A stretch of 64,000 bases of DNA from a plasmid. The stretch lies in the sequence record NZ_CP047975.1. One strand, written 5' to 3'. The notes beneath the pieces are model-generated. The model did not search any database. It was not told the origin of the DNA and was given only the letters and a program-made list of their open reading frames with translations. Made by a program: the position numbers and the translations under genes. Positions within the stretch are counted from its first letter, which is position 1. Each line of letters opens with the position of its first letter. Of the stretch, positions 1 to 64,000 are shown one piece after another.

Positions 1-65
1 ATGGTCTATTAATACATTTATTATTAGATCACTCTGCTAAAAATTTTAGTTAGACCACCTAAGCA

Positions 66-149
66 ATTTAAGTTTAATAAGTTTAATAAGTTTAATAAGT
101 TTAATAAGTTTAATAAGTTTAATAAGTTTAATAAGTTTAATAAGTTTAA
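66..149. repeat. 10-bp microsatellite (AAGTTTAATA)n, about 8 perfect tandem units
   Basis: Direct reading: taagtttaat repeated head-to-tail from about 66 to 149. Confidence 0.9.
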
Positions 150-394
150 CTGCTATAAAGTGGTATTGTTCACTAGTACACTCATTTATGAAGGATTAAA
201 GGTAACCATCCGATAAAGCACCCAACACATCCCTCGCTTCAGTAGCTTTGCAGTAAGTACTAAATTCAAATCCCGTATGTAGATATATTCGCCTTTTGGA
301 TGGAGAACAAGCTCTGCACCACCAAAGCCCACATTTATTACATTGCCTTACCCTGCAACGTTTAATCCATCCATTACAGCAATACTACCCGTTC

Positions 395-750
395 ACATTA
401 CTTTATCTCGGCTGATAATCAGCGTAGTAACTTTAGCCAATCTCGCTGCAATTTCCATGTCAGGAATTTGTCCACTTATTCCAATGATGATGAGAACTGC
501 AGCATTGACTTAGATCGCCAGTGCTCAGTACTGGCCATCATGTAGCTTTTATCGCTTTAGCGCCTTAACTTATTTAAGTGGCGTAACTTGCATAACTTAT
601 GCATCCTATTTAAGTGATGTAAGTTATAGTATTCCGTGTCAGGAATCTGTCTACTTATCAGCGTCCGCGGAACTGCAGGATTTCTGGCTTTGTTGTTCGC
701 AACGAGGGCTAACTCTGGAGTTCCGTATAAGGCATAATCAATAACGACGC
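395..750 (-). repeat. Solo inverted copy of the 344-bp repeat unit that forms the tandem array at 4960-8395
   Basis: Reverse complement of the array unit (cctgacatggaaattgcagcgagattggctaaagttactgcgctgattatcagccgag...) is readable here. The 117-aa ORF at 557-910 (-) shares its C-terminal 62 aa with the 81-aa array ORFs. Confidence 0.85.
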
Positions 751-1317
751 CTGATGCGAACATAGCGATTGGGCTGAAACGGAAGGTATCAGGAGCAATC
801 GCTTTGGCAGAATTCCCCAAGGTGCTCACAATAAGATTCACATTGATGAAATCTGGCTTTCTACTCAGCCCATGGATATGCGAGCAGTTACTTATACTGC
901 TCTTTCTCATGTCCTAAAAGCCTTTGACCATGTCAAATCGCAACATTGAGGTTATCTTGTTTTGGAATAAGCGTGGTCATTGTATGAAAGTGTTGATACA
1001 TGATGGACTGGGTATTCAAAGCTCTACGGTTGAAACAAGCAACATTTCACTGGACTCAAACTCATCATAGTGAAACAATTACAAGCATTGATTCAGAGTT
1101 TCGCTTGATAAAGAATTTGACAATGTGCATCAAACATCATGACATCAATTCAGTCAGCCAAGCTGAATAGCCTAGATCCGTGTCTGTGCAGAAAAGGACG
1201 CCTTCATATAAAATAACTCAAATAGATAAATTACCACCACACTGCTAGAGCCTGAGCTGAATTTAAAAATATCTATAGGGTTCACCGGGGACTTACAGTA
1301 AATTTAACTTGGATAAA

Positions 1318-1352
1318 AAATATCCCCCTTAAAAAAGTGGGATATTTTTAAT
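1318..1352 (-). terminator. Rho-independent terminator-like hairpin downstream of the parG-like/parA operon
   Basis: An aatatccc / gggatatt 8-bp stem with an A-run on the plus strand, giving a T-run after the hairpin in minus sense. Confidence 0.5.
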
Positions 1353-1356
1353 TTAT

Positions 1357-1644
1357 TTATTTATTTAATATTTCTTTTAATTCATCTGCACTATATGTCG
1401 ATAAATTTTCTATAGCTGCTCGAACAATACTTGAACGATTTATTCTTGCATTTTGCCCTTTTACAACCAGCTCATCAATTAGTTTACTAATATCTTCATT
1501 GAGAGAAAAAGTGTAACGAATAAATTTTTTTTCACTTGATTCTAAAGCCTTTACCCTCTTTTCTGCACCAGATATAAATGCATCTAACATTTTATCTTGT
1601 TCAGTAGGTTCAGGTTTTTTGTTTAGCCCAGTTAAACCAGCCAT
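1357..1644 (-). CDS. Small partition adaptor, ParG/RHH-like centromere-binding protein (putative)
   Basis: 95-aa ORF immediately downstream of parA in the same orientation. Charged N-terminus, and a C-terminal RINRSSIVRAAIENL stretch resembling a ribbon-helix-helix. Confidence 0.5.
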   Translation of the reverse strand: MAGLTGLNKKPEPTEQDKMLDAFISGAEKRVKALESSEKKFIRYTFSLNEDISKLIDELVVKGQNARINRSSIVRAAIENLSTYSADELKEILNK

Positions 1645-1646
1645 AG

Positions 1647-2285
1647 TTATACTCCTAAAAACTCTCTTGCAATACTTTCAATTTCAGCTTTCGCTTTAGG
1701 ATCACTATTTACTTCAAAAACCGAAAGCCCATTTTCATCTGCATCATCATAAACATTTCGATTTGTTGTGATTGAATTCAATGCATCAATACCAAATGAT
1801 TTGCATGCCTCTTTTGCATCTAAAATTCTTTGAACTTGAGAAGGAAGAGTTGGACACTGAGTAATAATTGCTCTAGCTTTCAGATTTGGATTTACTGTCT
1901 TTGCTAATTTTAAAACTTGTTCCATATGATCTAAAGTTTTTAGATCTCTTCGTTTGGGTCTAAACGGCAATAACATATGTGTAGCTATAGTCATTGCTGA
2001 ACGTAATGCTTCAGAATCCTGTCCACCTGCATCAATGATAATATCTTGGTATCTTTTATCTAAATCTTTTAAAACTGAACGTATATTCCCTGATGCTTGT
2101 ACTGATGGAATATTATTTAATTCATCGTTTTCATCTCTTTCTTTGACCCAATCTGTTGTTGTTCCTTGAGGGTCAGCATCTAATAAGAGGACGTCTCTTT
2201 GACTTTGTTGTAAGTAAACTGCAAGATTTTGAGCTAAACAGCTTTTACCAGCACCGCCTTTTTCACCACCAACTAAGATAATCAT
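1647..2285 (-). CDS. parA: ParA-family partition ATPase
   Basis: 212 aa. Deviant Walker A motif at the N-terminus (MIILVGGEKGGAGKS). Plasmid partition context. Confidence 0.85.
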   Translation of the reverse strand: MIILVGGEKGGAGKSCLAQNLAVYLQQSQRDVLLLDADPQGTTTDWVKERDENDELNNIPSVQASGNIRSVLKDLDKRYQDIIIDAGGQDSEALRSAMTIATHMLLPFRPKRRDLKTLDHMEQVLKLAKTVNPNLKARAIITQCPTLPSQVQRILDAKEACKSFGIDALNSITTNRNVYDDADENGLSVFEVNSDPKAKAEIESIAREFLGV

Positions 2286-2380
2286 AATTTATGTAAGTTA
2301 CGTAAGTTTGTTTGTGTATAATTTAACGGTGATTTATGAAGTAATCAACTATCATGAAAAAAAAAATTAAAAAAAAGTTA

Positions 2381-2389
2381 TCCACAAAA
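2381..2389 (+). promoter_or_regulatory. Consensus DnaA box (TTATCCACA) inside the AT-rich origin region upstream of the iterons
   Basis: Exact match gttatccacaaaag, flanked by poly-A/T tracts at 2340-2450. Confidence 0.5.
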
Positions 2390-2466
2390 GAATGGTCTTT
2401 TTGAATTTATATATATTTATTTAAATTTATTATTTATATCTCTGCTCAAAGCTTGACTAGCAAAGG

Positions 2467-2615
2467 GATACAGGAAGTATATGTTGACAAATTCCTACCA
2501 ATAAGTTGACTTTTTCCTGTTTCTGAGTTGACATATTCCTACCAATAAGTTGACTTTTTCCTGTTTCTAAGTTGACAAATTCTGTGCATAAGTTGACAAA
2601 TTCTTTTATTAAAAA
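2467..2615 (+). repeat. Iteron array of the Rep_3 origin (direct repeats containing AAGTTGAC)
   Basis: Repeated ttgacaaattc / aagttgac units. A 57-bp block is duplicated (agttgacatattcctaccaataagttgactttttcctgtttct) and followed by two more aagttgacaaattc copies. It lies directly upstream of repB. Confidence 0.75.
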
Positions 2616-2643
2616 TACTTTCATTTGTGGACGTTAAGTAGTA

Positions 2644-3627
2644 TTGTCAATATATCTATTTATAACATTTTCCTTAATATATCTCCCTATGAGTAACATA
2701 GTATATAAAGATAATAATTTGGTTGAAGCATCGTATTCACTAAATCTATCTGAGCAAAGGCTAATATTAATTGCGATCATTGCTGCTCGAGAAATTGAGA
2801 AAGAACTTACTTCTGATACTATACTTACGATTCATGCTTCTGAATACATGAAACAGTTTAATTTAGGACGTCAAGCATCTTATGAAGCGTTACAATCTGC
2901 ATGTGATAATCTTTTTGAACGGCATTTGAATTATAAAGCAGTAGATCCTATAACTGGAAAAATAGGAATATACAAAAGTAGGTGGGTTTCAAAAGTTGGT
3001 TATGTTAAGGAAGAGGGATGCGTCCAACTAATTTTTGCACCAGATATTATCCCCTTATTTGTAAAACTTGAAGAAAAGTTCACAAGATATGAACTTAAAC
3101 AAATCTCACCACTTACAAGCATTTATGCTATTCGCCTGTATGAGTTACTCATACGTTGGAGATCAACTGGTAAGTTATATATTTCTATAGATGAGCTTAG
3201 ATCAAAACTCGGATTGATAGAAGATGAATATAAAAAGATGGGAGACTTTAAAAAAAGGGTTCTTACCGTAGCTTTAAATCAAATTAACAAATTTACGGAT
3301 ATTACTGTTTCTTATATACAAAAAAAGGAGGGAAGAAATATTTCAGAATTACATTTCATGTTTGAAGAAAAAGAACAAAATAAAACGAGTACAAGTGCTC
3401 CTTTAGAGCCAACTTATAAATTGACAGCTAAGCAATGTATATTCTTTGCTAAAAAGCTATGTGATATTACTAACTATCCAAAATTTGGTAATGATTTCGC
3501 ACATCGTGGAGAGACTCTAGAAGACTTTCAGGAAAGGATATCAAGTGATCTTCTTGATAGCGATAATGTTAGAAAGTATTTTTCTTATTTGTTAGAAGTT
3601 GGTTATGCTCCTAAATACAAGAAGTAA
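2644..3627 (+). CDS. repB: Rep_3-family plasmid replication initiator (RepB-like; alternative start at 2689)
   Basis: 327-aa ORF downstream of the iterons. N-terminal NNLVEASYSLNLSEQRLILIAI is typical of Acinetobacter Rep_3 replicases. Confidence 0.85.
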   Translation: MSIYLFITFSLIYLPMSNIVYKDNNLVEASYSLNLSEQRLILIAIIAAREIEKELTSDTILTIHASEYMKQFNLGRQASYEALQSACDNLFERHLNYKAVDPITGKIGIYKSRWVSKVGYVKEEGCVQLIFAPDIIPLFVKLEEKFTRYELKQISPLTSIYAIRLYELLIRWRSTGKLYISIDELRSKLGLIEDEYKKMGDFKKRVLTVALNQINKFTDITVSYIQKKEGRNISELHFMFEEKEQNKTSTSAPLEPTYKLTAKQCIFFAKKLCDITNYPKFGNDFAHRGETLEDFQERISSDLLDSDNVRKYFSYLLEVGYAPKYKK

Positions 3628-3709
3628 CCCTTTAGTTAATTGTCACTTTAAACAAAAGACCACGCCCTCTGGTAATCCTCCCATAAATAAACGAAGTTAA
3701 AAGTAGAGG

Positions 3710-4498
3710 TTAAGCAGCCATTAGAGGTGGCTTTCCTTTGTTAGCTTGATGTGGTCTTTCATGGTTGTAATGCCACAACCAGTTTGTTGCATAATCTTGT
3801 ACTTCATCCAAAGTATCAAATAAATGCTTGCTCAGCCAACTATAACGTATGGTCCGATTATAGCGTTCAATATACGCATTCTGCTGTGGCTTACCCGGTT
3901 GAATATATTCAATACGAATACCGTGCTCAGTAGCCCAGCGCACAAATTCGTGACTGATAAATTCGGGACCATTATCGCATCGGATCACTAACGGTTTTTC
4001 TCTCCACTCCAGCAATTGATTCAACGTACGAATAACCCTGATTGTGGGCAATGAGAACCCTGCTTCAATGGCTAGGCCTTCGCGGCGGTAATCATCAATC
4101 ACATTCAATAATCGAAACTTGCGACCATCGGAAAGCTGATCATGCATAAAATCTAATGACCAAACCTGATTTTCTCGGATTGGTTCTTTCAATGGTTCAG
4201 GCGCATGCCGTTTTAGTCTTCTTCTCGGTTTAATACGCAGATTCAGTGCCAACTCACAGTAAATGCGGTAAACCCGCTTGTGATTCCAGCAGCAACTCTC
4301 AACATGCCGTAAATACGAGAAGCACAAACCAAAGCCCCAATCGGAATTTTCCTCAGTGAGTTCAATGAGCTGTTCAGCAATGAGTGCATTGTCATCGCTG
4401 AGTTTGGCTTGATAGCGGTAGCAGGTTTCACTAATGCCAAATGCTTTACAAGCCAAACGAATACTAATGGCATGCTGGGCAACTGCCTGTTGTGCCAT
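3710..4498 (-). CDS. IS3-family transposase OrfB (DDE integrase core)
   Basis: 262 aa. WSLDFMHD...D...E motifs with rve-fold similarity. Overlapping frame arrangement with OrfA. Confidence 0.85.
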
Positions 4499-4518
4499 CT
4501 TACGCCGGCAAGATGGCT

Positions 4519-4800
4519 TTACCCTTGCGCAGCAGTGCTGCTCATTGCCATCGCTTCCTGGATGATTTCGGCCTTTAATCGCTCTTCCGCATACATCTTT
4601 TTAAGTCTGGTATTTTCGGCTTCTAGCTCTTTCAGTCGAGCCATTAATGATGTATCCATACCACCATATTTGGCACGCCATTTATAAAAGGTAGCATTAC
4701 TCATGCCGTGTTCACGGCAAAGGGTCGCTACAGGTGTGCCAGATTCTGCCTGTTTCAAGATGGACATGATCTGACTGTCAGTAAATTTAGATGTTTTCAT
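4519..4800 (-). CDS. IS3-family transposase OrfA (helix-turn-helix plus leucine zipper)
   Basis: 93 aa: [34 protein letters not shown]...[20 protein letters not shown]. Confidence 0.85.
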
Positions 4801-4959
4801 GCAGAATCTCCTGCTCGTATCTTAAGAGAAAATTCTACTTTTAGATCCTATTTTTTTTAGGGGGGATTACCCTCTCATACTAAGTTTTTAATTAAGATTG
4901 CTTTCATGTGATTTTAATATGAATTAGCATAAGTTACATAACTTATGCTGGTTAAGTAA

Positions 4960-7900
4960 CCACCTATCCTGCCTTTATAATTTATTGCTGCAGTTCTCAT
5001 CATCATTGGAATAAGTGGACAGATTCCTGACACGGAATACTATAACTGAGGTCACCTAAATAGGATGCATAAATTATGTAAGTTACGCCACTTAAATAAG
5101 TTAAGGCGCTAAAGCGATAAAAGCTACATGATGGTCAGTACTGAGCACTGGCGATCTAAGTCAATGCTGCAGTTCTCATCATCATTGGAATAAGTGGACA
5201 AATTCCTGACATGGAAATTGCAGCGAGATTGGCTAAAGTTACTGCGCTGATTATCAGCCGAGATGTCGTTATTGATTATGCCTTATACGGAACTCCAGAG
5301 TTAGCCCTCGTTGCGAACAACAAAGCCAGAAATCCTGCAGTTCCGCGGACGCTGATAAGTAGACAGATTCCTGACACGGAATACTATAACTTACATCACT
5401 TAAATAGGATGCATAAGTTATGCAAGTTACGCCACTTAAATAAGTTAAGGCGCTAAAGCGATAAAAGCTACATGATGGTCAGTACTGAGCACTGGCGATC
5501 TAAGTCAATGCTGCAGTTCTCATCATCATTGGAATAAGTGGACAAATTCCTGACATGGAAATTGCAGCGAGATTGGCTAAAGTTACTGCGCTGATTATCA
5601 GCCGAGATGTCGTTATTGATTATGCCTTATACGGAACTCCAGAGTTAGCCCTCGTTGCGAACAACAAAGCCAGAAATCCTGCAGTTCCGCGGACGCTGAT
5701 AAGTAGACAGATTCCTGACACGGAATACTATAACTTACATCACTTAAATAGGATGCATAAGTTATGCAAGTTACGCCACTTAAATAAGTTAAGGCGCTAA
5801 AGCGATAAAAGCTACATGATGGTCAGTACTGAGCACTGGCGATCTAAGTCAATGCTGCAGTTCTCATCATCATTGGAATAAGTGGACAAATTCCTGACAT
5901 GGAAATTGCAGCGAGATTGGCTAAAGTTACTGCGCTGATTATCAGCCGAGATGTCGTTATTGATTATGCCTTATACGGAACTCCAGAGTTAGCCCTCGTT
6001 GCGAACAACAAAGCCAGAAATCCTGCAGTTCCGCGGACGCTGATAAGTAGACAGATTCCTGACACGGAATACTATAACTTACATCACTTAAATAGGATGC
6101 ATAAGTTATGCAAGTTACGCCACTTAAATAAGTTAAGGCGCTAAAGCGATAAAAGCTACATGATGGCCAGTACTGAGCACTGGCGATCTAAGTCAATGCT
6201 GCAGTTCTCATCATCATTGGAATAAGTGGACAAATTCCTGACATGGAAATTGCAGCGAGATTGGCTAAAGTTACTGCACTGATTATCAGTCGAGATGTCG
6301 TTATTGATTATGCCTTATACGGAACTCCAGAATTAGCCCTCGTTGCGAACAACAAAGCAGAAATCCTGCAGTTCCGCGGACGCTGATAAGTAGACAGATT
6401 CCTGACACGGAATACTATAACTTACATCACTTAAATAGGATGCATAAGTTGTGTAAGTTACGCCACTTAAATAAGTTAAGGCGCTAAAGCGATAAAAGCT
6501 ACATGATGGTCAGTACTGAGCACTGGCGATCTAAGTCAATGCTGCAGTTCTCATCATCATTGGAATAAGTGGACAAATTCCTGACATGGAAATTGCAGCG
6601 AGATTGGCTAAAGTTACTGCGCTGATTATCAGCCGAGATGTCGTTATTGATTATGCCTTATACGGAACTCCAGAGTTAGCCCTCGTTGCGAACAACAAAG
6701 CCAGAAATCCTGCAGTTCCGCGGACGCTGATAAGTAGACAGATTCCTGACACGGAATACTATAACTTACATCACTTAAATAGGATGCATAAGTTATGCAA
6801 GTTACGCCACTTAAATAAGTTAAGGCGCTAAAGCGATAAAAGCTACATGATGGCCAGTACTGAGCACTGGCGATCTAAGTCAATGCTGCAGTTCTCATCA
6901 TCATTGGAATAAGTGGACAAATTCCTGACATGGAAATTGCAGCGAGATTGGCTAAAGTTACTGCACTGATTATCAGTCGAGATGTCGTTATTGATTATGC
7001 CTTATACGGAACTCCAGAATTAGCCCTCGTTGCGAACAACAAAGCAGAAATCCTGCAGTTCCGCGGACGCTGATAAGTAGACAGATTCCTGACACGGAAT
7101 ACTATAACTTACATCACTTAAATAGGATGCATAAGTTATGCAAGTTACGCCACTTAAATAAGTTAAGGCGCTAAAGCGATAAAAGCTACATGATGGCCAG
7201 TACTGAGCACTGGCGATCTAAGTCAATGCTGCAGTTCTCATCATCATTGGAATAAGTGGACAAATTCCTGACATGGAAATTGCAGCGAGATTGGCTAAAG
7301 TTACTGCGCTGATTATCAGCCGAGATGTCGTTATTGATTATGCCTTATACGGAACTCCAGAGTTAGCCCTCGTTGCGAACAACAAAGCAGAAATCCTGCA
7401 GTTCCGCGGACGCTGATAAGTAGACAGATTCCTGACACGGAATACTATAACTTACATCACTTAAATAGGATGCATAAGTTATGCAAGTTACGCCACTTAA
7501 ATAAGTTAAGGCGCTAAAGCGATAAAAGCTACATGATGGCCAGTACTGAGCACTGGCGATCTAAGTCAATGCTGCAGTTCTCATCATCATTGGAATAAGT
7601 GGACAAATTCCTGACATGGAAATTGCAGCGAGATTGGCTAAAGTTACTGCGCTGATTATCAGCCGAGATGTCGTTATTGATTATGCCTTATACGGAACTC
7701 CAGAGTTAGCCCTCGTTGCGAACAACAAAGCAGAAATCCTGCAGTTCCGCGGACGCTGATAAGTAGACAGATTCCTGACACGGAATACTATAACTGAGGT
7801 CACCTAAATAGGATGCATAAATTATGTAAGTTACGCCACTTAAATAAGTTAAGGCGCTAAAGCGATAAAAGCTACATGATGGTCAGTACTGAGCACTGGC

Positions 7901-8395
7901 GATCTAAGTCAATGCTGCAGTTCTCATCATCATTGGAATAAGTGGACAAATTCCTGACATGGAAATTGCAGCGAGATTGGCTAAAGTTACTGCGCTGATT
8001 ATCAGCCGAGATGTCGTTATTGATTATGCCTTATACGGAACTCCAGAGTTAGCCCTCGTTGCGAACAACAAAGCCAGAAATCCTGCAGTTCCGCGGACGC
8101 TGATAAGTAGACAGATTCCTGACACGGAATACTATAACTTACATCACTTAAATAGGATGCATAAGTTATGCAAGTTACGCCACTTAAATAAGTTAAGGCG
8201 CTAAAGCGATAAAAGCTACATGATGGTCAGTACTGAGCACTGGCGATCTAAGTCAATGCTGCAGTTCTCATCATCATTGGAATAAGTGGACAAATTCCTG
8301 ACATGGAATACTATAACTGAGGTCACTTAAATGGGATGCATAAGTTATGTAAGTTACGCCACTTAAATAAGTTGAGGTGCTAAAGCGATAAAAGT
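4960..8395 (+). repeat. Tandem array of about 10 copies of a 344-bp non-coding repeat. Full units begin at about 5170, 5514, 5858, 6202, 6545, 6889, 7232, 7575 and 7918. Shortened variants sit at both ends
   Basis: Period of 344 bp between the identical 81-aa ORF starts at 5211, 5555 and 5899. Several copies carry a 1-bp deletion (aacaaagcagaaatcc versus aacaaagccagaaatcc) that breaks the ORF. Each unit holds two internal 28-bp sub-repeats, ataagtRgacaRattcctgacaYggaat. Confidence 0.9.
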
Positions 8396-8584
8396 GGCAC
8401 TGTTGGAAATATAGATTTAAGTCGATGATTTTTCCTTTAAAAAAAGTACTTAAAGACGGCTTTGTTGCACAAAGCTGTTTGTAAGGTCTGATTCAGCAAT
8501 ATAATTTCCGAATGAAGAAGCCAGCAACTAAAATCTACCGTACAACGAATTGGTCCGCATATAAACTCAGTGCGAGAAACTTTC

Positions 8585-8840
8585 AGAGCCAAGTGAATGA
8601 GATAACACTAAATATAAAAAAAATGGAAGAATAATTTACTAAGTTATTGTTTTTAAGTTGATCCTTGTTTTATATGGGGGTGATAATAACTTCTGATTAC
8701 TAGTTTTTACCTTAAATATACCGATTGAAAGATTCATTTAAAGGCTATGAATACATGAGTTTTACAGTTTGGCTAGGTCAGCATGAGTACTTTTCACAAG
8801 ATTTAAGATCGACCATGAACGTGATTAAGTTATAGGGGAT
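8585..8840 (+). repeat. Copy A of an approximately 260-bp direct repeat flanking the hipBA cassette
   Basis: About 65% overall identity with 11195-11440. A near-identical 40-bp core (aacactaaatataaaaaaa-tggaagaataattta) and agatcgaccat(g/a)aa(c/t)gtgat. Confidence 0.6.
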
Positions 8841-9175
8841 TGATGAAATAGTTTTTATGAATTTCTGGCTTTCTGGGCTGATTTTATCAAATTCATGTCT
8901 ATGCAAAATTGCGACATATTTCTCGTGCTGGTAGTTATCCAGAGTTTGGTCTGCATCTATCCATAGTGCAGACCTTTTTTTGGTGACAGTTTTTTCTTAG
9001 TGATTTTCGATCTGGATGTAGTGATTTCACGTTTGCAGAATATATCTTGGCGGTGATCCATCTAATATTCGTGATTATAAAGAGAGCTAATTCACAGGTT
9101 CTACAGATTATGTAGCGACTAACTATATCAAAGTCTATTTGCAGTTGATGGTTGGCGCTTAGTTTATATTTACGC

Positions 9176-10441
9176 TTAGGTTTCAGTTAAAAAATCAATA
9201 TTCTGTTGAATCCGTGATTGAATCATCTGTAGGGTAGATTCTCGAATTTGATGGGGATACAGGCGCTGCGCAATTTGACTAAATTGAAGTGCAATTTCAC
9301 GCATGGTCAAGATGATCTCATCGACTTCTAGAGTAGTCAGATTAGCTTCTGAAGTACCGAGTTTATGTATGTCATTTCGGGAAATATTGAGCGCTTCTCC
9401 CATAATGTCCATTTGATGATAACCACCTGGACCCTCGCAGAAGGTCACATCATAGGCTGGAGCCAATTTCCATTGACCATTTTTCTCCATGAGAAATGAA
9501 AAGTTCTTAGTATGGTCATCCCGATTATTGAAAAGCACATTAAACACAGCACGTTTAAAAGCATGCAATCTTTCTCGTACATCTTGCGTACACATCAAGG
9601 TTGCCCGGAGAAAATTGCGATAGTCTAGGCTACCTGGAACTTTATAGTCTGCTCCTGTATATGCAGCCAAACTCTGCATTGGAATCCGCATACCATTTTG
9701 ACGATCGAATCGTTTAGAAGCAAAAGCCGTTAAACCATTGGGCAAATTAAAGAAATGGGTATCTGGAGTCTCAATTGCACAAAGTCGCAAACATTCTGCA
9801 TAGACGGCTTCAATGGCGCAGACTTCAGGATGCTCTTGCTGAGCAGGAAACTTAATCAGCCAGGCTTCATGTTGATCAGAATCTTGAGTCGAAAACTCTA
9901 AATTGACAGGATCTCGGTAAACCAACGCTTTTGGTCTGGCACCTTGAGGGGAGCCACCCATGACCAATAAATGCTGTAGAAATTCACCACCTTCACCTTT
10001 GAGTACTTCTTGAACTTCCTGGGCTAGTTGTTGTAAAGGGATATTTTCTGAGGTTTGCATGTCAGCAACACAAGGTTCAAAGGAGAGGGCACCCATTGCG
10101 TGACTACTAATATAGGTCAGACGCTCCAAAGGTCCAATTCGTGCTGAATTTAAGCCAATTTTTTTGAAATATCGATCCATCAACATCATGCCCCAACCAT
10201 CTGGTAAAGCGTCATAGACTGGACCTGGGAGTCCCATTTGATGAGTAGGAAAACCTTGTCTGAATGGTAGACCTTTTAAAGGCAGCAAGTAAGAAGAGAG
10301 CTCAACACCTTGCTGTATTGCTTCTGGACTATATTCAAAAGCAATGGTGGGTCTACCTGTCGTGGCTGTTGAACTAATCAGCGTTCCCCATAACCATGAT
10401 TCGCCCCAACCGTTGTAATAAACATTAAGTCTATTGAGCAT
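9176..10441 (-). CDS. hipA: HipA-family serine/threonine kinase toxin (type II TA)
   Basis: 421 aa. HipA N-terminal and C-terminal regions are recognisable. The start overlaps the hipB stop (ATGA-type coupling at 10441). Confidence 0.85.
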   Translation of the reverse strand: MLNRLNVYYNGWGESWLWGTLISSTATTGRPTIAFEYSPEAIQQGVELSSYLLPLKGLPFRQGFPTHQMGLPGPVYDALPDGWGMMLMDRYFKKIGLNSARIGPLERLTYISSHAMGALSFEPCVADMQTSENIPLQQLAQEVQEVLKGEGGEFLQHLLVMGGSPQGARPKALVYRDPVNLEFSTQDSDQHEAWLIKFPAQQEHPEVCAIEAVYAECLRLCAIETPDTHFFNLPNGLTAFASKRFDRQNGMRIPMQSLAAYTGADYKVPGSLDYRNFLRATLMCTQDVRERLHAFKRAVFNVLFNNRDDHTKNFSFLMEKNGQWKLAPAYDVTFCEGPGGYHQMDIMGEALNISRNDIHKLGTSEANLTTLEVDEIILTMREIALQFSQIAQRLYPHQIRESTLQMIQSRIQQNIDFLTET

Positions 10442-10746
10442 TATCCCTTCCTCTTAATACGGTGGCGCTTACTTTGACTCTCATAGCGAAGAATGTCATT
10501 CACACTGTTAAGCTGAGGTTTAAATAGTTCCTGAAGTTCGTTTAATCGACCCAAGACCATTGCAATACGGACTAAATTTTCAACAGATACATTTCGTCCC
10601 GCTTCAAGATTCGAAACTGTATTCACGCCGACACCAGCGCGTGCTGCTACCTCAGCTTGAGACATCTCCAGAAAGAGTCGTTGCTTACGTAAACGCTCAC
10701 CTAAAAGAGTCACAACTTCTTCTGGTTTAGTGAAATATAAATCCAT
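10441..10746 (-). CDS. hipB: HipB-like XRE-family HTH antitoxin
   Basis: 101 aa. Helix-turn-helix stretch LEMSQAEVAARAGVGVNTVSNLEAGR. Lies upstream of and overlapping hipA. Confidence 0.8.
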   Translation of the reverse strand: MDLYFTKPEEVVTLLGERLRKQRLFLEMSQAEVAARAGVGVNTVSNLEAGRNVSVENLVRIAMVLGRLNELQELFKPQLNSVNDILRYESQSKRHRIKRKG

Positions 10747-11194
10747 TAAATTGGGTCTTAAGAATGAATAATTTAATTAAATCACAAAATAATGGAATTA
10801 ATCTATAGCTATAGTGTGGCTAAGGAGGGCTTTGTTGCACAGCACATCAGAAGGGTAGGTATAGTCCTTGGGTATCGGTTACAGAAAATCATCAGGATGT
10901 ACTTTGACTGATTGTTGATACGGAGATTTCAGTATTTTCATTTTTCCTAATAGGTCACATTACTTAGAAAGGGTTCTTCGAAAATTAGTTCATACTTTAA
11001 AAATCCTATAAATATTGAGGATATTTTCTTAATGCTTTCAATATAGCATGCGGCTATATGTAACTCGAACGGGCTTAATCTGCCTTTCAGTATAAATTTT
11101 TTGGGCGTGAGAGGGGAGAGGTGTGAGGGCAAGCAATTTATATCGTGGATACTTCTAAATTACTTATGTAATAGAAGGTGGTAAACATGGATTT

Positions 11195-11440
11195 AGAGGT
11201 AATAACACTAAATATAAAAAAATTGGAAGAATAATTTATTAAATTATTGTTTTTATGTGGTTATTGGTGATGTTATGAATAATAATAACTTTTTTCTTGA
11301 TGAATTTTACCTAAAAAAATTGATCAGATAATTTTCTTTAAATGTCATGCATACATAAATTTGACAGTTTGAAGGGATCGGTATGTGCATTTTTCACAAG
11401 GTTAAAGATCGACCATAAATGTGATAAACGGCAGAGGATC
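11195..11440 (+). repeat. Copy B of the approximately 260-bp direct repeat flanking hipBA
   Basis: See copy A. Confidence 0.6.
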
Positions 11441-12273
11441 ATTGAAAAATGAATGGATTTAAACACTACATGTATGCACGAAAAAAAGTATCGCTGCGGT
11501 TCTGCTGACAGGCTGTATTGAGCATTGAATGCAAATGATGTAGTAATTGTCTACAGGCTATAGGACCAGCATGAAGAAGAATGAAATGTAGTTGCCAATT
11601 TATAACCTTGGTTGAAAAGCATAGCATTGTTATTCGGAGAAGTGAGGTAAGCCATCCTTCTCTTATTCATTTAAAATGATTCTTACTCAACTGATCTCGA
11701 CTCATGGGCTGGTTCCAATTAGACGGATAATAACTTCCATCCCCTATCTTTTTCTTACCACATTTCTTGCATTTAATCCCTTCTTTGGAGATTTGATTCA
11801 GCATCACTGTTGTCGGTTGAATCAAATCAATGACATAGTTCGTTGGTTCAGGAAAAGCAGAAGAGGCTGCTTTATTGCAAAAGAGAACATTCGGATCAAA
11901 TGGATTGGATTGCACAAAAGCCATGATACAGCCACAGAGTAATTCACCTGCATGTAATCTGTAACATCCATTCAGGTCATCAGACGAAGATTAATCTGAA
12001 ATTTAAGCACTAAACGCCATAAATCTATGTATGGGCAGACTTTTTTGAGACATATGTTGATAAACATGCGGCAAGTTACATTGCTTAAAAGTCTATCTAA
12101 GTTAACGATCTATTCAATTCTGGATAAGTAATCTGAATATTACGATCCTAAATTACCCGAAGAGTATTAAGATTTCTAAGAATCGTGATTGTTGGTTTAT
12201 TTGGGAAATTAATCAGTGGATTGAAGCAAAGATGATGGCTCATTAAGGATTGTGGGCTTCGACTACTTAAATT

Positions 12274-12870
12274 TTAGGTATTTTGAATAAAGCATATTTC
12301 AAAAATCTTAATTAATGGATTTAAATTACCATAAAAACCTTCAATATTGGCTTGAATCCATTGTTGTTGAGAGTCAATGCGAGACCAATCAATACCATAA
12401 CCACAATGAGCAATCAGATGCTCAAAGAAAATCCGTTGTGTACGTCCATTACCTTCACGGAATGGGTGTATGACATTAAGCTCACAATACAAGTCGGCAA
12501 GTTGAGGAATCAGTTGTTGTGGTGCTAAGCCTTGAAAGTATTTTTTTTCTTGAAGCGTTTTGAGTAGTTTATTGGTTTCAATTTCAATACGGGAAAAATT
12601 ACAAAAACGGGTGTCACCTTTGGAAATATCGATTTGTCTTAACTTTCCTGCCCAGTCGTATAAGTCGCCAAAGAGCTGCGCATGAATTGATTTTAAGTAT
12701 TGTAAGTCGTAAGGTGGTTCAGCATATTCAATTAAGTTACTTGCCAATCCAGACAGTTCTAGTTCAGCTTGTTCTAAAATTTGTTCATCATGAATATTGA
12801 GTTTGTTCTTTAGGATATTTGTGCCAGGGTAACAATACAGGCTGTCACCCATTTCCCCATATTTATCCAT
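12274..12870 (-). CDS. fic: Fic/Doc-family protein (AMPylase-type toxin), with the canonical Fic motif HPFREGNGRTQR
   Basis: 198 aa. HPFREGNGR motif present. Confidence 0.85.
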   Translation of the reverse strand: MDKYGEMGDSLYCYPGTNILKNKLNIHDEQILEQAELELSGLASNLIEYAEPPYDLQYLKSIHAQLFGDLYDWAGKLRQIDISKGDTRFCNFSRIEIETNKLLKTLQEKKYFQGLAPQQLIPQLADLYCELNVIHPFREGNGRTQRIFFEHLIAHCGYGIDWSRIDSQQQWIQANIEGFYGNLNPLIKIFEICFIQNT

Positions 12871-12882
12871 ACATGCACCTGA

Positions 12883-13050
12883 CTAAGTTTCGGGTTGCGA
12901 ATACTTCTTATATTTTTGCAAGATTTCAGCTTTACTTTGTTGAGTTGTTTGAGCTGTCGTTGTAATGCCTTCAAGCTTTAGGCTGGCTTGATAGTTTTGC
13001 GCACGTGTCGCTTGAATATATTTTTTTTTCTGTTCAGTGGTTCTGAGCAT
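12883..13050 (-). CDS. yhfG: YhfG-like small protein (55 aa), a putative Fic antitoxin partner. It is absent from the ORF track because it is under 60 aa
   Basis: My translation of the minus strand is MLRTTEQKKKYIQATRAQNYQASLKLEGITTTAQTTQQSKAEILQKYKKYSQPET. It resembles E. coli YhfG (the ...QASRRLEGV... region). It sits 12 bp upstream of fic in the same orientation. Confidence 0.55.
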   Translation of the reverse strand: MLRTTEQKKKYIQATRAQNYQASLKLEGITTTAQTTQQSKAEILQKYKKYSQPET

Positions 13051-13324
13051 TTCGAAACTCCATTGATGCTACACGTGAAGTAAGTATAGCAGAGAATCTT
13101 TTTGATCAATGCTGCATACACAGCATTTCAAAATGTAATACAACGGTATTGTTTCATGTAATAACAGAAAACTAAAAAAAAGTGGAAGAATTTTTAAAAT
13201 TTAGACCACCCATGATAAGTAAACCATATGTATTTGTTGATAATTGTAATTTTGAGAAAATTTAGTTGATAAATTAAATGAATTTTAATATACAAAGATA
13301 TGCTCATTTTTTATATCGATAAAA

Positions 13325-13789
13325 ATGTTAAAATTTGACTATTTAGTAAAAAATATAGAGATATTTATGGGGCAATTTATCATGCCCTTTTGCTTTGATC
13401 GGCCAGATATTCAGATTGAGATGGTGAAAATCAATTCAGAATTATTGAAAATCAAAAAGATTAAACAGAGTCAGAAAGTCGTAGTACAAGCAAAGTTCAA
13501 AGTAATCTACGTCAAAATTTGGCAAAAAATTTTGCTATTGATGCAAACGGAGCGAGGATTACGTGTGCATTCTAATTATGTTGCAATCATACAGTTGATA
13601 CAAAATCTGGATTATTTTATCGAAAAATCACAGCAACATTCATGCTTTGAGAGAAAAGCCCAAAAAGAGTTAGATGCAAAATTTTTTGCTCGATTTTTTA
13701 AGCTGACAAAAAATTCAATAAAAGATCAACTCATACCAAATTGTGCGGATTTAAATGAATTTTACACATACAACTCGATAAAAATTTAA
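13325..13789 (+). CDS. Hypothetical protein (154 aa) abutting the start of the 783-aa gene
   Basis: The ORF ends 1 bp before the 13790 start. It is AT-rich with no recognisable motifs. Confidence 0.35.
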   Translation: MLKFDYLVKNIEIFMGQFIMPFCFDRPDIQIEMVKINSELLKIKKIKQSQKVVVQAKFKVIYVKIWQKILLLMQTERGLRVHSNYVAIIQLIQNLDYFIEKSQQHSCFERKAQKELDAKFFARFFKLTKNSIKDQLIPNCADLNEFYTYNSIKI

Positions 13790-16141
13790 TTGAAAATGAA
13801 TATGCAAATGACTGAACGAGAAAAGCGATTTTTAGAGTTAGCAGAAGAATTTCAACAAGATTATTGTCTGCTACGTGATGAAGTTGTGAATACACAATTT
13901 CTCGATCTATCAGATGATTTGTATGAAAAAGTTCATGCGCTATATGAGAAGGCGCAACAGATATACGGCTATATATCTAGTACGAGGCAAATTGGTAATT
14001 ATTATTTGCTAGCTTGTTTAAGTTATTTTGCATCTCCTGATACTAGTAATACGCAAAATTTAACGTCTCAACGTTATCTGATTCTGCAAGCAAGTTTTTT
14101 AACTTATCGACATTACCAAGATTTTTCAAAAATTCCTAAAGGTGAGAATAAGAAAAAACAGGTCTGTGATCTCTTGCGTTATGTATCACGATATGTGCTG
14201 CATTCTAGTAATGCTGAATTATTTGAAGAATGCAGTAAGCTATTAAATCGTTATGTCATGTACGAACGTAGCTTGAAAAACGAGGATCGTAATCAACTTT
14301 TTAATATTAATGATTTTCAAGAAATAAAAGTAATTGAATATTTATCGGCACTATTGATCATATTTATACGACTAGATGATCGTAGTGTTGTTCATCGTCA
14401 ACGTAAGTCAAAAGAACGGAAAGCTTTACAATGGCCAACTAAAAACGAAGTCAGAATATTTCGTGAAATAAAATCAGGTAAGCAAGAAGATGTCGGATAT
14501 AACGCAAAAATCAGTTTTCATGATGCCTCTCTTCACAAAGATGAAGATGGTGAAATTGAGCTTGCAGACGCTGAAGTAGAGTTATATTCAGAAGATGAAA
14601 AGACTAAACAATTTAATCATATAATTAGTGATTATGTTGCGCATTACACGCGTCATCGCCAACGCCGGCATGCTCCATTTATTACAAATCCTCATTATTT
14701 AGCGCCGGACGTACTGAAGCAAGTTGTATATGTACTAAGAGCCGAATTATTTGGAAACTGGAAAGATGCTGCAATAGCTGCTGCATGTTTATTATCACTG
14801 TTGACAGGATTATCACCCGTTGCACTGATGAATTTTAACGAGCTTATTCAAGATGGAATTTTGATCCAGAATGGTTCAAGTAGACGTCGCGAATATTTAC
14901 TCAAATTAAATCTTAAAATTACAGAGCAGAAGATTAAGAGCTTAAATCATGTGCGATGGAATGAAGAGATGTCGCATCAACTACATCTACCTGCGGCATG
15001 GTTTGACTACATCGAGCAAGGAGATAATCCATCTATATCTTCAGCTTATATTAATACCAAGCTTAAGAAATGGCTTGATAATCAGTTTGTAGGTTCGATC
15101 ACCGTTGAAAAACTTCAAGCACAATTATATTTTCATATATGTTATGAAACATTTAATGAATATCTTGCACATGTGATCGCGGGCCGGGATAGTCAGCATC
15201 ATATGCCCGGTATTTTTTATGGCGGGCTTCCAAAGGCTCAACTGGATACTACATATCTTTGCTATTTAGAAACAGTGCTTACACCGCATTCTGCTCAATT
15301 TGATGAAGACACAGCAGAACTTAATATATTGCAACAAAAATTTAAAATTAGATCTGCTTTATCTATAGGTCGGATAGGGAGCCAACTTGCACTTGCACCA
15401 AATTTCGTACAAGAGCAATTTAATTACTTACATAAGCACTGTGAAGAGAATATTCAAAAACATAAACATATCATTAATCAACTGAATGCATATGCCTGCT
15501 GGATGTGGCATGTTAGTTTGTTGTGTTTAACAAATCGACCTAAAGAAAGTCTGTTGGGTCAATTGGATGATTACTGTTTTGAACTCAAGCTTTTATATGT
15601 GAATGATAAGAAAAATAGTAAGGCAAGAAAGGATGGTCGCTTTATCCCATTATCTGATTTTTTCATCAAAGCATTGCAAAATTACACTACTTTTTTAGAA
15701 CAAATTATTGAAGCATACGGTTTATTTTTTAGACAAGTCTTTGTAAAGAAGAAAATTACTATAAATGATCTTTTTGGAATGGTCCTAGTTAGTAACGAGA
15801 GCCTTCCGATGACTGTCAAAGAGTGGCAGAGTAAAAAAATTAAGTTAATCCCGTTATCAAGGAGCTGGGTAAATGCCTATATGCGAGAGATTTTTCCCAG
15901 AAATATGTATTCAAATTGGTTACGCCATTTTGATATGAATTTTTTGATGCATGAGCAGCAAGAGGGTAAACCAGCATTAGCTTTTCACTTAATTCAGGCC
16001 CTGTATGGTCATGACCAACGTGACCGAGAGGCTTTTCATCCGCATTCTTCACTTATCCCGAATGTCTATGTACAGCAAGCCCGCCAGCAATTGCAAGATA
16101 ATGTCAAATCTTTATCGATTAAACACTTAGAGCGAAAATAG
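13790..16141 (+). CDS. Large protein (783 aa) with a divergent, probably catalytically degenerate tyrosine-recombinase-like C-terminal region
   Basis: Box I-like LLTGLSPVALMNF, with S replacing the conserved R. K-hairpin-like RKDGRFIPLSDFF. Box II-like NWLRHFDMNFLMH and LYGHDQRDREAFHPH. Confidence 0.75.
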   Translation: MKMNMQMTEREKRFLELAEEFQQDYCLLRDEVVNTQFLDLSDDLYEKVHALYEKAQQIYGYISSTRQIGNYYLLACLSYFASPDTSNTQNLTSQRYLILQASFLTYRHYQDFSKIPKGENKKKQVCDLLRYVSRYVLHSSNAELFEECSKLLNRYVMYERSLKNEDRNQLFNINDFQEIKVIEYLSALLIIFIRLDDRSVVHRQRKSKERKALQWPTKNEVRIFREIKSGKQEDVGYNAKISFHDASLHKDEDGEIELADAEVELYSEDEKTKQFNHIISDYVAHYTRHRQRRHAPFITNPHYLAPDVLKQVVYVLRAELFGNWKDAAIAAACLLSLLTGLSPVALMNFNELIQDGILIQNGSSRRREYLLKLNLKITEQKIKSLNHVRWNEEMSHQLHLPAAWFDYIEQGDNPSISSAYINTKLKKWLDNQFVGSITVEKLQAQLYFHICYETFNEYLAHVIAGRDSQHHMPGIFYGGLPKAQLDTTYLCYLETVLTPHSAQFDEDTAELNILQQKFKIRSALSIGRIGSQLALAPNFVQEQFNYLHKHCEENIQKHKHIINQLNAYACWMWHVSLLCLTNRPKESLLGQLDDYCFELKLLYVNDKKNSKARKDGRFIPLSDFFIKALQNYTTFLEQIIEAYGLFFRQVFVKKKITINDLFGMVLVSNESLPMTVKEWQSKKIKLIPLSRSWVNAYMREIFPRNMYSNWLRHFDMNFLMHEQQEGKPALAFHLIQALYGHDQRDREAFHPHSSLIPNVYVQQARQQLQDNVKSLSIKHLERK

Positions 16142-16145
16142 TTGT

Positions 16146-19100
16146 ATGCAAAAAATCAAAGAACTAATAAAACCACAACTAGATGATCTATTTGTTGATA
16201 TTCATAAAATGGTGAAAAAGTCGCTAGATAGACAGCCTTCTCCACCTGAAGTATTGACGAAAGAAATGCAGCAAAAACTTGATCAGCAGATCGCTGAAAA
16301 ATGGCATGACATTAAAGATAGTGTTGATTGTTTGAGTCAAAAGTTGAGCCGAGACGAACAATCAAAACTGATGCAATTTACTGAAGATGAATTTAATAAA
16401 AGAAGGAAGCAATTCAACCAGAATGTAGATAAAAAATCATACAGAATTAAGCTAAATCCACATACTAAACGGATCGTACTGCCTAGAAAAATTGAGAGTA
16501 CAGAGTCACGGTTAGAACAGGGGCATCTACATATCCATGTACTTAAGGAATTAAGGCAGTATTGGCAAGATTCATTTGAATATTGGAATGAACCAAAGTA
16601 CTTATGGGGAAATTTATGCTTAAGTTTTATATATATTTCAGGCTGTGCAGATGAACAGCATTTGATTGCTATTCAGAAGCAATTGCAGGAGGCCATTGAG
16701 CTTGGTACAGATCTGAATTGTTTTCGGTTATACCATTCGGACTACAAAAAAATCACTAATCCATTGTTACTACATTATCGTGTTGAAAACTCTCAATATG
16801 GCAACGATGTAGAACAGGGAAAGTTGTACCAATGGAAACATGTTTTTTTTAACCCATATGCGCAGTTCATTTTGCAATATTTAAAAAAGTTGAAAGCTAC
16901 TCAGAAAGAATTTTGTCTGCAACATTCAGTTGAAGATTGTATTTTAGAAAGCTTGAGTAAGATAGGCAGGAAAAAAAGTCTTGGGGATCTGCAATATCAA
17001 ATTAAACGCCGTGGATTTCGTGCATTTAATGATGTGCAAATGGTACTCGAATTTAATCCAAACCTCAGCATAGATATATTTTTGAGTAATGTGCTTCAGC
17101 AAGAGATTAATACTGTTGCTTTAAGGCCATCCGAATTTAGATTGCTGTGGAATAATGATTACAATCAAGTCACAGAACCAGATAATCGCCCTATTCATTT
17201 TGAACAAGAGCAGTTACTTCCTGAAGTTCCGACTGTTCAAAGCAAATTACAAACGATTCCGTATGAGTTGATGTTGTTTGGTCAAAAGAAACGTAAAGGT
17301 CAAAAAGTTGAGCGTTTAGATAAAAAGAGGAATAAAGAAGAACGCACGCTACGTTTTTGGCAAGAAACTAGAAGGGTGTTAGAGGAGAAGATAGTTGATG
17401 CTAATACGGAGGAAAAGTCTTTAATTGATGCTCAACTACGCTTAATTCACTGGTTAATGCATTTAAAAAAACGAGGGCTTCAATTATCAACTATTGAAAG
17501 CTACTTAGGATCGTTTGGCAAAGAATTTATATTTGAGATTTGGCTCAATAAATTAGATTTAAAGCAACAATCCATAGATGACTATGAGGATTTATATCGG
17601 CAGCTATTGAAATACAGCAGTGAACGTGATGAAAAAGCAGTTCAACGAGATTCGGTGAAAGGAAAAACCTCTCGTAAGATGCACCAAAGCGCAGAATACC
17701 GTTTTGGTCGCCTAAAAGATTTTCATCAATTCTGTATAGAGAATTATGATGCTCCAGGGGTATTGGTGTTACAGAATTCAAGTTTTAAGCATTTACAAAT
17801 TTGCAATGCACGGCTAGTGAGTCCTTTGCTATTTGGCAAATTATTGGAAAAACTAGAAAATTTAAGTCAAGAGCCAACGGCATCAGAGTGGGTCGATCAT
17901 CTGAGTTGTTTAAAGCTGATGTATTTACTAAGTTATAGAACTGGACTTCGATTAAATGAAGTTCGTTGTCTTAAAATACAAGATATTATTTGCCCAGAGC
18001 TACTTTATAAAGAAAAAGAAAATACAGTTTTTAATAATATCACGCTTCATATCCAAGACAATTCATATCGCCGTCTGAAAACGCGAAGTGCGAATCGTCA
18101 AATACCATTGAAAATTGCATTGTCAGAACATGAGTTTTTAGTAGTACAACGTTACATACAACATCGTTATGAGCAATATTTGGTTAATCAGCAGGATGAT
18201 CAACTTTTTAGTGTGAATCATCGTGTATTAACTGATCAATGTATCAGCAAAATTACAGTAGATTTGTTTAGTCAAATATTAGGTATGCATCATGGCTTTA
18301 GTTTTCATACATTACGCCACAGTGCTGCTAACTATCTAGCAATAACTTTGCTCGGTTCAAAAGAAATGATCAAGACCTACACAGATTGTCCTTGGGTAAA
18401 AGCAAAAAAGATGAGGGATTTATTGTTTGGTATGAAAGCACGTGCTCAAGAAGAGATTATTCAACATAAATGGCAGGTGCTCGCCTCTTGGATGGGGCAT
18501 AGCAGTATTGAGCAAACGGCTTCAAATTACCTTCATGTTTTGGATTTATTAGCAGTCGATCGAATTTATAATTCGCCGTGTATCATTTCAAAAAAAGTAT
18601 TAGAACAGTGTTTTGGTCCAGTGAAGTCAAGTACAGAGTACATAAACTTAAATCGTTATACTCAGCAGCAGAAATGGTTTGATTCTTATCATCAGCAAAC
18701 ACAGCCATTCACAATGGTTGGCCAACAAGAGAAGAAGTTTAGTATCGAGAATAGTACTCTGACACCTTATCAACGTTTGATAAATTTTAGAGATGCCCGT
18801 AGCAAAGATCCCCAAGCTCAAGTATGGCTGCAGCGATGTCAATTGATGTGCACTAAATGGATGAGCCCCCAAAAATTTAACTTAAAAGTTGAAAATATTG
18901 AGGGAGAGATTATAGATGAAGGTTGGTTTGAGGATCTTCACAATAAAGCCAGGAAATTGTCTCGTTCTAATGAACGCAATACCTTCCTTGATTTGTACGA
19001 TCAAGAAGAGAATAGGCCTGACATATATCAAAGAAAGAACAAGATTGATGCTCTAAAAATATTATTACACTTTGGTAAGTTACGTAAGAATTTTTTGCAT

Positions 19101-19340
19101 TTTGTATGTCGAGATCAAGACGATGAGCAACGAATTAGAAGTTTTATTGCTGGAATGAAGCCAATATTAGGAGAAGAGCTAAATTTAGGTATACAAAATT
19201 ATCCAGTTAATATGAATGCACCTGAGCGAAGAGTTCAATTCAGTTTTCAAAGAATAGACTCTAATAAAAATGTGACAGTTCTGGTTTTATTTAATCTAAT
19301 GTTAAAAATCATGCAGGAAGATGAGCTTTGGATTAAATAG
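16146..19340 (+). CDS. Large protein (1064 aa) with an embedded intact tyrosine-recombinase (phage-integrase-type) catalytic domain at about residues 590-800
   Basis: Box I LSYRTGLRLNEV. K-hairpin LKTRSANRQIPL. Box II FHTLRHSAANYL. WMGHSSIEQTASNYLHV gives the His and the catalytic Tyr. There are a 580-aa N-terminal and a 260-aa C-terminal region of unknown function. Confidence 0.85.
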   Translation: MQKIKELIKPQLDDLFVDIHKMVKKSLDRQPSPPEVLTKEMQQKLDQQIAEKWHDIKDSVDCLSQKLSRDEQSKLMQFTEDEFNKRRKQFNQNVDKKSYRIKLNPHTKRIVLPRKIESTESRLEQGHLHIHVLKELRQYWQDSFEYWNEPKYLWGNLCLSFIYISGCADEQHLIAIQKQLQEAIELGTDLNCFRLYHSDYKKITNPLLLHYRVENSQYGNDVEQGKLYQWKHVFFNPYAQFILQYLKKLKATQKEFCLQHSVEDCILESLSKIGRKKSLGDLQYQIKRRGFRAFNDVQMVLEFNPNLSIDIFLSNVLQQEINTVALRPSEFRLLWNNDYNQVTEPDNRPIHFEQEQLLPEVPTVQSKLQTIPYELMLFGQKKRKGQKVERLDKKRNKEERTLRFWQETRRVLEEKIVDANTEEKSLIDAQLRLIHWLMHLKKRGLQLSTIESYLGSFGKEFIFEIWLNKLDLKQQSIDDYEDLYRQLLKYSSERDEKAVQRDSVKGKTSRKMHQSAEYRFGRLKDFHQFCIENYDAPGVLVLQNSSFKHLQICNARLVSPLLFGKLLEKLENLSQEPTASEWVDHLSCLKLMYLLSYRTGLRLNEVRCLKIQDIICPELLYKEKENTVFNNITLHIQDNSYRRLKTRSANRQIPLKIALSEHEFLVVQRYIQHRYEQYLVNQQDDQLFSVNHRVLTDQCISKITVDLFSQILGMHHGFSFHTLRHSAANYLAITLLGSKEMIKTYTDCPWVKAKKMRDLLFGMKARAQEEIIQHKWQVLASWMGHSSIEQTASNYLHVLDLLAVDRIYNSPCIISKKVLEQCFGPVKSSTEYINLNRYTQQQKWFDSYHQQTQPFTMVGQQEKKFSIENSTLTPYQRLINFRDARSKDPQAQVWLQRCQLMCTKWMSPQKFNLKVENIEGEIIDEGWFEDLHNKARKLSRSNERNTFLDLYDQEENRPDIYQRKNKIDALKILLHFGKLRKNFLHFVCRDQDDEQRIRSFIAGMKPILGEELNLGIQNYPVNMNAPERRVQFSFQRIDSNKNVTVLVLFNLMLKIMQEDELWIK

Positions 19341-19818
19341 CCTAAGCTAACTAAAAGGTATTGTTTAAAAATTTCTTTGGTCATAAGTAAACGGCTTTTT
19401 TGCTCAAGCCTATACCTTAAGTCTACCGTACAACGAATTGGTGCTCTTACAATAAATCCTTGATCAATCGAGGAAACATATCGATAGGGTAAGCTCAACC
19501 ACAAGATAAACAGGGATCAAATTAAGCTTATTCTGAGGCAGCTTGGGCAAATTTAATCTTCAAATCTTTGGGCAACAAAGCCGAGCGTTACCGAAATCGA
19601 GGTAAAAGACTGCGTATGGGATTTCTTTTAATTGTTGGAATTTACAATATAGAATTGAGAAAGAAATGATTTGTGTAAGAGAACTATTGTTATTCGTATA
19701 ATTTTAAAACAAGATATCAACTATTTAAAATTGTGATTTTAGCATTTTAAGCATGCCATTAATTCGGTTTGATTAAATTGCAAAGGGGATAATAATGCTA
19801 GAAGATGAAAATAAGAGG

Positions 19819-21124
19819 GTGTAAATAATTCTGTGTAAATACAGTTTTAAAAATACTTGGTTACACGCTCTTCAAACATGATACTAAAGCGGTTCATAGC
19901 AGATTTCCAATTTTGGATAGGCATTGTCCATTTTTTGCTTGCTGCCATAATCGCTAAATATACCACTTTTTTCACTGAATCATCAGTCGGGAAGATTTTT
20001 CTTTTCTTGGTCGCATGACGGATCACGCTGTTCAATGATTCAATCGCATTCGTTGTGTAGATTGCTTTACGAATATCCATAGGATAAGCAAAGAACGTGT
20101 TGAGATTCGGCCAATGCCCGAGCCATGATTTGCTGATTTGAGGGTATTTGTCATCCCATTTCTGACCAAATTCATCAAGAGCGTGTAAGGCTTCATCTTC
20201 GGTTACCGACTGGTAGATTTTCTTCAAATCAGATGTAACGGCCTTATAATCTTTCCAACTGACATACTTCAAGCTATTGCGTACCATATGGATAATACAC
20301 AACTGGATATGGGTATCAGGATAGACCGTATTAATCGCATCAGGAAAGCCTTTTAATCCATCCACACATGCAATCAGAATATCTTGCAAGCCACGATTCT
20401 TCAGTTCGGTGAGAACTGATAACCAGAACTTCGCCCCTTCGTTTTCAGCCATCCACAGTCCAAGTAAGTCTTTCTGCCCCTCTGTATTGACACCCAAAGC
20501 AAGAAATACAGCCTTGTTGATGACGGTGTTGTTATGTCGCACCTTCACGACAATACAGTCTAGGTAAACGATTGGATAGAATGCATCCAAAGGGCGGTTT
20601 TGCCATTGAGTGACTTGGTCGATCACAGCATCTGTCACCTTGGAAATTAAGGTAGCAGAGACATCTGCATCGTACATTTCCTTGAACGTGGCAACGATAT
20701 CTCGTGTCGTCATGCCTTTAGCATAAAGGGATAGAATTTGACTATCCATTTGCGTGATTCGAGTTTGACTTTTCTTGATGAACTGAGGCTCAAATGTACC
20801 ATCACGATCTCTAGGCGTGTCTAGCTCAAACTCACCATCATCAGTCAGTAGGCGTTTAGTTGTATAGCCATTACGAGCATTTTTACCTACTCTAGGACTA
20901 TGCTTCTCATAACCTAAATGGTCAGTGAGTTCAGCATTTAGAATAGTTTCCACCGTTAATTTCTTTAGAGCTTTACTGAAATTATTCAGGTCAGCTTCTG
21001 TCTTTAAGTTCTTGGCAAATTCTTTGGCTAATGCCAGCATTGCTTCATCTTTCATGGTAAACACCTGTGTTGCCCCTAACAGCGTTGAGGGATAGTCTAA
21101 GCGTTTACACAGTTTTATTTACAG
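19819..21124 (-). mobile_element. IS256-family insertion sequence, about 1.3 kb, inserted between the recombinase-like genes and the large helicase gene
   Basis: The 405-aa mutator-type transposase lies inside. Imperfect terminal repeats gtaaataattctgtgtaaatac / gtaaataaaactgtgtaaacgc. No 8-bp target duplication is visible. Confidence 0.8.
19847..21064 (-). CDS. IS256-family (mutator-type) transposase
   Basis: 405 aa with the typical IS256 transposase organisation (…DGLKGF…YPDTHIQLCIIHMVRNSL…). Confidence 0.9.
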   Translation of the reverse strand: MFTMKDEAMLALAKEFAKNLKTEADLNNFSKALKKLTVETILNAELTDHLGYEKHSPRVGKNARNGYTTKRLLTDDGEFELDTPRDRDGTFEPQFIKKSQTRITQMDSQILSLYAKGMTTRDIVATFKEMYDADVSATLISKVTDAVIDQVTQWQNRPLDAFYPIVYLDCIVVKVRHNNTVINKAVFLALGVNTEGQKDLLGLWMAENEGAKFWLSVLTELKNRGLQDILIACVDGLKGFPDAINTVYPDTHIQLCIIHMVRNSLKYVSWKDYKAVTSDLKKIYQSVTEDEALHALDEFGQKWDDKYPQISKSWLGHWPNLNTFFAYPMDIRKAIYTTNAIESLNSVIRHATKKRKIFPTDDSVKKVVYLAIMAASKKWTMPIQNWKSAMNRFSIMFEERVTKYF

Positions 21125-21161
21125 TCTCGAAAATAACCAACAACTTGATCCAAAATATTCA

Positions 21162-24100
21162 TTGCAGGTTGATTGTGCTTCAGCTTTGAATTTTGTTTTA
21201 CAGCAAAATTCAGTTCCTCTGATTCGACAAATCCTAATCTCTTCAACTGAAACGATTTCTGGTTCTCGAATCGTTATTCGTTCTAATCCTGATTATTTCA
21301 AAGAACACACTATCAATATTGCGAACTTGGAAGGCAATCAATTCTTGGCTCTTGATAAGCCAAAATTAGTTTTTGATATCAAACTATTGCAGGAGTTACC
21401 TGAGAATCTTAAAGGCAGTATTGAAATCCTTTGGTTGAATGAAAAGGAAGAGATACTGGCAGAGCAGCGGGCAGAGATTGATTTATTAACCATTGATACT
21501 TGGGGTGGGGAACGCCAACCCATAGAATTATTGGCGAGTTTTTCACAACCCAATGCTTCAGCACTCAGCCCAATTTTGGTTAAGGCCAGTGAAATTTTAA
21601 AAGCAAAAGAACTAGGTTCATTAAGTGGTTATCAAGAGCGAGATAGAGATTCTGTGCTATCTCAACTGAATGCCTTATGGGAGTCTTTATTACAACAAGA
21701 TATTCATTATATTGTTAACCCAGCAAGCTTTGTTAAATCGGGCCAAAGAATACGTTTGGCAAAGCAGATTTTTGACGAGAAGTTAGCATGTTGTTTAGAC
21801 ACGACAATACTTTTAAGTGCCTTGGCTGAACAAATAGGCTTAGATACTTTACTTATTTTTGAAGAAGGACATTCGTATCTTGGGGTTTGGTTAAATGAGA
21901 CGCCAAATGTTGACTTGATCATTGATGATATTCAAGCATTAAGAAAGCGTTATGATTTGGGTGAAGTTGTTTTTATAGAAACAACGCTGCTCACACAACA
22001 AGTAAAGTTTGCATCCGCACTTGAAACAGCAAAACAGTACATTAAAGATGAATCCCGCCAGCATAAGTTCTATCTTGCGATTGATGTTCGCCAGTCCCGG
22101 TTGCGTGGCATTAAACCAATTTCCTCATATCAGGATAAGAAAAATCATCTGGATGAAACAGAAATTGAATGGGCGCCTGCATCTATTCCTGTATATGATG
22201 TTGAACGTCCTGTAGAAAGTAAAGCCACGCGGGTTGACCGCTGGTTGCGCCGTTTGCTTGATCTAAGTCTCCGTAACAAGCTCTTAAACTTTAAGGACAA
22301 TCGTTACAGCATACCCTTACAATGTTCTGAGTTAACACTGGGGAAACTTGAAGATGCATTGGCGAACCAAGAGGGTTTCTTATTTAAGGGGATTGATAGC
22401 ATCTCGCTAAAAGATGTCCAGCGTGACAATGAAAGCCAACATATCAATCAATATGTTGATGATAGCCTGTCCAGAAAACTATTGTTTAGTCCACTTGATA
22501 CACCCTTACTGGAAAAGCGCCTAATTGAGGTTTACCGTGCCTCACGTACTGCTTTAGAAGAGGGAGGAGCGAATACACTATTTCTTGCTATTGGCTTTCT
22601 GGAATGGAAAGAGTCAGAGCGTTCAAAACGCACTTTTAAAGCGCCACTACTACTTATTCCTGTGCAGATCACCCGCGAGACCGCTAAAACAGGTTATCGC
22701 CTGTATATGTATGATGATGAGCCTCGCTTTAATTCAACTTTATTACAATTATTAAGACAGGATTTTGAACTAGATATTTCGGGTTTAAACCCTTTGCCGG
22801 CAGATGATTCTGGGATAGATGTTAACCAAGTCTTACATATTGTGCGTAAGGCTATTGTGAATATACCAGGATGGGAAGTTAAAGCTGAGGCTGCCATTGG
22901 TCAGTTCTCATTTTCAAAATATTTAATGTGGCTTGATTTGTCTACACGAATGGATCAACTTAAAAATCAATCTGTAGTAAATCATCTGATTGAATCACCA
23001 CGAGAACCATTCATTAAACAGGATGATTTTCCGCAACCCGCTCAACTAGACCAACGATATCAACCTCAACAATTTTTTACACCGTTATCATCTGACTCGT
23101 CACAGTTAGCAGCAGTTATGTCCGCCGCATTAGGACGTACTTTTGTACTTTCTGGCCCTCCTGGGACAGGTAAGTCCCAGACCATTACAAATATGATTTC
23201 ACAGTGTCTAGCAGATGGTAAATCTGTGTTGTTCGTTTCTGAAAAGATGGCAGCTTTAGAGGTTGTCTATCGTCGTTTGACACAGATTGGCTTGAGTGAG
23301 TTGTGCTTGCAGTTACATTCTTCCAAAGCGCAGAAAATGCAGGTTTTGGATCAACTGCGGGAAAGAGCACAGAAGAACAATGACCCATATTTTCTAAGTG
23401 CTCAGCTAAAGACAACAGAATGGCAAAAGTTGTCGGACAAATTAATCCAGTCTCGTGATGAACTGAATCAGCATGTAAATAATCTCCATACCGTACATGC
23501 GATCGGTTGGAGTCTGTATGCCGCAATGAGTGATGAACTTTGTTATCGGGATACACCACATCTACGTTTTCCTGAGATTGAAATTTCAACACTAACATCA
23601 GAAAAGCGTGAGTTGCTGAATAAGACGGTGACACAAGCAGTAAGCTTGCGTCAGCTAGTAAATGAAAATGCTAAAGACGTATTGGATGGATTTGCGGAGG
23701 GCTTGTCCGAACCTATCTGGAATCTGGCATGGCAGGAGCAATATCAACTATTACAGGACCAACTTGTAGGTCAGATACAACAATTACAAAAGTCTATTTC
23801 TGCTTGGCAACAGGTTTTTGGATTCAGTGAAAAGCAGAATCTGAGTCAGGTTAATCAGGATGTTGCGATTTTTAAAGCAATATCTAATCTGGTTCAGCAA
23901 ACAGACTTAAAACTCTTAAATGCGATTAAAGATATCGATTTAAAAACCATTACCCAGACAAAACACTTAACGCAAGATCTTAAGCAACAGCGTTCTTCAT
24001 TAGTAGGGAAATACCAATCTCAAATTTATCAAGCAGATTTAAGTCAAATTGGCTTTAAATGGCGTGAAGCAGAATCAAAAATGTTCCCATTTTCATGGTT

Positions 24101-26273
24101 TGCTAAATTCCAGCTGAGAAACTTAGTCAAAACTTATCAAGACTCAACTCAACGCCCAACAGCTTTGGCAGTTGCCCATGACTTACCAATCTTGCAGCAT
24201 ATCCAAAGCCAACAATTACAATTTACTGAATGTGAAAAACTGTTAGCGAGTAAGCTTGGTTCTTATTGGCAGGGTGAAGATAGCGCATGGCAAAGTTTTG
24301 AAGCTATTCACAATCAGTGGCAAGAAATTAAGCAGATAGTTGCGTTGTCAATTACTGATCAAGCAACTTTATTAAAAGCTGTAGAGTTTAGTAAAAATCA
24401 TACTTTGGATGAGCTGACACAGAATATCGCTCAGGTGGAGAATACGTTTAGGCAATTGCTGAATGATCATGTCCTGAAGAGTGATACTGCGATTACCTCA
24501 TATTCAGATATTGATTTTAATAAAATTATCGAAAGACAACAGCAGTTGCAGCAACACAGTTCATCTTGGAGACATTGGTTAAATTGGCAGGCTATAAAGA
24601 GCCAGTTGATTCAACATGGGTTAAAACCATTGGCATTTGAGCTTTTGAATGCCCCATTGAATGTGGATGATGCCCTAAAACGCCTGAATATTAATTTAGC
24701 GAGACACTGGATTACGCATCAATTTAGTCAGCATCCAGAGTTAAACCAATTTAACAGCCAACAACATGAACAGAAAATAATGTCCTTTGCCCAGCAGGAT
24801 AAAGAACACCAACTTTCTGCAAGTCAGGAAATTATTCACCGTTGGAATAATATTTTTATAGAACAAAACCACTACAAAGGGCAATGGACTGTTCTTAACA
24901 AAGAGTTGGGTAAGAAACGCCGTCATATTCCTGTACGAGAGTTGATGCGTCAAATTCCTGATGTTTTAGTTGGCTTGAAACCATGTTTATTAATGAGTCC
25001 ATTATCAGTTGCCCAATATCTGGACACAGAAGCAAAATTTGATGTAGTAATTTTTGATGAAGCATCACAGATTCCTGTATGGGATGCAATTGGTGCATTA
25101 GCGAGAGGTAAACAGTCAATCGTGGTGGGTGACAATAAACAAATGCCACCAACCAGTTTCTTCGGTAAAGGCGATTCTGAAGAAGAGGTTGATGAGGAGG
25201 TGACTGAAGATCTGGAGAGTATTTTGGATGAATGTCTTGCTGCTCAGTTACCAGAATTAGCTTTGAATTGGCATTACCGTAGTCGTTATGAAAGTCTCAT
25301 TCAATTTAGTAATCAGAAATACTACAAAGGTGGTTTATTTACTTTCCCTGCACCTGTTGCTAAGGATACAGCTGTAAAACTACATGTGGTTGAGGGTGTA
25401 TACGACAAAGGTGATACACGTACCAATAGTAATGAAGCAAAGGCAATTGTTGAATTTATTATTCAGCATTTACAGTCACAGTTAGGGCAAGAGAATCCTT
25501 TGACTTTAGGTGTGGTCACTTTCAATATGACTCAGCAGAAGTTGATTGAAGATTTGCTGGATAATGAATTGGCTAATCACCCTGAGTTAGAGACATTGAG
25601 TAAGTCAGGCATTGAACCTTTATTTGTTAAGAATTTAGAAAATGTGCAAGGAGATGAACGTGATATTATCGTTTTCTCAATTACTTACGCAGAAGACCGT
25701 GATGGTCGATTATCTATGAACTTTGGCGCGCTTAATCGTCAAGGTGGTCAGCGCCGTCTAAATGTAGCAATTACTCGCGCTCGTCAAGGATTACATGTTT
25801 TCTCTGCTTTGAGTCCTGAAGAAATTAATTTGGCACGCACTAATAGTGAGGGTGTAAGGGATTTAAAAGACTTCTTAGTTTTTGCTCGTAGTGGTCAGTT
25901 GCATTTAAATTATGCTGACCAAAGTAAACAGCAGGCTAAAAAAGAATTCCTACAGTACCTACAAACTAAGTTGCAAGAACAAGGCTGGAGTGTGGACCTT
26001 GGTATAGGTCAGGGAGATAGTTGTGTAGATATAGCAATTAAGGATAATTTGAATTCAGGTAGTTATCTTGCAGGTATTATAGTAGATGGTGAAAACTACG
26101 CTAAAGCAGCTACAGCAAGAGACCGTGATCAGCTCAGACCAACAGTATTAAATGGGTTAGGCTGGCAGGTATTATCAGTGTGGACAGTTGATTGGTGGCT
26201 GGATCCAGAGCAGAACTTAGCTAAATTGGTAAAAGAATTGGATGAGATCAAAATTAATCAACAGGTTGCTTAA
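21162..26273 (+). CDS. Multidomain protein of 1703 aa, TTG start at 21162. N-terminal transglutaminase-like Cys-peptidase-like region, then a DUF4011-like region, an SF1 (UPF1/DNA2-like) helicase core, a DUF3320-like region, and a C-terminal VSR/DUF559-like PD-(D/E)xK endonuclease domain
   Basis: CCLDTTILLSALAEQIGLD…GHSYLGVW is transglutaminase-like. RLLDLSLRNKLLNF is the DUF4011 hallmark. Walker A LSGPPGTGKSQT. VIFDEASQI is the DEAD-like motif II. VTFNMTQQ, NVQGDERDIIVFS and LNVAITRAR follow. C-terminal GWSVDLGIGQGDSCVDIAI…IIVDGENY…DRDQLRPTVLNGLGWQVL is VSR-like. Confidence 0.85.
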   Translation: MQVDCASALNFVLQQNSVPLIRQILISSTETISGSRIVIRSNPDYFKEHTINIANLEGNQFLALDKPKLVFDIKLLQELPENLKGSIEILWLNEKEEILAEQRAEIDLLTIDTWGGERQPIELLASFSQPNASALSPILVKASEILKAKELGSLSGYQERDRDSVLSQLNALWESLLQQDIHYIVNPASFVKSGQRIRLAKQIFDEKLACCLDTTILLSALAEQIGLDTLLIFEEGHSYLGVWLNETPNVDLIIDDIQALRKRYDLGEVVFIETTLLTQQVKFASALETAKQYIKDESRQHKFYLAIDVRQSRLRGIKPISSYQDKKNHLDETEIEWAPASIPVYDVERPVESKATRVDRWLRRLLDLSLRNKLLNFKDNRYSIPLQCSELTLGKLEDALANQEGFLFKGIDSISLKDVQRDNESQHINQYVDDSLSRKLLFSPLDTPLLEKRLIEVYRASRTALEEGGANTLFLAIGFLEWKESERSKRTFKAPLLLIPVQITRETAKTGYRLYMYDDEPRFNSTLLQLLRQDFELDISGLNPLPADDSGIDVNQVLHIVRKAIVNIPGWEVKAEAAIGQFSFSKYLMWLDLSTRMDQLKNQSVVNHLIESPREPFIKQDDFPQPAQLDQRYQPQQFFTPLSSDSSQLAAVMSAALGRTFVLSGPPGTGKSQTITNMISQCLADGKSVLFVSEKMAALEVVYRRLTQIGLSELCLQLHSSKAQKMQVLDQLRERAQKNNDPYFLSAQLKTTEWQKLSDKLIQSRDELNQHVNNLHTVHAIGWSLYAAMSDELCYRDTPHLRFPEIEISTLTSEKRELLNKTVTQAVSLRQLVNENAKDVLDGFAEGLSEPIWNLAWQEQYQLLQDQLVGQIQQLQKSISAWQQVFGFSEKQNLSQVNQDVAIFKAISNLVQQTDLKLLNAIKDIDLKTITQTKHLTQDLKQQRSSLVGKYQSQIYQADLSQIGFKWREAESKMFPFSWFAKFQLRNLVKTYQDSTQRPTALAVAHDLPILQHIQSQQLQFTECEKLLASKLGSYWQGEDSAWQSFEAIHNQWQEIKQIVALSITDQATLLKAVEFSKNHTLDELTQNIAQVENTFRQLLNDHVLKSDTAITSYSDIDFNKIIERQQQLQQHSSSWRHWLNWQAIKSQLIQHGLKPLAFELLNAPLNVDDALKRLNINLARHWITHQFSQHPELNQFNSQQHEQKIMSFAQQDKEHQLSASQEIIHRWNNIFIEQNHYKGQWTVLNKELGKKRRHIPVRELMRQIPDVLVGLKPCLLMSPLSVAQYLDTEAKFDVVIFDEASQIPVWDAIGALARGKQSIVVGDNKQMPPTSFFGKGDSEEEVDEEVTEDLESILDECLAAQLPELALNWHYRSRYESLIQFSNQKYYKGGLFTFPAPVAKDTAVKLHVVEGVYDKGDTRTNSNEAKAIVEFIIQHLQSQLGQENPLTLGVVTFNMTQQKLIEDLLDNELANHPELETLSKSGIEPLFVKNLENVQGDERDIIVFSITYAEDRDGRLSMNFGALNRQGGQRRLNVAITRARQGLHVFSALSPEEINLARTNSEGVRDLKDFLVFARSGQLHLNYADQSKQQAKKEFLQYLQTKLQEQGWSVDLGIGQGDSCVDIAIKDNLNSGSYLAGIIVDGENYAKAATARDRDQLRPTVLNGLGWQVLSVWTVDWWLDPEQNLAKLVKELDEIKINQQVA

Positions 26274-26446
26274 ATTGTCTGAAACCTTAGGGATGAAAAG
26301 CATGCTTTAAATCAACTCATTGACTTGGGTTGCATGGTCCATGCGAGTCGTAAATTCTATGAACTATATGTGACGGGGAAAAGTCAGATCAATGAACAGG
26401 CATTTTTAAGGGTCATCAGATTAAGTGCATTTTGATAATGAATAAA

Positions 26447-26467
26447 GCGCCGTTTGGCGCTTTATTC
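26447..26467 (+). terminator. Perfect GC hairpin (agcgcc gttt ggcgct) followed by ttattc. A terminator-like structure at the AT-to-GC junction
   Basis: Direct reading. Confidence 0.5.
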
Positions 26468-26680
26468 ATCCTAGGGACCGCTCACCACCGAGTCCGAGAA
26501 GAGCGAGCAAAAAGGCTTTGCCAACCTGCTGATCGGCCTGTTCGGCGCCGTGCGCAATCCGCTGACTCATGCGCCCAAGGCGAATTAGCCCATGTCCGAA
26601 CAGGATTCACTGGACATCCTGACGCTGGTATCGCTGATTCACCGCAAGCTGGATGGCACCACGAAATTAGCGGCCGTATC
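26466..26680 (+). pseudogene. Truncated, frameshifted C-terminal fragment of an Abi_C-domain (abortive-infection C-terminal) protein. It marks the left edge of the GC-rich island
   Basis: Frame translation is ...SEQKGFANLLIGLFGAVRNPLTHAPKAN*, containing the Abi_C-type RNxxxH motif. It continues in another frame as EQDSLDILTLVSLIHRKLDG. No N-terminal part is present. Confidence 0.45.
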
Positions 26681-26700
26681 GCCATAAGGGAAAGACAAGA

Positions 26701-27468
26701 ATGGACGAGGCGATCGTAGTCTTCTCTCGGAAAGGGATTTTCCAGACTACGATTGCCGCGCGTGACGTTCGCAGCCGGGAACATGCACGCAAGCTGTGGC
26801 CCCTGGTGTCTCCCGGCGCATCACGGCAGATGGTGACATGGGTCAGCCCCTCCTTTGAGAGCGGGAAGTTGCGTCGGAGATCCCACTTCCGCGTGCTTCC
26901 TGCCCAACACACCTTTAATCCGAAAGCGCACTTCGACGATGAAGAAGCCAGCCGGTGGCGCGCTGTGCAGGAAAGCCCCGAACACCGACAGGCGAAAGAA
27001 CTTGTCGCTGCCGAACTCTCCCGACGCTTGAATGCCGGGCTTGCGATGCCGTGGGCGTTCAAAGATACGGATGCGTCGGACTATGCGCTGGAAGGCAACT
27101 TGTTGCTGGGTGCCGACCGGGTGGCAACCGAGCATCCTCTGGAGACGCCATTCGGCAGCAAATTCCGGCTCGACGTTGCCGTGCTCGGGCCGCCGGTTCA
27201 GGTCGAGCCGATGGTGCTTGGCGGCGTTGAAATCGAACTCAGCCACGCCTTCGACGGCCGCAAGGCGCTGATCGGGAAGTCGCTCGGATTTCCGTTGATC
27301 TCCATCGACATCACGGAGATGATGCTGGACGAACTCACGCCTGAGTGGGCACAGCGGGTACTGACCACAACCACGCGGAGCCACGAGCAAGGACGCCGGC
27401 AGACCTACATCTATCTCCACGACCTGCTGTACCACCTCTACGCGCAATTGCCAACGATGAGACGCTGA
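26701..27468 (+). CDS. Hypothetical protein (255 aa; true start uncertain) at the left end of the GC-rich island
   Basis: Longest coherent ORF among many overlapping high-GC ORFs. No motif recognised. Confidence 0.4.
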   Translation: MDEAIVVFSRKGIFQTTIAARDVRSREHARKLWPLVSPGASRQMVTWVSPSFESGKLRRRSHFRVLPAQHTFNPKAHFDDEEASRWRAVQESPEHRQAKELVAAELSRRLNAGLAMPWAFKDTDASDYALEGNLLLGADRVATEHPLETPFGSKFRLDVAVLGPPVQVEPMVLGGVEIELSHAFDGRKALIGKSLGFPLISIDITEMMLDELTPEWAQRVLTTTTRSHEQGRRQTYIYLHDLLYHLYAQLPTMRR

Positions 27469-27913
27469 ACAAGCTGGTGCGCTGGATGAACCTGCTCGCG
27501 GAGAAGCTAGAGTACCCGAAGGGTACGGTCGCCGTTGCCTTGGTCAATGGAAAGAACTAACAGTCGCGCAAGATGCTGGAACGCGCGGGACAAGTCGTTG
27601 GCCCCGACTGGAGTGAATTCAATGACCAGCGCTGCTTAGGGCTGACCTTGCCGCGCCCCAAAGGCCCAGCCGATCTCCAAGCCCATCGCTTCCACATGAC
27701 GATGGCGCGCATCCTGCTGTCGCACACTGATGCGCACGTTAGCTACAAATACTGCAACTGCGTGGACAACAACCACCCCGAAGAAGACGTGTGGGTGGCG
27801 CATCGCTGGATTGCCGACCTGAAAACCCATACCCGGCACCGCGTATTGCCGGAGTCACCTTGCGGGCAAACACTACAACGGAGCCAGGCGCCTGTTTGCT
27901 TGTTGGACAGTTC

Positions 27914-28702
27914 TCAGTCCGTCGTCGGTTTTGGTGCTCTTTTCCGCGGAGCCGAAGAAGGCAAAGACGGCAAGCACTCGAATAGGCGTTCTGCATAGAC
28001 GAACCCCATCCGCCTGACTGCGCTCTGATCGAAATACAGTAGCCAAGCGGCCAGTAACGCCAGCGAAATGAGCAGCGTTAGGCCAGCAGCCAGCCCCGGA
28101 TCAGCAAAATGCACAGGGTCAAAATGTGGAGGCGCAACCTGCAAGATTTTTGCAATCAGCAATCCATAAAGGATACCCAAGAGGCACGACAAAATGCCAA
28201 CAGGTTTCATCGCTAACATATTGCGATGGAATCCGTATGCAATATTCTCTTTGAGTAGGAGCTGCTTGTTGGAACGGGTGAGTTCACGAAGTCGCTTGGT
28301 TGCCCCAATGTAGGTATCGTCCGCCTTGTCCTGATCTGCTGATTCCTCCTCTGCGTTCGGCATGGCAATACCCAGCTTAGCTGTAATCGCGGTGTGATAT
28401 CGCTGCTTGCTGACGCTATCCAGAAATTTGTCGCGATGGCGCAGGGCTATGGTTGTTGGCATTCCGCCCCATTTTTTCACTAGGGATTCTTCCAACTTTT
28501 TTCCCCGCCCACGGGCTACGCTTGCGAGTGCATAAATGGCACCGCAGCCACCCAGCAGTCCAATCACGCCTGTAAGTACCGGGTGCTTTGCGCCGTAGAC
28601 ACACAACAAGGGAACGAGCAGCGGCAAAGCTACAAGAAGTCCTGGAATTACGCGCGCCTTGCGCTCGTAGGGGTCTTTGACCAGTTCAAAAATATTCGTC
28701 AT
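27914..28702 (-). CDS. Predicted integral membrane protein (262 aa; two N-terminal and two C-terminal hydrophobic helices) co-oriented downstream of the WYL regulator gene
   Basis: Hydrophobic stretches VIPGLLVALPLLVPLLCVYG, VLTGVIGLLGGCGAIYALA, VGILSCLLGILYGLLIAKIL and LAAGLTLLISLALLAAWLLYF. Confidence 0.6.
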   Translation of the reverse strand: MTNIFELVKDPYERKARVIPGLLVALPLLVPLLCVYGAKHPVLTGVIGLLGGCGAIYALASVARGRGKKLEESLVKKWGGMPTTIALRHRDKFLDSVSKQRYHTAITAKLGIAMPNAEEESADQDKADDTYIGATKRLRELTRSNKQLLLKENIAYGFHRNMLAMKPVGILSCLLGILYGLLIAKILQVAPPHFDPVHFADPGLAAGLTLLISLALLAAWLLYFDQSAVRRMGFVYAERLFECLPSLPSSAPRKRAPKPTTD

Positions 28703-28708
28703 AGGTGC

Positions 28709-29611
28709 TTAGCTTTGGGCCGACAAGGCATCAATATAGGGTTGAATTTCATCGCGGTTTTTCAAAGTGATCTGCTGCGCGAGGGGGTCGGGTGCTTCCT
28801 TGGTATGCAAGCCCAAACGCCTCAGTGTGTAGTACAGAAACGCTTGGCGGCATGGAAGTTTGACCTGTCCACCCTCCATTCCATAGTCCAACTCCAGGAC
28901 TCGTTTCTTGGCAGCGGGTAAATCGGGATGCGGTGCAAGCACCAGCGTCAATACAGTTTGCCAATGCGAATCCTGGCTGGCGTCCACTTGGCTCGCCTCG
29001 AAGCCATCGATGCGCAGGATTCGGGCGAGGACGAAATCGCTGAAGCGCTGGCGCTTATGGCAAAACGCGCGCATGTGCCAGCGAAAACCGTCGTTGCCCA
29101 GAGCGTGCGGCGACAGCAGACGAACCGATTCGTCCAAGGACGTCATGGACTGGTAGCTCACCCAAATGGCTTCCTGCTGCCGAATTGCCCGGACCACTGC
29201 TTCGACGGTTTGTTCATTGATGGTGCGCCAAGGGGACGGTGCCCAATCTGCCTCAGGCGCTGAGCCAATAAAGCTGGACGCTGGTTCGATGACGCCCATC
29301 TTGGTGGCCAGCAGCTCCGCTAGATAGTGTTGCACCGAACTTCGCTGGTAAAGCGGGTGAAAACTCGGTGCTGCCGTGTAAGTCTTGGAACTGCGGTCAT
29401 AAATCAGGTTGTTCGGCGCTAACTCCGTGTACTTGGCAATGTCCAGTGAGGCCTGGGGAATCGATATGCCGAAGTGCTCGGTGAGATCCATTCGATTGAT
29501 GCGCCGCTCCCAGCGCAAACGGAAATCGATGAATTGAAGTCTGCTCTCTAACCCCCAGCTTAGCCCTTTGGGCTCAGCGGGATCGGCGGCAGTTACAGGA
29601 GGCTCTTGCAT
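28709..29611 (-). CDS. WYL-domain transcriptional regulator (N-terminal wHTH plus WYL-like domain)
   Basis: N-terminal RLQFIDFRLRWERRINRMDLTEHFGISIPQASLDI is HTH-like. Central LLSPHALGNDGFRWHMRAFCHKRQRFSDFVLARI is WYL-like. Confidence 0.65.
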   Translation of the reverse strand: MQEPPVTAADPAEPKGLSWGLESRLQFIDFRLRWERRINRMDLTEHFGISIPQASLDIAKYTELAPNNLIYDRSSKTYTAAPSFHPLYQRSSVQHYLAELLATKMGVIEPASSFIGSAPEADWAPSPWRTINEQTVEAVVRAIRQQEAIWVSYQSMTSLDESVRLLSPHALGNDGFRWHMRAFCHKRQRFSDFVLARILRIDGFEASQVDASQDSHWQTVLTLVLAPHPDLPAAKKRVLELDYGMEGGQVKLPCRQAFLYYTLRRLGLHTKEAPDPLAQQITLKNRDEIQPYIDALSAQS

Positions 29612-29700
29612 TATTTGCGCCTAATAAGTAGACGGATATAAAAAATAGTCGTACATTAACTATACGCGATCATCCTTCGGTCGTCTACCCGGAGACCTCA

Positions 29701-30894
29701 ATGCCCACAACCATCACCTTTTTCCCCGTCGACAACGGGGACATGACACTCATCAAGTTCGGCGATCTTGACGCGACGACCCTGCTGATCGACGTAAACA
29801 TCAGACAAGATGCCGATGATCCTGGGAAGGACGTGCGCGATGTCGCCAAGGATCTGCGCGAACGACTGAAAAAAGACGAGAACGGCAGGCCATATGTCGA
29901 TGCCTTTTTGTTGAGCCACCCGGACCAGGATCATTGCCGTGGGCTGACGCGGCATTTCTACCTGGGACCGCTGGACAAGTACCCGGATGACAAGAAGGAC
30001 GACAAGGACAAGAAAATCGTGATCCGGGAGATGTGGTCGTCTCCCATCGTGTTTCGACGCGCAAGCAAGACGCACACTTTGAGCGACGACGCCAAGGTAT
30101 TCAACACGGAGGCGCGTCGGCGGATACAACTGAACCGCGACAAGAACTTCGCCGTCGGAAACGGCGACCGCATCCAGATCATGGGCGAGGACATCGATGG
30201 AAAAACCGATGATCTCACCTCGATTGTGCGGAAGGTGGACACGCGCTTCTCGACGATCAACGGCAAGAGTTCCGCATTCTTCTCTGCGTTTCTTTTGGCC
30301 CCCCTGGATGCCCAGGACGACGAAGAAGAGGAAGAGTGCCTGGTCAAGAACCAGTCCAGCGTGATCCTGAACATCACGTTAGCCGCTGATGCTCAGACGC
30401 CGGATGGCGCAAAGTTCCTTACTGGTGGCGATGCTGAGGTGTTCATCTGGAACCGCCAGTGGCAGCGCCACGAGACCGAAGCCGATGTACTTGAGTACGA
30501 CATCATGCAGGCACCGCATCACTGTTCTTGGCATTCGCTGTCCTATGACAGTTGGTCCGACTACGGCGAGAAGGCCAAACTCGATGCCGATGCCCGCAAG
30601 GCGCTTTCGCAGACCCGTGACGGCGCCGTCATCGTCGCCAGTTGCAAGCCGATTGCAGACGACGACAGTGATCCACCCTGCATCCGCGCAAAGCGTGAGT
30701 ACGTGGCGATCGTAGACGAAGCAAAGGGCGAGTTCTATTGCACGGGCGAGTACCCGAGCGAGAAATCCTTGGAGCCCCTCGTTTTCACCGTCACCGCTCA
30801 GGGAGTGCAGCCGCCCTCGAAGAAGGAGTCCGGATCGAAGGCCGCTGCCGTGATCACCTCCGCGCGCACTCCGATGCCGCACGGGGCATCATGA
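29701..30894 (+). CDS. Metallo-beta-lactamase-fold protein (397 aa) with a variant metal motif H-P-D-x-D-H
   Basis: LLSHPDQDHCRGL and later APHHCSWHS. The stop overlaps the next gene's start (ATGA). Confidence 0.7.
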   Translation: MPTTITFFPVDNGDMTLIKFGDLDATTLLIDVNIRQDADDPGKDVRDVAKDLRERLKKDENGRPYVDAFLLSHPDQDHCRGLTRHFYLGPLDKYPDDKKDDKDKKIVIREMWSSPIVFRRASKTHTLSDDAKVFNTEARRRIQLNRDKNFAVGNGDRIQIMGEDIDGKTDDLTSIVRKVDTRFSTINGKSSAFFSAFLLAPLDAQDDEEEEECLVKNQSSVILNITLAADAQTPDGAKFLTGGDAEVFIWNRQWQRHETEADVLEYDIMQAPHHCSWHSLSYDSWSDYGEKAKLDADARKALSQTRDGAVIVASCKPIADDDSDPPCIRAKREYVAIVDEAKGEFYCTGEYPSEKSLEPLVFTVTAQGVQPPSKKESGSKAAAVITSARTPMPHGAS

Positions 30895-33146
30895 CGGGCG
30901 CCATCGCTGACGCACTACATCAACTTCAGCGGCATCGGGGCCTGATTCGCGTTGGCGAGCCCAAGGCAAGCGGTGCATCGACGCAAATAGAAGTCGATGT
31001 TGCCGTCCAACTGCCAAACAGGTCACGGCGTAACGGCGTCTCCGAAACCGGAGTGCGCGCTGTCGAGACATGCGTGCTGGTATTCGGCAGTGATTGGCCC
31101 CTGTCCGCGCCCAAGCCTTTCTTGCGTGCGGACTTTCCGCTCAATTTGCCGCACATCAACCCCCATCGCGAAGGTGAGCTGGTCTCGCCTTGCCTGTTCG
31201 AGGGGTCCTTGGACGAACTGCTGCATCGGTTTGGTCTAGACGCCATTGTCGATCAGTTGGTCGATTGGCTGCACAAGGCTGCGGCCGGAACATTGCTGGA
31301 CTTGGAACAGGGGTGGGAGCCGACGCGCCGAGACAGTTGTCCTTCGACCATTGTATTCAGTGCCGAAAAGGTTGCGGCCTCCGCACCTGCTGACGGCACG
31401 ATTCTGGTAGTTCCCGCAGGCTACGTGACGATTGATGGCGGGCTATACGCCATCCTCAATGCCGAACTGACCGCACAAATCGATGCAGTGTTCGTCCATG
31501 ATGTTCACAACGACAAATTGGGCAAGTGGGGAAATGGCCATACTGCGGCCTTCATTGCGCGGGCTCCAATGACCGACGGCCACCCGCACATGGTCGGACG
31601 CTACCAACCGGAGACGGTTGTCGATCTCGCGACGCTGCTTGATCTAGCAGCGGAACTTGGCATTGATCGCGACGCGTTGGCCCAAGGCTTGGATGGTTAT
31701 TACGGACGCTCGATCCTGGATATGCAGCAGGACTCGCGCGGCTGGGTGCATGGCTTGTACGCGATTGTAATTCTGACGGTACAACGGCCAGCGTCGCTTG
31801 TGGGTTCACCAGGGAGAAGTGTCGAGGTATTGCCCTACGCGGTGCGCTATGAACTCAACGCTAAAGCGCTCCTGGAGCGAAACGCCACGGTTCACCCAGC
31901 CTTTCACGCGCATGCGTTGTCTCCTGAGTTGCTAGCAAGGACATCCGGCATTCCACCAGCAGCCACATCGCAGCCGCTAGTCATACTCGGCTGCGGAAGT
32001 GTGGGATCGAAAATCGCGATGCAACTGGGGCGAGCAGGTTTCGGCTCAATGACTTTCGTCGACAACGAGTCCATGTCACCTCATAACGCGGCACGGCATG
32101 CACTCATTGAGCGGACATCGGTACTGGTCCCACCTCGGAAGTCGGCGCGGATGAAGACGGCCTTTGAGGAGCTGTCGCATCTTCAATCGCGCGCGTTCGA
32201 CACCGACGCCGTGACCCTTCTGGTCGATCCGGCACAGTTCGCCACAGTCATTCCGCAGGATGCGGCTCTCATCGTGGATGCGACGGCCTCACTTCAGGTG
32301 CTGGCCGCAGAAACACAATCAGCAGTACTGAACCAGTCTCCTGCCCGCCTGGTACGGATCGCGATGTATGGTCAGGGCCGCTGTGTCGCGGTTTTGCTTG
32401 AAGGACCTAGTCGCGCCGGTCGGGTTGACGACCTCACGGCATTCTTGTTCGAGTGCTGTCGGTTTGTGCCGGAACTGCGGGCATCGATTGCTGGGGATAC
32501 GTCGGAGCCGACGCGCATTTTTGTGGGCGACAACTGCCGTTCACTGACGATGCCAATGTCTGATGCCGTTGTTTCGCGTTCTTCGTCACTGGCCGGTCTG
32601 CAACTGGAACGCTGGCTCGTTGGCGGGCTTCCGAAGGAGGCGATGCTTTGCACCGGGATCTCGGATGCCGAAGGCCTCGGCATGGCATGGACCCGCGCCA
32701 GTCTTGGCCCGACCACTGTGCTCGACGTAGCTGATGATGGTGGCTGGAACATTCGGATTCTGCACCCAGTCGTGCAAGCGATCCATGCCGATGCGCTGCA
32801 CTGGGGCGCTCTGGAAACAGGCGGAGCCTTGGTCGGCCGCATCTCGTTTGAAAATCGAACCATCACCATTGCGGGCATCGTGGACGCGCCGCCTGACAGC
32901 ATTCGAGAGGCCGCCTGCTTCGTCCTCGGAACGGATGGACTTGTTCAGAATTTGCGTGCGGCAAATGGAGCCTCTTTAGGGTATCTCACCTTCATCGGAA
33001 CTTGGCACAGCCACCCGAAAGGCGGCCCACACTCGGGCATAGACCGAAACACATTGCGCAACATCGCCGAGGATGCTGGTGGTCTTCCCGCCGTGTCGTT
33101 GGTATGGACTCCGACAGGACCCACATGTGCGGTGGATCGCTGGTAG
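30891..33146 (+). CDS. E2-like + E1-like (ThiF/MoeB Rossmann) + JAB/JAMM deubiquitinase-like triple-fusion protein (751 aa from the ATG at 30891). Ubiquitin-like conjugation machinery of Bil/Bub/Cap2-Cap3 type
   Basis: E2-like HINPHREGELVSPCLFEG, an HPN-like motif plus a catalytic Cys. E1 glycine loop LVILGCGSVGSKIAMQLGRAGFGSMTFVDNESMSPHNAARH. JAMM ETGGALVGRI … GTWHSHPKGGPHSGID. Confidence 0.8.
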   Translation: MTGAIADALHQLQRHRGLIRVGEPKASGASTQIEVDVAVQLPNRSRRNGVSETGVRAVETCVLVFGSDWPLSAPKPFLRADFPLNLPHINPHREGELVSPCLFEGSLDELLHRFGLDAIVDQLVDWLHKAAAGTLLDLEQGWEPTRRDSCPSTIVFSAEKVAASAPADGTILVVPAGYVTIDGGLYAILNAELTAQIDAVFVHDVHNDKLGKWGNGHTAAFIARAPMTDGHPHMVGRYQPETVVDLATLLDLAAELGIDRDALAQGLDGYYGRSILDMQQDSRGWVHGLYAIVILTVQRPASLVGSPGRSVEVLPYAVRYELNAKALLERNATVHPAFHAHALSPELLARTSGIPPAATSQPLVILGCGSVGSKIAMQLGRAGFGSMTFVDNESMSPHNAARHALIERTSVLVPPRKSARMKTAFEELSHLQSRAFDTDAVTLLVDPAQFATVIPQDAALIVDATASLQVLAAETQSAVLNQSPARLVRIAMYGQGRCVAVLLEGPSRAGRVDDLTAFLFECCRFVPELRASIAGDTSEPTRIFVGDNCRSLTMPMSDAVVSRSSSLAGLQLERWLVGGLPKEAMLCTGISDAEGLGMAWTRASLGPTTVLDVADDGGWNIRILHPVVQAIHADALHWGALETGGALVGRISFENRTITIAGIVDAPPDSIREAACFVLGTDGLVQNLRAANGASLGYLTFIGTWHSHPKGGPHSGIDRNTLRNIAEDAGGLPAVSLVWTPTGPTCAVDRW

Positions 33147-33191
33147 GGGTAAAGCCACCAGCACTTTATTGGCATAAAACAAGAGGGATGT

Positions 33192-34262
33192 ATGGCTGAC
33201 TACTTCGAGATCGATTTTCTTGGCGTCGAAACAGCAAAAAGCGGAGATGCGATCACGCTTCGCTATTCTGTGAATGGCACTGAGGGCGTGCACGTCGTTG
33301 ACGGAGGATATCTGGATACGGGAGATCAGATTGTCGAGCACCTGAAGACCTACTACGGAACAACAGTCATCGACCATGTGATTCTCACGCACCCTGATCG
33401 CGATCACGCAAATGGTTTGCGAAAAGTTCTAGAGCAGTGCACGGTCAGAAATCTTTGGATCAACAGGCCGTGGATCTATGCAGATCAGTTGATTGATCGA
33501 TTCGAGACCTATGAATCGGTTGAGGCGCTGAGACGGAAGTTGCGCTCCATCTACGATGCCACGGCAATTCTTGAGGATCTGGCGGTAGAAAAGGGAATTC
33601 CAATCCATGCCCCCCTTCAGGGGCAGAGCATCGGCCCCTTCACTGTGATGGCACCAACCCTGGGGCGCTATTTCGACCTGATTGTGGACTCCACGAAGAC
33701 ACCGGAGGCTGTTGAAGAAAGTGCTTTGGACAGCGCGTTGAGCGGCATATTCCGGGCAATGAAGGCCGCGACCGCCTACATCAAATCCCTGTGGGGCGAG
33801 GAGTATTTTCCGCCTGAGCCTACCAGTCGTGAAAATGAAATGAGTGTGGTCCAGTCGGCTGTCCTGAACGGTCATCGTGTCATGCTTACTGGCGATGCCG
33901 GGCGTGAGGCGCTGCAAGAGGTTATTGACTACGCGCCATTTGCCGGACTCGCGTTGCCAGGCATTCGGTATTTTCAGGTGCCCCACCATGGCGGGCGGCA
34001 CAATGTCTCGACTGAAATTCTGGACCAACTGGTTGGTTCACGGTTGGACAGTATGCCGATCCAGCATACCTGGAATGCCATTTGCAGTTCTGCCAAAGCC
34101 GATGAGGATCACCCGCGGAAGTCCGTAATTCGCGCTGTATTACACCGGGGTGGGCACTGGGCGGCAACCGAAAGCAAGAATCTCCGCATCGGGGCGGGCA
34201 TTACCCGCGATGGTTGGGTATCAATTCCTCAAGCGGAGTACCCCGAAGAACAAGAGAGTTGA
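33192..34262 (+). CDS. Second metallo-beta-lactamase-fold protein (356 aa), a paralog of 29701-30894 with the same H-P-D-x-D-H variant
   Basis: VHVVDGG…ILTHPDRDHANGL…VPHHGGRHN. Confidence 0.7.
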   Translation: MADYFEIDFLGVETAKSGDAITLRYSVNGTEGVHVVDGGYLDTGDQIVEHLKTYYGTTVIDHVILTHPDRDHANGLRKVLEQCTVRNLWINRPWIYADQLIDRFETYESVEALRRKLRSIYDATAILEDLAVEKGIPIHAPLQGQSIGPFTVMAPTLGRYFDLIVDSTKTPEAVEESALDSALSGIFRAMKAATAYIKSLWGEEYFPPEPTSRENEMSVVQSAVLNGHRVMLTGDAGREALQEVIDYAPFAGLALPGIRYFQVPHHGGRHNVSTEILDQLVGSRLDSMPIQHTWNAICSSAKADEDHPRKSVIRAVLHRGGHWAATESKNLRIGAGITRDGWVSIPQAEYPEEQES

Positions 34263-34266
34263 GTCT

Positions 34267-34614
34267 ATGAATGCGATGTCGCTCTCTGAGTTACCAACTT
34301 CAGTGCTCGAACTCCACACATGGCCGTGGTGGCGAAGATATTGGAATCGACCGCCGGAACTGGTTCGGAAGCGGTGTGAAGCTTGGTGTGAACTATTGGA
34401 GCTTAGGGAGGCGGCAGGAAAAGGCGTGCGCCTCAACACCCCAAAATCGAAGATTTTTGATGACTCACGCCGTCGATGGAGCATCCTGGATAAACTCGAC
34501 CGTGGCAACTTTACTTTGCGGAGTCGCTTTCCGGTCTCAGCCTGGGGCGCTAAGGAGGATTTTCCAAAGTCCACATGGATCGCTAGTGCAAGTGACGATG
34601 GCGCCTCACTTTGA
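34267..34614 (+). CDS. Small hypothetical ORF (115 aa) starting 5 bp after the second MBL gene. Coding status uncertain
   Basis: In-operon position. MNAMSLSELPTS…, no motif. Does not end in Gly. Confidence 0.3.
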   Translation: MNAMSLSELPTSVLELHTWPWWRRYWNRPPELVRKRCEAWCELLELREAAGKGVRLNTPKSKIFDDSRRRWSILDKLDRGNFTLRSRFPVSAWGAKEDFPKSTWIASASDDGASL

Positions 34615-35484
34615 ATGCGACGCAAGCGATATAGAGGGCATCTCCTCAAGTAAGTCAGCAGGCATGCCGCACGAAAATGTGGATGTCTTTGGTGCCTACT
34701 ATATTGATGAGCAGAATCGATATGCCAGAAAAGGAAAGCCCTCGCTCTGACTGGATGATGCGAGCTTAAAAGAGCTTTGTTCACATGGCGAAATCCGGCT
34801 AATGCACGGACGTGGCTCCGACACGTTTAGCGTGCGAGCTTGGGATGGCCGTTTTTCCTTGATAACAGTGGCGGATCTCACCATCTTGCGGGCGCCGTGC
34901 ATGTCGCCACGCGCATTGGCGCGAGCATTCACCACGCCTCGAAACTCTATCTCTACCAGCTCAACCATTTGACTGTGCAATGGCTGCTCGATGGATTTCA
35001 TCTGGTATTGCTCCCCAGGTATTTGGATGGACAGATGCTATGGACTGTGAAGAGCTTGGTAGGTTCTGGTTCGAACATGGAGTTCCCACCTGTACTGGGC
35101 GAAGGTTCGCTTTTGGCGTTCCCTCGGGGTTCGCAAATCGCCGAGTGCGTGATGGCAGAACTATTGAGTCAGGGGCACCACGATTTAGGCAATGATTTAA
35201 GGGAGGCACTGGCTGCGTAACAGCAGTTCTTGACTGAATCGACGACTCCATGGACAAAGCAATTTTCATCTCCAATCTGCTGACAAGGATGTCTATGAAT
35301 CACAGATAGTTGGATTTCATGGCACAGTATCTATTCTTAGTAGTAATATTAAAAAATTAACCTTTAGGTTGAATATTTAATCCAATATGTTGAATAAAAG
35401 ATAAAGTTAATATAAGATTGGTTAATACTGTAAAAAGTATTTACTCTTTCAATAATGAATGAGTAACGCAATAGGGTTACGAAA

Positions 35485-35835
35485 ATGTCTAAACTAACAG
35501 ATTTTGGAAAAGCGATTAGGAAACTTAGGATTGATTATGATACCAATCTTAATGAACTAGCGACTTCAATTGGCGTTAGTTCAGCTTTCTTATCAGCTGT
35601 GGAAACAGGAAAAAAGCCAATAAGTGCTGAATTAATTACAAAAATTACAAACGCATTAGGTTTAAGTAAAGCAGAGGAAAATTTGCTTACACATGCTGCT
35701 AGTCAAAGTGTTGATAATGTTACTGTTCGAACAAATAGCCCAGAAGAAGCAGAAATTGCTTTGATGTTTGCTAGACGAATTCAAGACGATACTTTGAATA
35801 TGGCGCAACTTAGAAAAATTCTTGAGGAGAATTGA
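35485..35835 (+). CDS. XRE-family HTH transcriptional regulator
   Basis: 116 aa. LNELATSIGVSSAFLSAVETGKK is HTH. Confidence 0.8.
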   Translation: MSKLTDFGKAIRKLRIDYDTNLNELATSIGVSSAFLSAVETGKKPISAELITKITNALGLSKAEENLLTHAASQSVDNVTVRTNSPEEAEIALMFARRIQDDTLNMAQLRKILEEN

Positions 35836-35838
35836 TAT

Positions 35839-36372
35839 ATGACATCTGGATGTATGCCTAGAGGTGTTAAAGTCGCGCCTTTAAGTAAACAAAGCATAAA
35901 ACAAAAAGCACTCATTATTCGTGACAAGATTTTTAAACTGTCACTAAATCAGTCAATAGATTTAAGTCGAGGCTTAGAACATCGATTGCATGAATTAGGT
36001 GTCATTTTAGAAGTCTGGGAAATTGAGGATATGCCTGATGTTGAGGCTTTAACTAATCCAGATGCTATGACTATTATTCTTCGTGCAGATACTTATGATG
36101 CTTTATGCGATGTATCTGATCCAAAACATTGCCGTGCGCGATTTACTGTAGCACATGAAATAGGGCACTTAATTCTTCATGAGGGTTTTGCCTTAGCACG
36201 TGGTGCAGTCAGGCATAAACATTATGAAGATTCTGAATGGCAAGCTGATACGTTTGCGGCAGAGTTACTGATGCCAACACAAGCATGTATTAATTTGTCT
36301 ATTGAAGACATTCAAGAAAAATTCAAAGTTGGTTATAAAGCGGCTAGAAATAAATTTAGTTCTTTAAAATGA
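35839..36372 (+). CDS. ImmA/IrrE-family zinc metallopeptidase (HEXXH)
   Basis: 177 aa. FTVAHEIGHLILHEG motif. Lies 4 bp after the XRE gene. Confidence 0.8.
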   Translation: MTSGCMPRGVKVAPLSKQSIKQKALIIRDKIFKLSLNQSIDLSRGLEHRLHELGVILEVWEIEDMPDVEALTNPDAMTIILRADTYDALCDVSDPKHCRARFTVAHEIGHLILHEGFALARGAVRHKHYEDSEWQADTFAAELLMPTQACINLSIEDIQEKFKVGYKAARNKFSSLK

Positions 36373-36376
36373 AAAA

Positions 36377-36412
36377 ACTGATATGAAAGCTATCTTTCAT
36401 ATCAGTTTCGGA
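36377..36412 (+). terminator. Rho-independent terminator: a 12-bp perfect stem (ctgatatgaaag / ctttcatatcag) followed by tttcgg
   Basis: Direct reading, immediately after the ImmA stop. Confidence 0.6.
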
Positions 36413-36680
36413 TAGTACACCCAAGGGCTATTCGGCTTACTCAGATGACTACTATAAAGCGTGAGAACTTCATTGTAGATCATTTAAGTCAGCTTTTCAA
36501 ATCTCCTTGGGAGAGGAGGTGAGCTATGTGCTTAAGAAATTAGGTACTCAAGAACCGCCGAAAGGCATGAAATGGATCTTTTGTAGATTCCGTAAAGTAC
36601 GAGGCAATTCTGGCAAGGTGTTAGATGCGCATGAGTATGGTTATGAGGCATGGGCTTTTTTAGTTCCATGTGCAACTTAA

Positions 36681-37773
36681 GTGATCTGGTGCACAGGCAT
36701 TCGTGCTTGTGTGCTTTCTAAAATTAACAATGGAGTATTAAATATGTCTAATTACTTAATCAATCACAAAAATTGCCCTGAATGTGGTGGGCGTATCAAA
36801 GGTTATTATTATTACTGTGGCCGTTGTGGGAATCAGGATGTCGTAAATTGGAAATTTACAGGCATATTCCTGATGATTGCAGGTGCTATTTTCTTTCTTG
36901 TTATGTATTTCTCAACAAAAAAAATCTGTGAAAATACCTTTTTCTCGCAAGCTATATTCTGCAATTTTTTTTAAATAATTTATAGGTTGAGTATTAACAT
37001 GTTTGAAGGATTCATACCTAATTATTCATGTTTATTGCATGCTAGAGATCTTGAAGGAAATATAATCGAAATCCATTTTTTTTCGAAATATACGCCAGAG
37101 CAAGCAATTGAAAAAAGCAAAGATTATTGGACTTATGATCTTATAAGGTTTATAGATTTTCCGACTCCTCAAAGATTTGAGTGGGGGAAAAAGACTATAG
37201 TCCATCCATTGGATAAAAAAGAATATACTGTTATATATAAGTAGGTTAGGAATGAAAGTTAAAGATTTAATTGAAAAATTAGAAAAGTTTGATCCTGAAT
37301 TAGAGGTTTTAATTGCCAATGAGGATGATGAGATCATTGGCCTAAACAACATGGTACGATTCTTTGATGTCAGTCATGTTTCTTCTGTTCATGCGGAAAC
37401 ACGAAGAAATGATGTAGAAAGGAATGTTGAATTTACATTCGTAGGAATGCCAACTAAACATTCTAGAGAGTTTATTTTCATTGATGTCGTTTCACAATTT
37501 TAGAATTTTTTTTTGAAATTACTTATAGAAGATTGTATGAACAATAATTGTGAAAAATGTACTGTTTTATCTATAGATAGTATGCCGTTAGGCTGGAATA
37601 CAATAGTAAAAGAAGATTGGGTTGACGATCTAAGTGGCGGTACGGAATGGAAGCAATTTGAGTGTATCCATTGCAAATCTATTCATAATATTAAGTATCG
37701 TGATGTGGGTGCTAGTCGCTCACGTTGGTTTTTCAAAAATGAATTGCCAAAATACTTAGGATTTAATGATTAA
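36681..37773 (+). CDS. Four consecutive small hypothetical ORFs (97, 85, 83 and 86 aa). The first and last carry CxxC…CxxC zinc-ribbon-like motifs, and the first also has a transmembrane helix
   Basis: ORFs at 36681-36974, 36987-37244, 37252-37503 and 37513-37773. Same strand and tightly spaced. CPECGG…CGRCG and CEKC…CIHCKS. Confidence 0.4.
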
Positions 37774-38248
37774 ATTCATGCAAAAATCTGAAAGAAAAAA
37801 GCGCCGTTGGGTGCTTTTTTTAATTGTTCAAACCCTTCCTATGATCCTAGACACCTAATTTCAGGGCGATTGCAGCTACAGACTTGTGTGAGGTTGAAAG
37901 TGCATAATCAATTGCTTGCTTTTTAAATTCTGGACTAAAGCCTTTAGCCATTTTTACATCTATAAAGTTAACGTTACGTTATCTTTAGAAGTAAGCATTG
38001 TCCATATGGGCTGGGCTAGGATCAGTATAAGACTTATTTAACATTGATCACAGATAAGTAAGTTGTTGGGAAATTAAATTAGAGGTGGTACTCATGATGG
38101 TTACTAAAACTAAAATATTTTCAATAATAAACATATAAAACAATATATTACAAATATATATGATGCGTAACATACGCATCATATATATTTTCTTCTATTT
38201 TGATATAATGGATCTCGTCAATCCGCTGATAGGTTTCATTTAAATTTC

Positions 38249-39448
38249 ATGAGTCTTACTGAAATTAAAGTTCGCCAAGCTCATTGCAAGGAAAAAACTT
38301 GTTTTTTATCCGATGAAGATGGACTTAGCCTGAAGATTGAGCCGACTGGAAGAAAATCTTGGTGCTATCGCTATACAGATCCACAAACAAAAAAACGTCG
38401 CCGCATTCAGTTGGGGCTTTATCCTGATTTATCGCTGAAAAAGGCACGACAAGTCAAAGATGACTTTAAAGACAATAATTATTGTTTTGAGCATGATACT
38501 GTCTCTAATGTCATCACCTTTCGTAAGGTAGGGGAGGAGTGGCTGCAGTTCAAACTGAAAAATGCATTTAATGATTCACCCCGCTGCGGTGTACTACAGT
38601 TAGCAGAAAGATGTTTACAGCAAGATATTTATCCAGACCTTCAGGATTTACCTTTTCAAAACATCAAGCGTTATGACCTGGTTTCAGTAATCAAAAAAAT
38701 AGAGGGACGCCAAGTAAAAGAACCTGTCAAGAAAGCTTGTAGTTATTTGAACCAAATTTATGACTACGCTGTAGCGATGGGTTATTGTGAATTCAACATC
38801 GCGCATGGTTTAAATAAAATCGCCATTAACAGTAAAATCAAGAAGAATTATCCGTATTTGAAAGCGGAGGATATATCAGATTTTAAGAAAAATTTATTAA
38901 AATTGGATGCCCATCCGATTATTAAAAAAGCACTGCTGTTCAAATTACATACTGGCGTGCGAGGGGCTGAATTGTTATTGGCTGAGCCTCATCATTTTGA
39001 TTTAAATGAAAAAATCTGGAAAATACCTGCCTTGCATATTAAACAGTTTCGACGAAAAGTCATATTAGGCCATGAGATTCCCGACTTCTTAGTTCCACTT
39101 TCAGATCAGGCTTTAGATATTTTAAAAGACGTCATGCAATGGTCATACGGTGAAAAGTACATTTTTGCTAGCCCACGGAAACATAATCAACCGATTCATT
39201 TTAATACATTAAATATGGCTATACGTAAGATGGGCTATGGAAAACATCAATTATCCTCTCATGGACTACGTTCCACTTTTAGTACCATTTTGAATGACTC
39301 AGGTTTGTTCCAGGATAACTGGATTGAGGCACAACTTTCACATATTGATAAGAACCGTACCCGTGCCAGCTATAATCACGCTGACTATTTAGCCCAGCGG
39401 ACTGAAATGATGCAGTGGTGGGGTGATTATTTAAGTACTGCTAAGTGA
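38249..39448 (+). CDS. int: Tyrosine-type site-specific integrase (P4-like; Arm-type N-terminal domain)
   Basis: 399 aa. N-terminal GRKSWCYRYTDPQTKKRRRIQLG. C-terminal HGLRSTFSTILNDSG…RASYNHADY, giving the R, the H-x-x-R and the catalytic Y. Confidence 0.85.
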   Translation: MSLTEIKVRQAHCKEKTCFLSDEDGLSLKIEPTGRKSWCYRYTDPQTKKRRRIQLGLYPDLSLKKARQVKDDFKDNNYCFEHDTVSNVITFRKVGEEWLQFKLKNAFNDSPRCGVLQLAERCLQQDIYPDLQDLPFQNIKRYDLVSVIKKIEGRQVKEPVKKACSYLNQIYDYAVAMGYCEFNIAHGLNKIAINSKIKKNYPYLKAEDISDFKKNLLKLDAHPIIKKALLFKLHTGVRGAELLLAEPHHFDLNEKIWKIPALHIKQFRRKVILGHEIPDFLVPLSDQALDILKDVMQWSYGEKYIFASPRKHNQPIHFNTLNMAIRKMGYGKHQLSSHGLRSTFSTILNDSGLFQDNWIEAQLSHIDKNRTRASYNHADYLAQRTEMMQWWGDYLSTAK

Positions 39449-39481
39449 AAATCGTACTTTTATACATAGACTTAAAACATT

Positions 39482-39703
39482 ATGGGGTTTCAAATGGATA
39501 GTAAACAATATACTTGCCGTGTTACATGGTCAGCAGAATATAATGAGTATGTTGGGTTGTGTGCTGAGTTTCCATCATTGTCTTGGCTTGATGCGGATCA
39601 GTCTAAAGCATTCTCAGGAATAGAGGAGCTCGTTGCTGATGTTGTCGCTGATATGATTAGCAATAATGAAAAAGTTCCTACACCACTCTCCGGGAAAATA
39701 TAG
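39482..39703 (+). CDS. HicB-like/UPF0150-like small protein (possible orphan antitoxin)
   Basis: 73 aa. YTCRVTWSAEYNEYVGLCAEFPSLSWLDADQ pattern. Confidence 0.4.
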   Translation: MGFQMDSKQYTCRVTWSAEYNEYVGLCAEFPSLSWLDADQSKAFSGIEELVADVVADMISNNEKVPTPLSGKI

Positions 39704-40401
39704 TAGGCAGTTTGTTGTCCTTGTTCTCAGTGGTTCAACAAAAACTAGCCCTCGAAGCCGCAGAACGTGGCGTGGACATAAATTGTTTAGTATCAGTAAA
39801 AAGAGCGATGTAATTTTAGTACGAGTGAGTGATAGAGCAGGAACCTATGCTTCATATATTCAGTAAATGGTATGTTTTTGAATTAATAGGTATTTTTAAA
39901 TAAAGCTTTCTTTGATTTAGTGCTTTTTATTTAATAAATTAATTTTAAAAACAACTTAGGCTAATTGATAAACACTATCTGGAAAGATTAAAAGAAAATA
40001 TTTTTTAATTTCTGCTAATTCATTTAAGGCAGGTTCCCTTTCAAGCAGTTGAAATGTCCAAATAAGTACAGCCTGATGATTATCATAGCAAGTATTTACT
40101 CCAAGAAAATTAGCCATTCCATAACTTCTATTGATGTTCATTTCTTTAATTAATTGATTTCCTAAGTCACGAGCTTGCTGGCTGATCAATAACTCATTTG
40201 GTAACACGGCGGTCATCTCCACAAAATAATCTAATGCAGGTTCAATCCTTATATTTAAAAAGTTATAATTTAGTTGAAATGGATAAAATATACTTTCTAT
40301 AAGTTGTAATAACCTGCTGTAGGTTAATTTTAGCAAAGTATTACTCAGTCAACAACTTCAAATAACCCACAGCAAGTTATTTTTTGTAAATTAATTTAAA
40401 T

Positions 40402-40623
40402 ATGATTACTTGTAAGTTATCTAGCCTCATGGGCGATAGAAAAATTTTAAAATTAAGTGAAGTGGTGCATGCAACAGGTATCAATCGCAACACGCTCACA
40501 AGTATGTATTATGACCGTGCTGTACGTATTGAATTACCAGTCGCCGATAAGTTGTGTAAGTACTTTAACTGTACGATGAATGATTTGTTTGAGTTTAAGG
40601 AAGAAGTTGAAGAAAAAGATTAA
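40402..40623 (+). CDS. Small XRE/Cro-like HTH protein
   Basis: 73 aa. LSEVVHATGINRNTLTSMYYDRAVRIELPVADKLCKYFNCTMNDLFEF. Confidence 0.5.
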   Translation: MITCKLSSLMGDRKILKLSEVVHATGINRNTLTSMYYDRAVRIELPVADKLCKYFNCTMNDLFEFKEEVEEKD

Positions 40624-40849
40624 CTTAATACTTCGTTTGATAAGTTTTTCGAAGAAAAAGACTAGCCAATACTTAGTTTGATAAGTTTTCCCTACAGGTC
40701 TAATACTGAATTTTATAAAGCTTCATCGAAAACATATATTTACTTTATTATTTATATAAAGGAATCAATCGAATGATAGAGGTATTTTTCTTATACCTTA
40801 ATTAATCTGAATCGCGGATAAGAAATTAACAGAGATGGATCCGGAAATT

Positions 40850-42093
40850 TGAACAACTGCTATAAGTGATATTCTGCTCCTCAAATGATGTTATAAACAT
40901 CAATATATGGAGTATTTTATGGCACGTAGACCAAGAAGAAATCATTCAAATGATTTTAAAGCTAAGGTAGCACTTGCTGCGATTAAAGCAGAAAAAACAC
41001 TTGCTGAATTGAGTTCTGAGTTTGATGTTCATCAAAACCAAATTATTGACTGGAAAAATCAATTAATCTCAGCTTCCTCGCAAGCTTTCGATCAATCAAA
41101 AGCTCCATCAGAACCCCCCATTGATCTTAAAAAGTTACATGCAAAAATCGGTGAGCAGGCATTAGAAATTGATTTTTTAGAAGGTGTGTTGAAGAAACTG
41201 GGCCGCTTCAACCACAAAAGTTAATCGACGACTCACTTCAGATTTCAGTATCTAAGCAAGCTAAGCTGCTGAAAGTCTCCCGTGGTTGTTATTATTATCG
41301 CCCAAAACCTGTTAGCTCATCAGATCTGAAACTGATGCGGTGTATTGATGAATTACATATGCAATATCCTTTTGCAGGCAGCCGTATGATGCGTGATTTG
41401 TTGAATCGTCAAGGGCATCATATAGGACGACGTCATACACGTACTTTAATGAAGAAAATGGGTATTCAGGCGTTATATTGCAAACCAAATTTAAGCCAGG
41501 CGAATCAAGCTCACCGTAAATATCCATATCTGCTCTAAGGGTTGGCTATTCAGCGCAGTAATCAAGTGTGGTCTACGGATATAACGTATATCCCTATGGC
41601 AAAAGGCTTTGTTTATTTATGTGCTGTGATTGATTGGCATAGCCGCAAGGTACTTGCGCATAGGGTATCGATTAGTATGGAGGTGGATTTTTGTATTTCG
41701 GCTTTAAATGAAGCGATTGAAAAATATGGTCGACCTGAAATATTTAATACAGACCAAGGCAGCCAGTTTACCAGTGATGCATTTATTGATGTATTGAAAT
41801 CAAATGGCATTCAAATCAGTATGGATGGTAAAGGTCGATGGGTAGATAATGTGATGGTTGAACGATTATGGCGGAGCGTTAAATATGAAGAGGTGTATCT
41901 CAAAGCTTATAGCAGTGTCACAGATGCGAAAAAGCAATTAAGTGCATATTTTGAGTTTTATAATTTGAAACGACCTCATTCGAGTCTAGACAAAATGACA
42001 CCAAATGAGTTTTACTATGATCAGCTACCCCAACAAAACAAGGTGGCTTAACTAGAGCGGAATATCACTTATAAATACGCTTTTAGTTGTTCA
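40850..42093 (+). mobile_element. IS3-family insertion sequence, about 1.24 kb. OrfA is intact. OrfB is interrupted by an in-frame stop and is probably inactive
   Basis: Terminal repeats tgaacaactgctataagtgatattctgctc / tgaacaactaaaagcgtatttataagtgatattccgctc. OrfA 40919-41224. The OrfB frame reads YPYLL*GLAIQRSNQVWSTDITY, where the conserved R codon is replaced by TAA at 41539. Confidence 0.8.
41335..42051 (+). pseudogene. IS3-family transposase OrfB with an internal stop codon (41539-41541)
   Basis: Two ORFs in the same frame, 41335-41538 and 41542-42051, are separated by a single TAA. The DDE core is in the second part. Confidence 0.75.
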
Positions 42094-42183
42094 AACAAGT
42101 GGGACCACCTCTATATCTCGATAGGTATAGTAGAGTGATATCTCGATAGGTATAGTGTTTTGCAGTTTAGAGGAGATATCGCG

Positions 42184-43044
42184 ATGCATACGCGGAAGGC
42201 AATAACGGAGGCGCTTCAAAAACTCGGAGTCCAAACCGGTGACCTCTTGATGGTGCATGCCTCACTTAAAGCGATTGGTCCGGTCGAAGGAGGAGCGGAG
42301 ACGGTCGTTGCCGCGTTACGCTCCGCGGTTGGGCCGACTGGCACTGTGATGGGATACGCGTCGTGGGACCGATCACCCTACGAGGAGACTCTGAATGGCG
42401 CTCGGCTGGATGACGAAGCCCGCCGTACCTGGCTGCCGTTCGATCCCGCAACAGCCGGGACTTACCGTGGGTTCGGCCTGCTGAATCAATTTCTGGTTCA
42501 AGCCCCCGGCGCGCGGCGCAGCGCGCACCCCGATGCATCGATGGTCGCGGTTGGTCCGCTGGCTGAAACGCTGACGGAGCCTCACGAACTCGGTCACGCC
42601 TTGGGGGAAGGATCGCCCGTCGAGCGGTTCGTTCGCCTTGGCGGGAAGGCCCTGCTGTTGGGTGCGCCGCTAAACTCCGTTACCGCATTGCACTACGCCG
42701 AGGCGGTTGCCGATATCCCCAACAAACGGTGGGTGACGTATGAGATGCCGATGCTTGGAAGAGACGGTGAAGTCGCCTGGAAAACGGCATCGGATTACGA
42801 TTCAAACGGCATTCTCGATTGCTTTGCTATCGAAGGAAAGCCGGATGCGGTTGAAACTATAGCAAATGCTTACGTGAAGCTCGGTCGCCATCGAGAAGGT
42901 GTCGTGGGCTTTGCTCAGTGCTACCTGTTCGACGCGCAGGACATCGTGACGTTCGGCGTCACCTATCTTGAGAAGCATTTCGGAACCACTCCGATCGTGC
43001 CTCCGCACGAGGCCGTCGAGCGCTCTTGCGAGCCTTCAGGTTAG
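42184..43044 (+). CDS. aac(3)-II: Aminoglycoside 3-N-acetyltransferase AAC(3)-II (gentamicin resistance)
   Basis: 286 aa from MHTRKAITEALQKLGVQTGDLLMVHASLKAIGPVEGGAETV…, recognised as AAC(3)-IIa/IId. Confidence 0.93.
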   Translation: MHTRKAITEALQKLGVQTGDLLMVHASLKAIGPVEGGAETVVAALRSAVGPTGTVMGYASWDRSPYEETLNGARLDDEARRTWLPFDPATAGTYRGFGLLNQFLVQAPGARRSAHPDASMVAVGPLAETLTEPHELGHALGEGSPVERFVRLGGKALLLGAPLNSVTALHYAEAVADIPNKRWVTYEMPMLGRDGEVAWKTASDYDSNGILDCFAIEGKPDAVETIANAYVKLGRHREGVVGFAQCYLFDAQDIVTFGVTYLEKHFGTTPIVPPHEAVERSCEPSG

Positions 43045-43056
43045 AGGCCGTCGACA

Positions 43057-43599
43057 ATGATAATCTGGATCAACGGACCTTTCGGCGCCGGAAAGACGAC
43101 GCTCGCTAAGCGGCTGCGCGATCGGCGTTCCAAATCGCTGATCTTTGACCCCGAGGAAATCGGGTTCGTGGTGAAAGAAACGGTCCCCATGCCAGCGAGC
43201 GGAGACTATCAGGATCTCCCCTTGTGGAGGGGACTTACGATCGCGGCGGTCAGGGAGATTCGAAGGAATTACTCGCAGGACATCATCATCCCAATGACGC
43301 TCGTGCACCCGGACTATCTGACTGAGATACTCGACGGGGTAAGGCGGATCGACGATCAGCTGCTGCACATCTTTCTGACGCTCAACGAGGACCTATTGCG
43401 TCACCGGATCGCGAACCAGACCATGCATCCTGACCCGAATCGAAATGCGGAGATTCGAGAGTGGCGATTAGCGAATGTCGCCCGATGCTTGGCCGCAAGG
43501 GAACGGCTTCCATGCACAACCCGTGTTCTCGATAGTGGTGCACACACCAGCGATGAACTCGCAGCGATGGTGCTCGACGGAATCGATGGGCGCACCTGA
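43057..43599 (+). CDS. tmrB: TmrB-like ATP-binding protein (tunicamycin-resistance family), the usual partner downstream of aac(3)-II
   Basis: 180 aa. P-loop INGPFGAGKTTLAKRL. Confidence 0.8.
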   Translation: MIIWINGPFGAGKTTLAKRLRDRRSKSLIFDPEEIGFVVKETVPMPASGDYQDLPLWRGLTIAAVREIRRNYSQDIIIPMTLVHPDYLTEILDGVRRIDDQLLHIFLTLNEDLLRHRIANQTMHPDPNRNAEIREWRLANVARCLAARERLPCTTRVLDSGAHTSDELAAMVLDGIDGRT

Positions 43600-43692
43600 T
43601 CGCCTTCGACGCCTGCGCAAAGCGTAGCGCGAGGGTGGCGGGCTCACGACCAAACGCCCAGAGGTCGATCATCGCAGGGATGTTTGGCTTTG

Positions 43693-43991
43693 TGGTGCGG
43701 ACGACGGGACTCGAACCCGTACTCTCACAGAGAAGCAGATTTTCGTACCACCTCGACTTTCGCCGCCGTCTGATGACGTTCGTGGTCTGGACTGTCCCTT
43801 CGCCATTGCCCGAAGGCTTTAGGCGCCGCCCGTCCAGTCTCTACACCTTCCCCCGAAGGGGCTTGGCTCGGGATTGGCTTAGGGTATTGCCCGTTAGCGT
43901 TCCCCGACTTTGAGCGGTTCTACTCCGCGGATTTCCCCGCGGGCACTCCAATTTTAAAGTCTGCTGCGTCTACCGATTTCGCCACGTCCGC
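43693..43991 (-). tRNA. tRNA-Leu(UAA) gene interrupted by an approximately 213-nt group I intron between U34 and A35. 5' exon 43991..43957, intron 43956..43744, 3' exon 43743..43693
   Basis: The joined exons give an 86-nt type II tRNA: acceptor GCGGACG/CGTCCGC, D-arm GCGAAATCGGTAGACGC, anticodon stem GCAGA/TCTGC, loop CTTAAAA (anticodon TAA), variable hairpin TCTC-TGT-GAGA, T-arm ACGGG-TTCGAGT-CCCGT, discriminator A, CCA. The intron carries group I core elements …CAATCCCGAGCCAAGCC… and …AAGGTGTAGAGACTGGACGG…, ends in G, and a GAGU guide sequence can pair with the exon ACUU to give U•G at the splice site. Confidence 0.75.
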
Positions 43992-44552
43992 CTTTTTTCG
44001 CCGTTCCTAGCGCTCGTGCGATGCACCTATGTTGCACCTAGCGCCGAATCGTTCTTCGTCATCCTGAAAAACCACGTCTCCTAAAGCCTTGCATAGCTTA
44101 TCTTTTCTCCACCACGAACTTTTTTGTGGGATGGTAGAAAAAAAGACTTTTTAAGTCCGCTGGCTTGCCAGGCCTTGTTAGCTTGTACGGTCATGGTTAT
44201 CGGGTAAAGAATATTGACGGCATCGCTGGTGTCGGTGGCTGAAAAGCCGGCTCCCATCAGGGCAATAGCCATTTCAGATGCAGGCGTACAGGGCAATGGT
44301 CAACAGCTACAGCCTGTCTGACGATTCCGGCGTCATGGCTGCGGCGGCTATCACGCATTTTTTGTTCGGTCAGGCGGTGTTTTCGTACCTCAATGGTTGG
44401 AGCGTGTTGATCGGACCTGGTACAGGTTTGGACAGCACGGGCTGCAAATACGCAAGGGATTTAATGGGCCTGGTGGCGTTCACGGCTTTTATCGTGACGT
44501 TTCTGTTCAGGGGCTACTCATAATCTCGTGGCTCGGCGGTTCCCGGCACACC

Positions 44553-45710
44553 ATGACAGTAAGGAAGGACCCTGTGTCTCAACTCTCCCAGCTTCGAAGC
44601 CCCGCCGCCGTGCAGGCTGCCATCGATGAGTTCGTGCAACTGGGCCGCACGAAATTCCTGGCGCGCCACGGCTACGGCAAGTCCCGCGACTTCCTGGTAC
44701 GTGATCCGAAGACCGGCACCGATTGCGATTCCAAGGCCATCGCCGGTGTGGCCTTCGGCAAGCAATTTCCCGAGCAGGGCCCGCTCACTGCTGACAGCTT
44801 CTCCGGTGGCGAGGCGACCGTCGTTCCGGCGCTGACGCGGCTCGGGTTTCGCATCATTCGCATCGGCGAAGACTGGTCCGAAGAAGAGGTCCTGGCCACG
44901 GTCGAAGACTATTTCGACATGCTGCGTGCCGAGGCGGCTGGGGAGCCGTACAACAAGTCCGAGCACAACCAGGCACTGCGCCAACTGCTGAACGGTCGCA
45001 GCAAGTCTTCAGTCGAGCTCAAGCACCAGAACATTAGCGCCGTACTCGATGCCCTGGGCCTGCCCTATATCAACGGCTACAAGCCACGCGGCAACAGCCA
45101 ACTGCTGCTGCGTAAATCCGTACACGCCTACGTTCTGGAACATCAGCAGACGGTCGGCGCTCTTGTCGATGCCCTGGAGGAGGTAAAACTTCCGGGTGAC
45201 AAAACCTACCGAGCGGCTTTGGTAGAACCACCCGCCCGTGAAGTGCTTGTGCGTACCCCGGCATCTCTACGGCAACGCCTACCGCGAAAGTTCGATTATG
45301 CCGCTCGCGATGAAGCCAACCGCAAGCTGGGCCGGGCAGGGGAGCAGTGGGTGATTGGCTACGAACAGCAACGCCTGACCGAGCTCGGCCACCCAGAGCT
45401 TTTTCAGCGGCTGGATTGGGTGTCCGACACCCAGGGAGACGGTGCGGGGTTCGACATCCTGTCGTTCGAAGAGGACGCCCATGAGCGCTTCATCGAGGTG
45501 AAAACCACCAATGGCGGGGTAGGCTCGTCTTTCTTGGTCAGCCACAACGAACTCGAATTCTCCAAGGAGGCGGGCGATCAATTCCATCTGTATCGCGTGT
45601 TCCAGTTTCGGGACGGTCCGCGCCTGTTCACGCTACCCGGCGACCTCAGCCAACATGTGCATCTCAAGCCGACGGACTACCGGGCGAGTTTCCGGAGTTT
45701 GGTGGGGTAA
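44553..45710 (+). CDS. DUF3883-like (PD-(D/E)xK restriction-endonuclease-fold) C-terminal domain protein with an uncharacterised N-terminal domain. Start chosen at the MTVRK… ATG
   Basis: C-terminal FDILSFEEDAHERFIEVKTTNGGVGSSFLVSHNELEFSKEAGDQFHLYRVFQF is a D…E-x-K pattern. Confidence 0.55.
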   Translation: MTVRKDPVSQLSQLRSPAAVQAAIDEFVQLGRTKFLARHGYGKSRDFLVRDPKTGTDCDSKAIAGVAFGKQFPEQGPLTADSFSGGEATVVPALTRLGFRIIRIGEDWSEEEVLATVEDYFDMLRAEAAGEPYNKSEHNQALRQLLNGRSKSSVELKHQNISAVLDALGLPYINGYKPRGNSQLLLRKSVHAYVLEHQQTVGALVDALEEVKLPGDKTYRAALVEPPAREVLVRTPASLRQRLPRKFDYAARDEANRKLGRAGEQWVIGYEQQRLTELGHPELFQRLDWVSDTQGDGAGFDILSFEEDAHERFIEVKTTNGGVGSSFLVSHNELEFSKEAGDQFHLYRVFQFRDGPRLFTLPGDLSQHVHLKPTDYRASFRSLVG

Positions 45711-45797
45711 AGGCAGGGTTCTGTTGAGCCGAATGGCTGTGTGCGGCCGATTCTGTTGAAAAAGTAGCGGCCTCCCCATGCCGTTGGCAAAATTGCT

Positions 45798-47196
45798 TTG
45801 TCAGCGAGCGTGGGGGCGAACAGCATGATGGGACAGTTACCGGGAGGACAGCAGCGCCTGTTCTACTCGTTCAATCTGGAAGATCACGTCCCGGCCCAAC
45901 ATCTCCTGCGCAGCATCGACCAGTGCTTGGATCTCAGTGATCTACGTGCCTACCTGGCAGATTTCTATAGCCCCATCGGGCGTCCCTCGATTGACCCGGA
46001 GTTGATGGTGCGCATGCTGGTCGTCGGCTACTTGCTATGGCATTCGTTCCGAGCGGCGATTGTGCGAAGAGGTGCACCTGAACCTGGCCTATCGCTGGTT
46101 CTGCCGGTTGGGTCTGGAAGACGAAGTCCCCAATCACTCGACCTTCTCGAAGAATCGCCATGGGCGTTTTCGTGACAGCGATCTATTCCGCTGGTTATTC
46201 AATGAGGTGCTGCGGCGCTGCATGGCAGCCGGCCTAGTCAAGGGTGAAGGTTTCGCCGTCGACGCCAGCATCATTAAGGCGGATGCCAGCCGGCAACGTG
46301 GGGTGGCGGGAGATGAGGTCGATTGGAACGATCCAAAGCTCAGCAGCCGCGCAGTGCGCGAGTACCTCGAAGCCCTTGATGAAGAGGCGCTGGCTGAGGC
46401 TCTTCCCAAGAAAATTTCGCTCACTGATCCTCAGTCCCGTTGGACAGCAGCGCCAGGTGGCCCGGCCTTTTTTGCCTACTCCACGAATTACCTGATCGAC
46501 ACTGAGCACGGTGTGATCATGGACGTGGAAGCTACCCCGGCGCACCGTACCGCCGAAGTCGATTCGACTAGGACGATGGTCGAGCGTGTCGAGGCGCAGT
46601 TCGATCTCACACCGGAACGCCTTATCGGCGATACCGCTTATGGCACCGCCCCGATGCTGGCCTGGATGGTCGAAGAAAAGGACATCGAACCGCATGTGCC
46701 GGTGTGGGACAAGACCGAGCGCAAGGACGACAGCCTCTCCAGTAACGACTTTCACTGGAGTCAGGACGCCAATGAATATCGCTGCCCAGCCGGCAAACCG
46801 CTACGCAGTGAATGGCGCGCCTTCACCCAGCAAAGGTCGCGGGTAACTAAGGCCAAAACCGTCATTTACCGCTCCAGCCAAACCGACTGCGCCACCTGCC
46901 CGTTGAAAGCGAAATGCTGCCCCAACACGCCGAATCGGAAGATCGTCCGCAGCATCCATGAGGCTGCCCGCGACGTGGCTCGACGCATCGCCAAGACACC
47001 GGAGTACCTCGTCTCTCGCTGCGAACGAAAGAAGGTGGAGATGCTTTTCGCCCACCTCAAACGGATCATGAAACTCGACCGTTTACGACTGCGTGGCCTA
47101 ACGGGTGCCACTGACGAATTCACCTTGGCTGCGATGGTGCAGAACCTGCGCCGCATGGCCAAGCTTTTGCCTCAAGGGCCACCGCTGACGGGATAG
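45798..47196 (+). pseudogene. IS1182/IS5-superfamily transposase split by a frameshift near 46040-46060 into 125-aa and 378-aa ORFs
   Basis: N-terminal part …LVVGYLLW… continues in another frame as …CEEVHLNLAYRWFCRLGLEDEVPNHSTFSKNR…. Confidence 0.7.
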
Positions 47197-47779
47197 GTAT
47201 GCCTGCTACGAGCAGAAACCCTCAAATTAACCCTTAAACCTGAGCAAGGACGCTCAGTGAAACGCCGGAAGGCAACTTGAAGTGGCTTGCAGCCACTTCG
47301 ACAGCAGGCACACCTGATCGGCAGGCTGCCGCTAAAGCTACTTTTTCAACAGAATCGGCCGATTTGTGCCGGTCGTCAAGGACCGCTTCGGATCACTCTC
47401 AACCGGATCGCGGGCCAGCTGATTTGCTAAAACCCGCGCCAAACTCAACGAAGGATTTCGCATGATCCGTTTTTTTTGGCGATCACGCTCGGCCTGATGG
47501 TTGGCTGCTCGTCGAGTTCAAGTTCGATCTGATCAGTGAGCGGTAGCGCAAGTGGATCGCCTCAGCCAAGCAGCGTTGTTGCCGGCGGCCGGAAGAAAGC
47601 CTTGAACTAGTAGCGGAAAGGATGAAACTTTATTTTTACGATTCTCAGCATTTTCCAAGGTTGAGCGAAAATTAGGATGATACTTTAATGATTCCGGCCT
47701 CCATCCCCACAAAACGCTTGCAGATGGCAGAATTGAAATAAGTCATTGTTTTAAATGGATTTTTGCAGGAATTGCTACG

Positions 47780-48034
47780 TTGCAGGGTCCTGTAGTTAGG
47801 ATGACACTTTATTTTCCTCCCACAATCAAAGCATCCATCCATGCATTTGTGAAATCAGAACCCATTGAACGCATTGAGTTTGAAAAAAACTTGCTGAACT
47901 TAGGTATCGTGAACAATTATGAAAAATATATAGACTACAATAATTTGCTGTTTCACGTTTTGTTTAGCAAATGGATTAACAGTCCAGTTGACTTTGGATA
48001 TTTTGTCGATCAAAACTTTTACGGTGCCAGCTAA
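47780..48034 (+). CDS. Hypothetical protein (84 aa)
   Basis: ORF only. Confidence 0.25.
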   Translation: MQGPVVRMTLYFPPTIKASIHAFVKSEPIERIEFEKNLLNLGIVNNYEKYIDYNNLLFHVLFSKWINSPVDFGYFVDQNFYGAS

Positions 48035-48309
48035 GCTCACTCAAAACATCTACGGTGTAATACACCGTAAAAAGAATTGCACCTGGTACTTGCCACTAAA
48101 AAATGACAGTGAATGACATTTTGAGAGAAAAAAATTGTGGGGTAGTGCCTTTTCTACTCCTTTGAGAATTTTAATTATGACAATTCCGATACACCTAACA
48201 ATAACTTCATATTTTTCTTTCTTGAACTAAGATTCAATAACTTAACTAATTTCTATTTCAATCATAAAATATGATATGTTGACCTTAAGAATAATTCATA
48301 AACTTTACT

Positions 48310-49250
48310 ATGTTTGCTTTAAAAACAATTCATTTAGAAAAGAAAGTCTCAAACGAAAATCAAATTATTCTTTTATTTGATTTAGATTCATTCTGTCCAT
48401 GTATGTACCCTATGCTGTACACCATGAAATTTCTTAGATTTCAAAGTATCTCTACGCAGCATGCAGATTTAATCGCAATAAAATTTTGGTATGAATTTTG
48501 GTTTGAAAAGTTTGCCACGTCCTTTTGTGAGTCGTTCTATTCGACATCCTATAATTTTGAGATCATTCAATGTGAAATTGATAATTTCATTGTTTACTTA
48601 GAAAATAATAAAAAACTTGAAAGTAATCTTATACGGCTAAGCAATTCAGAACATATTAATTACACAACAATTGGTCATAGAGTTAGATCCTTCTTAAAGT
48701 TTTACAACTTCTTGATTAATGAATACTTAAGCATGCAATCACAGCCACAACTTACGTTGAAGGAAATTCAAAAAATTAAAGAAAACTTGAATAAATATAT
48801 GACAATAAAGAAAAAAATTATAAATAATTTTTCAAAAGCCAATAAGACAATTAAAAGTGAGATAAATCATAATTTTAAGAGCATGAATCAGGAAATGATT
48901 AAAGGATTGTATTCAGTCATTTCACCAAGTAACTCTAATAAATACAATGAATTAAATCCTTTTAGATCTAAAAATGTACAACTCAGAAACTTTCTGATCA
49001 TACATCTCATGCTCAACTATGGTCTTAGAATTGGTGAGCTTATGCTACTAACAACCAACTCTATTAAAAAATCAATTCAGAATCATAGTTTTAGTTTAAT
49101 TATTACAAATACAGATGATGAGTTCGATGATCGATCAAAAAAGCCAAAAATCAAAAATGAATATTCGTACCGAGTAATTAAACTGCAGGAACGAGACTAC
49201 AGAATTCTTCAAATCTATATAAATGAAATCCGAAAAGAAATTCCTTCACA
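48310..49250 (+). pseudogene. Truncated tyrosine-recombinase-like gene (N-terminal two-thirds only). The ORF reads through into the antisense of the araC1 remnant
   Basis: Box I NYGLRIGELMLLTTNSI and a K-region KNEYSYRVIKL are present. No HxxR/Y box follows. Very AT-rich. Confidence 0.4.
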
Positions 49251-49258
49251 TATCTTAT

Positions 49259-49735
49259 TTACATCCTTAAAGCCTCCCTATTCTGCTTTAAGTTTTCTAA
49301 TAAAAGATCTAAATACGTATCTTTCATCAATTGAGATTCATTGTTATTCAATATATTGTAGGTTGAAAGTATCAAATGTGAAAGTTGAGGATCAGAACGT
49401 AGGGTTGATTCGATAGCAAGTTCGATAGGCTCATTAAATATTCCTTCATAGCTTTTTTTTAACCATGCTGGATCTAAATGCATCATTTTATAAGTGAAGC
49501 CGAGAGGATCTGGTGCATTACCATCATGAACTTCTTCAGGTTCAAGCATGAAAGTTTGACCTTGATAGCTATCAATAATTTTTTTTCTACAATTGAATTG
49601 TTGATGTCCTAACTCTGTTACCCCTATAAGATAACTTGAGTGTAGATGAGGATCGTATGCAAAGCCTTTGAAGTGGGCATGAATTAGTTCTATACCTGTA
49701 GACTTATCCTGTGTGACATTGACCCAATTGCTCAT
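49259..49735 (-). pseudogene. araC1: Truncated AraC-family regulator (N-terminal ligand-binding half only), the araC1 remnant typical of blaOXA-58 surroundings
   Basis: 158 aa without the C-terminal HTH domain. Adjacent to ISAba3 as in OXA-58 plasmids. Confidence 0.55.
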
Positions 49736-49797
49736 ATTTACTTAATTAGTCCTAATGGATTTAGCTTATCAAAAATTATCTAATGAAGAAATTCTAA

Positions 49798-49825
49798 AAT
49801 TAACATAATACACCTTATACAAAAT
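49798..49825. other. pdif (XerD/XerC) site: aattaacataa-tacacc-ttatacaaaat
   Basis: 11-6-11 architecture matching the Acinetobacter plasmid dif consensus (XerD TTATGTTAATT, XerC ATTTTGTATAA, in reverse orientation). Confidence 0.75.
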
Positions 49826-49881
49826 GCCCTTGTAAGCCCTTAATCAAGGGCATTTTTAGTCTCTACTTAACATAAAATTTT

Positions 49882-50675
49882 GGTGGTGCTTCAAAAAGTA
49901 TGCTGCCTTTAAATGAAGCCATTATTGATGTAAAAGAAAAGAAGGCTAAATCAAAAGCTTTAAAATGGTTTTCAAGCTTTTTTGAAAAATTACAGCTTCT
50001 TCTGAAGCTACGCCTAATTCTATGCCTTATTTTGCAATTATTGCCTTCAATACCTACAGTAAAAAATTTACCAATACTTTGCTTACCATTTTTAAAAGCA
50101 GTGATGAAACTGTCCCAATGATCACTTGCAATTCGGGTGTAGTGAATATCTAATTGTTTAAGCTTTGTCTTCAATTGTTAGACTGTAGCTAAATCTCGTT
50201 TACCCCAAACATAAGCAACAATTTCACCTGTTTCTCGATGATAGGCGTAAATAAGCCATTGTTTATTCTTTTTATTTCCAACAAAATTCCAGAACTCATC
50301 TACTTCGAGAGATTCATAATGACTTTGCTGAGGCTGAATTTCATAGGTTGATTCAGTTAAAGTACGTAAAACTTTACCGATACTGATGCGCTCAACTTCA
50401 GCAATATCTCGTATACCGCTGCCTCTGACCATCAACTGTAATATTTTACGAGTAATACCTGACTTACATCCTAGATAGCTCAGTGCATGATCACCAATAA
50501 ACTGACGTTTACAGTCTTTGCACTGATAGTTTTGTTTCCCATCTACTTTGATACCATTTTTCTTTATACTATCACTGAGGCAGGTTGGACATTTGATTGC
50601 TAGAGTTATTTGCATTTCTCTATTTTATCAAAATCCAATCGGCTTTTTCTTCAGCATACTTTTTGAAACACTACC
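49882..50675 (-). mobile_element. ISAba3 (IS1 family), complete copy of about 794 bp, downstream of blaOXA-58
   Basis: Terminal repeats ggtggtgcttcaaaaagtatgc / ggtagtgtttcaaaaagtatgc. IS1-type two-frame transposase, ORFs 50178-50615 and 49863-50174. Confidence 0.85.
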
Positions 50676-50705
50676 AAAAATAGATTAACCTCAAACTTCT
50701 AATTC

Positions 50706-52030
<1,325 letters not shown>

Positions 52031-52083
52031 GACATTTTTATTGGTGAGAATATAGACACTTTAAATGGGTTCTAACACTCTCG

Positions 52084-52111
52084 TTTCGTATAACAGCCAT
52101 TATGTTAAATT
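52084..52111. other. pdif site: gtttcgtataa-cagcca-ttatgttaaat
   Basis: XerC-spacer-XerD 11-6-11. Confidence 0.75.
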
Positions 52112-52141
52112 GTAGTAAGAACTTTAATGCGATAGAGCAGA

Positions 52142-52567
52142 ATGTATATGCAAAATAAGCTTGATAACATTATTCAAGAATTAAAAGAACTATCTGGGAA
52201 TAGTCGTCTAAACATAGAACTACCTGATGATATTTTCATATCTGCTTATGAACGAAAAATAGGTTTTATTTTTCCAAAAGATTATAAAAAAGTTTTGAAA
52301 GAGATTAGCAATATCTTTTATGGAACAATTGAATTAGCGTCTCTTACAGATGAGAAAGAATGCTATCGAGGGCTATCTCAGATATTAAATGATGCTAGGG
52401 AGCAAGGTCTGCCAGAAGATTGGCTACCTATTTGTGAAGATAATGGTAGTTATTATTGCCTATCTCCTAATCATAAAATTAGATATTGGACAGCAGATGG
52501 ATATAGCGATGAGCAGTGGGAAGATTTAGCAGATTGGATCAAGCAAGTTTGGATAGATGGAAATTAA
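52142..52567 (+). CDS. SMI1/KNR4-family protein (141 aa) forming a small dif module
   Basis: Bounded by pdif sites at 52084 and 52578. SMI1/KNR4-like sequence. Confidence 0.55.
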   Translation: MYMQNKLDNIIQELKELSGNSRLNIELPDDIFISAYERKIGFIFPKDYKKVLKEISNIFYGTIELASLTDEKECYRGLSQILNDAREQGLPEDWLPICEDNGSYYCLSPNHKIRYWTADGYSDEQWEDLADWIKQVWIDGN

Positions 52568-52577
52568 GAATTTCTAA

Positions 52578-52605
52578 AATTAACATAATACACCTTATAC
52601 GAAAT
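52578..52605. other. pdif site: aattaacataa-tacacc-ttatacgaaat
   Basis: 11-6-11. Confidence 0.75.
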
Positions 52606-52646
52606 TAAAAAATGGAGCCTAAAGCTCCATTTTTTAATAACTTTTT

Positions 52647-52928
52647 TTAAATTGCTAAGCGTAAATTCAGTGCTTTTACAACTTTAATCACAGTATCAAA
52701 ACTAGGGTTAACATCACCAGAAAGTGCTTTATAAAGACTTTCTCGGCCTAAGCCTGTATCTCGTGATAATTGAGCCATTCCTTTAGCTTTTGCAATGTTA
52801 CCTAAAGCCTTTGCAATGAATGCGGCATCGCCATTAGATTCTTCAATACATGCTTGTAAGTAAGCCTGCATATCATCCTCTGTTTTAAGATGCTCAGCAC
52901 TGTCCCATTTGCGAAGTTTAATAGCCAT
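52647..52928 (-). CDS. higA: HTH addiction-module antidote protein (HigA-type antitoxin)
   Basis: 93 aa. Sits downstream of the toxin gene, the inverted higBA order. Confidence 0.75.
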   Translation of the reverse strand: MAIKLRKWDSAEHLKTEDDMQAYLQACIEESNGDAAFIAKALGNIAKAKGMAQLSRDTGLGRESLYKALSGDVNPSFDTVIKVVKALNLRLAI

Positions 52929-53231
52929 TTATAGCTCCTCCTCTAAATCTTGTGCCAATTGCAGGGCAAGTTTTATATCTTTACTTTGCGTAGACTTATC
53001 TCCGCCTGCTAAAAGAATAACAACCCTTTGCCCTTGCTTGCAGTAATAAATCCTATAGCCTGGCCCAAAGAAGAAACGTAATTCAGAAACACCTTCACCG
53101 ACCGGCTCAGTATCTCCAAAGTTTCCATCTTCAACCCGATCAATTCGGACTTGTATGCGTCTTTTTGCCTGCTGGTCTTTTAACTTGGTGAACCAGTCAT
53201 CAAAGACTTCAGTGGTATATATTGAGTACAT
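52929..53231 (-). CDS. higB: RelE/ParE-superfamily addiction-module killer protein (HigB-type toxin)
   Basis: About 100 aa from MYSIYTTEVFDDWF…. Confidence 0.75.
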   Translation of the reverse strand: MYSIYTTEVFDDWFTKLKDQQAKRRIQVRIDRVEDGNFGDTEPVGEGVSELRFFFGPGYRIYYCKQGQRVVILLAGGDKSTQSKDIKLALQLAQDLEEEL

Positions 53232-53274
53232 AAGTAGAATGTATCCTATAGGATACATTTATGCAAGAAATAAA

Positions 53275-54361
53275 GGCGAATTCAAACATGAGGTGCGACA
53301 GTTTCAAAAGCCATATGATAATCAACAAGCTGAGCAAATTTCTCTAATGGTGTAAGCCAATCTAACGCCTTTCTAGGACGAGTATTCAGTGACATGGCAA
53401 CTTGATTTAAATAATGCTGATCTGCCTGATTTAAATCAATCCCTTTAGGTAAATATTGCCTAATTAAACCATTCATATTTTCGCATGTGCCTTTTTGCCA
53501 GGGTGAATGTGGGTCACAGAAATATACATCTATGCCTAAATCTTCTTCGAGTATTTTATGTTCTGACATCTCACGTCCACGGTCATAGGTCAACGTTTTA
53601 CGCAGTTCTGCAGGTAAATATTTCAGAGCTTCAGTTAAAGCCTTGCGCACTGATTCTGCCTTTGCATCAGGTAATGTTGCCAAGATACAGAGCCGTGTAT
53701 TTCGTTCAATAAGTGTTGCTATCGAACTTTTATTGTCTTTACCTTTAATTAAATCAGCTTCCCAATGACCCGGTATTTTTCTTTCTTGAACTTCGGCTGG
53801 GCGCTCATGAATAGTTTTAATATCCTGTAATATAGAATCTTTTTTAGGTTCACCGTTAGCTTTTCGCTTTTTATTTTCATGACGTAGACAGGATAATAAG
53901 TCTTTTTTCAACTCACCCTTTGGTAATGCTCGTATCGTTGAATAAATCGTTGTATGGCTTACATTCATTGTTTGATCCAAATCAGGAAATGTCTTTAAAC
54001 GCTTTGCTATTTGCTGAGGAGACCATAAACAACGGATCGCTTCAACAATAAATTTCCAGAGGATTGAATCGATTTTGAGTTTTCTGTGACCACGTCTACG
54101 TCTAGCAAAAGTGTTATCAGAAGCATATTGAGCTTGATAAACGTCATTGATGCTATTTCTTTTAAGCTCACGATAGATCGTACTAGGATGTCTTTTAATG
54201 AGTTCAGCAAATTTTCTGGCTGAAAAGCCTTCTTTTCTTGACTCAAGCATTAATGCAGTACGATCTTCAAAGTTAAGATGATGGTATGACAATTTTATAT
54301 ACTCCATAAACCCTTTAAATTAATTAGGTGGTTTATGTCGCACTTCAAGTTTTACTCTGCC
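53275..54361 (-). mobile_element. ISAba125 (IS30 family), 1087 bp, left copy of Tn125
   Basis: 341-aa IS30-family transposase at 53282-54307. Imperfect IRs ggcgaattcaaacatgaggtgcgaca / ggcagagtaaaacttgaagtgcgaca. Identical to the copy at 62287-63373. Confidence 0.92.
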
Positions 54362-54599
54362 CTCCATTGTTTTCAATTTATCGGATTTCTAAAAACATGA
54401 GATATATGTTTCAATAAAAGTTTTTAAGAACTTTATACACCAAATACCAATGCTTCACTTATGATAAAGTGGATTAAAATTGCAGAAAATGGGTAAATCC
54501 ATAAAAAATGTCAACATCTTCAAATATACAATTGTATTTCAATTTCCGTTGTTTATAGTTGGAACATTTTTTTAAATCTCTACACTCAAGGTTAGATTT

Positions 54600-54884
54600 A
54601 TGTCTACTGCTCATAAAAAAGCATCCTTATTGCAAAAAGTCAGTAAAGGACTCACAGTTGGTTCAGTCATTACAGGAAGCACGTTTTTACATGGTCCCCC
54701 TGTTTTGGCACTCGGTTTTACCAAGCTGTTTAAAAAATCAAAAAAAGTAGACGAAACCAATATTCAATTGGCCAATAGCTGGATTGGTGTAAACAACCAC
54801 CTGATTGAAAAGGTGCTGCCAAACCTAAAGTGGGATATGGGTATAGGAAGTTCAACCGCCCTTTTTGGCGAGTCTGGCGGGTAG
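54600..54884 (+). CDS. Hypothetical AT-rich ORF (94 aa) running into the GC-rich ISCR27 boundary. Likely a truncated gene remnant
   Basis: Composition switches from AT-rich to GC-rich at about 54868, inside the ORF. Confidence 0.3.
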   Translation: MSTAHKKASLLQKVSKGLTVGSVITGSTFLHGPPVLALGFTKLFKKSKKVDETNIQLANSWIGVNNHLIEKVLPNLKWDMGIGSSTALFGESGG

Positions 54885-55094
54885 GAAGCGGCCGCGCAAG
54901 CGCCGCTTTGGGCACAGATCGGGCACAGATCGGGGGTTCATGCGTGGGTTTTCGACATCGCGGGGCCACGCAGCGGCTCAGTGCGTAGCCATTTCTCACC
55001 GAATCCCGGCACAGGGCCGAGCGCAGCCCTGCGGGGTCGTGGCCGCATCGGATCGGACTCTGGCTTGGCTGCCGGCTGTGTGGCCGGCGCCTCA

Positions 55095-56624
55095 TCACGC
55101 GGCGGGCGGCGGGGCGCGCGCTGCGGGCCGGTAGTGCGCTTGCTCCAGCGCGCCGTGTTTCTCGAAGTGGGCGAGGATGGCGCGAATGGCCTTGGGGTCT
55201 TCGATGCTGGCGACGATCCGCACCGCGCCGCCGCAGTGGGCGCAGGTGGTGATGTCGATGGAAAAGACCCGCTTGAGCCGTTGCGCCCAGCTCATCGCAC
55301 GGCGCTTCTGCTCGGGGCTGCGCGGCTCGTCGTGGGCGCTGACGTCCACTGGCGCCGCATCGCCCGCAGGCCGCCTGCCGCGCCCCGAGGGCGTCAGCTG
55401 CGCGCGCAGGTTTGCATTCGGGGCGAATACGCCGTGGAAGCGGGTGAGATGCGCGCGTGGCGGCGGGACCAGTGCCGCCAGCTTGGCGATGAAGTCCACC
55501 GCATCCCATTCGACATGCGTGGTGCCATTGCGCCACGGCGTCTTGAGCTGGTAACGCACCCTGCCCTGTGGCGAGATCGATAGCCGCTGCTCGCTGATCG
55601 CCGGGCGCGTGATGTAGCGGCACAGCTTTTCGAGCTTGTGGCTTTCGTGTGCTTCCGCGGCCACGCCGGCATGCAGCGAGAAGCCGCCGACCTTGCCGGC
55701 GTCGCCCTCCAGCGGACCGGCGTCGCCAGGCAGCGTTTGCAGCGTGACGACCTTGCGGCCAGCGTCGCGACCGGTGGCGATGCGGTAGGTCATCGAACTC
55801 ATCCGCAGCCCATCCATGCCGTCGTCGCTACCCGCGCTGTCGGACAGGAACACGGATTCGTCTTCGCCTTCGAGCCAGCCGCGGCGCGACAGGTGCCGGC
55901 ACACGCGATGCGCGATGGTGTTGGCCAGTTCCGTCAGTTGCGCCGATGTGGGCGCACGGGTGCGGTGCAGGCGCGGCTTGCGCTGCGGACGCTCGGTGGT
56001 GTCCTCGTACACGCCGTCGAGCCACAGCATGTGGAAGTGGATGTTGAGATTCAGCGCGCTGCCGAAGCGCTGGATCAGGGTCACCACGCCGCATTGCGCC
56101 GTATCCCGCGGCACGCCGGCCTGATCGGCAAGCCAACCGGCGATCACACGATGCACGATGCCCAGCACCGGGCCGATCGCCTCAGGCTTGCTGGCGAACA
56201 GGAAGCGCAACGGGTACGGGAAACTCAGCACCCATTGCCGCACCGGCCGCGGGCCGAACACCTCGTCCACCAGATGCCGCGCCGACTCGGCCATGCGCCG
56301 TGCGCCGCAGCTCGGGCACAGCCCGCGCTTCTTGCAGGAATACGCCACCAGCCTCTCGGCACGACAGTGCTCGCAGACCACGCGCAGGAAGCCGTGCTCG
56401 AGCACGCCGCAGCGCAGGTAGGTCTCGAACTCCTCGCGCACATACTCGGGCAGCGGGCGGTCTTCGGCCTCAAGACGCGCGATGAAGTCCGGGTAGTGCG
56501 CCTGCACTAGCGCGTACAGCAGCGTGCGCTCGGGCAGGTGGCGCGCGTAACGCGCAGCGGCGTGGGCGGCCGGCAGTGGCGCGCACACCTCGGCCTGCCG
56601 CCGGGGTGCGGTCAGGCGCGGCAC
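55095..56624 (-). CDS. ISCR27 (IS91-like rolling-circle) transposase
   Basis: 509 aa with the IS91/ISCR family zinc-binding and HUH-type organisation. Canonical position next to groEL in the NDM module. Confidence 0.85.
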   Translation of the reverse strand: MPRLTAPRRQAEVCAPLPAAHAAARYARHLPERTLLYALVQAHYPDFIARLEAEDRPLPEYVREEFETYLRCGVLEHGFLRVVCEHCRAERLVAYSCKKRGLCPSCGARRMAESARHLVDEVFGPRPVRQWVLSFPYPLRFLFASKPEAIGPVLGIVHRVIAGWLADQAGVPRDTAQCGVVTLIQRFGSALNLNIHFHMLWLDGVYEDTTERPQRKPRLHRTRAPTSAQLTELANTIAHRVCRHLSRRGWLEGEDESVFLSDSAGSDDGMDGLRMSSMTYRIATGRDAGRKVVTLQTLPGDAGPLEGDAGKVGGFSLHAGVAAEAHESHKLEKLCRYITRPAISEQRLSISPQGRVRYQLKTPWRNGTTHVEWDAVDFIAKLAALVPPPRAHLTRFHGVFAPNANLRAQLTPSGRGRRPAGDAAPVDVSAHDEPRSPEQKRRAMSWAQRLKRVFSIDITTCAHCGGAVRIVASIEDPKAIRAILAHFEKHGALEQAHYRPAARAPPPAA

Positions 56625-56812
56625 GCAGCGCTCCGTTGCAGGGACGGCTGCTCAGGGTTGCGCCCGCGAGCACGCGTTCATATCGGCGTTTTCTGATCTT
56701 CGCGTCAGACATTGCCGCGGGGCGGGTAGGAAGTCTCCCGCCTCGGACGCCAGAACGCACAAAGCCCGGCACGAGGCCGGGCTTTGTGGTCTTGCTTGAT
56801 GGATCGCGGGGC

Positions 56813-58459
<1,647 letters not shown>

Positions 58460-58508
58460 TTACCTCGAAAAATTATTCGGATGAGAAATGTGTGGGAGCG
58501 ACGCGCGA

Positions 58509-58799
58509 TCAGCCGAGGATCGCGAACAGGTCGTCTTCCTTCACCACCAGCAGCTCGACGCCGTCCAGCTTCACTTCGGTGCCGCTGTACTTGCCGAACA
58601 GCACCTTGTCGCCGACCTTGACCTGCGGCGCGCGGACCTGGCCGTTGTCCAGCACCTTGCCGGTGCCGACGGCGACGACTTCGCCCTTGATCGGCTTCTC
58701 GGTGGCCGAATCCGGGATCACGATCCCGCCGGCGGACAGCTTCTCTTCTTCCATGCGCTTGATGACCACGCGGTCGTGCAGCGGCTTGATATTGGACAT
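58509..58799 (-). CDS. groES: Co-chaperonin GroES
   Basis: 96 aa from [15 protein letters not shown]. Confidence 0.95.
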
Positions 58800-58992
58800 G
58801 GCAACCTCGGTAAATGGTTGATTGACGTGGAAAAACCCGGCGATTTTAGCAGTCGCGCGAAGCGAGTGCCAAACCGCGGACAACAGAACCGGGCGAACCC
58901 GGCATGCCACCGAGATGGGGCGGGCCCGCCGACTTTCAAGGGCCGCACGCGGATGTCCGCCAGGCCCGCCGGATCGGGGCAGCCGCTACCCT

Positions 58993-59322
58993 ATGCCGGT
59001 GAGCGCCCTGATCTGCTTCTGCACCTGTCCCGACGCCGACAGCGCCGAGCGCATCGCCACCGCGCTGGTGGCCGAGCGCCTGGCCGCCTGCGTCAACCTC
59101 CTGCCCGGCCTGCGTTCGGTCTATCGCTGGCAACGCAAGGTCGAGGCCGCGGCCGAGGTCCTGCTGCTGGTCAAGACCAGTGCCGAGGCCTACCCCGCCC
59201 TGCAGGAACGCCTGCGCCAACTGCATCCCTACGAACTCCCGGAGCTGCTCGCGGTCGAAGCCGCGTCCGGCCTGCCCGAATACCTGCAATGGCTGGCCGC
59301 CGAGAGCCGACCGGTAAACTGA
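58993..59322 (+). CDS. cutA1: Divalent-cation tolerance protein CutA1
   Basis: About 110 aa. …ACVNLLPGLRSVYRWQ…. Confidence 0.8.
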   Translation: MPVSALICFCTCPDADSAERIATALVAERLAACVNLLPGLRSVYRWQRKVEAAAEVLLLVKTSAEAYPALQERLRQLHPYELPELLAVEAASGLPEYLQWLAAESRPVN

Positions 59323-59326
59323 GCCA

Positions 59327-60358
59327 ATGACCGCATCCACGATCCGCCTGCGCCGCTGGCTGGCCGGGCTCGCCCTGCTGCTTGCGCTGCCCGCGACCTC
59401 GGCCGTCGCCCAGGACTTCGAACTGCCGCCGGTCGACGAGGTCTTCGTCCTGTCCGCGCAGGCCACCGCGCCGGACCGCATCGAGGTGCGCTGGCGGATC
59501 GCCGACGGCTATTACCTGTACCGGCACCGCACCTCGGTCAAGGCCGATGCCGCCTTCACCGGCGCGACCATGGCGCTGCCGAAGGGCAAGGCCTACCGCG
59601 ACGAATTCTTCGGCGACGTCGAAACCTACCGCAAGGAATTGCTCGGCACCCTCACCGGCACGCCCGCGGCCGGCGCGAGCGCGACCACCCTGACCGTGAA
59701 GTACCAGGGCTGCGCCGATGCCGGCGTGTGCTACCCGCCGCAGACCCGCACCCTGAAGGTCGCGTTGCCGGGCGAAGCGGGCGCTGGCGGCTTCGGCTGT
59801 AAGGCGCGCGGGCTGCATGATTATGTCGTCAAGAACGGCTCTGCCGATCATCCCAACGCCGAGGTGAAATTCGCACTGGGTGATGTGGTCAACACCATGA
59901 TCGGCTGCACTAATGGTGAAACGATCATGCTGTGCCACGACACCTCGCTGCCGCGCCCCTATTCTCTCGGCTTTCGGGTGCAAGGCACCGAGGGGCTGTG
60001 GATGGACGTCAACAAGTCGATCTATCTGGAGGGCAAGAGCCCACAGCCGCACCGCTGGGAGCCTGCCGAGGGCTGGTTTGCGAAATACGATCACCCGCTA
60101 TGGAAACGCTACGCCGATCTGGCGGCAGGGGCCGGGCATGGCGGGATGGACTGGTTCGTGATCCACGCTTTTGTCGAGGCGCTGAAGGCCAAGGCCCCGA
60201 TGCCAATCGACATTTACGACGCGCTGGCCTGGAGCGCGATCACGCCTCTGTCGGAACAATCGATTGCTGAGGGCAATCGCACGTTAGATTTTCCCGACTT
60301 CACCCGAGGGCAGTGGCGCACCCGCAAGCCGATCTTTGCGCTGAACGACGCCTATTGA
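59327..60358 (+). CDS. tat: Twin-arginine-signal DsbD/tat-like protein of the NDM module
   Basis: 343 aa. N-terminal RRW…LLLALPATSAVAQ signal. DsbD-N-like region, then an oxidoreductase-like C-terminus. Confidence 0.6.
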   Translation: MTASTIRLRRWLAGLALLLALPATSAVAQDFELPPVDEVFVLSAQATAPDRIEVRWRIADGYYLYRHRTSVKADAAFTGATMALPKGKAYRDEFFGDVETYRKELLGTLTGTPAAGASATTLTVKYQGCADAGVCYPPQTRTLKVALPGEAGAGGFGCKARGLHDYVVKNGSADHPNAEVKFALGDVVNTMIGCTNGETIMLCHDTSLPRPYSLGFRVQGTEGLWMDVNKSIYLEGKSPQPHRWEPAEGWFAKYDHPLWKRYADLAAGAGHGGMDWFVIHAFVEALKAKAPMPIDIYDALAWSAITPLSEQSIAEGNRTLDFPDFTRGQWRTRKPIFALNDAY

Positions 60359-60368
60359 TCGACGCGAT

Positions 60369-61007
60369 TTAGGCCAAGCGCACCGCAAAGGCGAAATTGG
60401 TAATCTTGTCGGTATCCTTGACGCCCGGCGCGCTTTCGACGCCGCTGGAGGTATCGACCAGCGGCGCTCCGGTGCGCGCAATCGCCTCGGCAACATTCGT
60501 CGGATTTAGCCCGCCTGCCAGCCCCCACGGCAAGGCACCGCGATATCCGGCCAGCAGCGACCAGTCGAACGCCAACCCCATGCCGCCGGGCAGCGCGCCT
60601 TTGGGGGTCTTGGCGTCGAACAAGATCAAGTCCGCCGCCCCGGCATAGGCTGCGGCGCGTGCGACATCGCTGGCGCTGGCGACGGGCAGCGCCTTCCACA
60701 CCGGCTTGCCAAACCGCGCGCGCAACTGGGCCACGCGTTCGGGCGATTCCGAACCGTGCAGCTGCAGCGCGTTCAGCTTGGCTGCCACCAGTGCGTCGGC
60801 GATGACAGCATCATCCGCATCGACGAACAAACCGACCATGGCGATCTGGCCAGCTGCGCGCGATGTCAAAGCGCCCGCGACATTCGACGTAACCGCACGG
60901 GGCGACGCTGGATAGAACACCAACCCGGCATAGTCCGCCCGCGCCGCGATGGTCGCATCGAGCGCCTCGGGTGTGCTGATCCCGCAAATCTTGATTTTCG
61001 CGGGCAT
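60369..61007 (-). CDS. trpF: Phosphoribosylanthranilate isomerase
   Basis: 212 aa. MPAKIKICGISTPEALDA…. Confidence 0.85.
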   Translation of the reverse strand: MPAKIKICGISTPEALDATIAARADYAGLVFYPASPRAVTSNVAGALTSRAAGQIAMVGLFVDADDAVIADALVAAKLNALQLHGSESPERVAQLRARFGKPVWKALPVASASDVARAAAYAGAADLILFDAKTPKGALPGGMGLAFDWSLLAGYRGALPWGLAGGLNPTNVAEAIARTGAPLVDTSSGVESAPGVKDTDKITNFAFAVRLA

Positions 61008-61011
61008 GCGG

Positions 61012-61377
61012 TCAGTCGGGGTTCTGGATCAGCCGCACCAGCGTGCAGTCGGGATCGATCAGGTAGCCGATCCTCAGGCCGCTCGCCTCCAGTTGCGGAG
61101 CTTTGAAGCGCGGCCAGCCGGTGCTTTTTTCCTCGGCTCCCGCCGCGTTCACCAATGCCACCATGGCATCGAGATCATCCAACCGCAGGCAACAGCCGAA
61201 CGAGCTCGTAGCTGGGTCGAGGTCAGGATAGGGGAAGAATTCGAGCTGCAAACCGCCGCGCTGCAGGATCATCCAGCCGCGATCCTTCCAACTCGTCGCA
61301 AAGCCCAGCTTCGCATAAAACGCCTCTGTCACATCGAAATCGCGCGATGGCAGATTGGGGGTGACGTGGTCAGCCAT
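61012..61377 (-). CDS. bleMBL: Bleomycin-binding resistance protein
   Basis: 121 aa. Glyoxalase/bleomycin-resistance fold. Lies directly downstream of blaNDM. Confidence 0.9.
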   Translation of the reverse strand: MADHVTPNLPSRDFDVTEAFYAKLGFATSWKDRGWMILQRGGLQLEFFPYPDLDPATSSFGCCLRLDDLDAMVALVNAAGAEEKSTGWPRFKAPQLEASGLRIGYLIDPDCTLVRLIQNPD

Positions 61378-61380
61378 GGC

Positions 61381-62193
61381 TCAGCGCAGCTTGTCGGCCA
61401 TGCGGGCCGTATGAGTGATTGCGGCGCGGCTATCGGGGGCGGAATGGCTCATCACGATCATGCTGGCCTTGGGGAACGCCGCACCAAACGCGCGCGCTGA
61501 CGCGGCGTAGTGCTCAGTGTCGGCATCACCGAGATTGCCGAGCGACTTGGCCTTGCTGTCCTTGATCAGGCAGCCACCAAAAGCGATGTCGGTGCCGTCG
61601 ATCCCAACGGTGATATTGTCACTGGTGTGGCCGGGGCCGGGGTAAAATACCTTGAGCGGGCCAAAGTTGGGCGCGGTTGCTGGTTCGACCCAGCCATTGG
61701 CGGCGAAAGTCAGGCTGTGTTGCGCCGCAACCATCCCCTCTTGCGGGGCAAGCTGGTTCGACAACGCATTGGCATAAGTCGCAATCCCCGCCGCATGCAG
61801 CGCGTCCATACCGCCCATCTTGTCCTGATGCGCGTGAGTCACCACCGCCAGCGCGACCGGCAGGTTGATCTCCTGCTTGATCCAGTTGAGGATCTGGGCG
61901 GTCTGGTCATCGGTCCAGGCGGTATCGACCACCAGCACGCGGCCGCCATCCCTGACGATCAAACCGTTGGAAGCGACTGCCCCGAAACCCGGCATGTCGA
62001 GATAGGAAGTGTGCTGCCAGACATTCGGTGCGAGCTGGCGGAAAACCAGATCGCCAAACCGTTGGTCGCCAGTTTCCATTTGCTGGCCAATCGTCGGGCG
62101 GATTTCACCGGGCATGCACCCGCTCAGCATCAATGCAGCGGCTAATGCGGTGCTCAGCTTCGCGACCGGGTGCATAATATTGGGCAATTCCAT
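61381..62193 (-). CDS. blaNDM-1: Metallo-beta-lactamase NDM-1 (carbapenemase)
   Basis: 270 aa from [54 protein letters not shown]… The metal motif is HAHQD. Confidence 0.96.
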
Positions 62194-62268
62194 CAAGTTT
62201 TCCTTTTATTCAGCATTAAAAACCCCGCAAATGCGAGGCCTAGTAAATAGATGATCTTAATTTGGTTC

Positions 62269-62297
62269 ACTGTAGCAAAAATATGGGGCGAATTCAA
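62269..62297 (-). promoter_or_regulatory. blaNDM-1 hybrid promoter: the -35 TTGAAT lies inside the ISAba125 inverted repeat at 62292-62297, and the -10 TACAGT is at 62269-62274, with a 17-bp spacer
   Basis: Minus-sense reading is gtttgaattcgccccatatttttgctacagtg. Confidence 0.75.
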
Positions 62298-63373
62298 ACA
62301 TGAGGTGCGACAGTTTCAAAAGCCATATGATAATCAACAAGCTGAGCAAATTTCTCTAATGGTGTAAGCCAATCTAACGCCTTTCTAGGACGAGTATTCA
62401 GTGACATGGCAACTTGATTTAAATAATGCTGATCTGCCTGATTTAAATCAATCCCTTTAGGTAAATATTGCCTAATTAAACCATTCATATTTTCGCATGT
62501 GCCTTTTTGCCAGGGTGAATGTGGGTCACAGAAATATACATCTATGCCTAAATCTTCTTCGAGTATTTTATGTTCTGACATCTCACGTCCACGGTCATAG
62601 GTCAACGTTTTACGCAGTTCTGCAGGTAAATATTTCAGAGCTTCAGTTAAAGCCTTGCGCACTGATTCTGCCTTTGCATCAGGTAATGTTGCCAAGATAC
62701 AGAGCCGTGTATTTCGTTCAATAAGTGTTGCTATCGAACTTTTATTGTCTTTACCTTTAATTAAATCAGCTTCCCAATGACCCGGTATTTTTCTTTCTTG
62801 AACTTCGGCTGGGCGCTCATGAATAGTTTTAATATCCTGTAATATAGAATCTTTTTTAGGTTCACCGTTAGCTTTTCGCTTTTTATTTTCATGACGTAGA
62901 CAGGATAATAAGTCTTTTTTCAACTCACCCTTTGGTAATGCTCGTATCGTTGAATAAATCGTTGTATGGCTTACATTCATTGTTTGATCCAAATCAGGAA
63001 ATGTCTTTAAACGCTTTGCTATTTGCTGAGGAGACCATAAACAACGGATCGCTTCAACAATAAATTTCCAGAGGATTGAATCGATTTTGAGTTTTCTGTG
63101 ACCACGTCTACGTCTAGCAAAAGTGTTATCAGAAGCATATTGAGCTTGATAAACGTCATTGATGCTATTTCTTTTAAGCTCACGATAGATCGTACTAGGA
63201 TGTCTTTTAATGAGTTCAGCAAATTTTCTGGCTGAAAAGCCTTCTTTTCTTGACTCAAGCATTAATGCAGTACGATCTTCAAAGTTAAGATGATGGTATG
63301 ACAATTTTATATACTCCATAAACCCTTTAAATTAATTAGGTGGTTTATGTCGCACTTCAAGTTTTACTCTGCC
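62287..63373 (-). mobile_element. ISAba125 (IS30 family), right copy of Tn125
   Basis: Identical to 53275-54361. Transposase at 62294-63319. Confidence 0.92.
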
Positions 63374-63403
63374 AAACTTGATATTTGGGGCTCGAAACGG
63401 TGA

Positions 63404-63431
63404 ATTTCGTATAACCGCCATTATGTTAAGT
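63404..63431. other. pdif site: atttcgtataa-ccgcca-ttatgttaagt
   Basis: 11-6-11. Pairs with the 52578 site to bound the higBA dif module into which Tn125 is inserted. Confidence 0.75.
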
Positions 63432-63481
63432 TAATCAAAATTCTTAATGCACCAAAACCTAAAAATTTAAATGGAGTAAAA

Positions 63482-64000
63482 ATGACTTTAAAGGGGTTAG
63501 ATATTCAAGAAGATTGTATCAAAGCTATTTCTAATGAATCTTTAATATTTGATATTAAGAATAAAGAGTTTTTAGAGGATATAGAAAATCTTTTATTACA
63601 GTATTTTCAAAATTTTAGTAATGATTTAAATGGAATTGAGTTTGATAATTTTTCTGTGGAGTTTTGGTTCGATGCAGGACAATTGATTATTTATCCTGAA
63701 AAAGATTTATTAGATCGTAAACCCTTTGAATCTGAATATGATTTAGATAGATTAGACCCTTATTTTTATCTAGTTTGTGAAGAATATAGGATATATTTTG
63801 ATGACTTAATATCTCGAAAAGTAAGCGATCAAGTATCTGAAAAAGAAGCTATTTCTAAAACTAATGACGTAATTGATTGTGTAAGCAAAGCTATAAAAAA
63901 TATAAATGATGAAAACAATCTTTTAAAGATGTTAGGCAGGCCTAAATTAGAAATAAGATATTTCGGTGTAACGAAAGAAGAACTTTTAGCAAAAGAAATT
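63482..64000 (+). CDS. Partial hypothetical ORF, open to the window end (at least 173 aa)
   Basis: ATG at 63482 with no stop before 64000. AT-rich and acidic. Confidence 0.3.
   Translation, partial: MTLKGLDIQEDCIKAISNESLIFDIKNKEFLEDIENLLLQYFQNFSNDLNGIEFDNFSVEFWFDAGQLIIYPEKDLLDRKPFESEYDLDRLDPYFYLVCEEYRIYFDDLISRKVSDQVSEKEAISKTNDVIDCVSKAIKNINDENNLLKMLGRPKLEIRYFGVTKEELLAKEI

What the first reader, a model, noticed from the sequence alone, without database searches (positions are those of the whole stretch)
13325..26273. Uncharacterised three-gene cluster: two giant tyrosine-recombinase-like proteins plus a transglutaminase-DUF4011-UPF1 helicase-VSR nuclease, split by IS256
Genes of 783 and 1064 aa both contain phage-integrase-type catalytic regions. 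The second has a complete catalytic set: R in GLRLNE, K in LKTRSANRQIPL, HTLRH, WMGHSS, and the Tyr in NYLHV. The first keeps LRH and YGH but has Ser in place of the box I Arg, so it looks like an active/degenerate pair. Both are far larger than ordinary integrases (about 350-450 aa), with long extra N- and C-terminal regions.

Downstream on the same strand lies a 1703-aa protein with five regions in order. A transglutaminase-like Cys/His region (CCLDTT…GHSYLGVW). A DUF4011 signature (RLLDLSLRNKLLNF). A UPF1/DNA2-like SF1 helicase. A DUF3320-like segment. A C-terminal VSR/DUF559-type endonuclease (VDIAI…IIVDGENY…GWQVL).

I cannot match this gene combination to any described defence system or transposon architecture. 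It sits in an accessory neighbourhood with hipBA and fic-yhfG toxin-antitoxin pairs, IS elements and an Abi_C remnant, which favours a defence or conflict role. A very large recombinase-driven mobile element is an alternative.

An IS256-family element (19819-21124) sits in the 1.8-kb gap between gene 2 and the helicase gene. It has no visible 8-bp duplication, so it may have deleted sequence or uncoupled the helicase gene from the operon.
Basis: partly seen in the sequence, partly recalled or inferred. Interest (0 to 1): 0.88.

Follow-up and report, generated by a model that had tools for sequence, protein, structure and literature searches.

The report
Recombinase trio plus separate, broken ProA
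The supposed three-gene system is two unrelated things on an Acinetobacter plasmid: an undescribed, self-contained module of a small protein plus two giant integrase-like proteins that always travel together, and next to it a known single-gene anti-phage helicase-nuclease (ProA) whose start has been cut off by an insertion sequence.

Summary
The ORFs exist as described, but the proposed unit (two recombinase-like genes plus the helicase-nuclease) is not a unit.

**ProA, settled.** The 1703-aa ORF is ProA / PADLOC PDC-S37, a named single-gene anti-phage protein. It sits on only 14 Acinetobacter plasmids, against about 254 carrying gene 1. Full-length relatives occur in genera where gene 1 was not found. 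In this window an IS256-family element with a clear 8-bp duplication sits inside ProA codon 7, not in an intergenic gap.

**The real unit.** It is a trio: a 154-aa ORF, gene 1 and gene 2. The order is kept from 100% down to about 15% identity, in Acinetobacter, Vibrio and metagenomes. Natural gene1-gene2 fusion proteins exist.
- Gene 2 is a complete tyrosine recombinase.
- Gene 1 has the same fold. It keeps the Arg/Lys/Arg-His/His positions but not the canonical Tyr.

**The site.** The trio is a discrete 6.2-kb module. Its left edge is a 32-bp motif, repeated at the starts of the neighbouring toxin-antitoxin modules. DNA to the left of the motif differs from plasmid to plasmid exactly at its first base.

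**Inferred function.** A multi-component tyrosine-recombinase module acting at this motif. It resembles SE, GInt and Tn554 elements in kind but is not a member of the SE group.

The parts
11201..11232 (+). Copy of the 32-bp boundary motif (AATAACACTAAATATAAAAAAATTGGAAGAAT) at the start of the fic/yhfG toxin-antitoxin module
   Evidence: Pattern search finds 2 copies in the window against 0 expected by chance. Across loci, eight different left flanks abut this module type. The window, pDETAB5 and p5637 diverge from one another exactly here.
13160..13191 (+). Copy of the 32-bp boundary motif (AATAACAGAAAACTAAAAAAAAGTGGAAGAAT). It marks the left edge of the trio module and is the candidate recombination site
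   Evidence: Homology between loci starts at 13159-13161 in many loci with unrelated left flanks. A sample of the 203 matching plasmid records includes alignments that start at 13157-13161. The motif is kept in trio classes whose proteins are only 35-43% identical.
13160..19362 (+). The discrete 6.2-kb trio module: motif, promoter region, small ORF, gene 1, gene 2 and about 22 nt after the stop codon
   Evidence: Limits of DNA homology among 50+ loci. Modules 99-100% identical sit in three different left contexts (L032, L033, L045).
13325..13789 (+). Small ORF (154 aa), first gene of the trio. It carries a possible C-terminal helix-turn-helix
   Evidence: A homologue or an ORF of like size (150-240 aa) lies directly upstream of gene 1 in every class examined. 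The HTH-like C-terminal pattern shows in alignment A4; one member hits Xre-like HTH at E=1e-3, which is weak.
13790..16141 (+). Gene 1: a 783-aa tyrosine-recombinase-fold protein (PGAP start ATG at 13802, 779 aa) without the canonical Tyr nucleophile, probably with two tandem copies of the catalytic-type domain
16146..19340 (+). Gene 2: a 1064-aa tyrosine recombinase with a complete catalytic set and long extra N- and C-terminal regions
   Evidence: PF00589 above the gathering score. PHROG integrase at 5e-17 over residues 382-799. Invariant R602, K645, H721, R724, H785, Y795. Foldseek top hits are XerH, Cre and XerA.
19795..19814 (+). Stranded 5' stub of ProA: native ATG plus codons 1-7
   Evidence: Base-by-base comparison with the IS-free plasmid pDETAB5.
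19815..21128 (-). IS256-family insertion sequence (transposase ORF 19847-21064), flanked by the 8-bp duplication GAAAATAA at 19807-19814 and 21129-21136
   Evidence: Transposase_mut scores 391 bits. Empty-site comparison gives the ends and the duplication. About 21 of 26 terminal bases form inverted repeats, read by eye from the sequence printed.
21129..26273 (+). Body of ProA (PDC-S37), from codon 5 to the stop. It has no canonical in-frame start before the TTG at 21162
   Evidence: NCBIfam NF058533 at 1782 bits against a cut-off of 1500; PADLOC PDC-S37 at 1145 bits. Pfam finds DUF4011, AAA_11, AAA_12 and MTES_1575. No promoter-like site was found at the IS right end.

Best explanation
The region holds two independent entities.

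**A. ProA (19795-26273).** This is ProA / PDC-S37, a single-gene anti-phage protein built of DUF4011, an SF1 (UPF1/DNA2-like) helicase and a C-terminal PD-(D/E)xK-type nuclease domain. An IS256-family element has inserted in codon 7 and separated the ORF from its start codon, ribosome-binding site and promoter. This copy is probably silent or at best N-terminally truncated. ProA needs no partner genes.

**B. The trio (13160-19362).** This is a self-contained three-gene site-specific recombination module:
- a small, possibly DNA-binding protein;
- gene 1, a recombinase-fold protein that keeps the Arg-Lys-Arg-His-His positions but has lost the canonical Tyr;
- gene 2, a complete large tyrosine recombinase.

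Genes 1 and 2 work as a physical pair; in some relatives they are fused into one 1,900-aa protein. I infer that the complex acts at the 32-bp motif on the module's left edge, with the crossover at or next to the motif's first base. Recombination there with weakly related partner sites would move or rearrange the trio module. It would also act on the neighbouring toxin-antitoxin modules (hipBA, fic-yhfG) that start with the same motif. In kind this resembles the multi-protein tyrosine-recombinase transposons (SE, GInt, Tn554).

**Shown:** gene content, folds, conserved residues, linkage, fusion, module limits, motif repetition and flank heterogeneity.

**Inferred:** that the trio is the enzyme for the motif; the direction and outcome of recombination; the roles of gene 1 and the small protein.
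For: **ProA**
- The family models score above their cut-offs.
- IS-free copies of 1718 aa exist in six plasmids.
- The IS junctions and the 8-bp duplication are exact.
- ProA is rare among trio-bearing plasmids and common in genera where gene 1 was not found.

**The trio as a unit**
- Gene 2 directly follows gene 1 in 52 of 53 species-level loci; the remaining locus is cut by a contig end.
- The layout small ORF, 740-860 aa, 1040-1250 aa holds in distant metagenomic and Vibrio relatives.
- In the fusion protein P0304, residues 317-805 match gene 1 (hhalign probability 99.9%) and residues 905-1612 match gene 2 (probability 98.6%).

**Folds and residues:**

**Discrete module and motif**
- Homology limits sit at 13159-13161 on the left and about 19362-19402 on the right.
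- The motif is found twice in the window against 0 expected.
- It occurs in 72 copies across the loci held. The four main module types have 7, 8, 7 and 3 different left flanks, including truncated IS genes.
- In 203 plasmids, the 40 sampled alignments of the 230-nt leader nearly all begin at the first motif base.
- pDETAB5 has a hipA deletion ending exactly at a motif copy.
- A solo motif junction exists in L077.
- The motif persists upstream of trios whose proteins are only 35-43% identical, while the surrounding DNA no longer aligns.
Against: - No experiment links the trio to the motif. Another recombinase, such as host XerCD or the roughly 400-aa arm-type integrase elsewhere on these plasmids, could use it.
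- The motif has no obvious dyad symmetry, and no matching right-end repeat was found.
- Right-hand breakpoints are spread over about 60 nt rather than being exact.
- No clean filled-site versus empty-site pair with both halves of a target was recovered. In L045 the rest of the interrupted IS is not on the other side. The junctions therefore fit one-sided deletions or fusions as well as transposition.
- Two trio classes (L041 and L049 types) have other boundary sequences.
- Most copies (24 of 30 in the sample) sit in one and the same context next to fic-yhfG, as a fixed backbone gene set would.
- The structure models are only moderate (pLDDT about 65), and the loops carrying Y477 and residues 713-757 are low-confidence.
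- The internal-duplication alignment is only suggestive (probability 34%).
Confidence: 0.5

Rival explanations
1. The trio is a fixed plasmid-maintenance function. It would be a multimer or cointegrate resolution system (like Cre/loxP of P1 or ResD/rfsF of F) acting at a site in its own upstream region. The varied left flanks would then be by-products of occasional recombination with pseudo-sites.
For: - The trio is found almost only on plasmids or plasmid-like contigs, with Rep3, ParA and toxin-antitoxin neighbours.
- It is usually single-copy and usually in the same context (24 of 30).
- It occurs with at least two replicon types.
- The site lies immediately upstream of the genes, as in many resolution systems.
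- One-sided junctions fit deletions better than insertions.
Against: - These plasmids already carry several pdif sites for host XerCD (PMC9455709).
- Gene 2 is broken in some plasmids that are otherwise maintained: it is split in p3ABAYE and IS-interrupted in others.
- Modules 99-100% identical sit in three different left contexts.
- The motif also heads toxin-antitoxin modules that have no need of a resolution site.
- A resolvase does not obviously need three proteins totalling 2,000 aa.
Confidence: 0.22
2. The 32-bp motif is the target or end of some other machinery, and its position upstream of the trio is coincidental or regulatory (a promoter or operator shared by neighbouring modules). 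The trio's true substrate would lie elsewhere, for example as an integrase for another element or an invertase.
For: - The motif is AT-rich and sits in promoter-like territory.
- It heads modules whose genes run on the opposite strand.
- Two trio classes lack it at their boundary.
- No dyad symmetry is visible.
Against: - A promoter would not make DNA homology stop at one exact base in 25 or more independent flank types.
- The motif stays with the trio across three protein classes at 35-43% identity.
- No other recombinase gene is consistently next to it.
- pdif-type sites are clearly different in sequence and lie elsewhere.
Confidence: 0.2
3. One reading: genes 1 and 2 and the helicase-nuclease form one new three-gene defence or conflict system, split by the IS.
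For: - The three genes are adjacent on the same strand here and in about 10 closely related plasmids.
- ProA 3' remnants lie downstream of trios of another class in L034 and L039.
- The neighbourhood is rich in toxin-antitoxin and defence genes.
Against: - No full-length ProA was found in any of 53 species-level trio loci.
- 14 Acinetobacter plasmids carry ProA against about 254 with gene 1.
- ProA-like proteins are widespread in genera where gene 1 was not found.
- ProA is modelled as a single-gene system.
- In most plasmids umuDC follows gene 2.
- The PADLOC library has no hit for genes 1 and 2.
Confidence: 0.03

Closest known systems
ProA (NCBIfam NF058533) / PADLOC candidate PDC-S37; related to Hhe
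   Same: The 1703-aa ORF matches the ProA model end to end (residues 10-1700, 1782 bits against a cut-off of 1500) and PDC-S37 (1145 bits). It has the DUF4011, SF1 helicase and C-terminal nuclease layout.
   Different: This copy is interrupted at codon 7 by an IS. It is not Hhe: 776 bits against a cut-off of 2000, and only the C-terminal 40% matches. No paper describing ProA was found in the library searched, so its mechanism is taken from domain content only.
[quoted passage not shown] 2023, PMC10214605)
   Same: - An operon of several tyrosine-recombinase-type proteins sits at the left end of the element, next to its border.
- One partner has the recombinase fold without catalytic capacity (Tfp/GinC against gene 1).
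- One partner is a large catalytic recombinase.
- A small auxiliary protein is present.
- Hosts are gammaproteobacteria and the elements are often on plasmids.
- A cargo-free SE is 6.35 kb, against 6.2 kb here.
   Different: - There are three genes, not four.
- The small gene is first, not last.
- There is only one complete recombinase.
- Gene 1 keeps the Arg-Lys-Arg-His positions that Tfp lacks.
- There is no sequence similarity to the four proteins of SE-Pda04Ya311 (hhalign probability below 2%).
- Trio-bearing plasmids p3ABAYE and pBJAB0715 scored 0 in that paper's survey table.
- No 13-19-bp terminal inverted repeats were found.
Tn554 family (tnpA, tnpB, tnpC) of Staphylococcus and Enterococcus
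   Same: There are three recombination genes including a large tyrosine recombinase and a small protein. Terminal repeats are weak or absent. The genes are clustered at one end (as summarised in PMC10214605).
   Different: Tn554 has two catalytic recombinases of 361 and 630 aa, with the small gene last, and its hosts are Firmicutes. Sequence relation to the trio was not tested here because no Tn554 sequence was at hand.
XerC/XerD-pdif 'dif modules' of Acinetobacter plasmids (Moran et al. 2022, PMC9455709)
   Same: Both involve short modules, often toxin-antitoxin pairs, bounded by a short repeated site and found in many plasmid contexts. Both occur on the same plasmids.
   Different: The motif here is unrelated in sequence to pdif. 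The pdif sites in the window are elsewhere (49800, 52084, 52580, 63405). The motif copies are all direct and head the module on one side only.

Membership tests
ProA / PDC-S37 single-gene anti-phage protein | Whole-protein score above the curated cut-off of the family model | tested here: met
   NF058533 scores 1782.1 bits against a cut-off of 1500, covering residues 10-1700. PDC-S37 scores 1145 bits.
ProA / PDC-S37 single-gene anti-phage protein | Intact, expressible gene | tested here: not met
   The IS lies in codon 7. The first in-frame canonical start is the TTG at codon 16. No promoter-like site was found at the IS end.
ProA / PDC-S37 single-gene anti-phage protein | Protection against phage | not testable with these tools
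   This needs plaque assays with the IS-free allele (for example from pDETAB5).
Hhe | Score above the NCBIfam cut-off of 2000 bits over the full length | tested here: not met
   776 bits, and the match covers only residues 1026-1700.
Tyrosine recombinase (gene 2) | PF00589 above the gathering score, the R-K-H-R-H/W-Y catalytic set, and core-binding plus catalytic folds | tested here: met
   31.4 bits against 27.1. R602, K645, H721, R724, H785 and Y795 are invariant. Foldseek gives XerH, Cre and XerA at probability 1.0. PHROG integrase scores 5e-17.
Tyrosine recombinase (gene 1) | Catalytic-domain fold | tested here: met
Tyrosine recombinase (gene 1) | Conserved Tyr nucleophile 9-11 residues after the last His | tested here: not met
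   Position 752 is Y in 24, F in 20 and H in 6 of 69, and His in this protein. No other Tyr after H741 is conserved.
SE (strand-biased circularizing integrative element) | Four core genes intA-tfp-intB-srap in that order | tested here: not met
   Only three genes are present, with the small one first.
SE (strand-biased circularizing integrative element) | Homology to Tfp and Srap | tested here: not met
   hhalign probabilities are below 2% against all four proteins of SE-Pda04Ya311. Trio-bearing plasmids are scored 0 in the published survey.
SE (strand-biased circularizing integrative element) | 13-19-bp imperfect terminal inverted repeats, 6-bp footprint, circular intermediate | tested here: inconclusive
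   No convincing terminal repeat was found. Circles cannot be tested here.
dif module (XerCD/pdif) | pdif sites flanking the module | tested here: not met
   The four pdif matches in the window lie at 49.8-63.4 kb, none near 13-26 kb.
RIT (recombinase in trio) | Three adjacent ordinary-sized catalytic tyrosine recombinases | tested here: not met
   Only gene 2 has the full catalytic set. The sizes are 154, 783 and 1064 aa.
Tn554 family | Homology to TnpA, TnpB and TnpC | not tested
Only the published description was compared.
GR13 plasmid core gene 'tyr13' (Moran et al. 2022) | Identity with the gene so named | tested here: inconclusive
   The paper gives no coordinates. In the reference plasmid p3ABAYE, gene 2 is split into 135-aa and 914-aa ORFs while a roughly 400-aa arm-type integrase is intact. 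tyr13 may therefore be that other gene.

The most novel reading that the evidence does not exclude
The trio and its 32-bp motif are a previously undescribed cassette-moving system of Acinetobacter plasmids, with relatives in Vibrio, Aeromonas and uncultured bacteria. In this reading a heteromeric pair of giant tyrosine-recombinase-fold proteins, helped by a small DNA-binding protein, cuts at the 5' edge of the motif and joins it to loosely related DNA. That would relocate the trio itself and the motif-headed toxin-antitoxin modules. Gene 1 would use a split active site: a duplicated domain supplies the invariant Tyr477 to the Arg-Lys-Arg-His pocket of the second domain, or to gene 2's partner site.
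Probability: 0.25. Interest if true: 0.85.

Novelty: new variant of a known kind. Interest (0 to 1): 0.6.

Why it matters
Acinetobacter plasmids of this type carry carbapenemase and other resistance genes. Their mosaic structure is so far explained by insertion sequences and XerCD/pdif modules.

A second recombination system with its own site, present on roughly 250 sequenced plasmids, would add a mechanism for how toxin-antitoxin and other accessory modules are shuffled. It would also help explain how non-conjugative plasmids fuse with others.

The protein pair is also of mechanistic interest. It combines a complete recombinase with a partner that keeps most of the active-site positions but not the nucleophile and seems to contain two copies of the catalytic domain. 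The pair is naturally fused in some lineages.

For annotation, the helicase-nuclease should be labelled ProA and marked as interrupted here. It should not be called from an ATT codon inside the IS.

Tried and rejected
- **Sequence similarity between gene 1 and gene 2:** none by BLASTP or profile-profile comparison. The pair is not a recent duplication.
- **Direct PDB sequence searches with either protein:** nothing.
- **PADLOC and PHROG for gene 1 and the small ORF:** nothing.
- **pdif sites at the module ends:** none.
- **Terminal direct or inverted repeats:**
  - Only short AT-rich matches turned up.
  - GGTATTGTTT at both ends is confined to this lineage.
  - ATAAGTAAAC recurs but lies 55 nt inside the left edge.
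- **A single exact right end:** rejected. Breakpoints fall at several positions, and many loci continue into the same umuDC flank.
- **Empty-site reconstruction** for L045 (IS30-type target) and L033/L050: the other half of the target was not found.
- **Phage origin:** only one IMG/VR contig carries the trio.
- **Literature on ProA:** not found in the held library.
- **Identity of 'tyr13':** unresolved.
- **Tool limits:** a related-loci run with the 69-member alignment failed for lack of conserved stretches. A Pfam scan of that alignment exceeded the size limit.

Full report
**What the window is.** Bases 13000-26500 are 100% identical to two Acinetobacter baumannii plasmids (NZ_CP065052 p5637, NZ_KT852971). 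They are 96-100% identical, apart from the IS, to six further plasmids including pDETAB5, a GR13-type plasmid. The base composition is mosaic, as expected for such plasmids.

**The helicase-nuclease is ProA, and the IS is inside it.**
- The 1703-aa ORF (21162-26273) matches NCBIfam NF058533 'anti-phage protein ProA' from end to end, at 1782 bits against a curated cut-off of 1500.
- It also matches the PADLOC single-gene candidate PDC-S37 at 1145 bits. It matches Hhe only in its C-terminal 40% and below the cut-off.
- Pfam finds DUF4011, AAA_11/AAA_12 (SF1, UPF1/DNA2-like; PDB relatives IGHMBP2, Upf1, Sen1, Dna2) and REase_MTES_1575.
- Pfam does not find a transglutaminase-like or a DUF3320 domain, even at E<=10. 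Relatives of about 36% identity are nevertheless annotated 'DUF3320 domain-containing protein'.
- In IS-free pDETAB5 the gene is 1718 aa and starts 455 bp after gene 2.
- Base-by-base comparison shows that the window matches pDETAB5 up to 19814 and again from 21129, with 8 bp (GAAAATAA) present on both sides.
- The IS256-family element therefore spans 19815-21128, made a normal 8-bp duplication, and sits in codon 7 of ProA (ATG at 19795).
- Downstream of the IS, the first in-frame canonical start is a TTG at codon 16, without an obvious ribosome-binding site. No promoter-like site was found at the IS end.
- RefSeq annotation of the IS-bearing plasmid starts the protein at an ATT inside the IS (window 21117). 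That looks like a homology-driven artefact.

**ProA is not linked to genes 1 and 2.**
- Many plasmids match the window only up to about 19400 and then continue with umuDC rather than ProA.
- By tblastn, gene 1 is on 254 plasmid records, all Acinetobacter. Gene 2 is on 260.
- ProA is on only 14 Acinetobacter records. Full-length homologues of about 36% identity are on Klebsiella, Raoultella, Rhizobium, Mesorhizobium and other plasmids.
- Among 53 loci from one genome per species that encode a gene 1 relative, none has a full ProA.
- Short 3' ProA remnants next to higBA occur in three loci and look like deletion debris.

**The conserved unit is a trio.**
- In those 53 loci a gene 2 relative follows gene 1 directly on the same strand in 52; the last is cut by the contig end.
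- tblastn finds a relative of the 154-aa ORF (13325-13789) upstream of gene 1 in the closer classes, those with gene 1 at 40% identity or more.
- In the most distant Acinetobacter class an ORF of the same size sits there instead (152, 774 and 1174 aa in L049).
- A profile search of 1.84 billion representative proteins found 208 clusters of gene 1 relatives, mostly 700-850 aa.
- The five two-gene relatives looked up on contigs all keep the order. Four show a small ORF (164-236 aa), then 740-859 aa, then 1040-1248 aa. In the fifth the contig starts too close to gene 1 to show the small ORF.
- Neighbours in one case include Rep3, in another ParA.
- A Vibrio cyclitrophicus plasmid has 197, 743 and 995 aa, annotated hypothetical protein, 'integrase' and 'tyrosine-type recombinase/integrase'.
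- One relative is a 1924-aa fusion. Residues 317-805 match the gene 1 family (hhalign probability 99.9%) and residues 905-1612 match the gene 2 family, including its non-catalytic N-terminal part (probability 98.6%).
- Strict linkage over this range of divergence, plus a natural fusion, argues that the two proteins act together.

**What the proteins are.**
- *Gene 2* passes PF00589 and matches the large PHROG integrase family over residues 382-799.
  - It has R602, K645, H721, R724, H785 and Y795 invariant.
  - Its model (pLDDT 65) hits XerH, Cre, XerA and Tn1549 Int over both the core-binding and catalytic domains.
  - About 390 N-terminal and 250 C-terminal residues have no recognisable family.
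- *Gene 1* has no Pfam, NCBIfam, PADLOC or PHROG hit.
  - In 69 family members (14-44% identity) the invariant residues are Y477, G530, R583, K607, R617, R712, H713 and H741.
  - Their order and spacing (…TG.R…DK…R.IPL…NW.RH…GH…) are those of box I Arg, the hairpin Lys, box II Arg-His and the last His.
  - The family profile's best PDB hit (XerA-like, E=0.036) aligns NW.RH with H.LRH and GH with LGH.
  - Assigning each residue to a catalytic role is an inference.
  - No Tyr is conserved after H741. Position 752 is Y, F or H, and His here.
  - Comparing residues 296-535 with 536-783 of the family by hhalign gives E=4e-4 (probability 34%). It aligns TGLS with TNR and the invariant Y477 with position 752.
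  - Gene 1 may therefore contain two copies of the catalytic-type domain, one keeping the Tyr and the other keeping the Arg/Lys/His positions. This is suggestive only; both loops are low-confidence in the model.
- *The small protein* ends in a pattern typical of a helix-turn-helix. Only one relative reaches E=1e-3 to an Xre-like HTH model.

**The trio is a discrete module with a marked left edge.**
- DNA comparison of the loci shows homology beginning at window 13159-13161 and ending within about 20-60 nt after the gene 2 stop.
- In other trio classes, homology begins 47-148 bp upstream of the small ORF and, in the more divergent comparisons, ends near the gene 2 stop.
- The left edge is the 32-bp sequence AATAACAGAAAACTAAAAAAAAGTGGAAGAAT.
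- The same motif heads the fic-yhfG module at 11201 and, in related plasmids, the hipBA module, always in the same orientation.
- Its pattern is expected 0 times by chance in the window.
- Among 72 copies in the loci held:
  - the trio-type copy has 7 different left flanks under the strict pattern, and two more by eye (L015, L027);
  - the fic-yhfG type has 8;
  - the hipBA type has 7;
  - a second trio class has 3 among modules that are 99-100% identical.
- Several of these flanks are the interiors of IS transposase genes. In L045 an ISAba125-like element lacks its last 208 nt or so at the junction.
- pDETAB5 has hipA cut at residue 105, right at a motif copy.
- p5637 has a type I restriction remnant at the same point.
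- An A. junii plasmid has a solo 50-nt trio-type site abutting another motif copy.
- Across the plasmid collection, the 230-nt leader that starts with the motif occurs 389 times in 203 plasmids. In the 40 sampled rows nearly all alignments start at its first base.
- A sample of the 203 records matching the yhfG-trio junction includes alignments that begin at 13157-13161.
- The motif is also found upstream of trios whose proteins are 35-43% identical to those here (L032, L034, L030, L036), where the surrounding DNA no longer aligns.
- An exact, recurrent breakpoint with unrelated DNA on one side is what a site-specific recombination site produces. The motif's persistence next to diverged trios points to the trio as the enzyme.

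**What is missing.**
- No right-end repeat was found.
- No dyad symmetry is visible in the motif.
- No complete filled-site and empty-site pair was recovered.
- Two classes have other boundary sequences.
- The events may therefore be one-sided deletions or fusions rather than clean transposition. A plasmid-resolution role cannot be excluded.

**Comparison with known systems.**
- No pdif sites flank the module.
- The closest described kinds are the multi-protein tyrosine-recombinase elements: SEs (intA-tfp-intB-srap), GInts, Tn554 and RITs (PMC10214605).
- The trio shares the logic: a recombinase operon at the left border, a fold-only partner, a large catalytic partner and a small helper.
- It differs in gene number and order.
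- It has no detectable similarity to the four proteins of SE-Pda04Ya311.
- It was not counted as an SE in the published survey: p3ABAYE and pBJAB0715 scored 0.
- Moran et al. (PMC9455709) name a core 'tyr13' recombinase of GR13 plasmids. Whether that is gene 2 or the roughly 400-aa arm-type integrase elsewhere on the plasmid could not be settled.

**Verdict.**
The interpretation as a three-gene system is not supported.
- ProA is known and here disrupted.
- The trio with its motif is a widespread, apparently undescribed variant of the multi-component tyrosine-recombinase modules.
- Its unit character is well supported. Its activity at the motif is inferred.

Noticed in passing
window 26400-35000, with an arm-type integrase gene near 38249-39448: A segment of 54-59% G+C in a plasmid of about 35% G+C. 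In the identical plasmids it encodes a WYL-domain protein, a ThiF-family adenylyltransferase (802-aa ORF, 30738-33146), several hypothetical proteins, an HTH/ImmA-IrrE pair and an arm-type integrase. It looks like an integrated foreign island, possibly a defence system.
   Followed up: no
window 53263-54361 and about 62275-63373: Two 99.6% identical 1.1-kb copies of an IS30-family element (ISAba125-like, judged from memory). They bracket a segment of 65-70% G+C, an arrangement reminiscent of Tn125-type composite transposons.
   Followed up: partly
window 49800-49824, 52084-52108, 52580-52604, 63405-63429: Four XerC/XerD-type pdif sites (0-1 mismatch to the consensus; 0.05 expected by chance). 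This plasmid therefore also carries classical dif modules.
   Followed up: no
window 21117 (locus L002 13965): RefSeq annotation of the IS-bearing plasmid starts the DUF4011/ProA protein at an ATT codon inside the right end of the IS, which gives the same 1718-aa length as the intact gene. This hides the fact that the gene is interrupted.
   Followed up: yes
L003 15371-15450 (and L012, L016): In umuDC-linked plasmids, an extra stretch of about 80 nt follows the trio's right end. It finishes with a degenerate second copy of the last bases of gene 2 and its tail (…TTGGATTAATAAGCGGAAT). It may be a relic of an earlier module at the same place.
   Followed up: partly
L034 5826-6039 and L039 872-1085: A second, solo copy of the motif plus about 200 nt of trio-type leader lies 1.4 kb upstream of the complete trio in two species. 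This suggests remnants of repeated events at one place.
   Followed up: partly
L065 30900-34100 (p3ABAYE): In the reference GR13 plasmid p3ABAYE, gene 2 is split into 135-aa and 914-aa ORFs while gene 1 and the small ORF are intact. The trio is therefore not needed for maintenance of that plasmid, or the break is a sequencing error.
   Followed up: partly
window 11201-11440 against related loci: The hipBA and fic-yhfG modules share, after the motif, a leader of about 230 nt at 72-74% identity. It has no annotated gene, and its role (RNA, promoter or protein-binding region) is unknown.
   Followed up: no

What the first reader, a model, noticed from the sequence alone, without database searches (positions are those of the whole stretch)
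26466..35290. GC-rich island with an E2-E1-JAB triple-fusion (ubiquitin-like conjugation) operon flanked by two paralogous metallo-beta-lactamase-fold proteins, a WYL regulator and a membrane protein
A segment of about 8.8 kb with much higher GC than its Acinetobacter-like surroundings carries an operon on the plus strand. First is MBL-fold protein 1 (29701-30894). Its stop overlaps, in ATGA fashion, the start of a 751-aa protein. That protein has an N-terminal E2-like domain (HINPH…SPCLFEG), a central E1/ThiF Rossmann domain (GCGSVGSKIAMQLGRAGFGSMTFVDNE) and a C-terminal JAMM/JAB domain (E…HSHPKGGPHSGID). MBL-fold protein 2 (33192-34262) and a 115-aa ORF follow.

Divergently on the minus strand are a WYL-domain regulator and a 4-TM membrane protein. 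WYL regulators commonly control defence operons, and such membrane proteins are commonly effectors.

The E2/E1/JAB trio is the enzymatic core of the Bil, Bub and CBASS Cap2/Cap3 antiviral ubiquitin-like conjugation systems. Here all three activities are in a single polypeptide, paired with two MBL-fold proteins that share an unusual H-P-D-x-D-H metal motif. No standalone ubiquitin-like protein is evident in the ORF set. The ubiquitin-like substrate may be a small unlisted ORF, a domain of another protein, or encoded elsewhere.

The island's left edge coincides with a truncated Abi_C gene fragment, so the segment landed in a pre-existing defence locus.
Basis: partly seen in the sequence, partly recalled or inferred. 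Interest (0 to 1): 0.82.

Follow-up and report, generated by a model that had tools for sequence, protein, structure and literature searches.

The report
Known 6A-MBL anti-phage system on plasmid
The GC-rich island on this Acinetobacter resistance plasmid carries an already named anti-phage system, 6A-MBL, in which a fused E2-E1-JAB enzyme most likely attaches a nuclease-like partner protein to targets by its own glycine tail, so no separate ubiquitin-like protein is needed.

Summary
An 8.8-kb island (26470-35284, GC 0.57 against 0.38 on the left flank) carries an MBL-fold gene whose stop overlaps (ATGA) the start of a 751-aa E2-E1-JAB fusion.

It is not new. Both proteins pass the curated NCBIfam equivalog cut-offs for the "anti-phage 6A-MBL system" (443 bits against 220; 553 against 320). 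This is operon type 6a of Iyer, Burroughs and Aravind (2006). Later papers cite van den Berg et al. (2024) for its anti-phage activity.

The "missing" ubiquitin-like protein is probably MBL1 itself. Its disordered C-terminal tail ends in a conserved P-x-P-H-G, followed by zero to two variable residues (AS here). This mirrors the C-terminal Gly/Ala of CD-NTases in type II CBASS.

The "Abi_C" fragment belongs to the imported DNA, not to the host.

One point may go beyond the two-gene description. A 4-TM protein accompanies ComEC-like MBL proteins almost everywhere, with or without the E2-E1-JAB enzyme. MBL2 plus this 4-TM protein also occurs as a stand-alone module. I could not check this against the primary paper.

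Interest is low to moderate.

The parts
26470..26687 (+). 3' remnant of a Hypoth_Ymh / PD-Lambda-3_B-like gene (pseudogene, in-frame TAG at 26586-26588). It marks the left edge of the imported block.
   Evidence: Pfam PF09509 1.5e-18, profile positions 63-119 of 119. The full-length 272-aa homologue in L015 matches PADLOC PD-Lambda-3_B at 3e-180. DNA homology with relatives starts at 26470.
26701..27854 (+). Decayed gene of unknown function. The 255-aa ORF (26701-27468) is the N-terminal part of a 427-aa protein.
   Evidence: 94-95% identity and 99% coverage to 427-aa ORFs in L015, L017 and L019. A 46-nt deletion lies at 27448 relative to L019. No Pfam or PADLOC family.
27914..28702 (-). 4-TM (2+2) membrane protein, 262 aa, with a conserved roughly 90-residue central loop (WGGxPT, ENxxYGFxRN). 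It is a consistent partner of ComEC-like MBL proteins.
   Evidence: Hydrophobic segments found in close homologues. Conserved columns. Found next to MBL1 and the fusion, or next to MBL2-like proteins. 2273 cluster representatives in the large library. No Pfam or PADLOC model.
28709..29611 (-). WYL transcription regulator of the BrxR/CapW type, 300 aa.
   Evidence: Pfam WYL 5.7e-12. Precomputed WHD_BrxR, WYL and BrxR_CTD. PADLOC WYL 3e-15. Present in 33 of 44 distinct loci.
29612..29700 (.). Divergent intergenic region, the presumed promoter/operator. It holds a GTAGACG ... CGTCTAC inverted repeat.
   Evidence: Sequence read directly. One promoter-like match on the minus strand, 29687-29659. 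Function is inferred.
29701..30894 (+). MBL1, the 6A-MBL enzyme: a ComEC-like MBL-fold hydrolase of 397 aa. Metal motifs HPDQDH (73), GGD (242) and HHC (273).
30820..30891 (+). Disordered C-terminal tail of MBL1 (residues 374-397) ending ...PMPHG-AS. Gly395 (30883-30885) is the proposed conjugation site; Ala-Ser is the proposed propeptide.
   Evidence: pLDDT below 50 for residues 374-397. P391, H394 and G395 are invariant. 117 of 120 cluster representatives have HG in the last 8 residues; 40 end exactly at G and most others add 1-2 variable residues.
30891..33146 (+). E2-E1-JAB triple fusion (Cap2_3), 751 aa. Its start overlaps the MBL1 stop (ATGA).
   Evidence: NCBIfam NF058523 9e-166, 553.2 bits against a cut-off of 320. 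Invariant C101, GCGSxGSK 367-374, D391, R402, C549, E642, H706, H708, S715, D718.
30903..31385 (+). E2-like domain (residues 5-165), HINPH motif and Cys101.
   Evidence: Pfam Prok-E2_A 2.8e-57. C101 invariant.
31977..32309 (+). Core of the E1/ThiF adenylation domain (residues 363-473). The candidate E1 catalytic Cys549 lies further on, at 32535-32537.
   Evidence: Pfam ThiF 4.6e-12. PDB sequence matches to MccB, Cap2 7to3, MoeB and ATG7. C549 invariant; its role is inferred.
32766..33092 (+). JAB/JAMM metallopeptidase domain (residues 626-734): E642, HSHP 706-709, S715, D718.
   Evidence: Pfam Prok-JAB 8.1e-11. PADLOC JAB 1.5e-15. NCBIfam Cap3 0.0012.
33192..34262 (+). MBL2, a second ComEC-like MBL (356 aa, PADLOC PDC-M48B). 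It ends in YPEEQES with no glycine tail.
   Evidence: PDLC04676 7e-153 over its full length. Pfam Lactamase_B 7e-6. C-termini. Stand-alone pairs with the 4-TM protein in L090 and L091.
34267..35284 (+). DUF6685-family pseudogene. It marks the right edge of the imported block.
   Evidence: Pfam DUF6685 hits in two frames. The intact 352-aa homologue L019:11523-12581 scores 1.3e-67. Relative to L019 there is a +1 at 34559 and a -1 at 34855, and a stop at 34748-34750.

Best explanation
What it is. The island is an 8.8-kb fragment of a defence island from integrative elements of beta- and gammaproteobacteria, now fixed on Acinetobacter resistance plasmids. Its working core is the known 6A-MBL anti-phage system.

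Shown here:
- MBL1 and the E2-E1-JAB fusion are members of that system.
- All catalytic motifs are intact.
- MBL1 is a ComEC-type MBL fold with a disordered tail. The tail ends in a conserved His-Gly, followed by zero to two variable residues.
- The five central genes are intact and under purifying selection, while the genes at both edges have decayed.

Inferred mechanism, by analogy with type II CBASS (Cap2/Cap3 acting on the CD-NTase):
1. The BrxR/CapW-type WYL protein controls the divergent promoters.
2. The JAB domain trims Ala-Ser from MBL1 and exposes Gly395.
3. The E1 domain adenylates Gly395 and takes it as a thioester, probably on Cys549.
4. The tail passes to the E2 Cys101 and then to a lysine on a still unknown target.
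5. Conjugation switches on or positions MBL1.
6. The JAB domain can reverse the conjugation.

By fold and by its relatives in other defence systems (HamM, Avs1a), MBL1 is most likely a latent DNase.

The 4-TM protein is proposed as a third working part, either a membrane anchor or an effector. MBL2 is a second ComEC-like hydrolase without a glycine tail. Elsewhere it forms a stand-alone module with the same 4-TM family, so here it probably acts as a conjugation-independent arm or as a neighbouring system.
For: Identity:
- NCBIfam equivalogs score 442.7 bits (cut-off 220) and 553.2 bits (cut-off 320).
- Operon type 6a is described as a triple-module E2-E1-JAB protein plus a specialised MBL.
- 6A-MBL is cited as an experimentally confirmed anti-phage component and as a jumbo-phage defence.
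- One paper states that the MBL pathways, like type II CBASS, use a fused E2-E1 to conjugate their enzyme to unknown targets.

Linkage: MBL1 lies immediately upstream of the fusion wherever upstream sequence is held, from 32 to 95% identity.

Catalytic residues are invariant.

Glycine tail:
- P391, H394 and G395 are invariant.
- 117 of 120 representatives have HG in the last 8 residues and 40 end at G.
- Even a 34%-identity operon has an MBL ending ...PRRAG.
- The tail is disordered.
- In CBASS a conserved C-terminal Gly/Ala is seen only in operons with Cap2 and Cap3, and it is required for the thioester and for conjugation.

Nuclease reading:
- PADLOC and NCBIfam similarity to LmuA, RTasMBL and Avs1a.
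- Related defence MBLs are gated DNA nucleases.

Selection: dN/dS is 0.055-0.12 for the five genes, while three flanking genes are broken.

4-TM linkage.
Against: - No experiment was done here, and I could not read the primary 6A-MBL paper. I therefore do not know which genes were tested or what was already shown.
- Conjugation of MBL1, trimming by JAB, the role of Cys549 and DNase activity are all inferred.
- The 4-TM protein has no recognisable domain, and its single-sequence model is unusable (pLDDT 52.5).
- Five of 44 distinct loci show no 4-TM candidate within the flanks examined.
- MBL2 is absent from all loci below about 83% identity. It is therefore not needed by the core system.
Confidence: 0.75

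Rival explanations
1. Two independent systems lie interleaved. One is a WYL/4-TM/MBL2 module (PADLOC candidate PDC-M48-like). The self-sufficient two-gene 6A-MBL pair (MBL1 plus the fusion) has been inserted into it. On this view the 4-TM protein serves MBL2 only.
For: In Klebsiella michiganensis (L090), WYL and 4-TM lie divergent from an MBL2 homologue with nothing in between. That is the window's layout minus MBL1 and the fusion. In Xanthomonas (L091) the order is HTH, MBL2, 4-TM. L166, L169 and L171 show MBL2 next to 4-TM without the fusion. NCBIfam names only two 6A-MBL components, and Iyer et al. describe the operon as usually having two genes.
Against: WYL and 4-TM accompany MBL1 and the fusion without any MBL2 in many loci, including L046-L056, L062, L064 and L070. 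4-TM homologues sit directly after the fusion in distant loci L083, L088 and L089. They also form a tight three-gene operon at 34% identity (L175-L177).
Confidence: 0.3
2. This is a signalling system rather than a nuclease system. MBL1 is a phosphodiesterase that makes or destroys a small molecule, and the 4-TM protein is the membrane-disrupting effector, as in CBASS systems with transmembrane effectors.
For: One paper groups the MBL with the "signaling enzymes" of CBASS and Pycsar. The second-best fold match is a phosphodiesterase. A distant 4-TM homologue lies next to a Pfam S_4TM (SMODS-associated 4TM effector) protein.
Against: The best fold match is the ComEC nuclease domain. The sequence relatives in defence systems (HamM, Avs1a) are DNases. 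No nucleotide cyclase or sensor domain lies in the conserved neighbourhood.
Confidence: 0.15
3. This is a Bil- or Bub-type pathway with a separate ubiquitin-like protein that was missed, either as a small ORF or encoded elsewhere.
For: The E2, E1 and JAB domains are shared with those systems.
Against: No conserved small ORF accompanies the pair in 77 loci. Only shadow ORFs recur. Gene spacing in the operon is -4 nt and 45 nt. MBL1 itself carries the glycine tail. The MBL1 model shows no beta-grasp match.
Confidence: 0.03
4. This is a housekeeping sulfur-carrier or cofactor pathway of the ThiF/MoeB type.
For: Weak ThiF and MoeB matches to the Rossmann core.
Against: Those scores are far below the family cut-offs, for example 35 bits against 275. 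There are no ThiS/MoaD or biosynthetic neighbours. The genes lie on plasmids and integrative elements among defence genes. GC content is foreign to the host.
Confidence: 0.01

Closest known systems
6A-MBL anti-phage system (operon type 6a of Iyer, Burroughs and Aravind 2006; anti-phage activity attributed by later papers to van den Berg et al. 2024)
   Same: An MBL-fold gene lies directly upstream of an E2-E1-JAB triple fusion. Both proteins pass the NCBIfam equivalog cut-offs. The description matches.
   Different: Nothing differs in the core. The window's copy also carries a WYL regulator, a 4-TM protein and a second MBL. I could not check whether these are part of the published description.
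Type II CBASS (CD-NTase with Cap2 E1-E2 and Cap3 JAB)
   Same: The E2-E1 enzyme and the JAB peptidase are homologous (PADLOC E1-E2 1.2e-18 and JAB 1.5e-15; PDB Cap2 7to3). The partner enzyme has a conserved C-terminal glycine in place of a ubiquitin-like protein. A WYL (CapW-like) regulator is present.
   Different: No CD-NTase and no cyclic-nucleotide effector are present. The conjugated enzyme is an MBL hydrolase. Cap2 and Cap3 are fused into one chain.
Bil and Bub ubiquitin-like conjugation systems
   Same: They use E1, E2 and JAB-type chemistry in phage defence.
   Different: Those systems have a separate ubiquitin-like protein and separate enzymes. None is present here.
Gated ComEC-like MBL nucleases of Hachiman (HamM), AVAST type 1 (Avs1a), Lamassu and DRT, activated by a partner protease
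   Same: They belong to the same MBL clade (PADLOC LmuA 1.2e-12 for MBL1 and 5e-19 for MBL2, RTasMBL, Avs1a). They are described as proenzyme DNases switched on by a partner enzyme.
   Different: The partner here is an E2-E1-JAB conjugation enzyme, not a trypsin-like or caspase-like protease. Activation by cleavage has not been shown for this system.
PADLOC candidate system PDC-M48
   Same: MBL2 matches PDC-M48B over its full length (7e-153).
   Different: No protein here matches a PDC-M48A model. Nothing is written about this candidate in the papers searched.
BrxR/CapW family of WYL defence regulators
   Same: The domain set is WHD_BrxR, WYL and BrxR_CTD. The gene is placed divergently, next to the operon it would control.
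   Different: The operator and the inducing signal were not tested.

Membership tests
6A-MBL anti-phage system | MBL-fold protein of the 6A-MBL_enzyme family | tested here: met
6A-MBL anti-phage system | [quoted passage not shown] | tested here: met
   NF058523 9e-166, 553.2 bits against a cut-off of 320. Pfam Prok-E2_A at 5-165, ThiF at 363-473 and Prok-JAB at 626-734.
6A-MBL anti-phage system | The two genes are adjacent in one operon | tested here: met
   ATGA overlap at 30891-30894. Same order wherever upstream sequence is held among 77 loci.
6A-MBL anti-phage system | Intact catalytic residues (E2 Cys, adenylation motif, JAMM motif, MBL metal ligands) | tested here: met
   Invariant C101, GCGSxGSK, D391, R402, C549, E642, H706, H708, S715, D718. 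HPDQDH, GGD and HHC in MBL1.
6A-MBL anti-phage system | Protection against phage | not testable with these tools
   Reported for Pseudomonas aeruginosa. The primary paper is not held.
Type II CBASS | CD-NTase (cGAS/DncV-like nucleotidyltransferase) gene in the operon | tested here: not met
   No CD-NTase match for any island protein in Pfam, PADLOC or NCBIfam.
Type II CBASS | Cap2-like E1-E2 and Cap3-like JAB | tested here: met
   PADLOC E1-E2 1.2e-18 and JAB 1.5e-15. NCBIfam Cap3 is only 0.0012, 19 bits against a cut-off of 200. These are homologues, not members.
Bil / Bub systems | Separate ubiquitin-like (beta-grasp) protein gene | tested here: not met
   No conserved small gene in 77 loci. 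The candidate ORFs are pseudogene fragments.
PADLOC PDC-M48 | B component (MBL) | tested here: met
   PDLC04676 7e-153, residues 1-355 on profile positions 1-356.
PADLOC PDC-M48 | A component | tested here: inconclusive
   No island protein, and no 4-TM or neighbouring protein from L090 or L091, matches a PDC-M48A model. I could not inspect what the A model is.
BrxR/CapW WYL regulators | Winged-helix, WYL and BrxR C-terminal domains | tested here: met
   Precomputed PF26109, PF13280 and PF26107 on the identical protein. Pfam WYL 5.7e-12.
ThiF/MoeB sulfur-carrier adenylyltransferases | Score above the family cut-off and a ThiS/MoaD partner | tested here: not met
   35.2 bits against 275 for ThiF and 25.6 against 377 for MoeB. 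No such partner in any locus.

The most novel reading that the evidence does not exclude
A ComEC-like MBL plus a 2+2-TM membrane protein may form a broad two-gene defence family, here often with a WYL or HTH regulator. 6A-MBL would then be its "type II" form. In that form the MBL has gained a glycine tail and an E2-E1-JAB enzyme that conjugates it, parallel to CBASS type I versus type II. The window would carry both forms, MBL1 with a tail and MBL2 without, sharing one 4-TM partner. This would make the membrane protein, absent from the two-gene naming, a core component of 6A-MBL.
Probability: 0.35. Interest if true: 0.55.

Novelty: already known. Interest (0 to 1): 0.3.

Why it matters
The core finding adds no new kind of system. 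It shows that a named but mechanistically unsolved anti-phage system sits intact on widespread, mobilizable Acinetobacter plasmids of the OXA-58 type, next to resistance genes. In those public records its genes are still labelled "hypothetical protein" or "ThiF family adenylyltransferase".

Three points are useful for those who study the system:
- The conserved P-x-P-H-G tail with a short, variable propeptide gives a direct handle for testing conjugation.
- A near-constant 4-TM partner should be included in reconstitutions.
- Stand-alone MBL plus 4-TM modules could serve as a simpler model of the same effector.

Tried and rejected
- Reading van den Berg et al. 2024: the paper is not held and no preprint was found. 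The published gene content and phenotype are known to me only through citing papers.
- Literature on PDC-M48: none found.
- The 4-TM protein gave no significant match in Pfam, PADLOC or NCBIfam. Homologues from L090 and L091 gave none in PADLOC.
- The single-sequence AlphaFold2 model of the 4-TM protein was unusable (pLDDT 52.5), so no fold search was run on it.
It worked with a closer 7-sequence alignment, but this biased the loci towards close relatives.
- Target-site duplications or terminal repeats at the island ends: only short, chance-level repeats were found. How the fragment entered the plasmid remains unknown.
- An "empty site" in related plasmids: plasmids without the island share only 26300-26474 and then diverge into HigBA and IS elements, so no clean empty site was found.
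- A beta-grasp fold in MBL1: none seen.
- The idea that the second MBL is also a conjugation substrate was rejected for MBL2, which ends in an acidic tail without glycine. It is left open for one subclade of the alternative second MBL, which ends in Arg-Gly.

Full report
**1. The observation**

The window has a sharp compositional island. GC is 0.51-0.61 between about 26500 and 35000, against 0.31-0.42 around it. It is 0.567 for 26470-35284 and 0.38 for the 10 kb to the left.

The stop of the 397-aa gene overlaps the ATG of the 751-aa gene (ATGA at 30891-30894). The quoted motifs are at the stated places.

Profile searches support every domain call:
- Prok-E2_A 2.8e-57, ThiF 4.6e-12 and Prok-JAB 8.1e-11 for the fusion.
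- WYL 5.7e-12 for the regulator.
- Lactamase_B 7e-6 for MBL2.
- Four hydrophobic segments in a 2+2 arrangement for the 262-aa protein.

**2. What it is**

NCBIfam has curated equivalog models for exactly this pair.
- The 397-aa protein scores 442.7 bits on "anti-phage 6A-MBL system MBL-fold protein" (cut-off 220).
- The 751-aa protein scores 553.2 bits on "anti-phage 6A-MBL system cap2_3 protein" (cut-off 320).

The name goes back to row 6a of Table 1 in Iyer, Burroughs and Aravind (2006). [quoted passage not shown]

Later papers add the following:
- A review credits van den Berg et al. (2024) with predicting and experimentally confirming anti-phage activity for a set of Pseudomonas aeruginosa components that includes 6A-MBL.
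- A preprint lists 6A-MBL among known jumbo-phage defences.

I could not read the primary paper. No structure of either protein is in the PDB by sequence search.

**3. Where the island comes from**

The same 9.1 kb is 100% identical in at least 11 Acinetobacter plasmids from several species. One is the mobilizable plasmid pOXA58_005078. The exact fusion protein is indexed in 863 blocks of the assembly collection.

Relatives at 88-95% protein identity lie in Burkholderia, Pseudomonas, Bordetella, Stenotrophomonas and many other beta- and gammaproteobacteria. There they sit close to a tyrosine integrase beside guaA, among integrative-element genes.

DNA comparison shows that window 26470-35284 is collinear, at about 89-92% identity, with a longer block in L015, L019, L051 and L059. 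That block reads:
- a full-length Hypoth_Ymh gene (272 aa, PADLOC PD-Lambda-3_B 3e-180),
- a 427-aa gene,
- the 4-TM gene and the WYL gene,
- MBL1, the fusion and MBL2,
- a 352-aa DUF6685 gene.

In the window the two ends of this block have decayed:
- Only the last 218 nt of the Ymh gene remain, with an in-frame TAG.
- A 46-nt deletion cuts the 427-aa gene to 255 aa.
- The DUF6685 gene has a +1 and a -1 frameshift and a stop codon.

The five central genes are full length. Against L019 their dN/dS is 0.055-0.12.

The 26701-27468 and 34267-34614 products are pseudogene pieces, not candidate ubiquitin-like proteins. The "Abi_C" fragment travelled with the island rather than marking a host locus. 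The host gene to the left is nonetheless a defence-type helicase (PADLOC PDC-S37, 1145 bits).

**4. The missing ubiquitin-like protein**

In 77 genome loci found with the fusion as query, MBL1 is immediately upstream of it wherever upstream sequence is held, from 95% down to 32% identity. No small gene recurs.

The C-terminus of MBL1 is the telling feature.
- P391, H394 and G395 are invariant in a 35-sequence alignment.
- 117 of 120 cluster representatives have His-Gly within the last eight residues.
- 40 of them end exactly at the glycine. Most others add one or two variable residues such as AS, TR, AA or SS.
- A homologue from a 34%-identity operon ends ...PRRAG.

The AlphaFold2 model (pLDDT 82.6, pTM 0.87) leaves residues 374-397 disordered.

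This is the pattern reported for CD-NTases in type II CBASS. There the C-terminal Gly/Ala is conserved only in operons with Cap2 and Cap3, and it is required for the Cap2 thioester and for conjugation to lysines.

I therefore read MBL1 as the conjugated protein, with Ala-Ser as a propeptide removed by the JAB domain. The conservation is shown. The chemistry is inferred.

The residues needed for that chemistry are invariant in the fusion: C101 in the E2 domain, the GCGSxGSK adenylation loop, D391, R402, C549, and the JAMM set E642, H706, H708, S715, D718.

**5. What MBL1 does**

Both MBL1 and MBL2 match the PADLOC models for the MBL proteins of Lamassu, DRT and AVAST type 1. They also match NCBIfam Avs1a.

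A 2025 Science paper compares one such defence MBL (HamM) with the ComEC MBL nuclease domain. It reports that this nuclease family, in Hachiman and AVAST, is a "gated" proenzyme that becomes an indiscriminate DNase after cleavage by a partner protease.

A latent DNase is thus the most likely role, here controlled by conjugation instead of proteolysis. A low-confidence acidic loop (DAQDDEEEEE, about residues 202-212) could be such a gate. That is speculation.

**6. The other genes**

Among 44 distinct loci with at least 3 kb on both sides:
- 33 have the WYL gene.
- 32 have a homologue of the 4-TM protein.
- 7 more have an unrelated-looking protein of the same size and 2+2-TM layout next to the pair.
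- 22 have a second ComEC-like MBL, either MBL2 or a different 285-300-aa family placed right after the fusion.

In distant loci (33-35% identity) the 4-TM homologue follows the fusion directly.

Sampling from the 4-TM side gives the same picture.
- In 80 metagenome loci, nearly every locus with enough flank has MBL1 and the fusion, or an MBL2-like or other ComEC-like MBL, beside the 4-TM gene.
- A 34%-identity member lies in a tight MBL, fusion, 4-TM operon.
- Another member lies next to a 274-aa ComEC-like MBL.

MBL2 homologues occur with the 4-TM protein and without the fusion. In Klebsiella the WYL and 4-TM genes are divergent from MBL2. In Xanthomonas the order is HTH, MBL2, 4-TM.

MBL2 ends in an acidic tail without glycine. 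It is absent from all fusion loci below about 83% identity.

The 4-TM family is large (2273 cluster representatives) and has no Pfam or PADLOC model.

My reading is that the 4-TM protein works with ComEC-like MBLs in general. The E2-E1-JAB enzyme is an added control layer for MBLs that carry the glycine tail.

The alternative is that the window holds two interleaved but independent systems. It cannot be excluded, and I give it 0.3.

**7. Verdict**

The system, however, is a named, published one, and the exact sequence is common in public plasmid records. Its novelty class is "already known".

What remains open in the field also remains open here: the conjugation target, the substrate of the MBL and the role of the membrane protein.

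Three things here may be useful beyond annotation:
- the explicit glycine-tail evidence,
- the 4-TM linkage,
- the stand-alone MBL plus 4-TM modules.

I could not check them against the primary paper, so I score interest at 0.3. I give the more novel three-part "type I / type II" reading a probability of 0.35.

Noticed in passing
window 21162-26273 (+): A 1703-aa protein in host-like GC, directly left of the island. It has DUF4011, a superfamily-1 helicase and an MTES_1575 nuclease domain. It matches PADLOC PDC-S37 (1145 bits) and Hhe (4e-163), so it is a separate single-gene defence candidate.
   Followed up: partly
window 35485-36372 (+): An HTH (116 aa) plus M78 peptidase (177 aa) pair directly right of the island, in low-GC DNA. 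It resembles the CapH/CapP regulators of CBASS (PADLOC 5e-9 and 2e-17). Small ORFs and a tyrosine integrase at 38249-39448 follow. Whether it regulates anything in the island was not tested.
   Followed up: no
L015:2831-3649 and L015:3663-4946 (window remnants 26470-27854): In the donor block, a full-length PD-Lambda-3_B-like gene is followed by a conserved 427-aa gene with no family match. This may be an uncharacterised two-gene defence pair. In the window both are pseudogenes.
   Followed up: partly
L019:11523-12581 (window remnant 34267-35284): An intact 352-aa DUF6685 protein follows MBL2 in six or so relatives (L015, L019, L043, L049, L051, L059). Its function is unknown and it has no PADLOC match.
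   Followed up: partly
L046:10323-11180, and L047, L050, L054, L062, L064, L078: A different ComEC-like MBL family (285-300 aa) occupies the MBL2 position right after the fusion in the 56-76% identity clade. In one subclade it ends in Arg-Gly, which raises the question of a second conjugation substrate.
   Followed up: partly
L147, L148, L150, L151, L152: The 4-TM protein is about 80% identical to the window's, but MBL1 and the E2-E1-JAB fusion are highly divergent (Pfam domains still present). This points to module exchange between the 4-TM/WYL pair and the MBL/fusion pair.
   Followed up: partly
L174:3-599: A distant 4-TM homologue (P0392, 36% identity) lies next to a protein with the Pfam S_4TM (SMODS-associated 4TM effector) domain, on a 1.7-kb contig.
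   Followed up: no
window 26300-26474, and L092: This 175-bp stretch ends in a perfect 14-bp hairpin (26438-26469). It recurs at 94-95% identity in other Acinetobacter plasmids that lack the island, where HigBA and IS elements follow it. It may be a recombination hot spot or an element boundary.
   Followed up: partly
window 42160-43044, 19847-21064, 9176-10441, 16146-19340: Other plasmid cargo: aac(3)-IId aminoglycoside acetyltransferase, an IS256-family transposase, a HipA toxin kinase and an unusually long (1064-aa) tyrosine recombinase.
   Followed up: no

Follow-up and report, generated by a model that had tools for sequence, protein, structure and literature searches.

Small group I introns of the IC3 subgroup, such as those of Anabaena and Azoarcus, self-splice without the aid of proteins, and the intron of the Azoarcus tRNA-Ile(CAU) gene serves as the structural model for these small introns. 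In known group I introns, helix P7 is the site of guanosine binding. The group I introns usually linked with Escherichia coli are those of the phage T4 genes td, nrdB, and sunY, which interrupt protein genes, belong to subgroup IA2, and often contain homing-endonuclease ORFs. According to a genome survey, four types of tRNA intron have long been known in bacteria, all of them IC3, and Leu.3Ug is one of the four (Williams, 2020; doi 10.1101/2020.01.27.920355).

The locus described here lies on the minus strand of a 64,000-nt stretch of plasmid DNA from sequence record NZ_CP047975.1 (the window), the backbone of which is that of an Acinetobacter plasmid. Sequence comparisons indicate, with high confidence as to both identity and origin, that the element comes from soil Alphaproteobacteria and is a tRNA-Leu(UAA) gene, still intact, carrying an IC3 intron. 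Its parts, together with the upstream DNA that accompanies it, are as follows.

43693..43743, minus strand: tRNA-Leu(UAA) exon 2, 51 nt, with A35-A38, the 3′ strand of the anticodon stem, the variable arm, the T arm, the 3′ strand of the acceptor stem, the discriminator A73, and the encoded CCA (43695-43693)
43744..43956, minus strand: group I intron of the IC3 type (Leu.3Ug), 213 nt, with helices P1-P9, of which P7 is a pseudoknot
43758-43761, minus strand: GAAA tetraloop L9b, (nearly) invariant in the alignment of relatives
43789..43917, minus strand: catalytic core, from P3 to the 3′ strand of P7, the sole match in the window of the covariance model R1 described below
43932..43935, minus strand: GAAA tetraloop L2, likewise (nearly) invariant in the alignment
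43945..43950, minus strand: internal guide sequence UGGAGU, the 3′ strand of P1
43957..43991, minus strand: tRNA-Leu(UAA) exon 1, 35 nt, with the 5′ strand of the acceptor stem, the D arm, the 5′ strand of the anticodon stem, and C32-U33-U34
43992..44158, minus strand: native upstream leader, ~166 bp, conserved in five alphaproteobacterial or metagenomic relatives
44158-44131, minus strand: last 28 nt, all that the window retains, of a structure made up of an orphan tRNA-Leu 5′ half and a terminator-like hairpin

Joined directly, the two exons make an 86-nt type II tRNA with a long variable arm, which was called tRNA-Leu(taa) by ARAGORN. The feature set of a tRNA-Leu(UAA) is thus complete once the insert is removed—that is, a long variable arm, the anticodon UAA, A73, and CCA. 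The ligated exon junction reads ...GCAGACTT/AAAATCTGC... (GCAGCAGACTT/AAAATCTGCTTC). In a cloverleaf drawn by hand on the window sequence, 24 of 24 stem pairs are Watson-Crick, and the acceptor, anticodon, and T stems were found to covary in a MAFFT alignment of 56 sequences, in which the variable arm is misaligned. A first-pass annotation, prepared by eye from the letters of the window, had proposed a perfect 86-nt tRNA with the anticodon UAA, an encoded CCA, and stems that are Watson-Crick throughout, as now confirmed by both the drawing and the ARAGORN call; its transcription of the minus strand of 43693-43991 proved exact to the base.

The insertion site, CUU/intron/AAAA, is the classical one, between positions 3 and 4 of the anticodon loop, and this position, along with the U at −1 and the omega-G, places the intron in the Leu.3Ug class. 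The placement of an insert of approximately 213 nt between U34 and A35, as given in the first-pass annotation, was exact (43956-43744, 213 nt), and the core motifs quoted there, the terminal G, and the pairing of GAGU with ACUU to yield a splice-site U•G pair were all recovered. The four last bases of exon 1, ACUU, constitute the 5′ strand of P1, in which the guide G at 43948 and U−1 (43957) form the U•G wobble (U35•G44 in the drawing) at the 5′ splice site, and the 3′ end of the intron is the omega-G at 43744. P7 is composed of 43841-43835 and 43794-43789, with a bulged A. When P1-P9 were drawn by hand, 64 of 64 intron pairs were canonical, so that with the 24 of the cloverleaf all 88 drawn pairs are canonical; the stems that had been paired by eye therefore stand on exact coordinates. 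In addition to the two GAAA tetraloops, receptor-like CCUAA(A)G...AUGG motifs occur in P8 and P5, and, by analogy with the architecture of the Azoarcus intron, loops L2 and L9b probably make tetraloop-receptor contacts with them. No homing-endonuclease ORF was found in the intron, the 213 nt of which are filled by conserved helices, loops, and junctions. With no room for an ORF, the intron is not of the homing type, and what moves here is the IS-bounded module around it. The ORF at 43635-43913 (plus strand), already regarded as artefactual, does exist, is antisense to the gene, and matched no NCBIfam family.

To place this copy in its family, a pattern anchored on tRNA-Leu was used in a scan of GTDB species genomes, which returned at least 120 loci; from the loci listed, 97 genes were extracted, the window copy included. 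In every one of the 97, position −1 is U and omega is G, and splicing gives a tRNA-Leu(UAA). The listed matches come mostly from Alphaproteobacteria, with others in Acidobacteriota, Bacteroidota, and Planctomycetota, a few in Gammaproteobacteria, and one in a Tsukamurella, and more distant members (≤74% identity) occur on 76 viral or prophage contigs. Among the matches listed, the closest whole-gene relative is that of Enterovirga aerilata (Methylobacteriaceae; 95.4% identity), along with copies on the chromosome of a Bradyrhizobiaceae MAG (95.0%), in a Novosphingobium MAG (93.4%), and in Rhodovulum steppense (89.4%). One Bradyrhizobium plasmid has a copy with 71.5% identity, in which nearly every helix shows compensatory changes.

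Covariation was assessed in the MAFFT alignment, which comprised 56 of the 97 genes, with a control in which the 3′ partners of the pairs were slid by 1-3 columns. As drawn, 95.9% of the intron pair cells are paired, versus 27-47% in the slid controls; 36 of 64 pairs changed on both sides, versus 11-17 of 64; and the covariation score is 0.271, versus 0.03-0.06. Compensatory changes were observed in each of P3, P7, and P8. The splice-site U•G pair (columns 35/49) is invariant in 56 of 56 sequences, and in P7 five pairs are invariant and the sixth covaries, being A-U in 47 sequences and G-C in eight. Of the 207 columns with at least 90% conservation among the other 55 sequences, the window copy itself deviates at only one, and the deviating base is unpaired and is shared by the nearest relative. 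Furthermore, the 15-22 differences that separate this copy from its three nearest relatives fall in loops or are compensatory, as in the change from U216-A223 to C-G in P9a. Judged by its sequence, the window copy is among the most canonical members of the family and is structurally intact.

A covariance model of the P3-P7 core, R1, was built from 52 relatives, with the window copy and its three closest genome relatives excluded. Against the 64-kb window, R1 gave a single match, full length, at 43789-43917 on the minus strand (122.2 bits; E=2.9e-30), a result that answers for a genuine group I intron. A sensitive scan of 43500-44200 with the Rfam model Intron_gpI (RF00028) aligned positions 1-253 of 253 with 36.8 bits (E=1e-7), short of the gathering score of 50. 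As the bacterial survey states, the Rfam group I seed contains no bacterial sequences, and cut-offs of ~18-20 bits were used there for bacterial tRNA introns (Williams, 2020; doi 10.1101/2020.01.27.920355). Hence, the expectation that a group I covariance model should score the insert is borne out by R1, and by Rfam in its E-value but not at its gathering score; the P1-P9 drawing, for its part, is canonical throughout and backed by covariation.

A chance resemblance or a degraded pseudogene, with exons and "intron" that merely look like a split tRNA, could be argued from the silence of Rfam at gathering thresholds and of ARAGORN in default mode, and from thermodynamic folding: the minimum-free-energy structure recovered 10 helices, yet is no better than that of shuffled sequences (z = −1.22). 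This explanation has a negligible probability and is effectively refuted by the covariation and the 122-bit match to the family model, and it is further opposed by the splice features common to all 97 genes, the canonical pairs, the ARAGORN call on the spliced sequence, and the E-value of RF00028.

Routine tools do overlook the gene. ARAGORN in default mode found no tRNA anywhere in the 64-kb window, and Rfam at gathering thresholds returned nothing across the 64 kb; as evidence of absence these blanks were rejected, being limits of the tools. In intron mode on the unspliced DNA, ARAGORN does report the gene, but with the intron in the wrong place and under the label "tRNA-Stop(tta)", and it mislabels many of the relatives as Phe or Ser. 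Two RefSeq-derived annotations were inspected, and in neither is there any feature in the gap that separates the TmrB-like gene from a 63-aa "hypothetical protein". The prediction that the gene would be easily missed by standard finders was correct. The annotated 63-aa protein overlaps the tRNA leader. An intact structured RNA gene, present in ~1,300 plasmids and 656 complete E. coli genomes, is unannotated where inspected; group I introns are beyond standard tRNA finders, and the Rfam model scores this one below its own threshold.

The intron-bearing gene had also been singled out as unusual. This holds for its location, but not for its kind, the Leu.3Ug class being widespread both in the present scan and in the survey by Williams (2020). 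The kind of gene is already known, and its location here seems to be unreported. No paper in the open-access literature was found to pair tmrB with tRNA-Leu, and the text of the survey, which covered 80,413 genomes, contains no discussion of this sequence (Williams, 2020). That survey must nevertheless have met it, if enterobacterial assemblies were included. One tmrB paper that mentions an "intron" was considered as a possible report of this element and rejected, since the intron in question is a group II intron.

The transferred unit extends beyond the tRNA gene itself. Positions 43693-44158, ~466 bp, contain the tRNA, the intron, and the native leader, in which a direct repeat, TAGGTGCA, is conserved at 44040-44033 and 44029-44022. 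In BLAST comparisons and alignments with the three closest genomes and with two loci from metagenomes, similarity to the native loci begins exactly at the CCA end, 43693, and the sequence directly after the CCA differs in every native locus. A permissive search for further copies of the tRNA 3′ end, which would flank an integrated island as direct repeats, returned a noisy set of matches. On the upstream side, similarity ends between ~44042 and 44158, depending on the relative, and thus includes ~50-170 bp of leader. At least four native loci have an orphan tRNA-Leu 5′ half in front of the leader, with an anticodon loop that lacks an intron (CTTAAAA) and, after it, a terminator-like hairpin; a further locus (L023) has a diverged version. 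The orphan half was considered as the scar of an integrase attachment site; as the structure occurs at few loci only and one locus seems, by eye, to contain a complete tandem tRNA-Leu, a decayed tandem tRNA-Leu copy is the simpler reading and may be preferred. A metagenome scan for the junction of orphan half and leader yielded two more native loci (83-84% identity), neither of which has flanks like those of the window. The search for a donor lineage thus led to chromosomal alphaproteobacterial genes as the nearest relatives, with E. aerilata the best among the matches listed; the true donor was not found, the best genome match among those listed reaching 95% and viral contigs at most 74%.

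The DNA around the tRNA module forms part of a resistance module, 42150-47824, that is 99.95% identical to that of pCTX-M3. The neighboring features are the following, the first two lying within 42160..43599.

~42184-43044, plus strand: coding sequence of aac(3)-IId, a very common gentamicin-resistance gene, transcribed towards the tRNA gene
43057-43599, plus strand: gene for a TmrB-like AAA ATPase, transcribed towards the tRNA gene
44574..47360, plus strand: DUF3883 (ScoMcrA_N/NOV_C) gene and ISCfr1 (IS1182 family)

From their similarly high GC content, the tRNA gene and the aac(3)-II-tmrB segment had been assigned in the first-pass annotation to the same foreign donor, and this assignment was not upheld. 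The high-GC blocks have different nearest relatives, with boundaries at 43693 and 44158. The block with aac(3)-IId and the TmrB-like gene (42130-43597) has 86.3% nucleotide identity to Rhizobiaceae-like environmental contigs of 122-176 kb (protein identity 87.8% for AAC(3) and 88% for TmrB), where the same overlapping gene pair is chromosomal and has neighbors syntenic to those in Sinorhizobium meliloti; no tRNA lies near aac(3)-tmrB there. At the other end, 44575-47360 is collinear with, and 89.6% identical to, a contig of Stutzerimonas kunmingensis (Gammaproteobacteria). The ISCfr1 transposase gene is frameshifted in the window by a 1-nt insertion at 46032. No relative was found for the 95 bp between the tmrB block and the tRNA (43598-43692) or for the 416 bp at 44159-44574. 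Because the GC-rich DUF3883-ISCfr1 block is gammaproteobacterial, GC content is no guide to a common donor. Judging from its nearest relatives, the high-GC block is a mosaic of three pieces: one Rhizobiaceae-like, the alphaproteobacterial tRNA module, and one Stutzerimonas-like.

To judge by the nearest relatives, Alphaproteobacteria may be the source of both the aac(3)/tmrB block and the tRNA module, which lie 95 bp apart. Together with the stop of native-locus similarity exactly at the CCA, a classic point of island integration, this would fit a single alphaproteobacterial donor in which the tRNA and its aac(3)-IId/tmrB neighbors were captured together, for example from an island at the 3′ end of the tRNA. 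We regard such a joint capture as rather doubtful. Native contexts of aac(3)-tmrB were found at L124-L126 only, and these lack a nearby tRNA and are syntenic with Sinorhizobium; the closest listed relatives of the tRNA belong to Methylobacteriaceae, Bradyrhizobiaceae, and Sphingomonadales, the Rhizobiaceae copy among the matches listed being just 75% identical; and the third GC-rich block, being gammaproteobacterial, proves that more than one source contributed to the region. As an independent witness of the DNA downstream of tmrB, the aac(3)-IIe allele was considered and rejected, since an IS3-family element interrupts its context 10 bp after tmrB and renders it uninformative. No literature that traces aac(3)-II to Alphaproteobacteria was found. 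Taken together, the three blocks show that environmental Alpha- and Gammaproteobacteria both contributed pieces to the aac(3)-IId module; the tRNA fragment serves as a donor tag for its history as a resistance determinant, and the blocks offer sequences for donor hunting.

The module is widespread. A 501-bp region around the gene occurs, with 100% identity, in 1,322 PLSDB plasmids, from Escherichia, Klebsiella, Salmonella, Acinetobacter, and others; of 5,426 complete E. coli genomes, 656 (~12%) also contain it, with 86 chromosomal places. An aac(3)-II gene is found in 2,339 plasmids, 1,549 of which have the IId allele at 99% identity or more; ~83% of the aac(3)-IId plasmids have kept the module and ~15-20% are without it, as are nearly all aac(3)-IIe plasmids. 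The plasmids of either allele that lack it indicate that the resistance module has no need of the tRNA. That more than 1,300 plasmids share one identical sequence is a sign of recent spread and is uninformative on selection.

Should the tRNA gene be transcribed from the minus strand, the exon ACUU and the intron guide GAGU would pair as P1, with the U•G wobble at the splice site; the P3-P8 core would fold, including the P7 pseudoknot, and the GAAA tetraloops L2 and L9b would probably stabilize the fold. The attack after U34 would come from a free guanosine in the P7 site, omega-G (43744) would then replace this guanosine, and the exons would be ligated. The predicted product is the 86-nt type II tRNA, with the UAA anticodon, A73, and encoded CCA. 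No mechanism in this finding is new. With protein-free self-splicing of the IC3 kind, transcription would be the limiting step. No sigma-70 consensus promoter was detected in 43550-44350 by a crude scan for this consensus only, and a simple scan of the same interval detected no intrinsic terminator; aac(3)-IId and tmrB are convergent with the tRNA gene, so that any read-through from these would be antisense. From the conserved anatomy, we infer transcription, self-splicing, and aminoacylation in Acinetobacter and Enterobacteriaceae as a possibility. Expression and splicing in the clinical hosts are conceivable, although we hold them to be somewhat improbable, and any effect on fitness is very improbable.

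Our judgement leans slightly towards a gene that rides along in silence: intact only through recent transfer, with a leader that is inactive or a tRNA that is uncharged in the present hosts, it would decay or be lost via IS26 deletions. The absence of a sigma-70 consensus promoter upstream and the convergence of the neighboring genes on the tRNA point in this direction, as does the presence of the module in ~1,300 of the 2,339 aac(3)-II plasmids, with IS26 truncations at various points; moreover, because the copies are 100% identical, there has been too little time for purifying selection to show. Against this weigh the ~166 bp of conserved native leader that came along, with its TAGGTGCA direct repeat, the crudeness of a promoter scan that covered the sigma-70 consensus only, and the fact that splicing of the IC3 type needs no host protein. 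This reading concerns activity alone and is compatible with the identity of the element.

That the gene is instead a functional accessory, expressed and self-splicing, with the extra tRNA-Leu(UAA) aiding the decoding of UUA and UUG and bringing a gain in fitness, would agree with the completeness of the gene, from the undamaged core to A73 and the encoded CCA, with the retained native leader, and with the ~83% retention among aac(3)-IId plasmids. It is nonetheless most unlikely: no consensus promoter was found, linkage to aac(3)-IId between IS copies accounts for the retention just as well, and the enterobacterial and Acinetobacter hosts already own a tRNA-Leu(UAA). The fullest form of the claim, in which the precursor would be transcribed, self-spliced, and charged in Enterobacteriaceae and Acinetobacter, giving a working ribozyme and an extra tRNA in ~12% of complete E. 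coli genomes as well as a phylogenetic tag for the alphaproteobacterial assembly of the aac(3)-IId module, is likewise unlikely. If active, the gene would be a cellular group I ribozyme routinely carried by clinical enterobacteria; if inactive, it would be a well-preserved passenger.

Among known systems, the alphaproteobacterial Leu.3Ug introns (E. aerilata, the Bradyrhizobiaceae, and the seed Ncf2.Leu.3Ug of Williams (2020), which has 76% identity to the window intron) are alike in the tRNA, the insertion site, the helices, the GAAA tetraloops, and the leader. However, the native genes are chromosomal, whereas the gene described here is a 466-bp fragment on plasmids of Acinetobacter and enterobacteria, enclosed in a resistance module that is bounded by IS elements, and the upstream orphan 5′ half of the native loci is truncated in the window. 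The Agrobacterium-type tRNA-Arg(CCU) introns (Arg.5Ug) and the Thr.3Ug introns are also close, with 71-77% intron identity (77% for the seed Mti5.Thr.3Ug and 71% for Rur1.Arg.5Ug), and the Rur1 seed shares with the window intron the P7 variant GACUG/CAGUC; both groups differ in the host tRNA and in the position of the splice site.

The intron of the tRNA-Leu(UAA) gene in cyanobacteria and plastids (Anabaena/Nostoc, Synechococcus) has the same insertion site, IC3 architecture, U•G pair, and omega-G, as well as the core strings AAUCCyGAGCCAAG and GGUGyAGAGACU. In contrast, its identity is low (59% for the Synechococcus tRNA-Leu seed), and the window intron is GC-rich, has shorter P6 and P9 peripheries, and belongs to a proteobacterial clade. 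The Azoarcus tRNA-Ile(CAU) intron (Ile2.5Ug) is similar in its size (~205-213 nt), GC-richness, and core, and, to judge from the sequence and the known structure, probably also in the GAAA tetraloops of L2 and L9 and the CCUAAG/UAUGG-like receptors; it differs in the tRNA and in the position within the anticodon loop, and the seed is 60% identical. Unlike the T4-type phage introns, finally, the window intron lies in a tRNA gene, is without an ORF, and is borne by a plasmid.

The aac(3)-IId and tmrB genes (window 42130-43597) share 86.3% nucleotide and 88% protein identity with positions 7072-8541 of L124, an environmental contig, and counterparts of both genes are also present on two further such contigs, L125 and L126, the three contigs being 122-176 kb long. 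On all three, aac(3) and tmrB overlap and form the same gene pair, with neighboring genes syntenic with those of Sinorhizobium meliloti, which itself carries only the tmrB homologue (81%). This gene pair offers a lead to a possible Rhizobiaceae-like origin of aac(3)-II, of which no report was found in the open-access literature. In aac(3)-IIe plasmids, as represented by pKPX-2 (L137, 4950-6130), tmrB is followed, about 10 bp past its stop codon, by the start of a GC-rich IS3-family element that is in turn truncated by IS26; thus, the IId and IIe modules have only 42141-43609 in common.

The block containing the DUF3883 (ScoMcrA_N/NOV_C) gene and ISCfr1 (window 44575-47360) is collinear with, and 89.6% identical to, positions 6002-8768 of a Stutzerimonas kunmingensis contig (L132), where the DUF3883 gene follows a gene for a 1,729-aa DEAD/UvrD helicase. 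This stretch of the "resistance island" appears to be a piece of a gammaproteobacterial defense-type locus captured along with the insertion sequence. Relative to plasmid pCTX-M3, the window has an extra T at 46032, which breaks the ISCfr1 transposase into ORFs 45798-46175 and 46060-47196; this frameshift is genuine or else due to a sequencing error.

Upstream of the intron-split tRNA-Leu(UAA) gene, the following features were found in the window:

44040-44033 and 44029-44022, minus strand: TAGGTGCA as a direct repeat, period 11 nt
about 44081-44272, minus strand: WP_000951934.1, PGAP "hypothetical protein"
44131-44158, minus strand: remnant of an orphan tRNA-Leu 5′ half
about 44296-44523, plus strand: WP_000248278.1, PGAP "hypothetical protein"

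The repeat lies 31-49 nt 5′ of the tRNA start, is kept in three genome relatives (alignment A3), and may be a non-consensus promoter or regulator site. The annotated WP_000951934.1, probably a spurious protein call, overlaps both the leader of the tRNA gene and the orphan remnant. In native relatives, the orphan 5′ half precedes the intron-split gene by approximately 166-196 bp and has the following coordinates:

L117, about 2122-2085, minus strand
L019, 3523-3560, plus strand
L130, 85-131
L131, 3590-3636

It terminates in an intact anticodon loop without an intron (CTTAAAA), after which come a hairpin and a T-run, and its anticodon-stem strand is mismatched to the intact tRNA-Leu gene. The boundary of the plasmid module falls within this half. 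Because it is present in only a few of the 92 loci, the orphan 5′ half may represent either a tandem copy that has decayed or a recombination scar.

The intron mode of ARAGORN often misplaced the intron in L005, L117, L019, L023, and about 30 other loci, yielding calls such as tRNA-Phe(gaa), Ser(tga), and Ser(aga); when the intron is removed according to the U-1/omega-G rule, every one of these loci is Leu(UAA). Such misplacement is a systematic cause of mis-annotated genes in this tRNA-Leu family.

Members of the family also occur on 76 viral or prophage contigs in IMG/VR (L138-L213), with at most 74% identity to the window's copy. Many lie near a contig end, as expected if tRNA genes mark prophage boundaries. 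Furthermore, a 71.5% identical intron-split tRNA-Leu(UAA) gene (L003, 3001-3290) immediately adjoins trbI/trbH/trbG on a 317-kb conjugative plasmid of Bradyrhizobium sp. ISRA436, indicating that the native phylum, too, has plasmid-borne copies.
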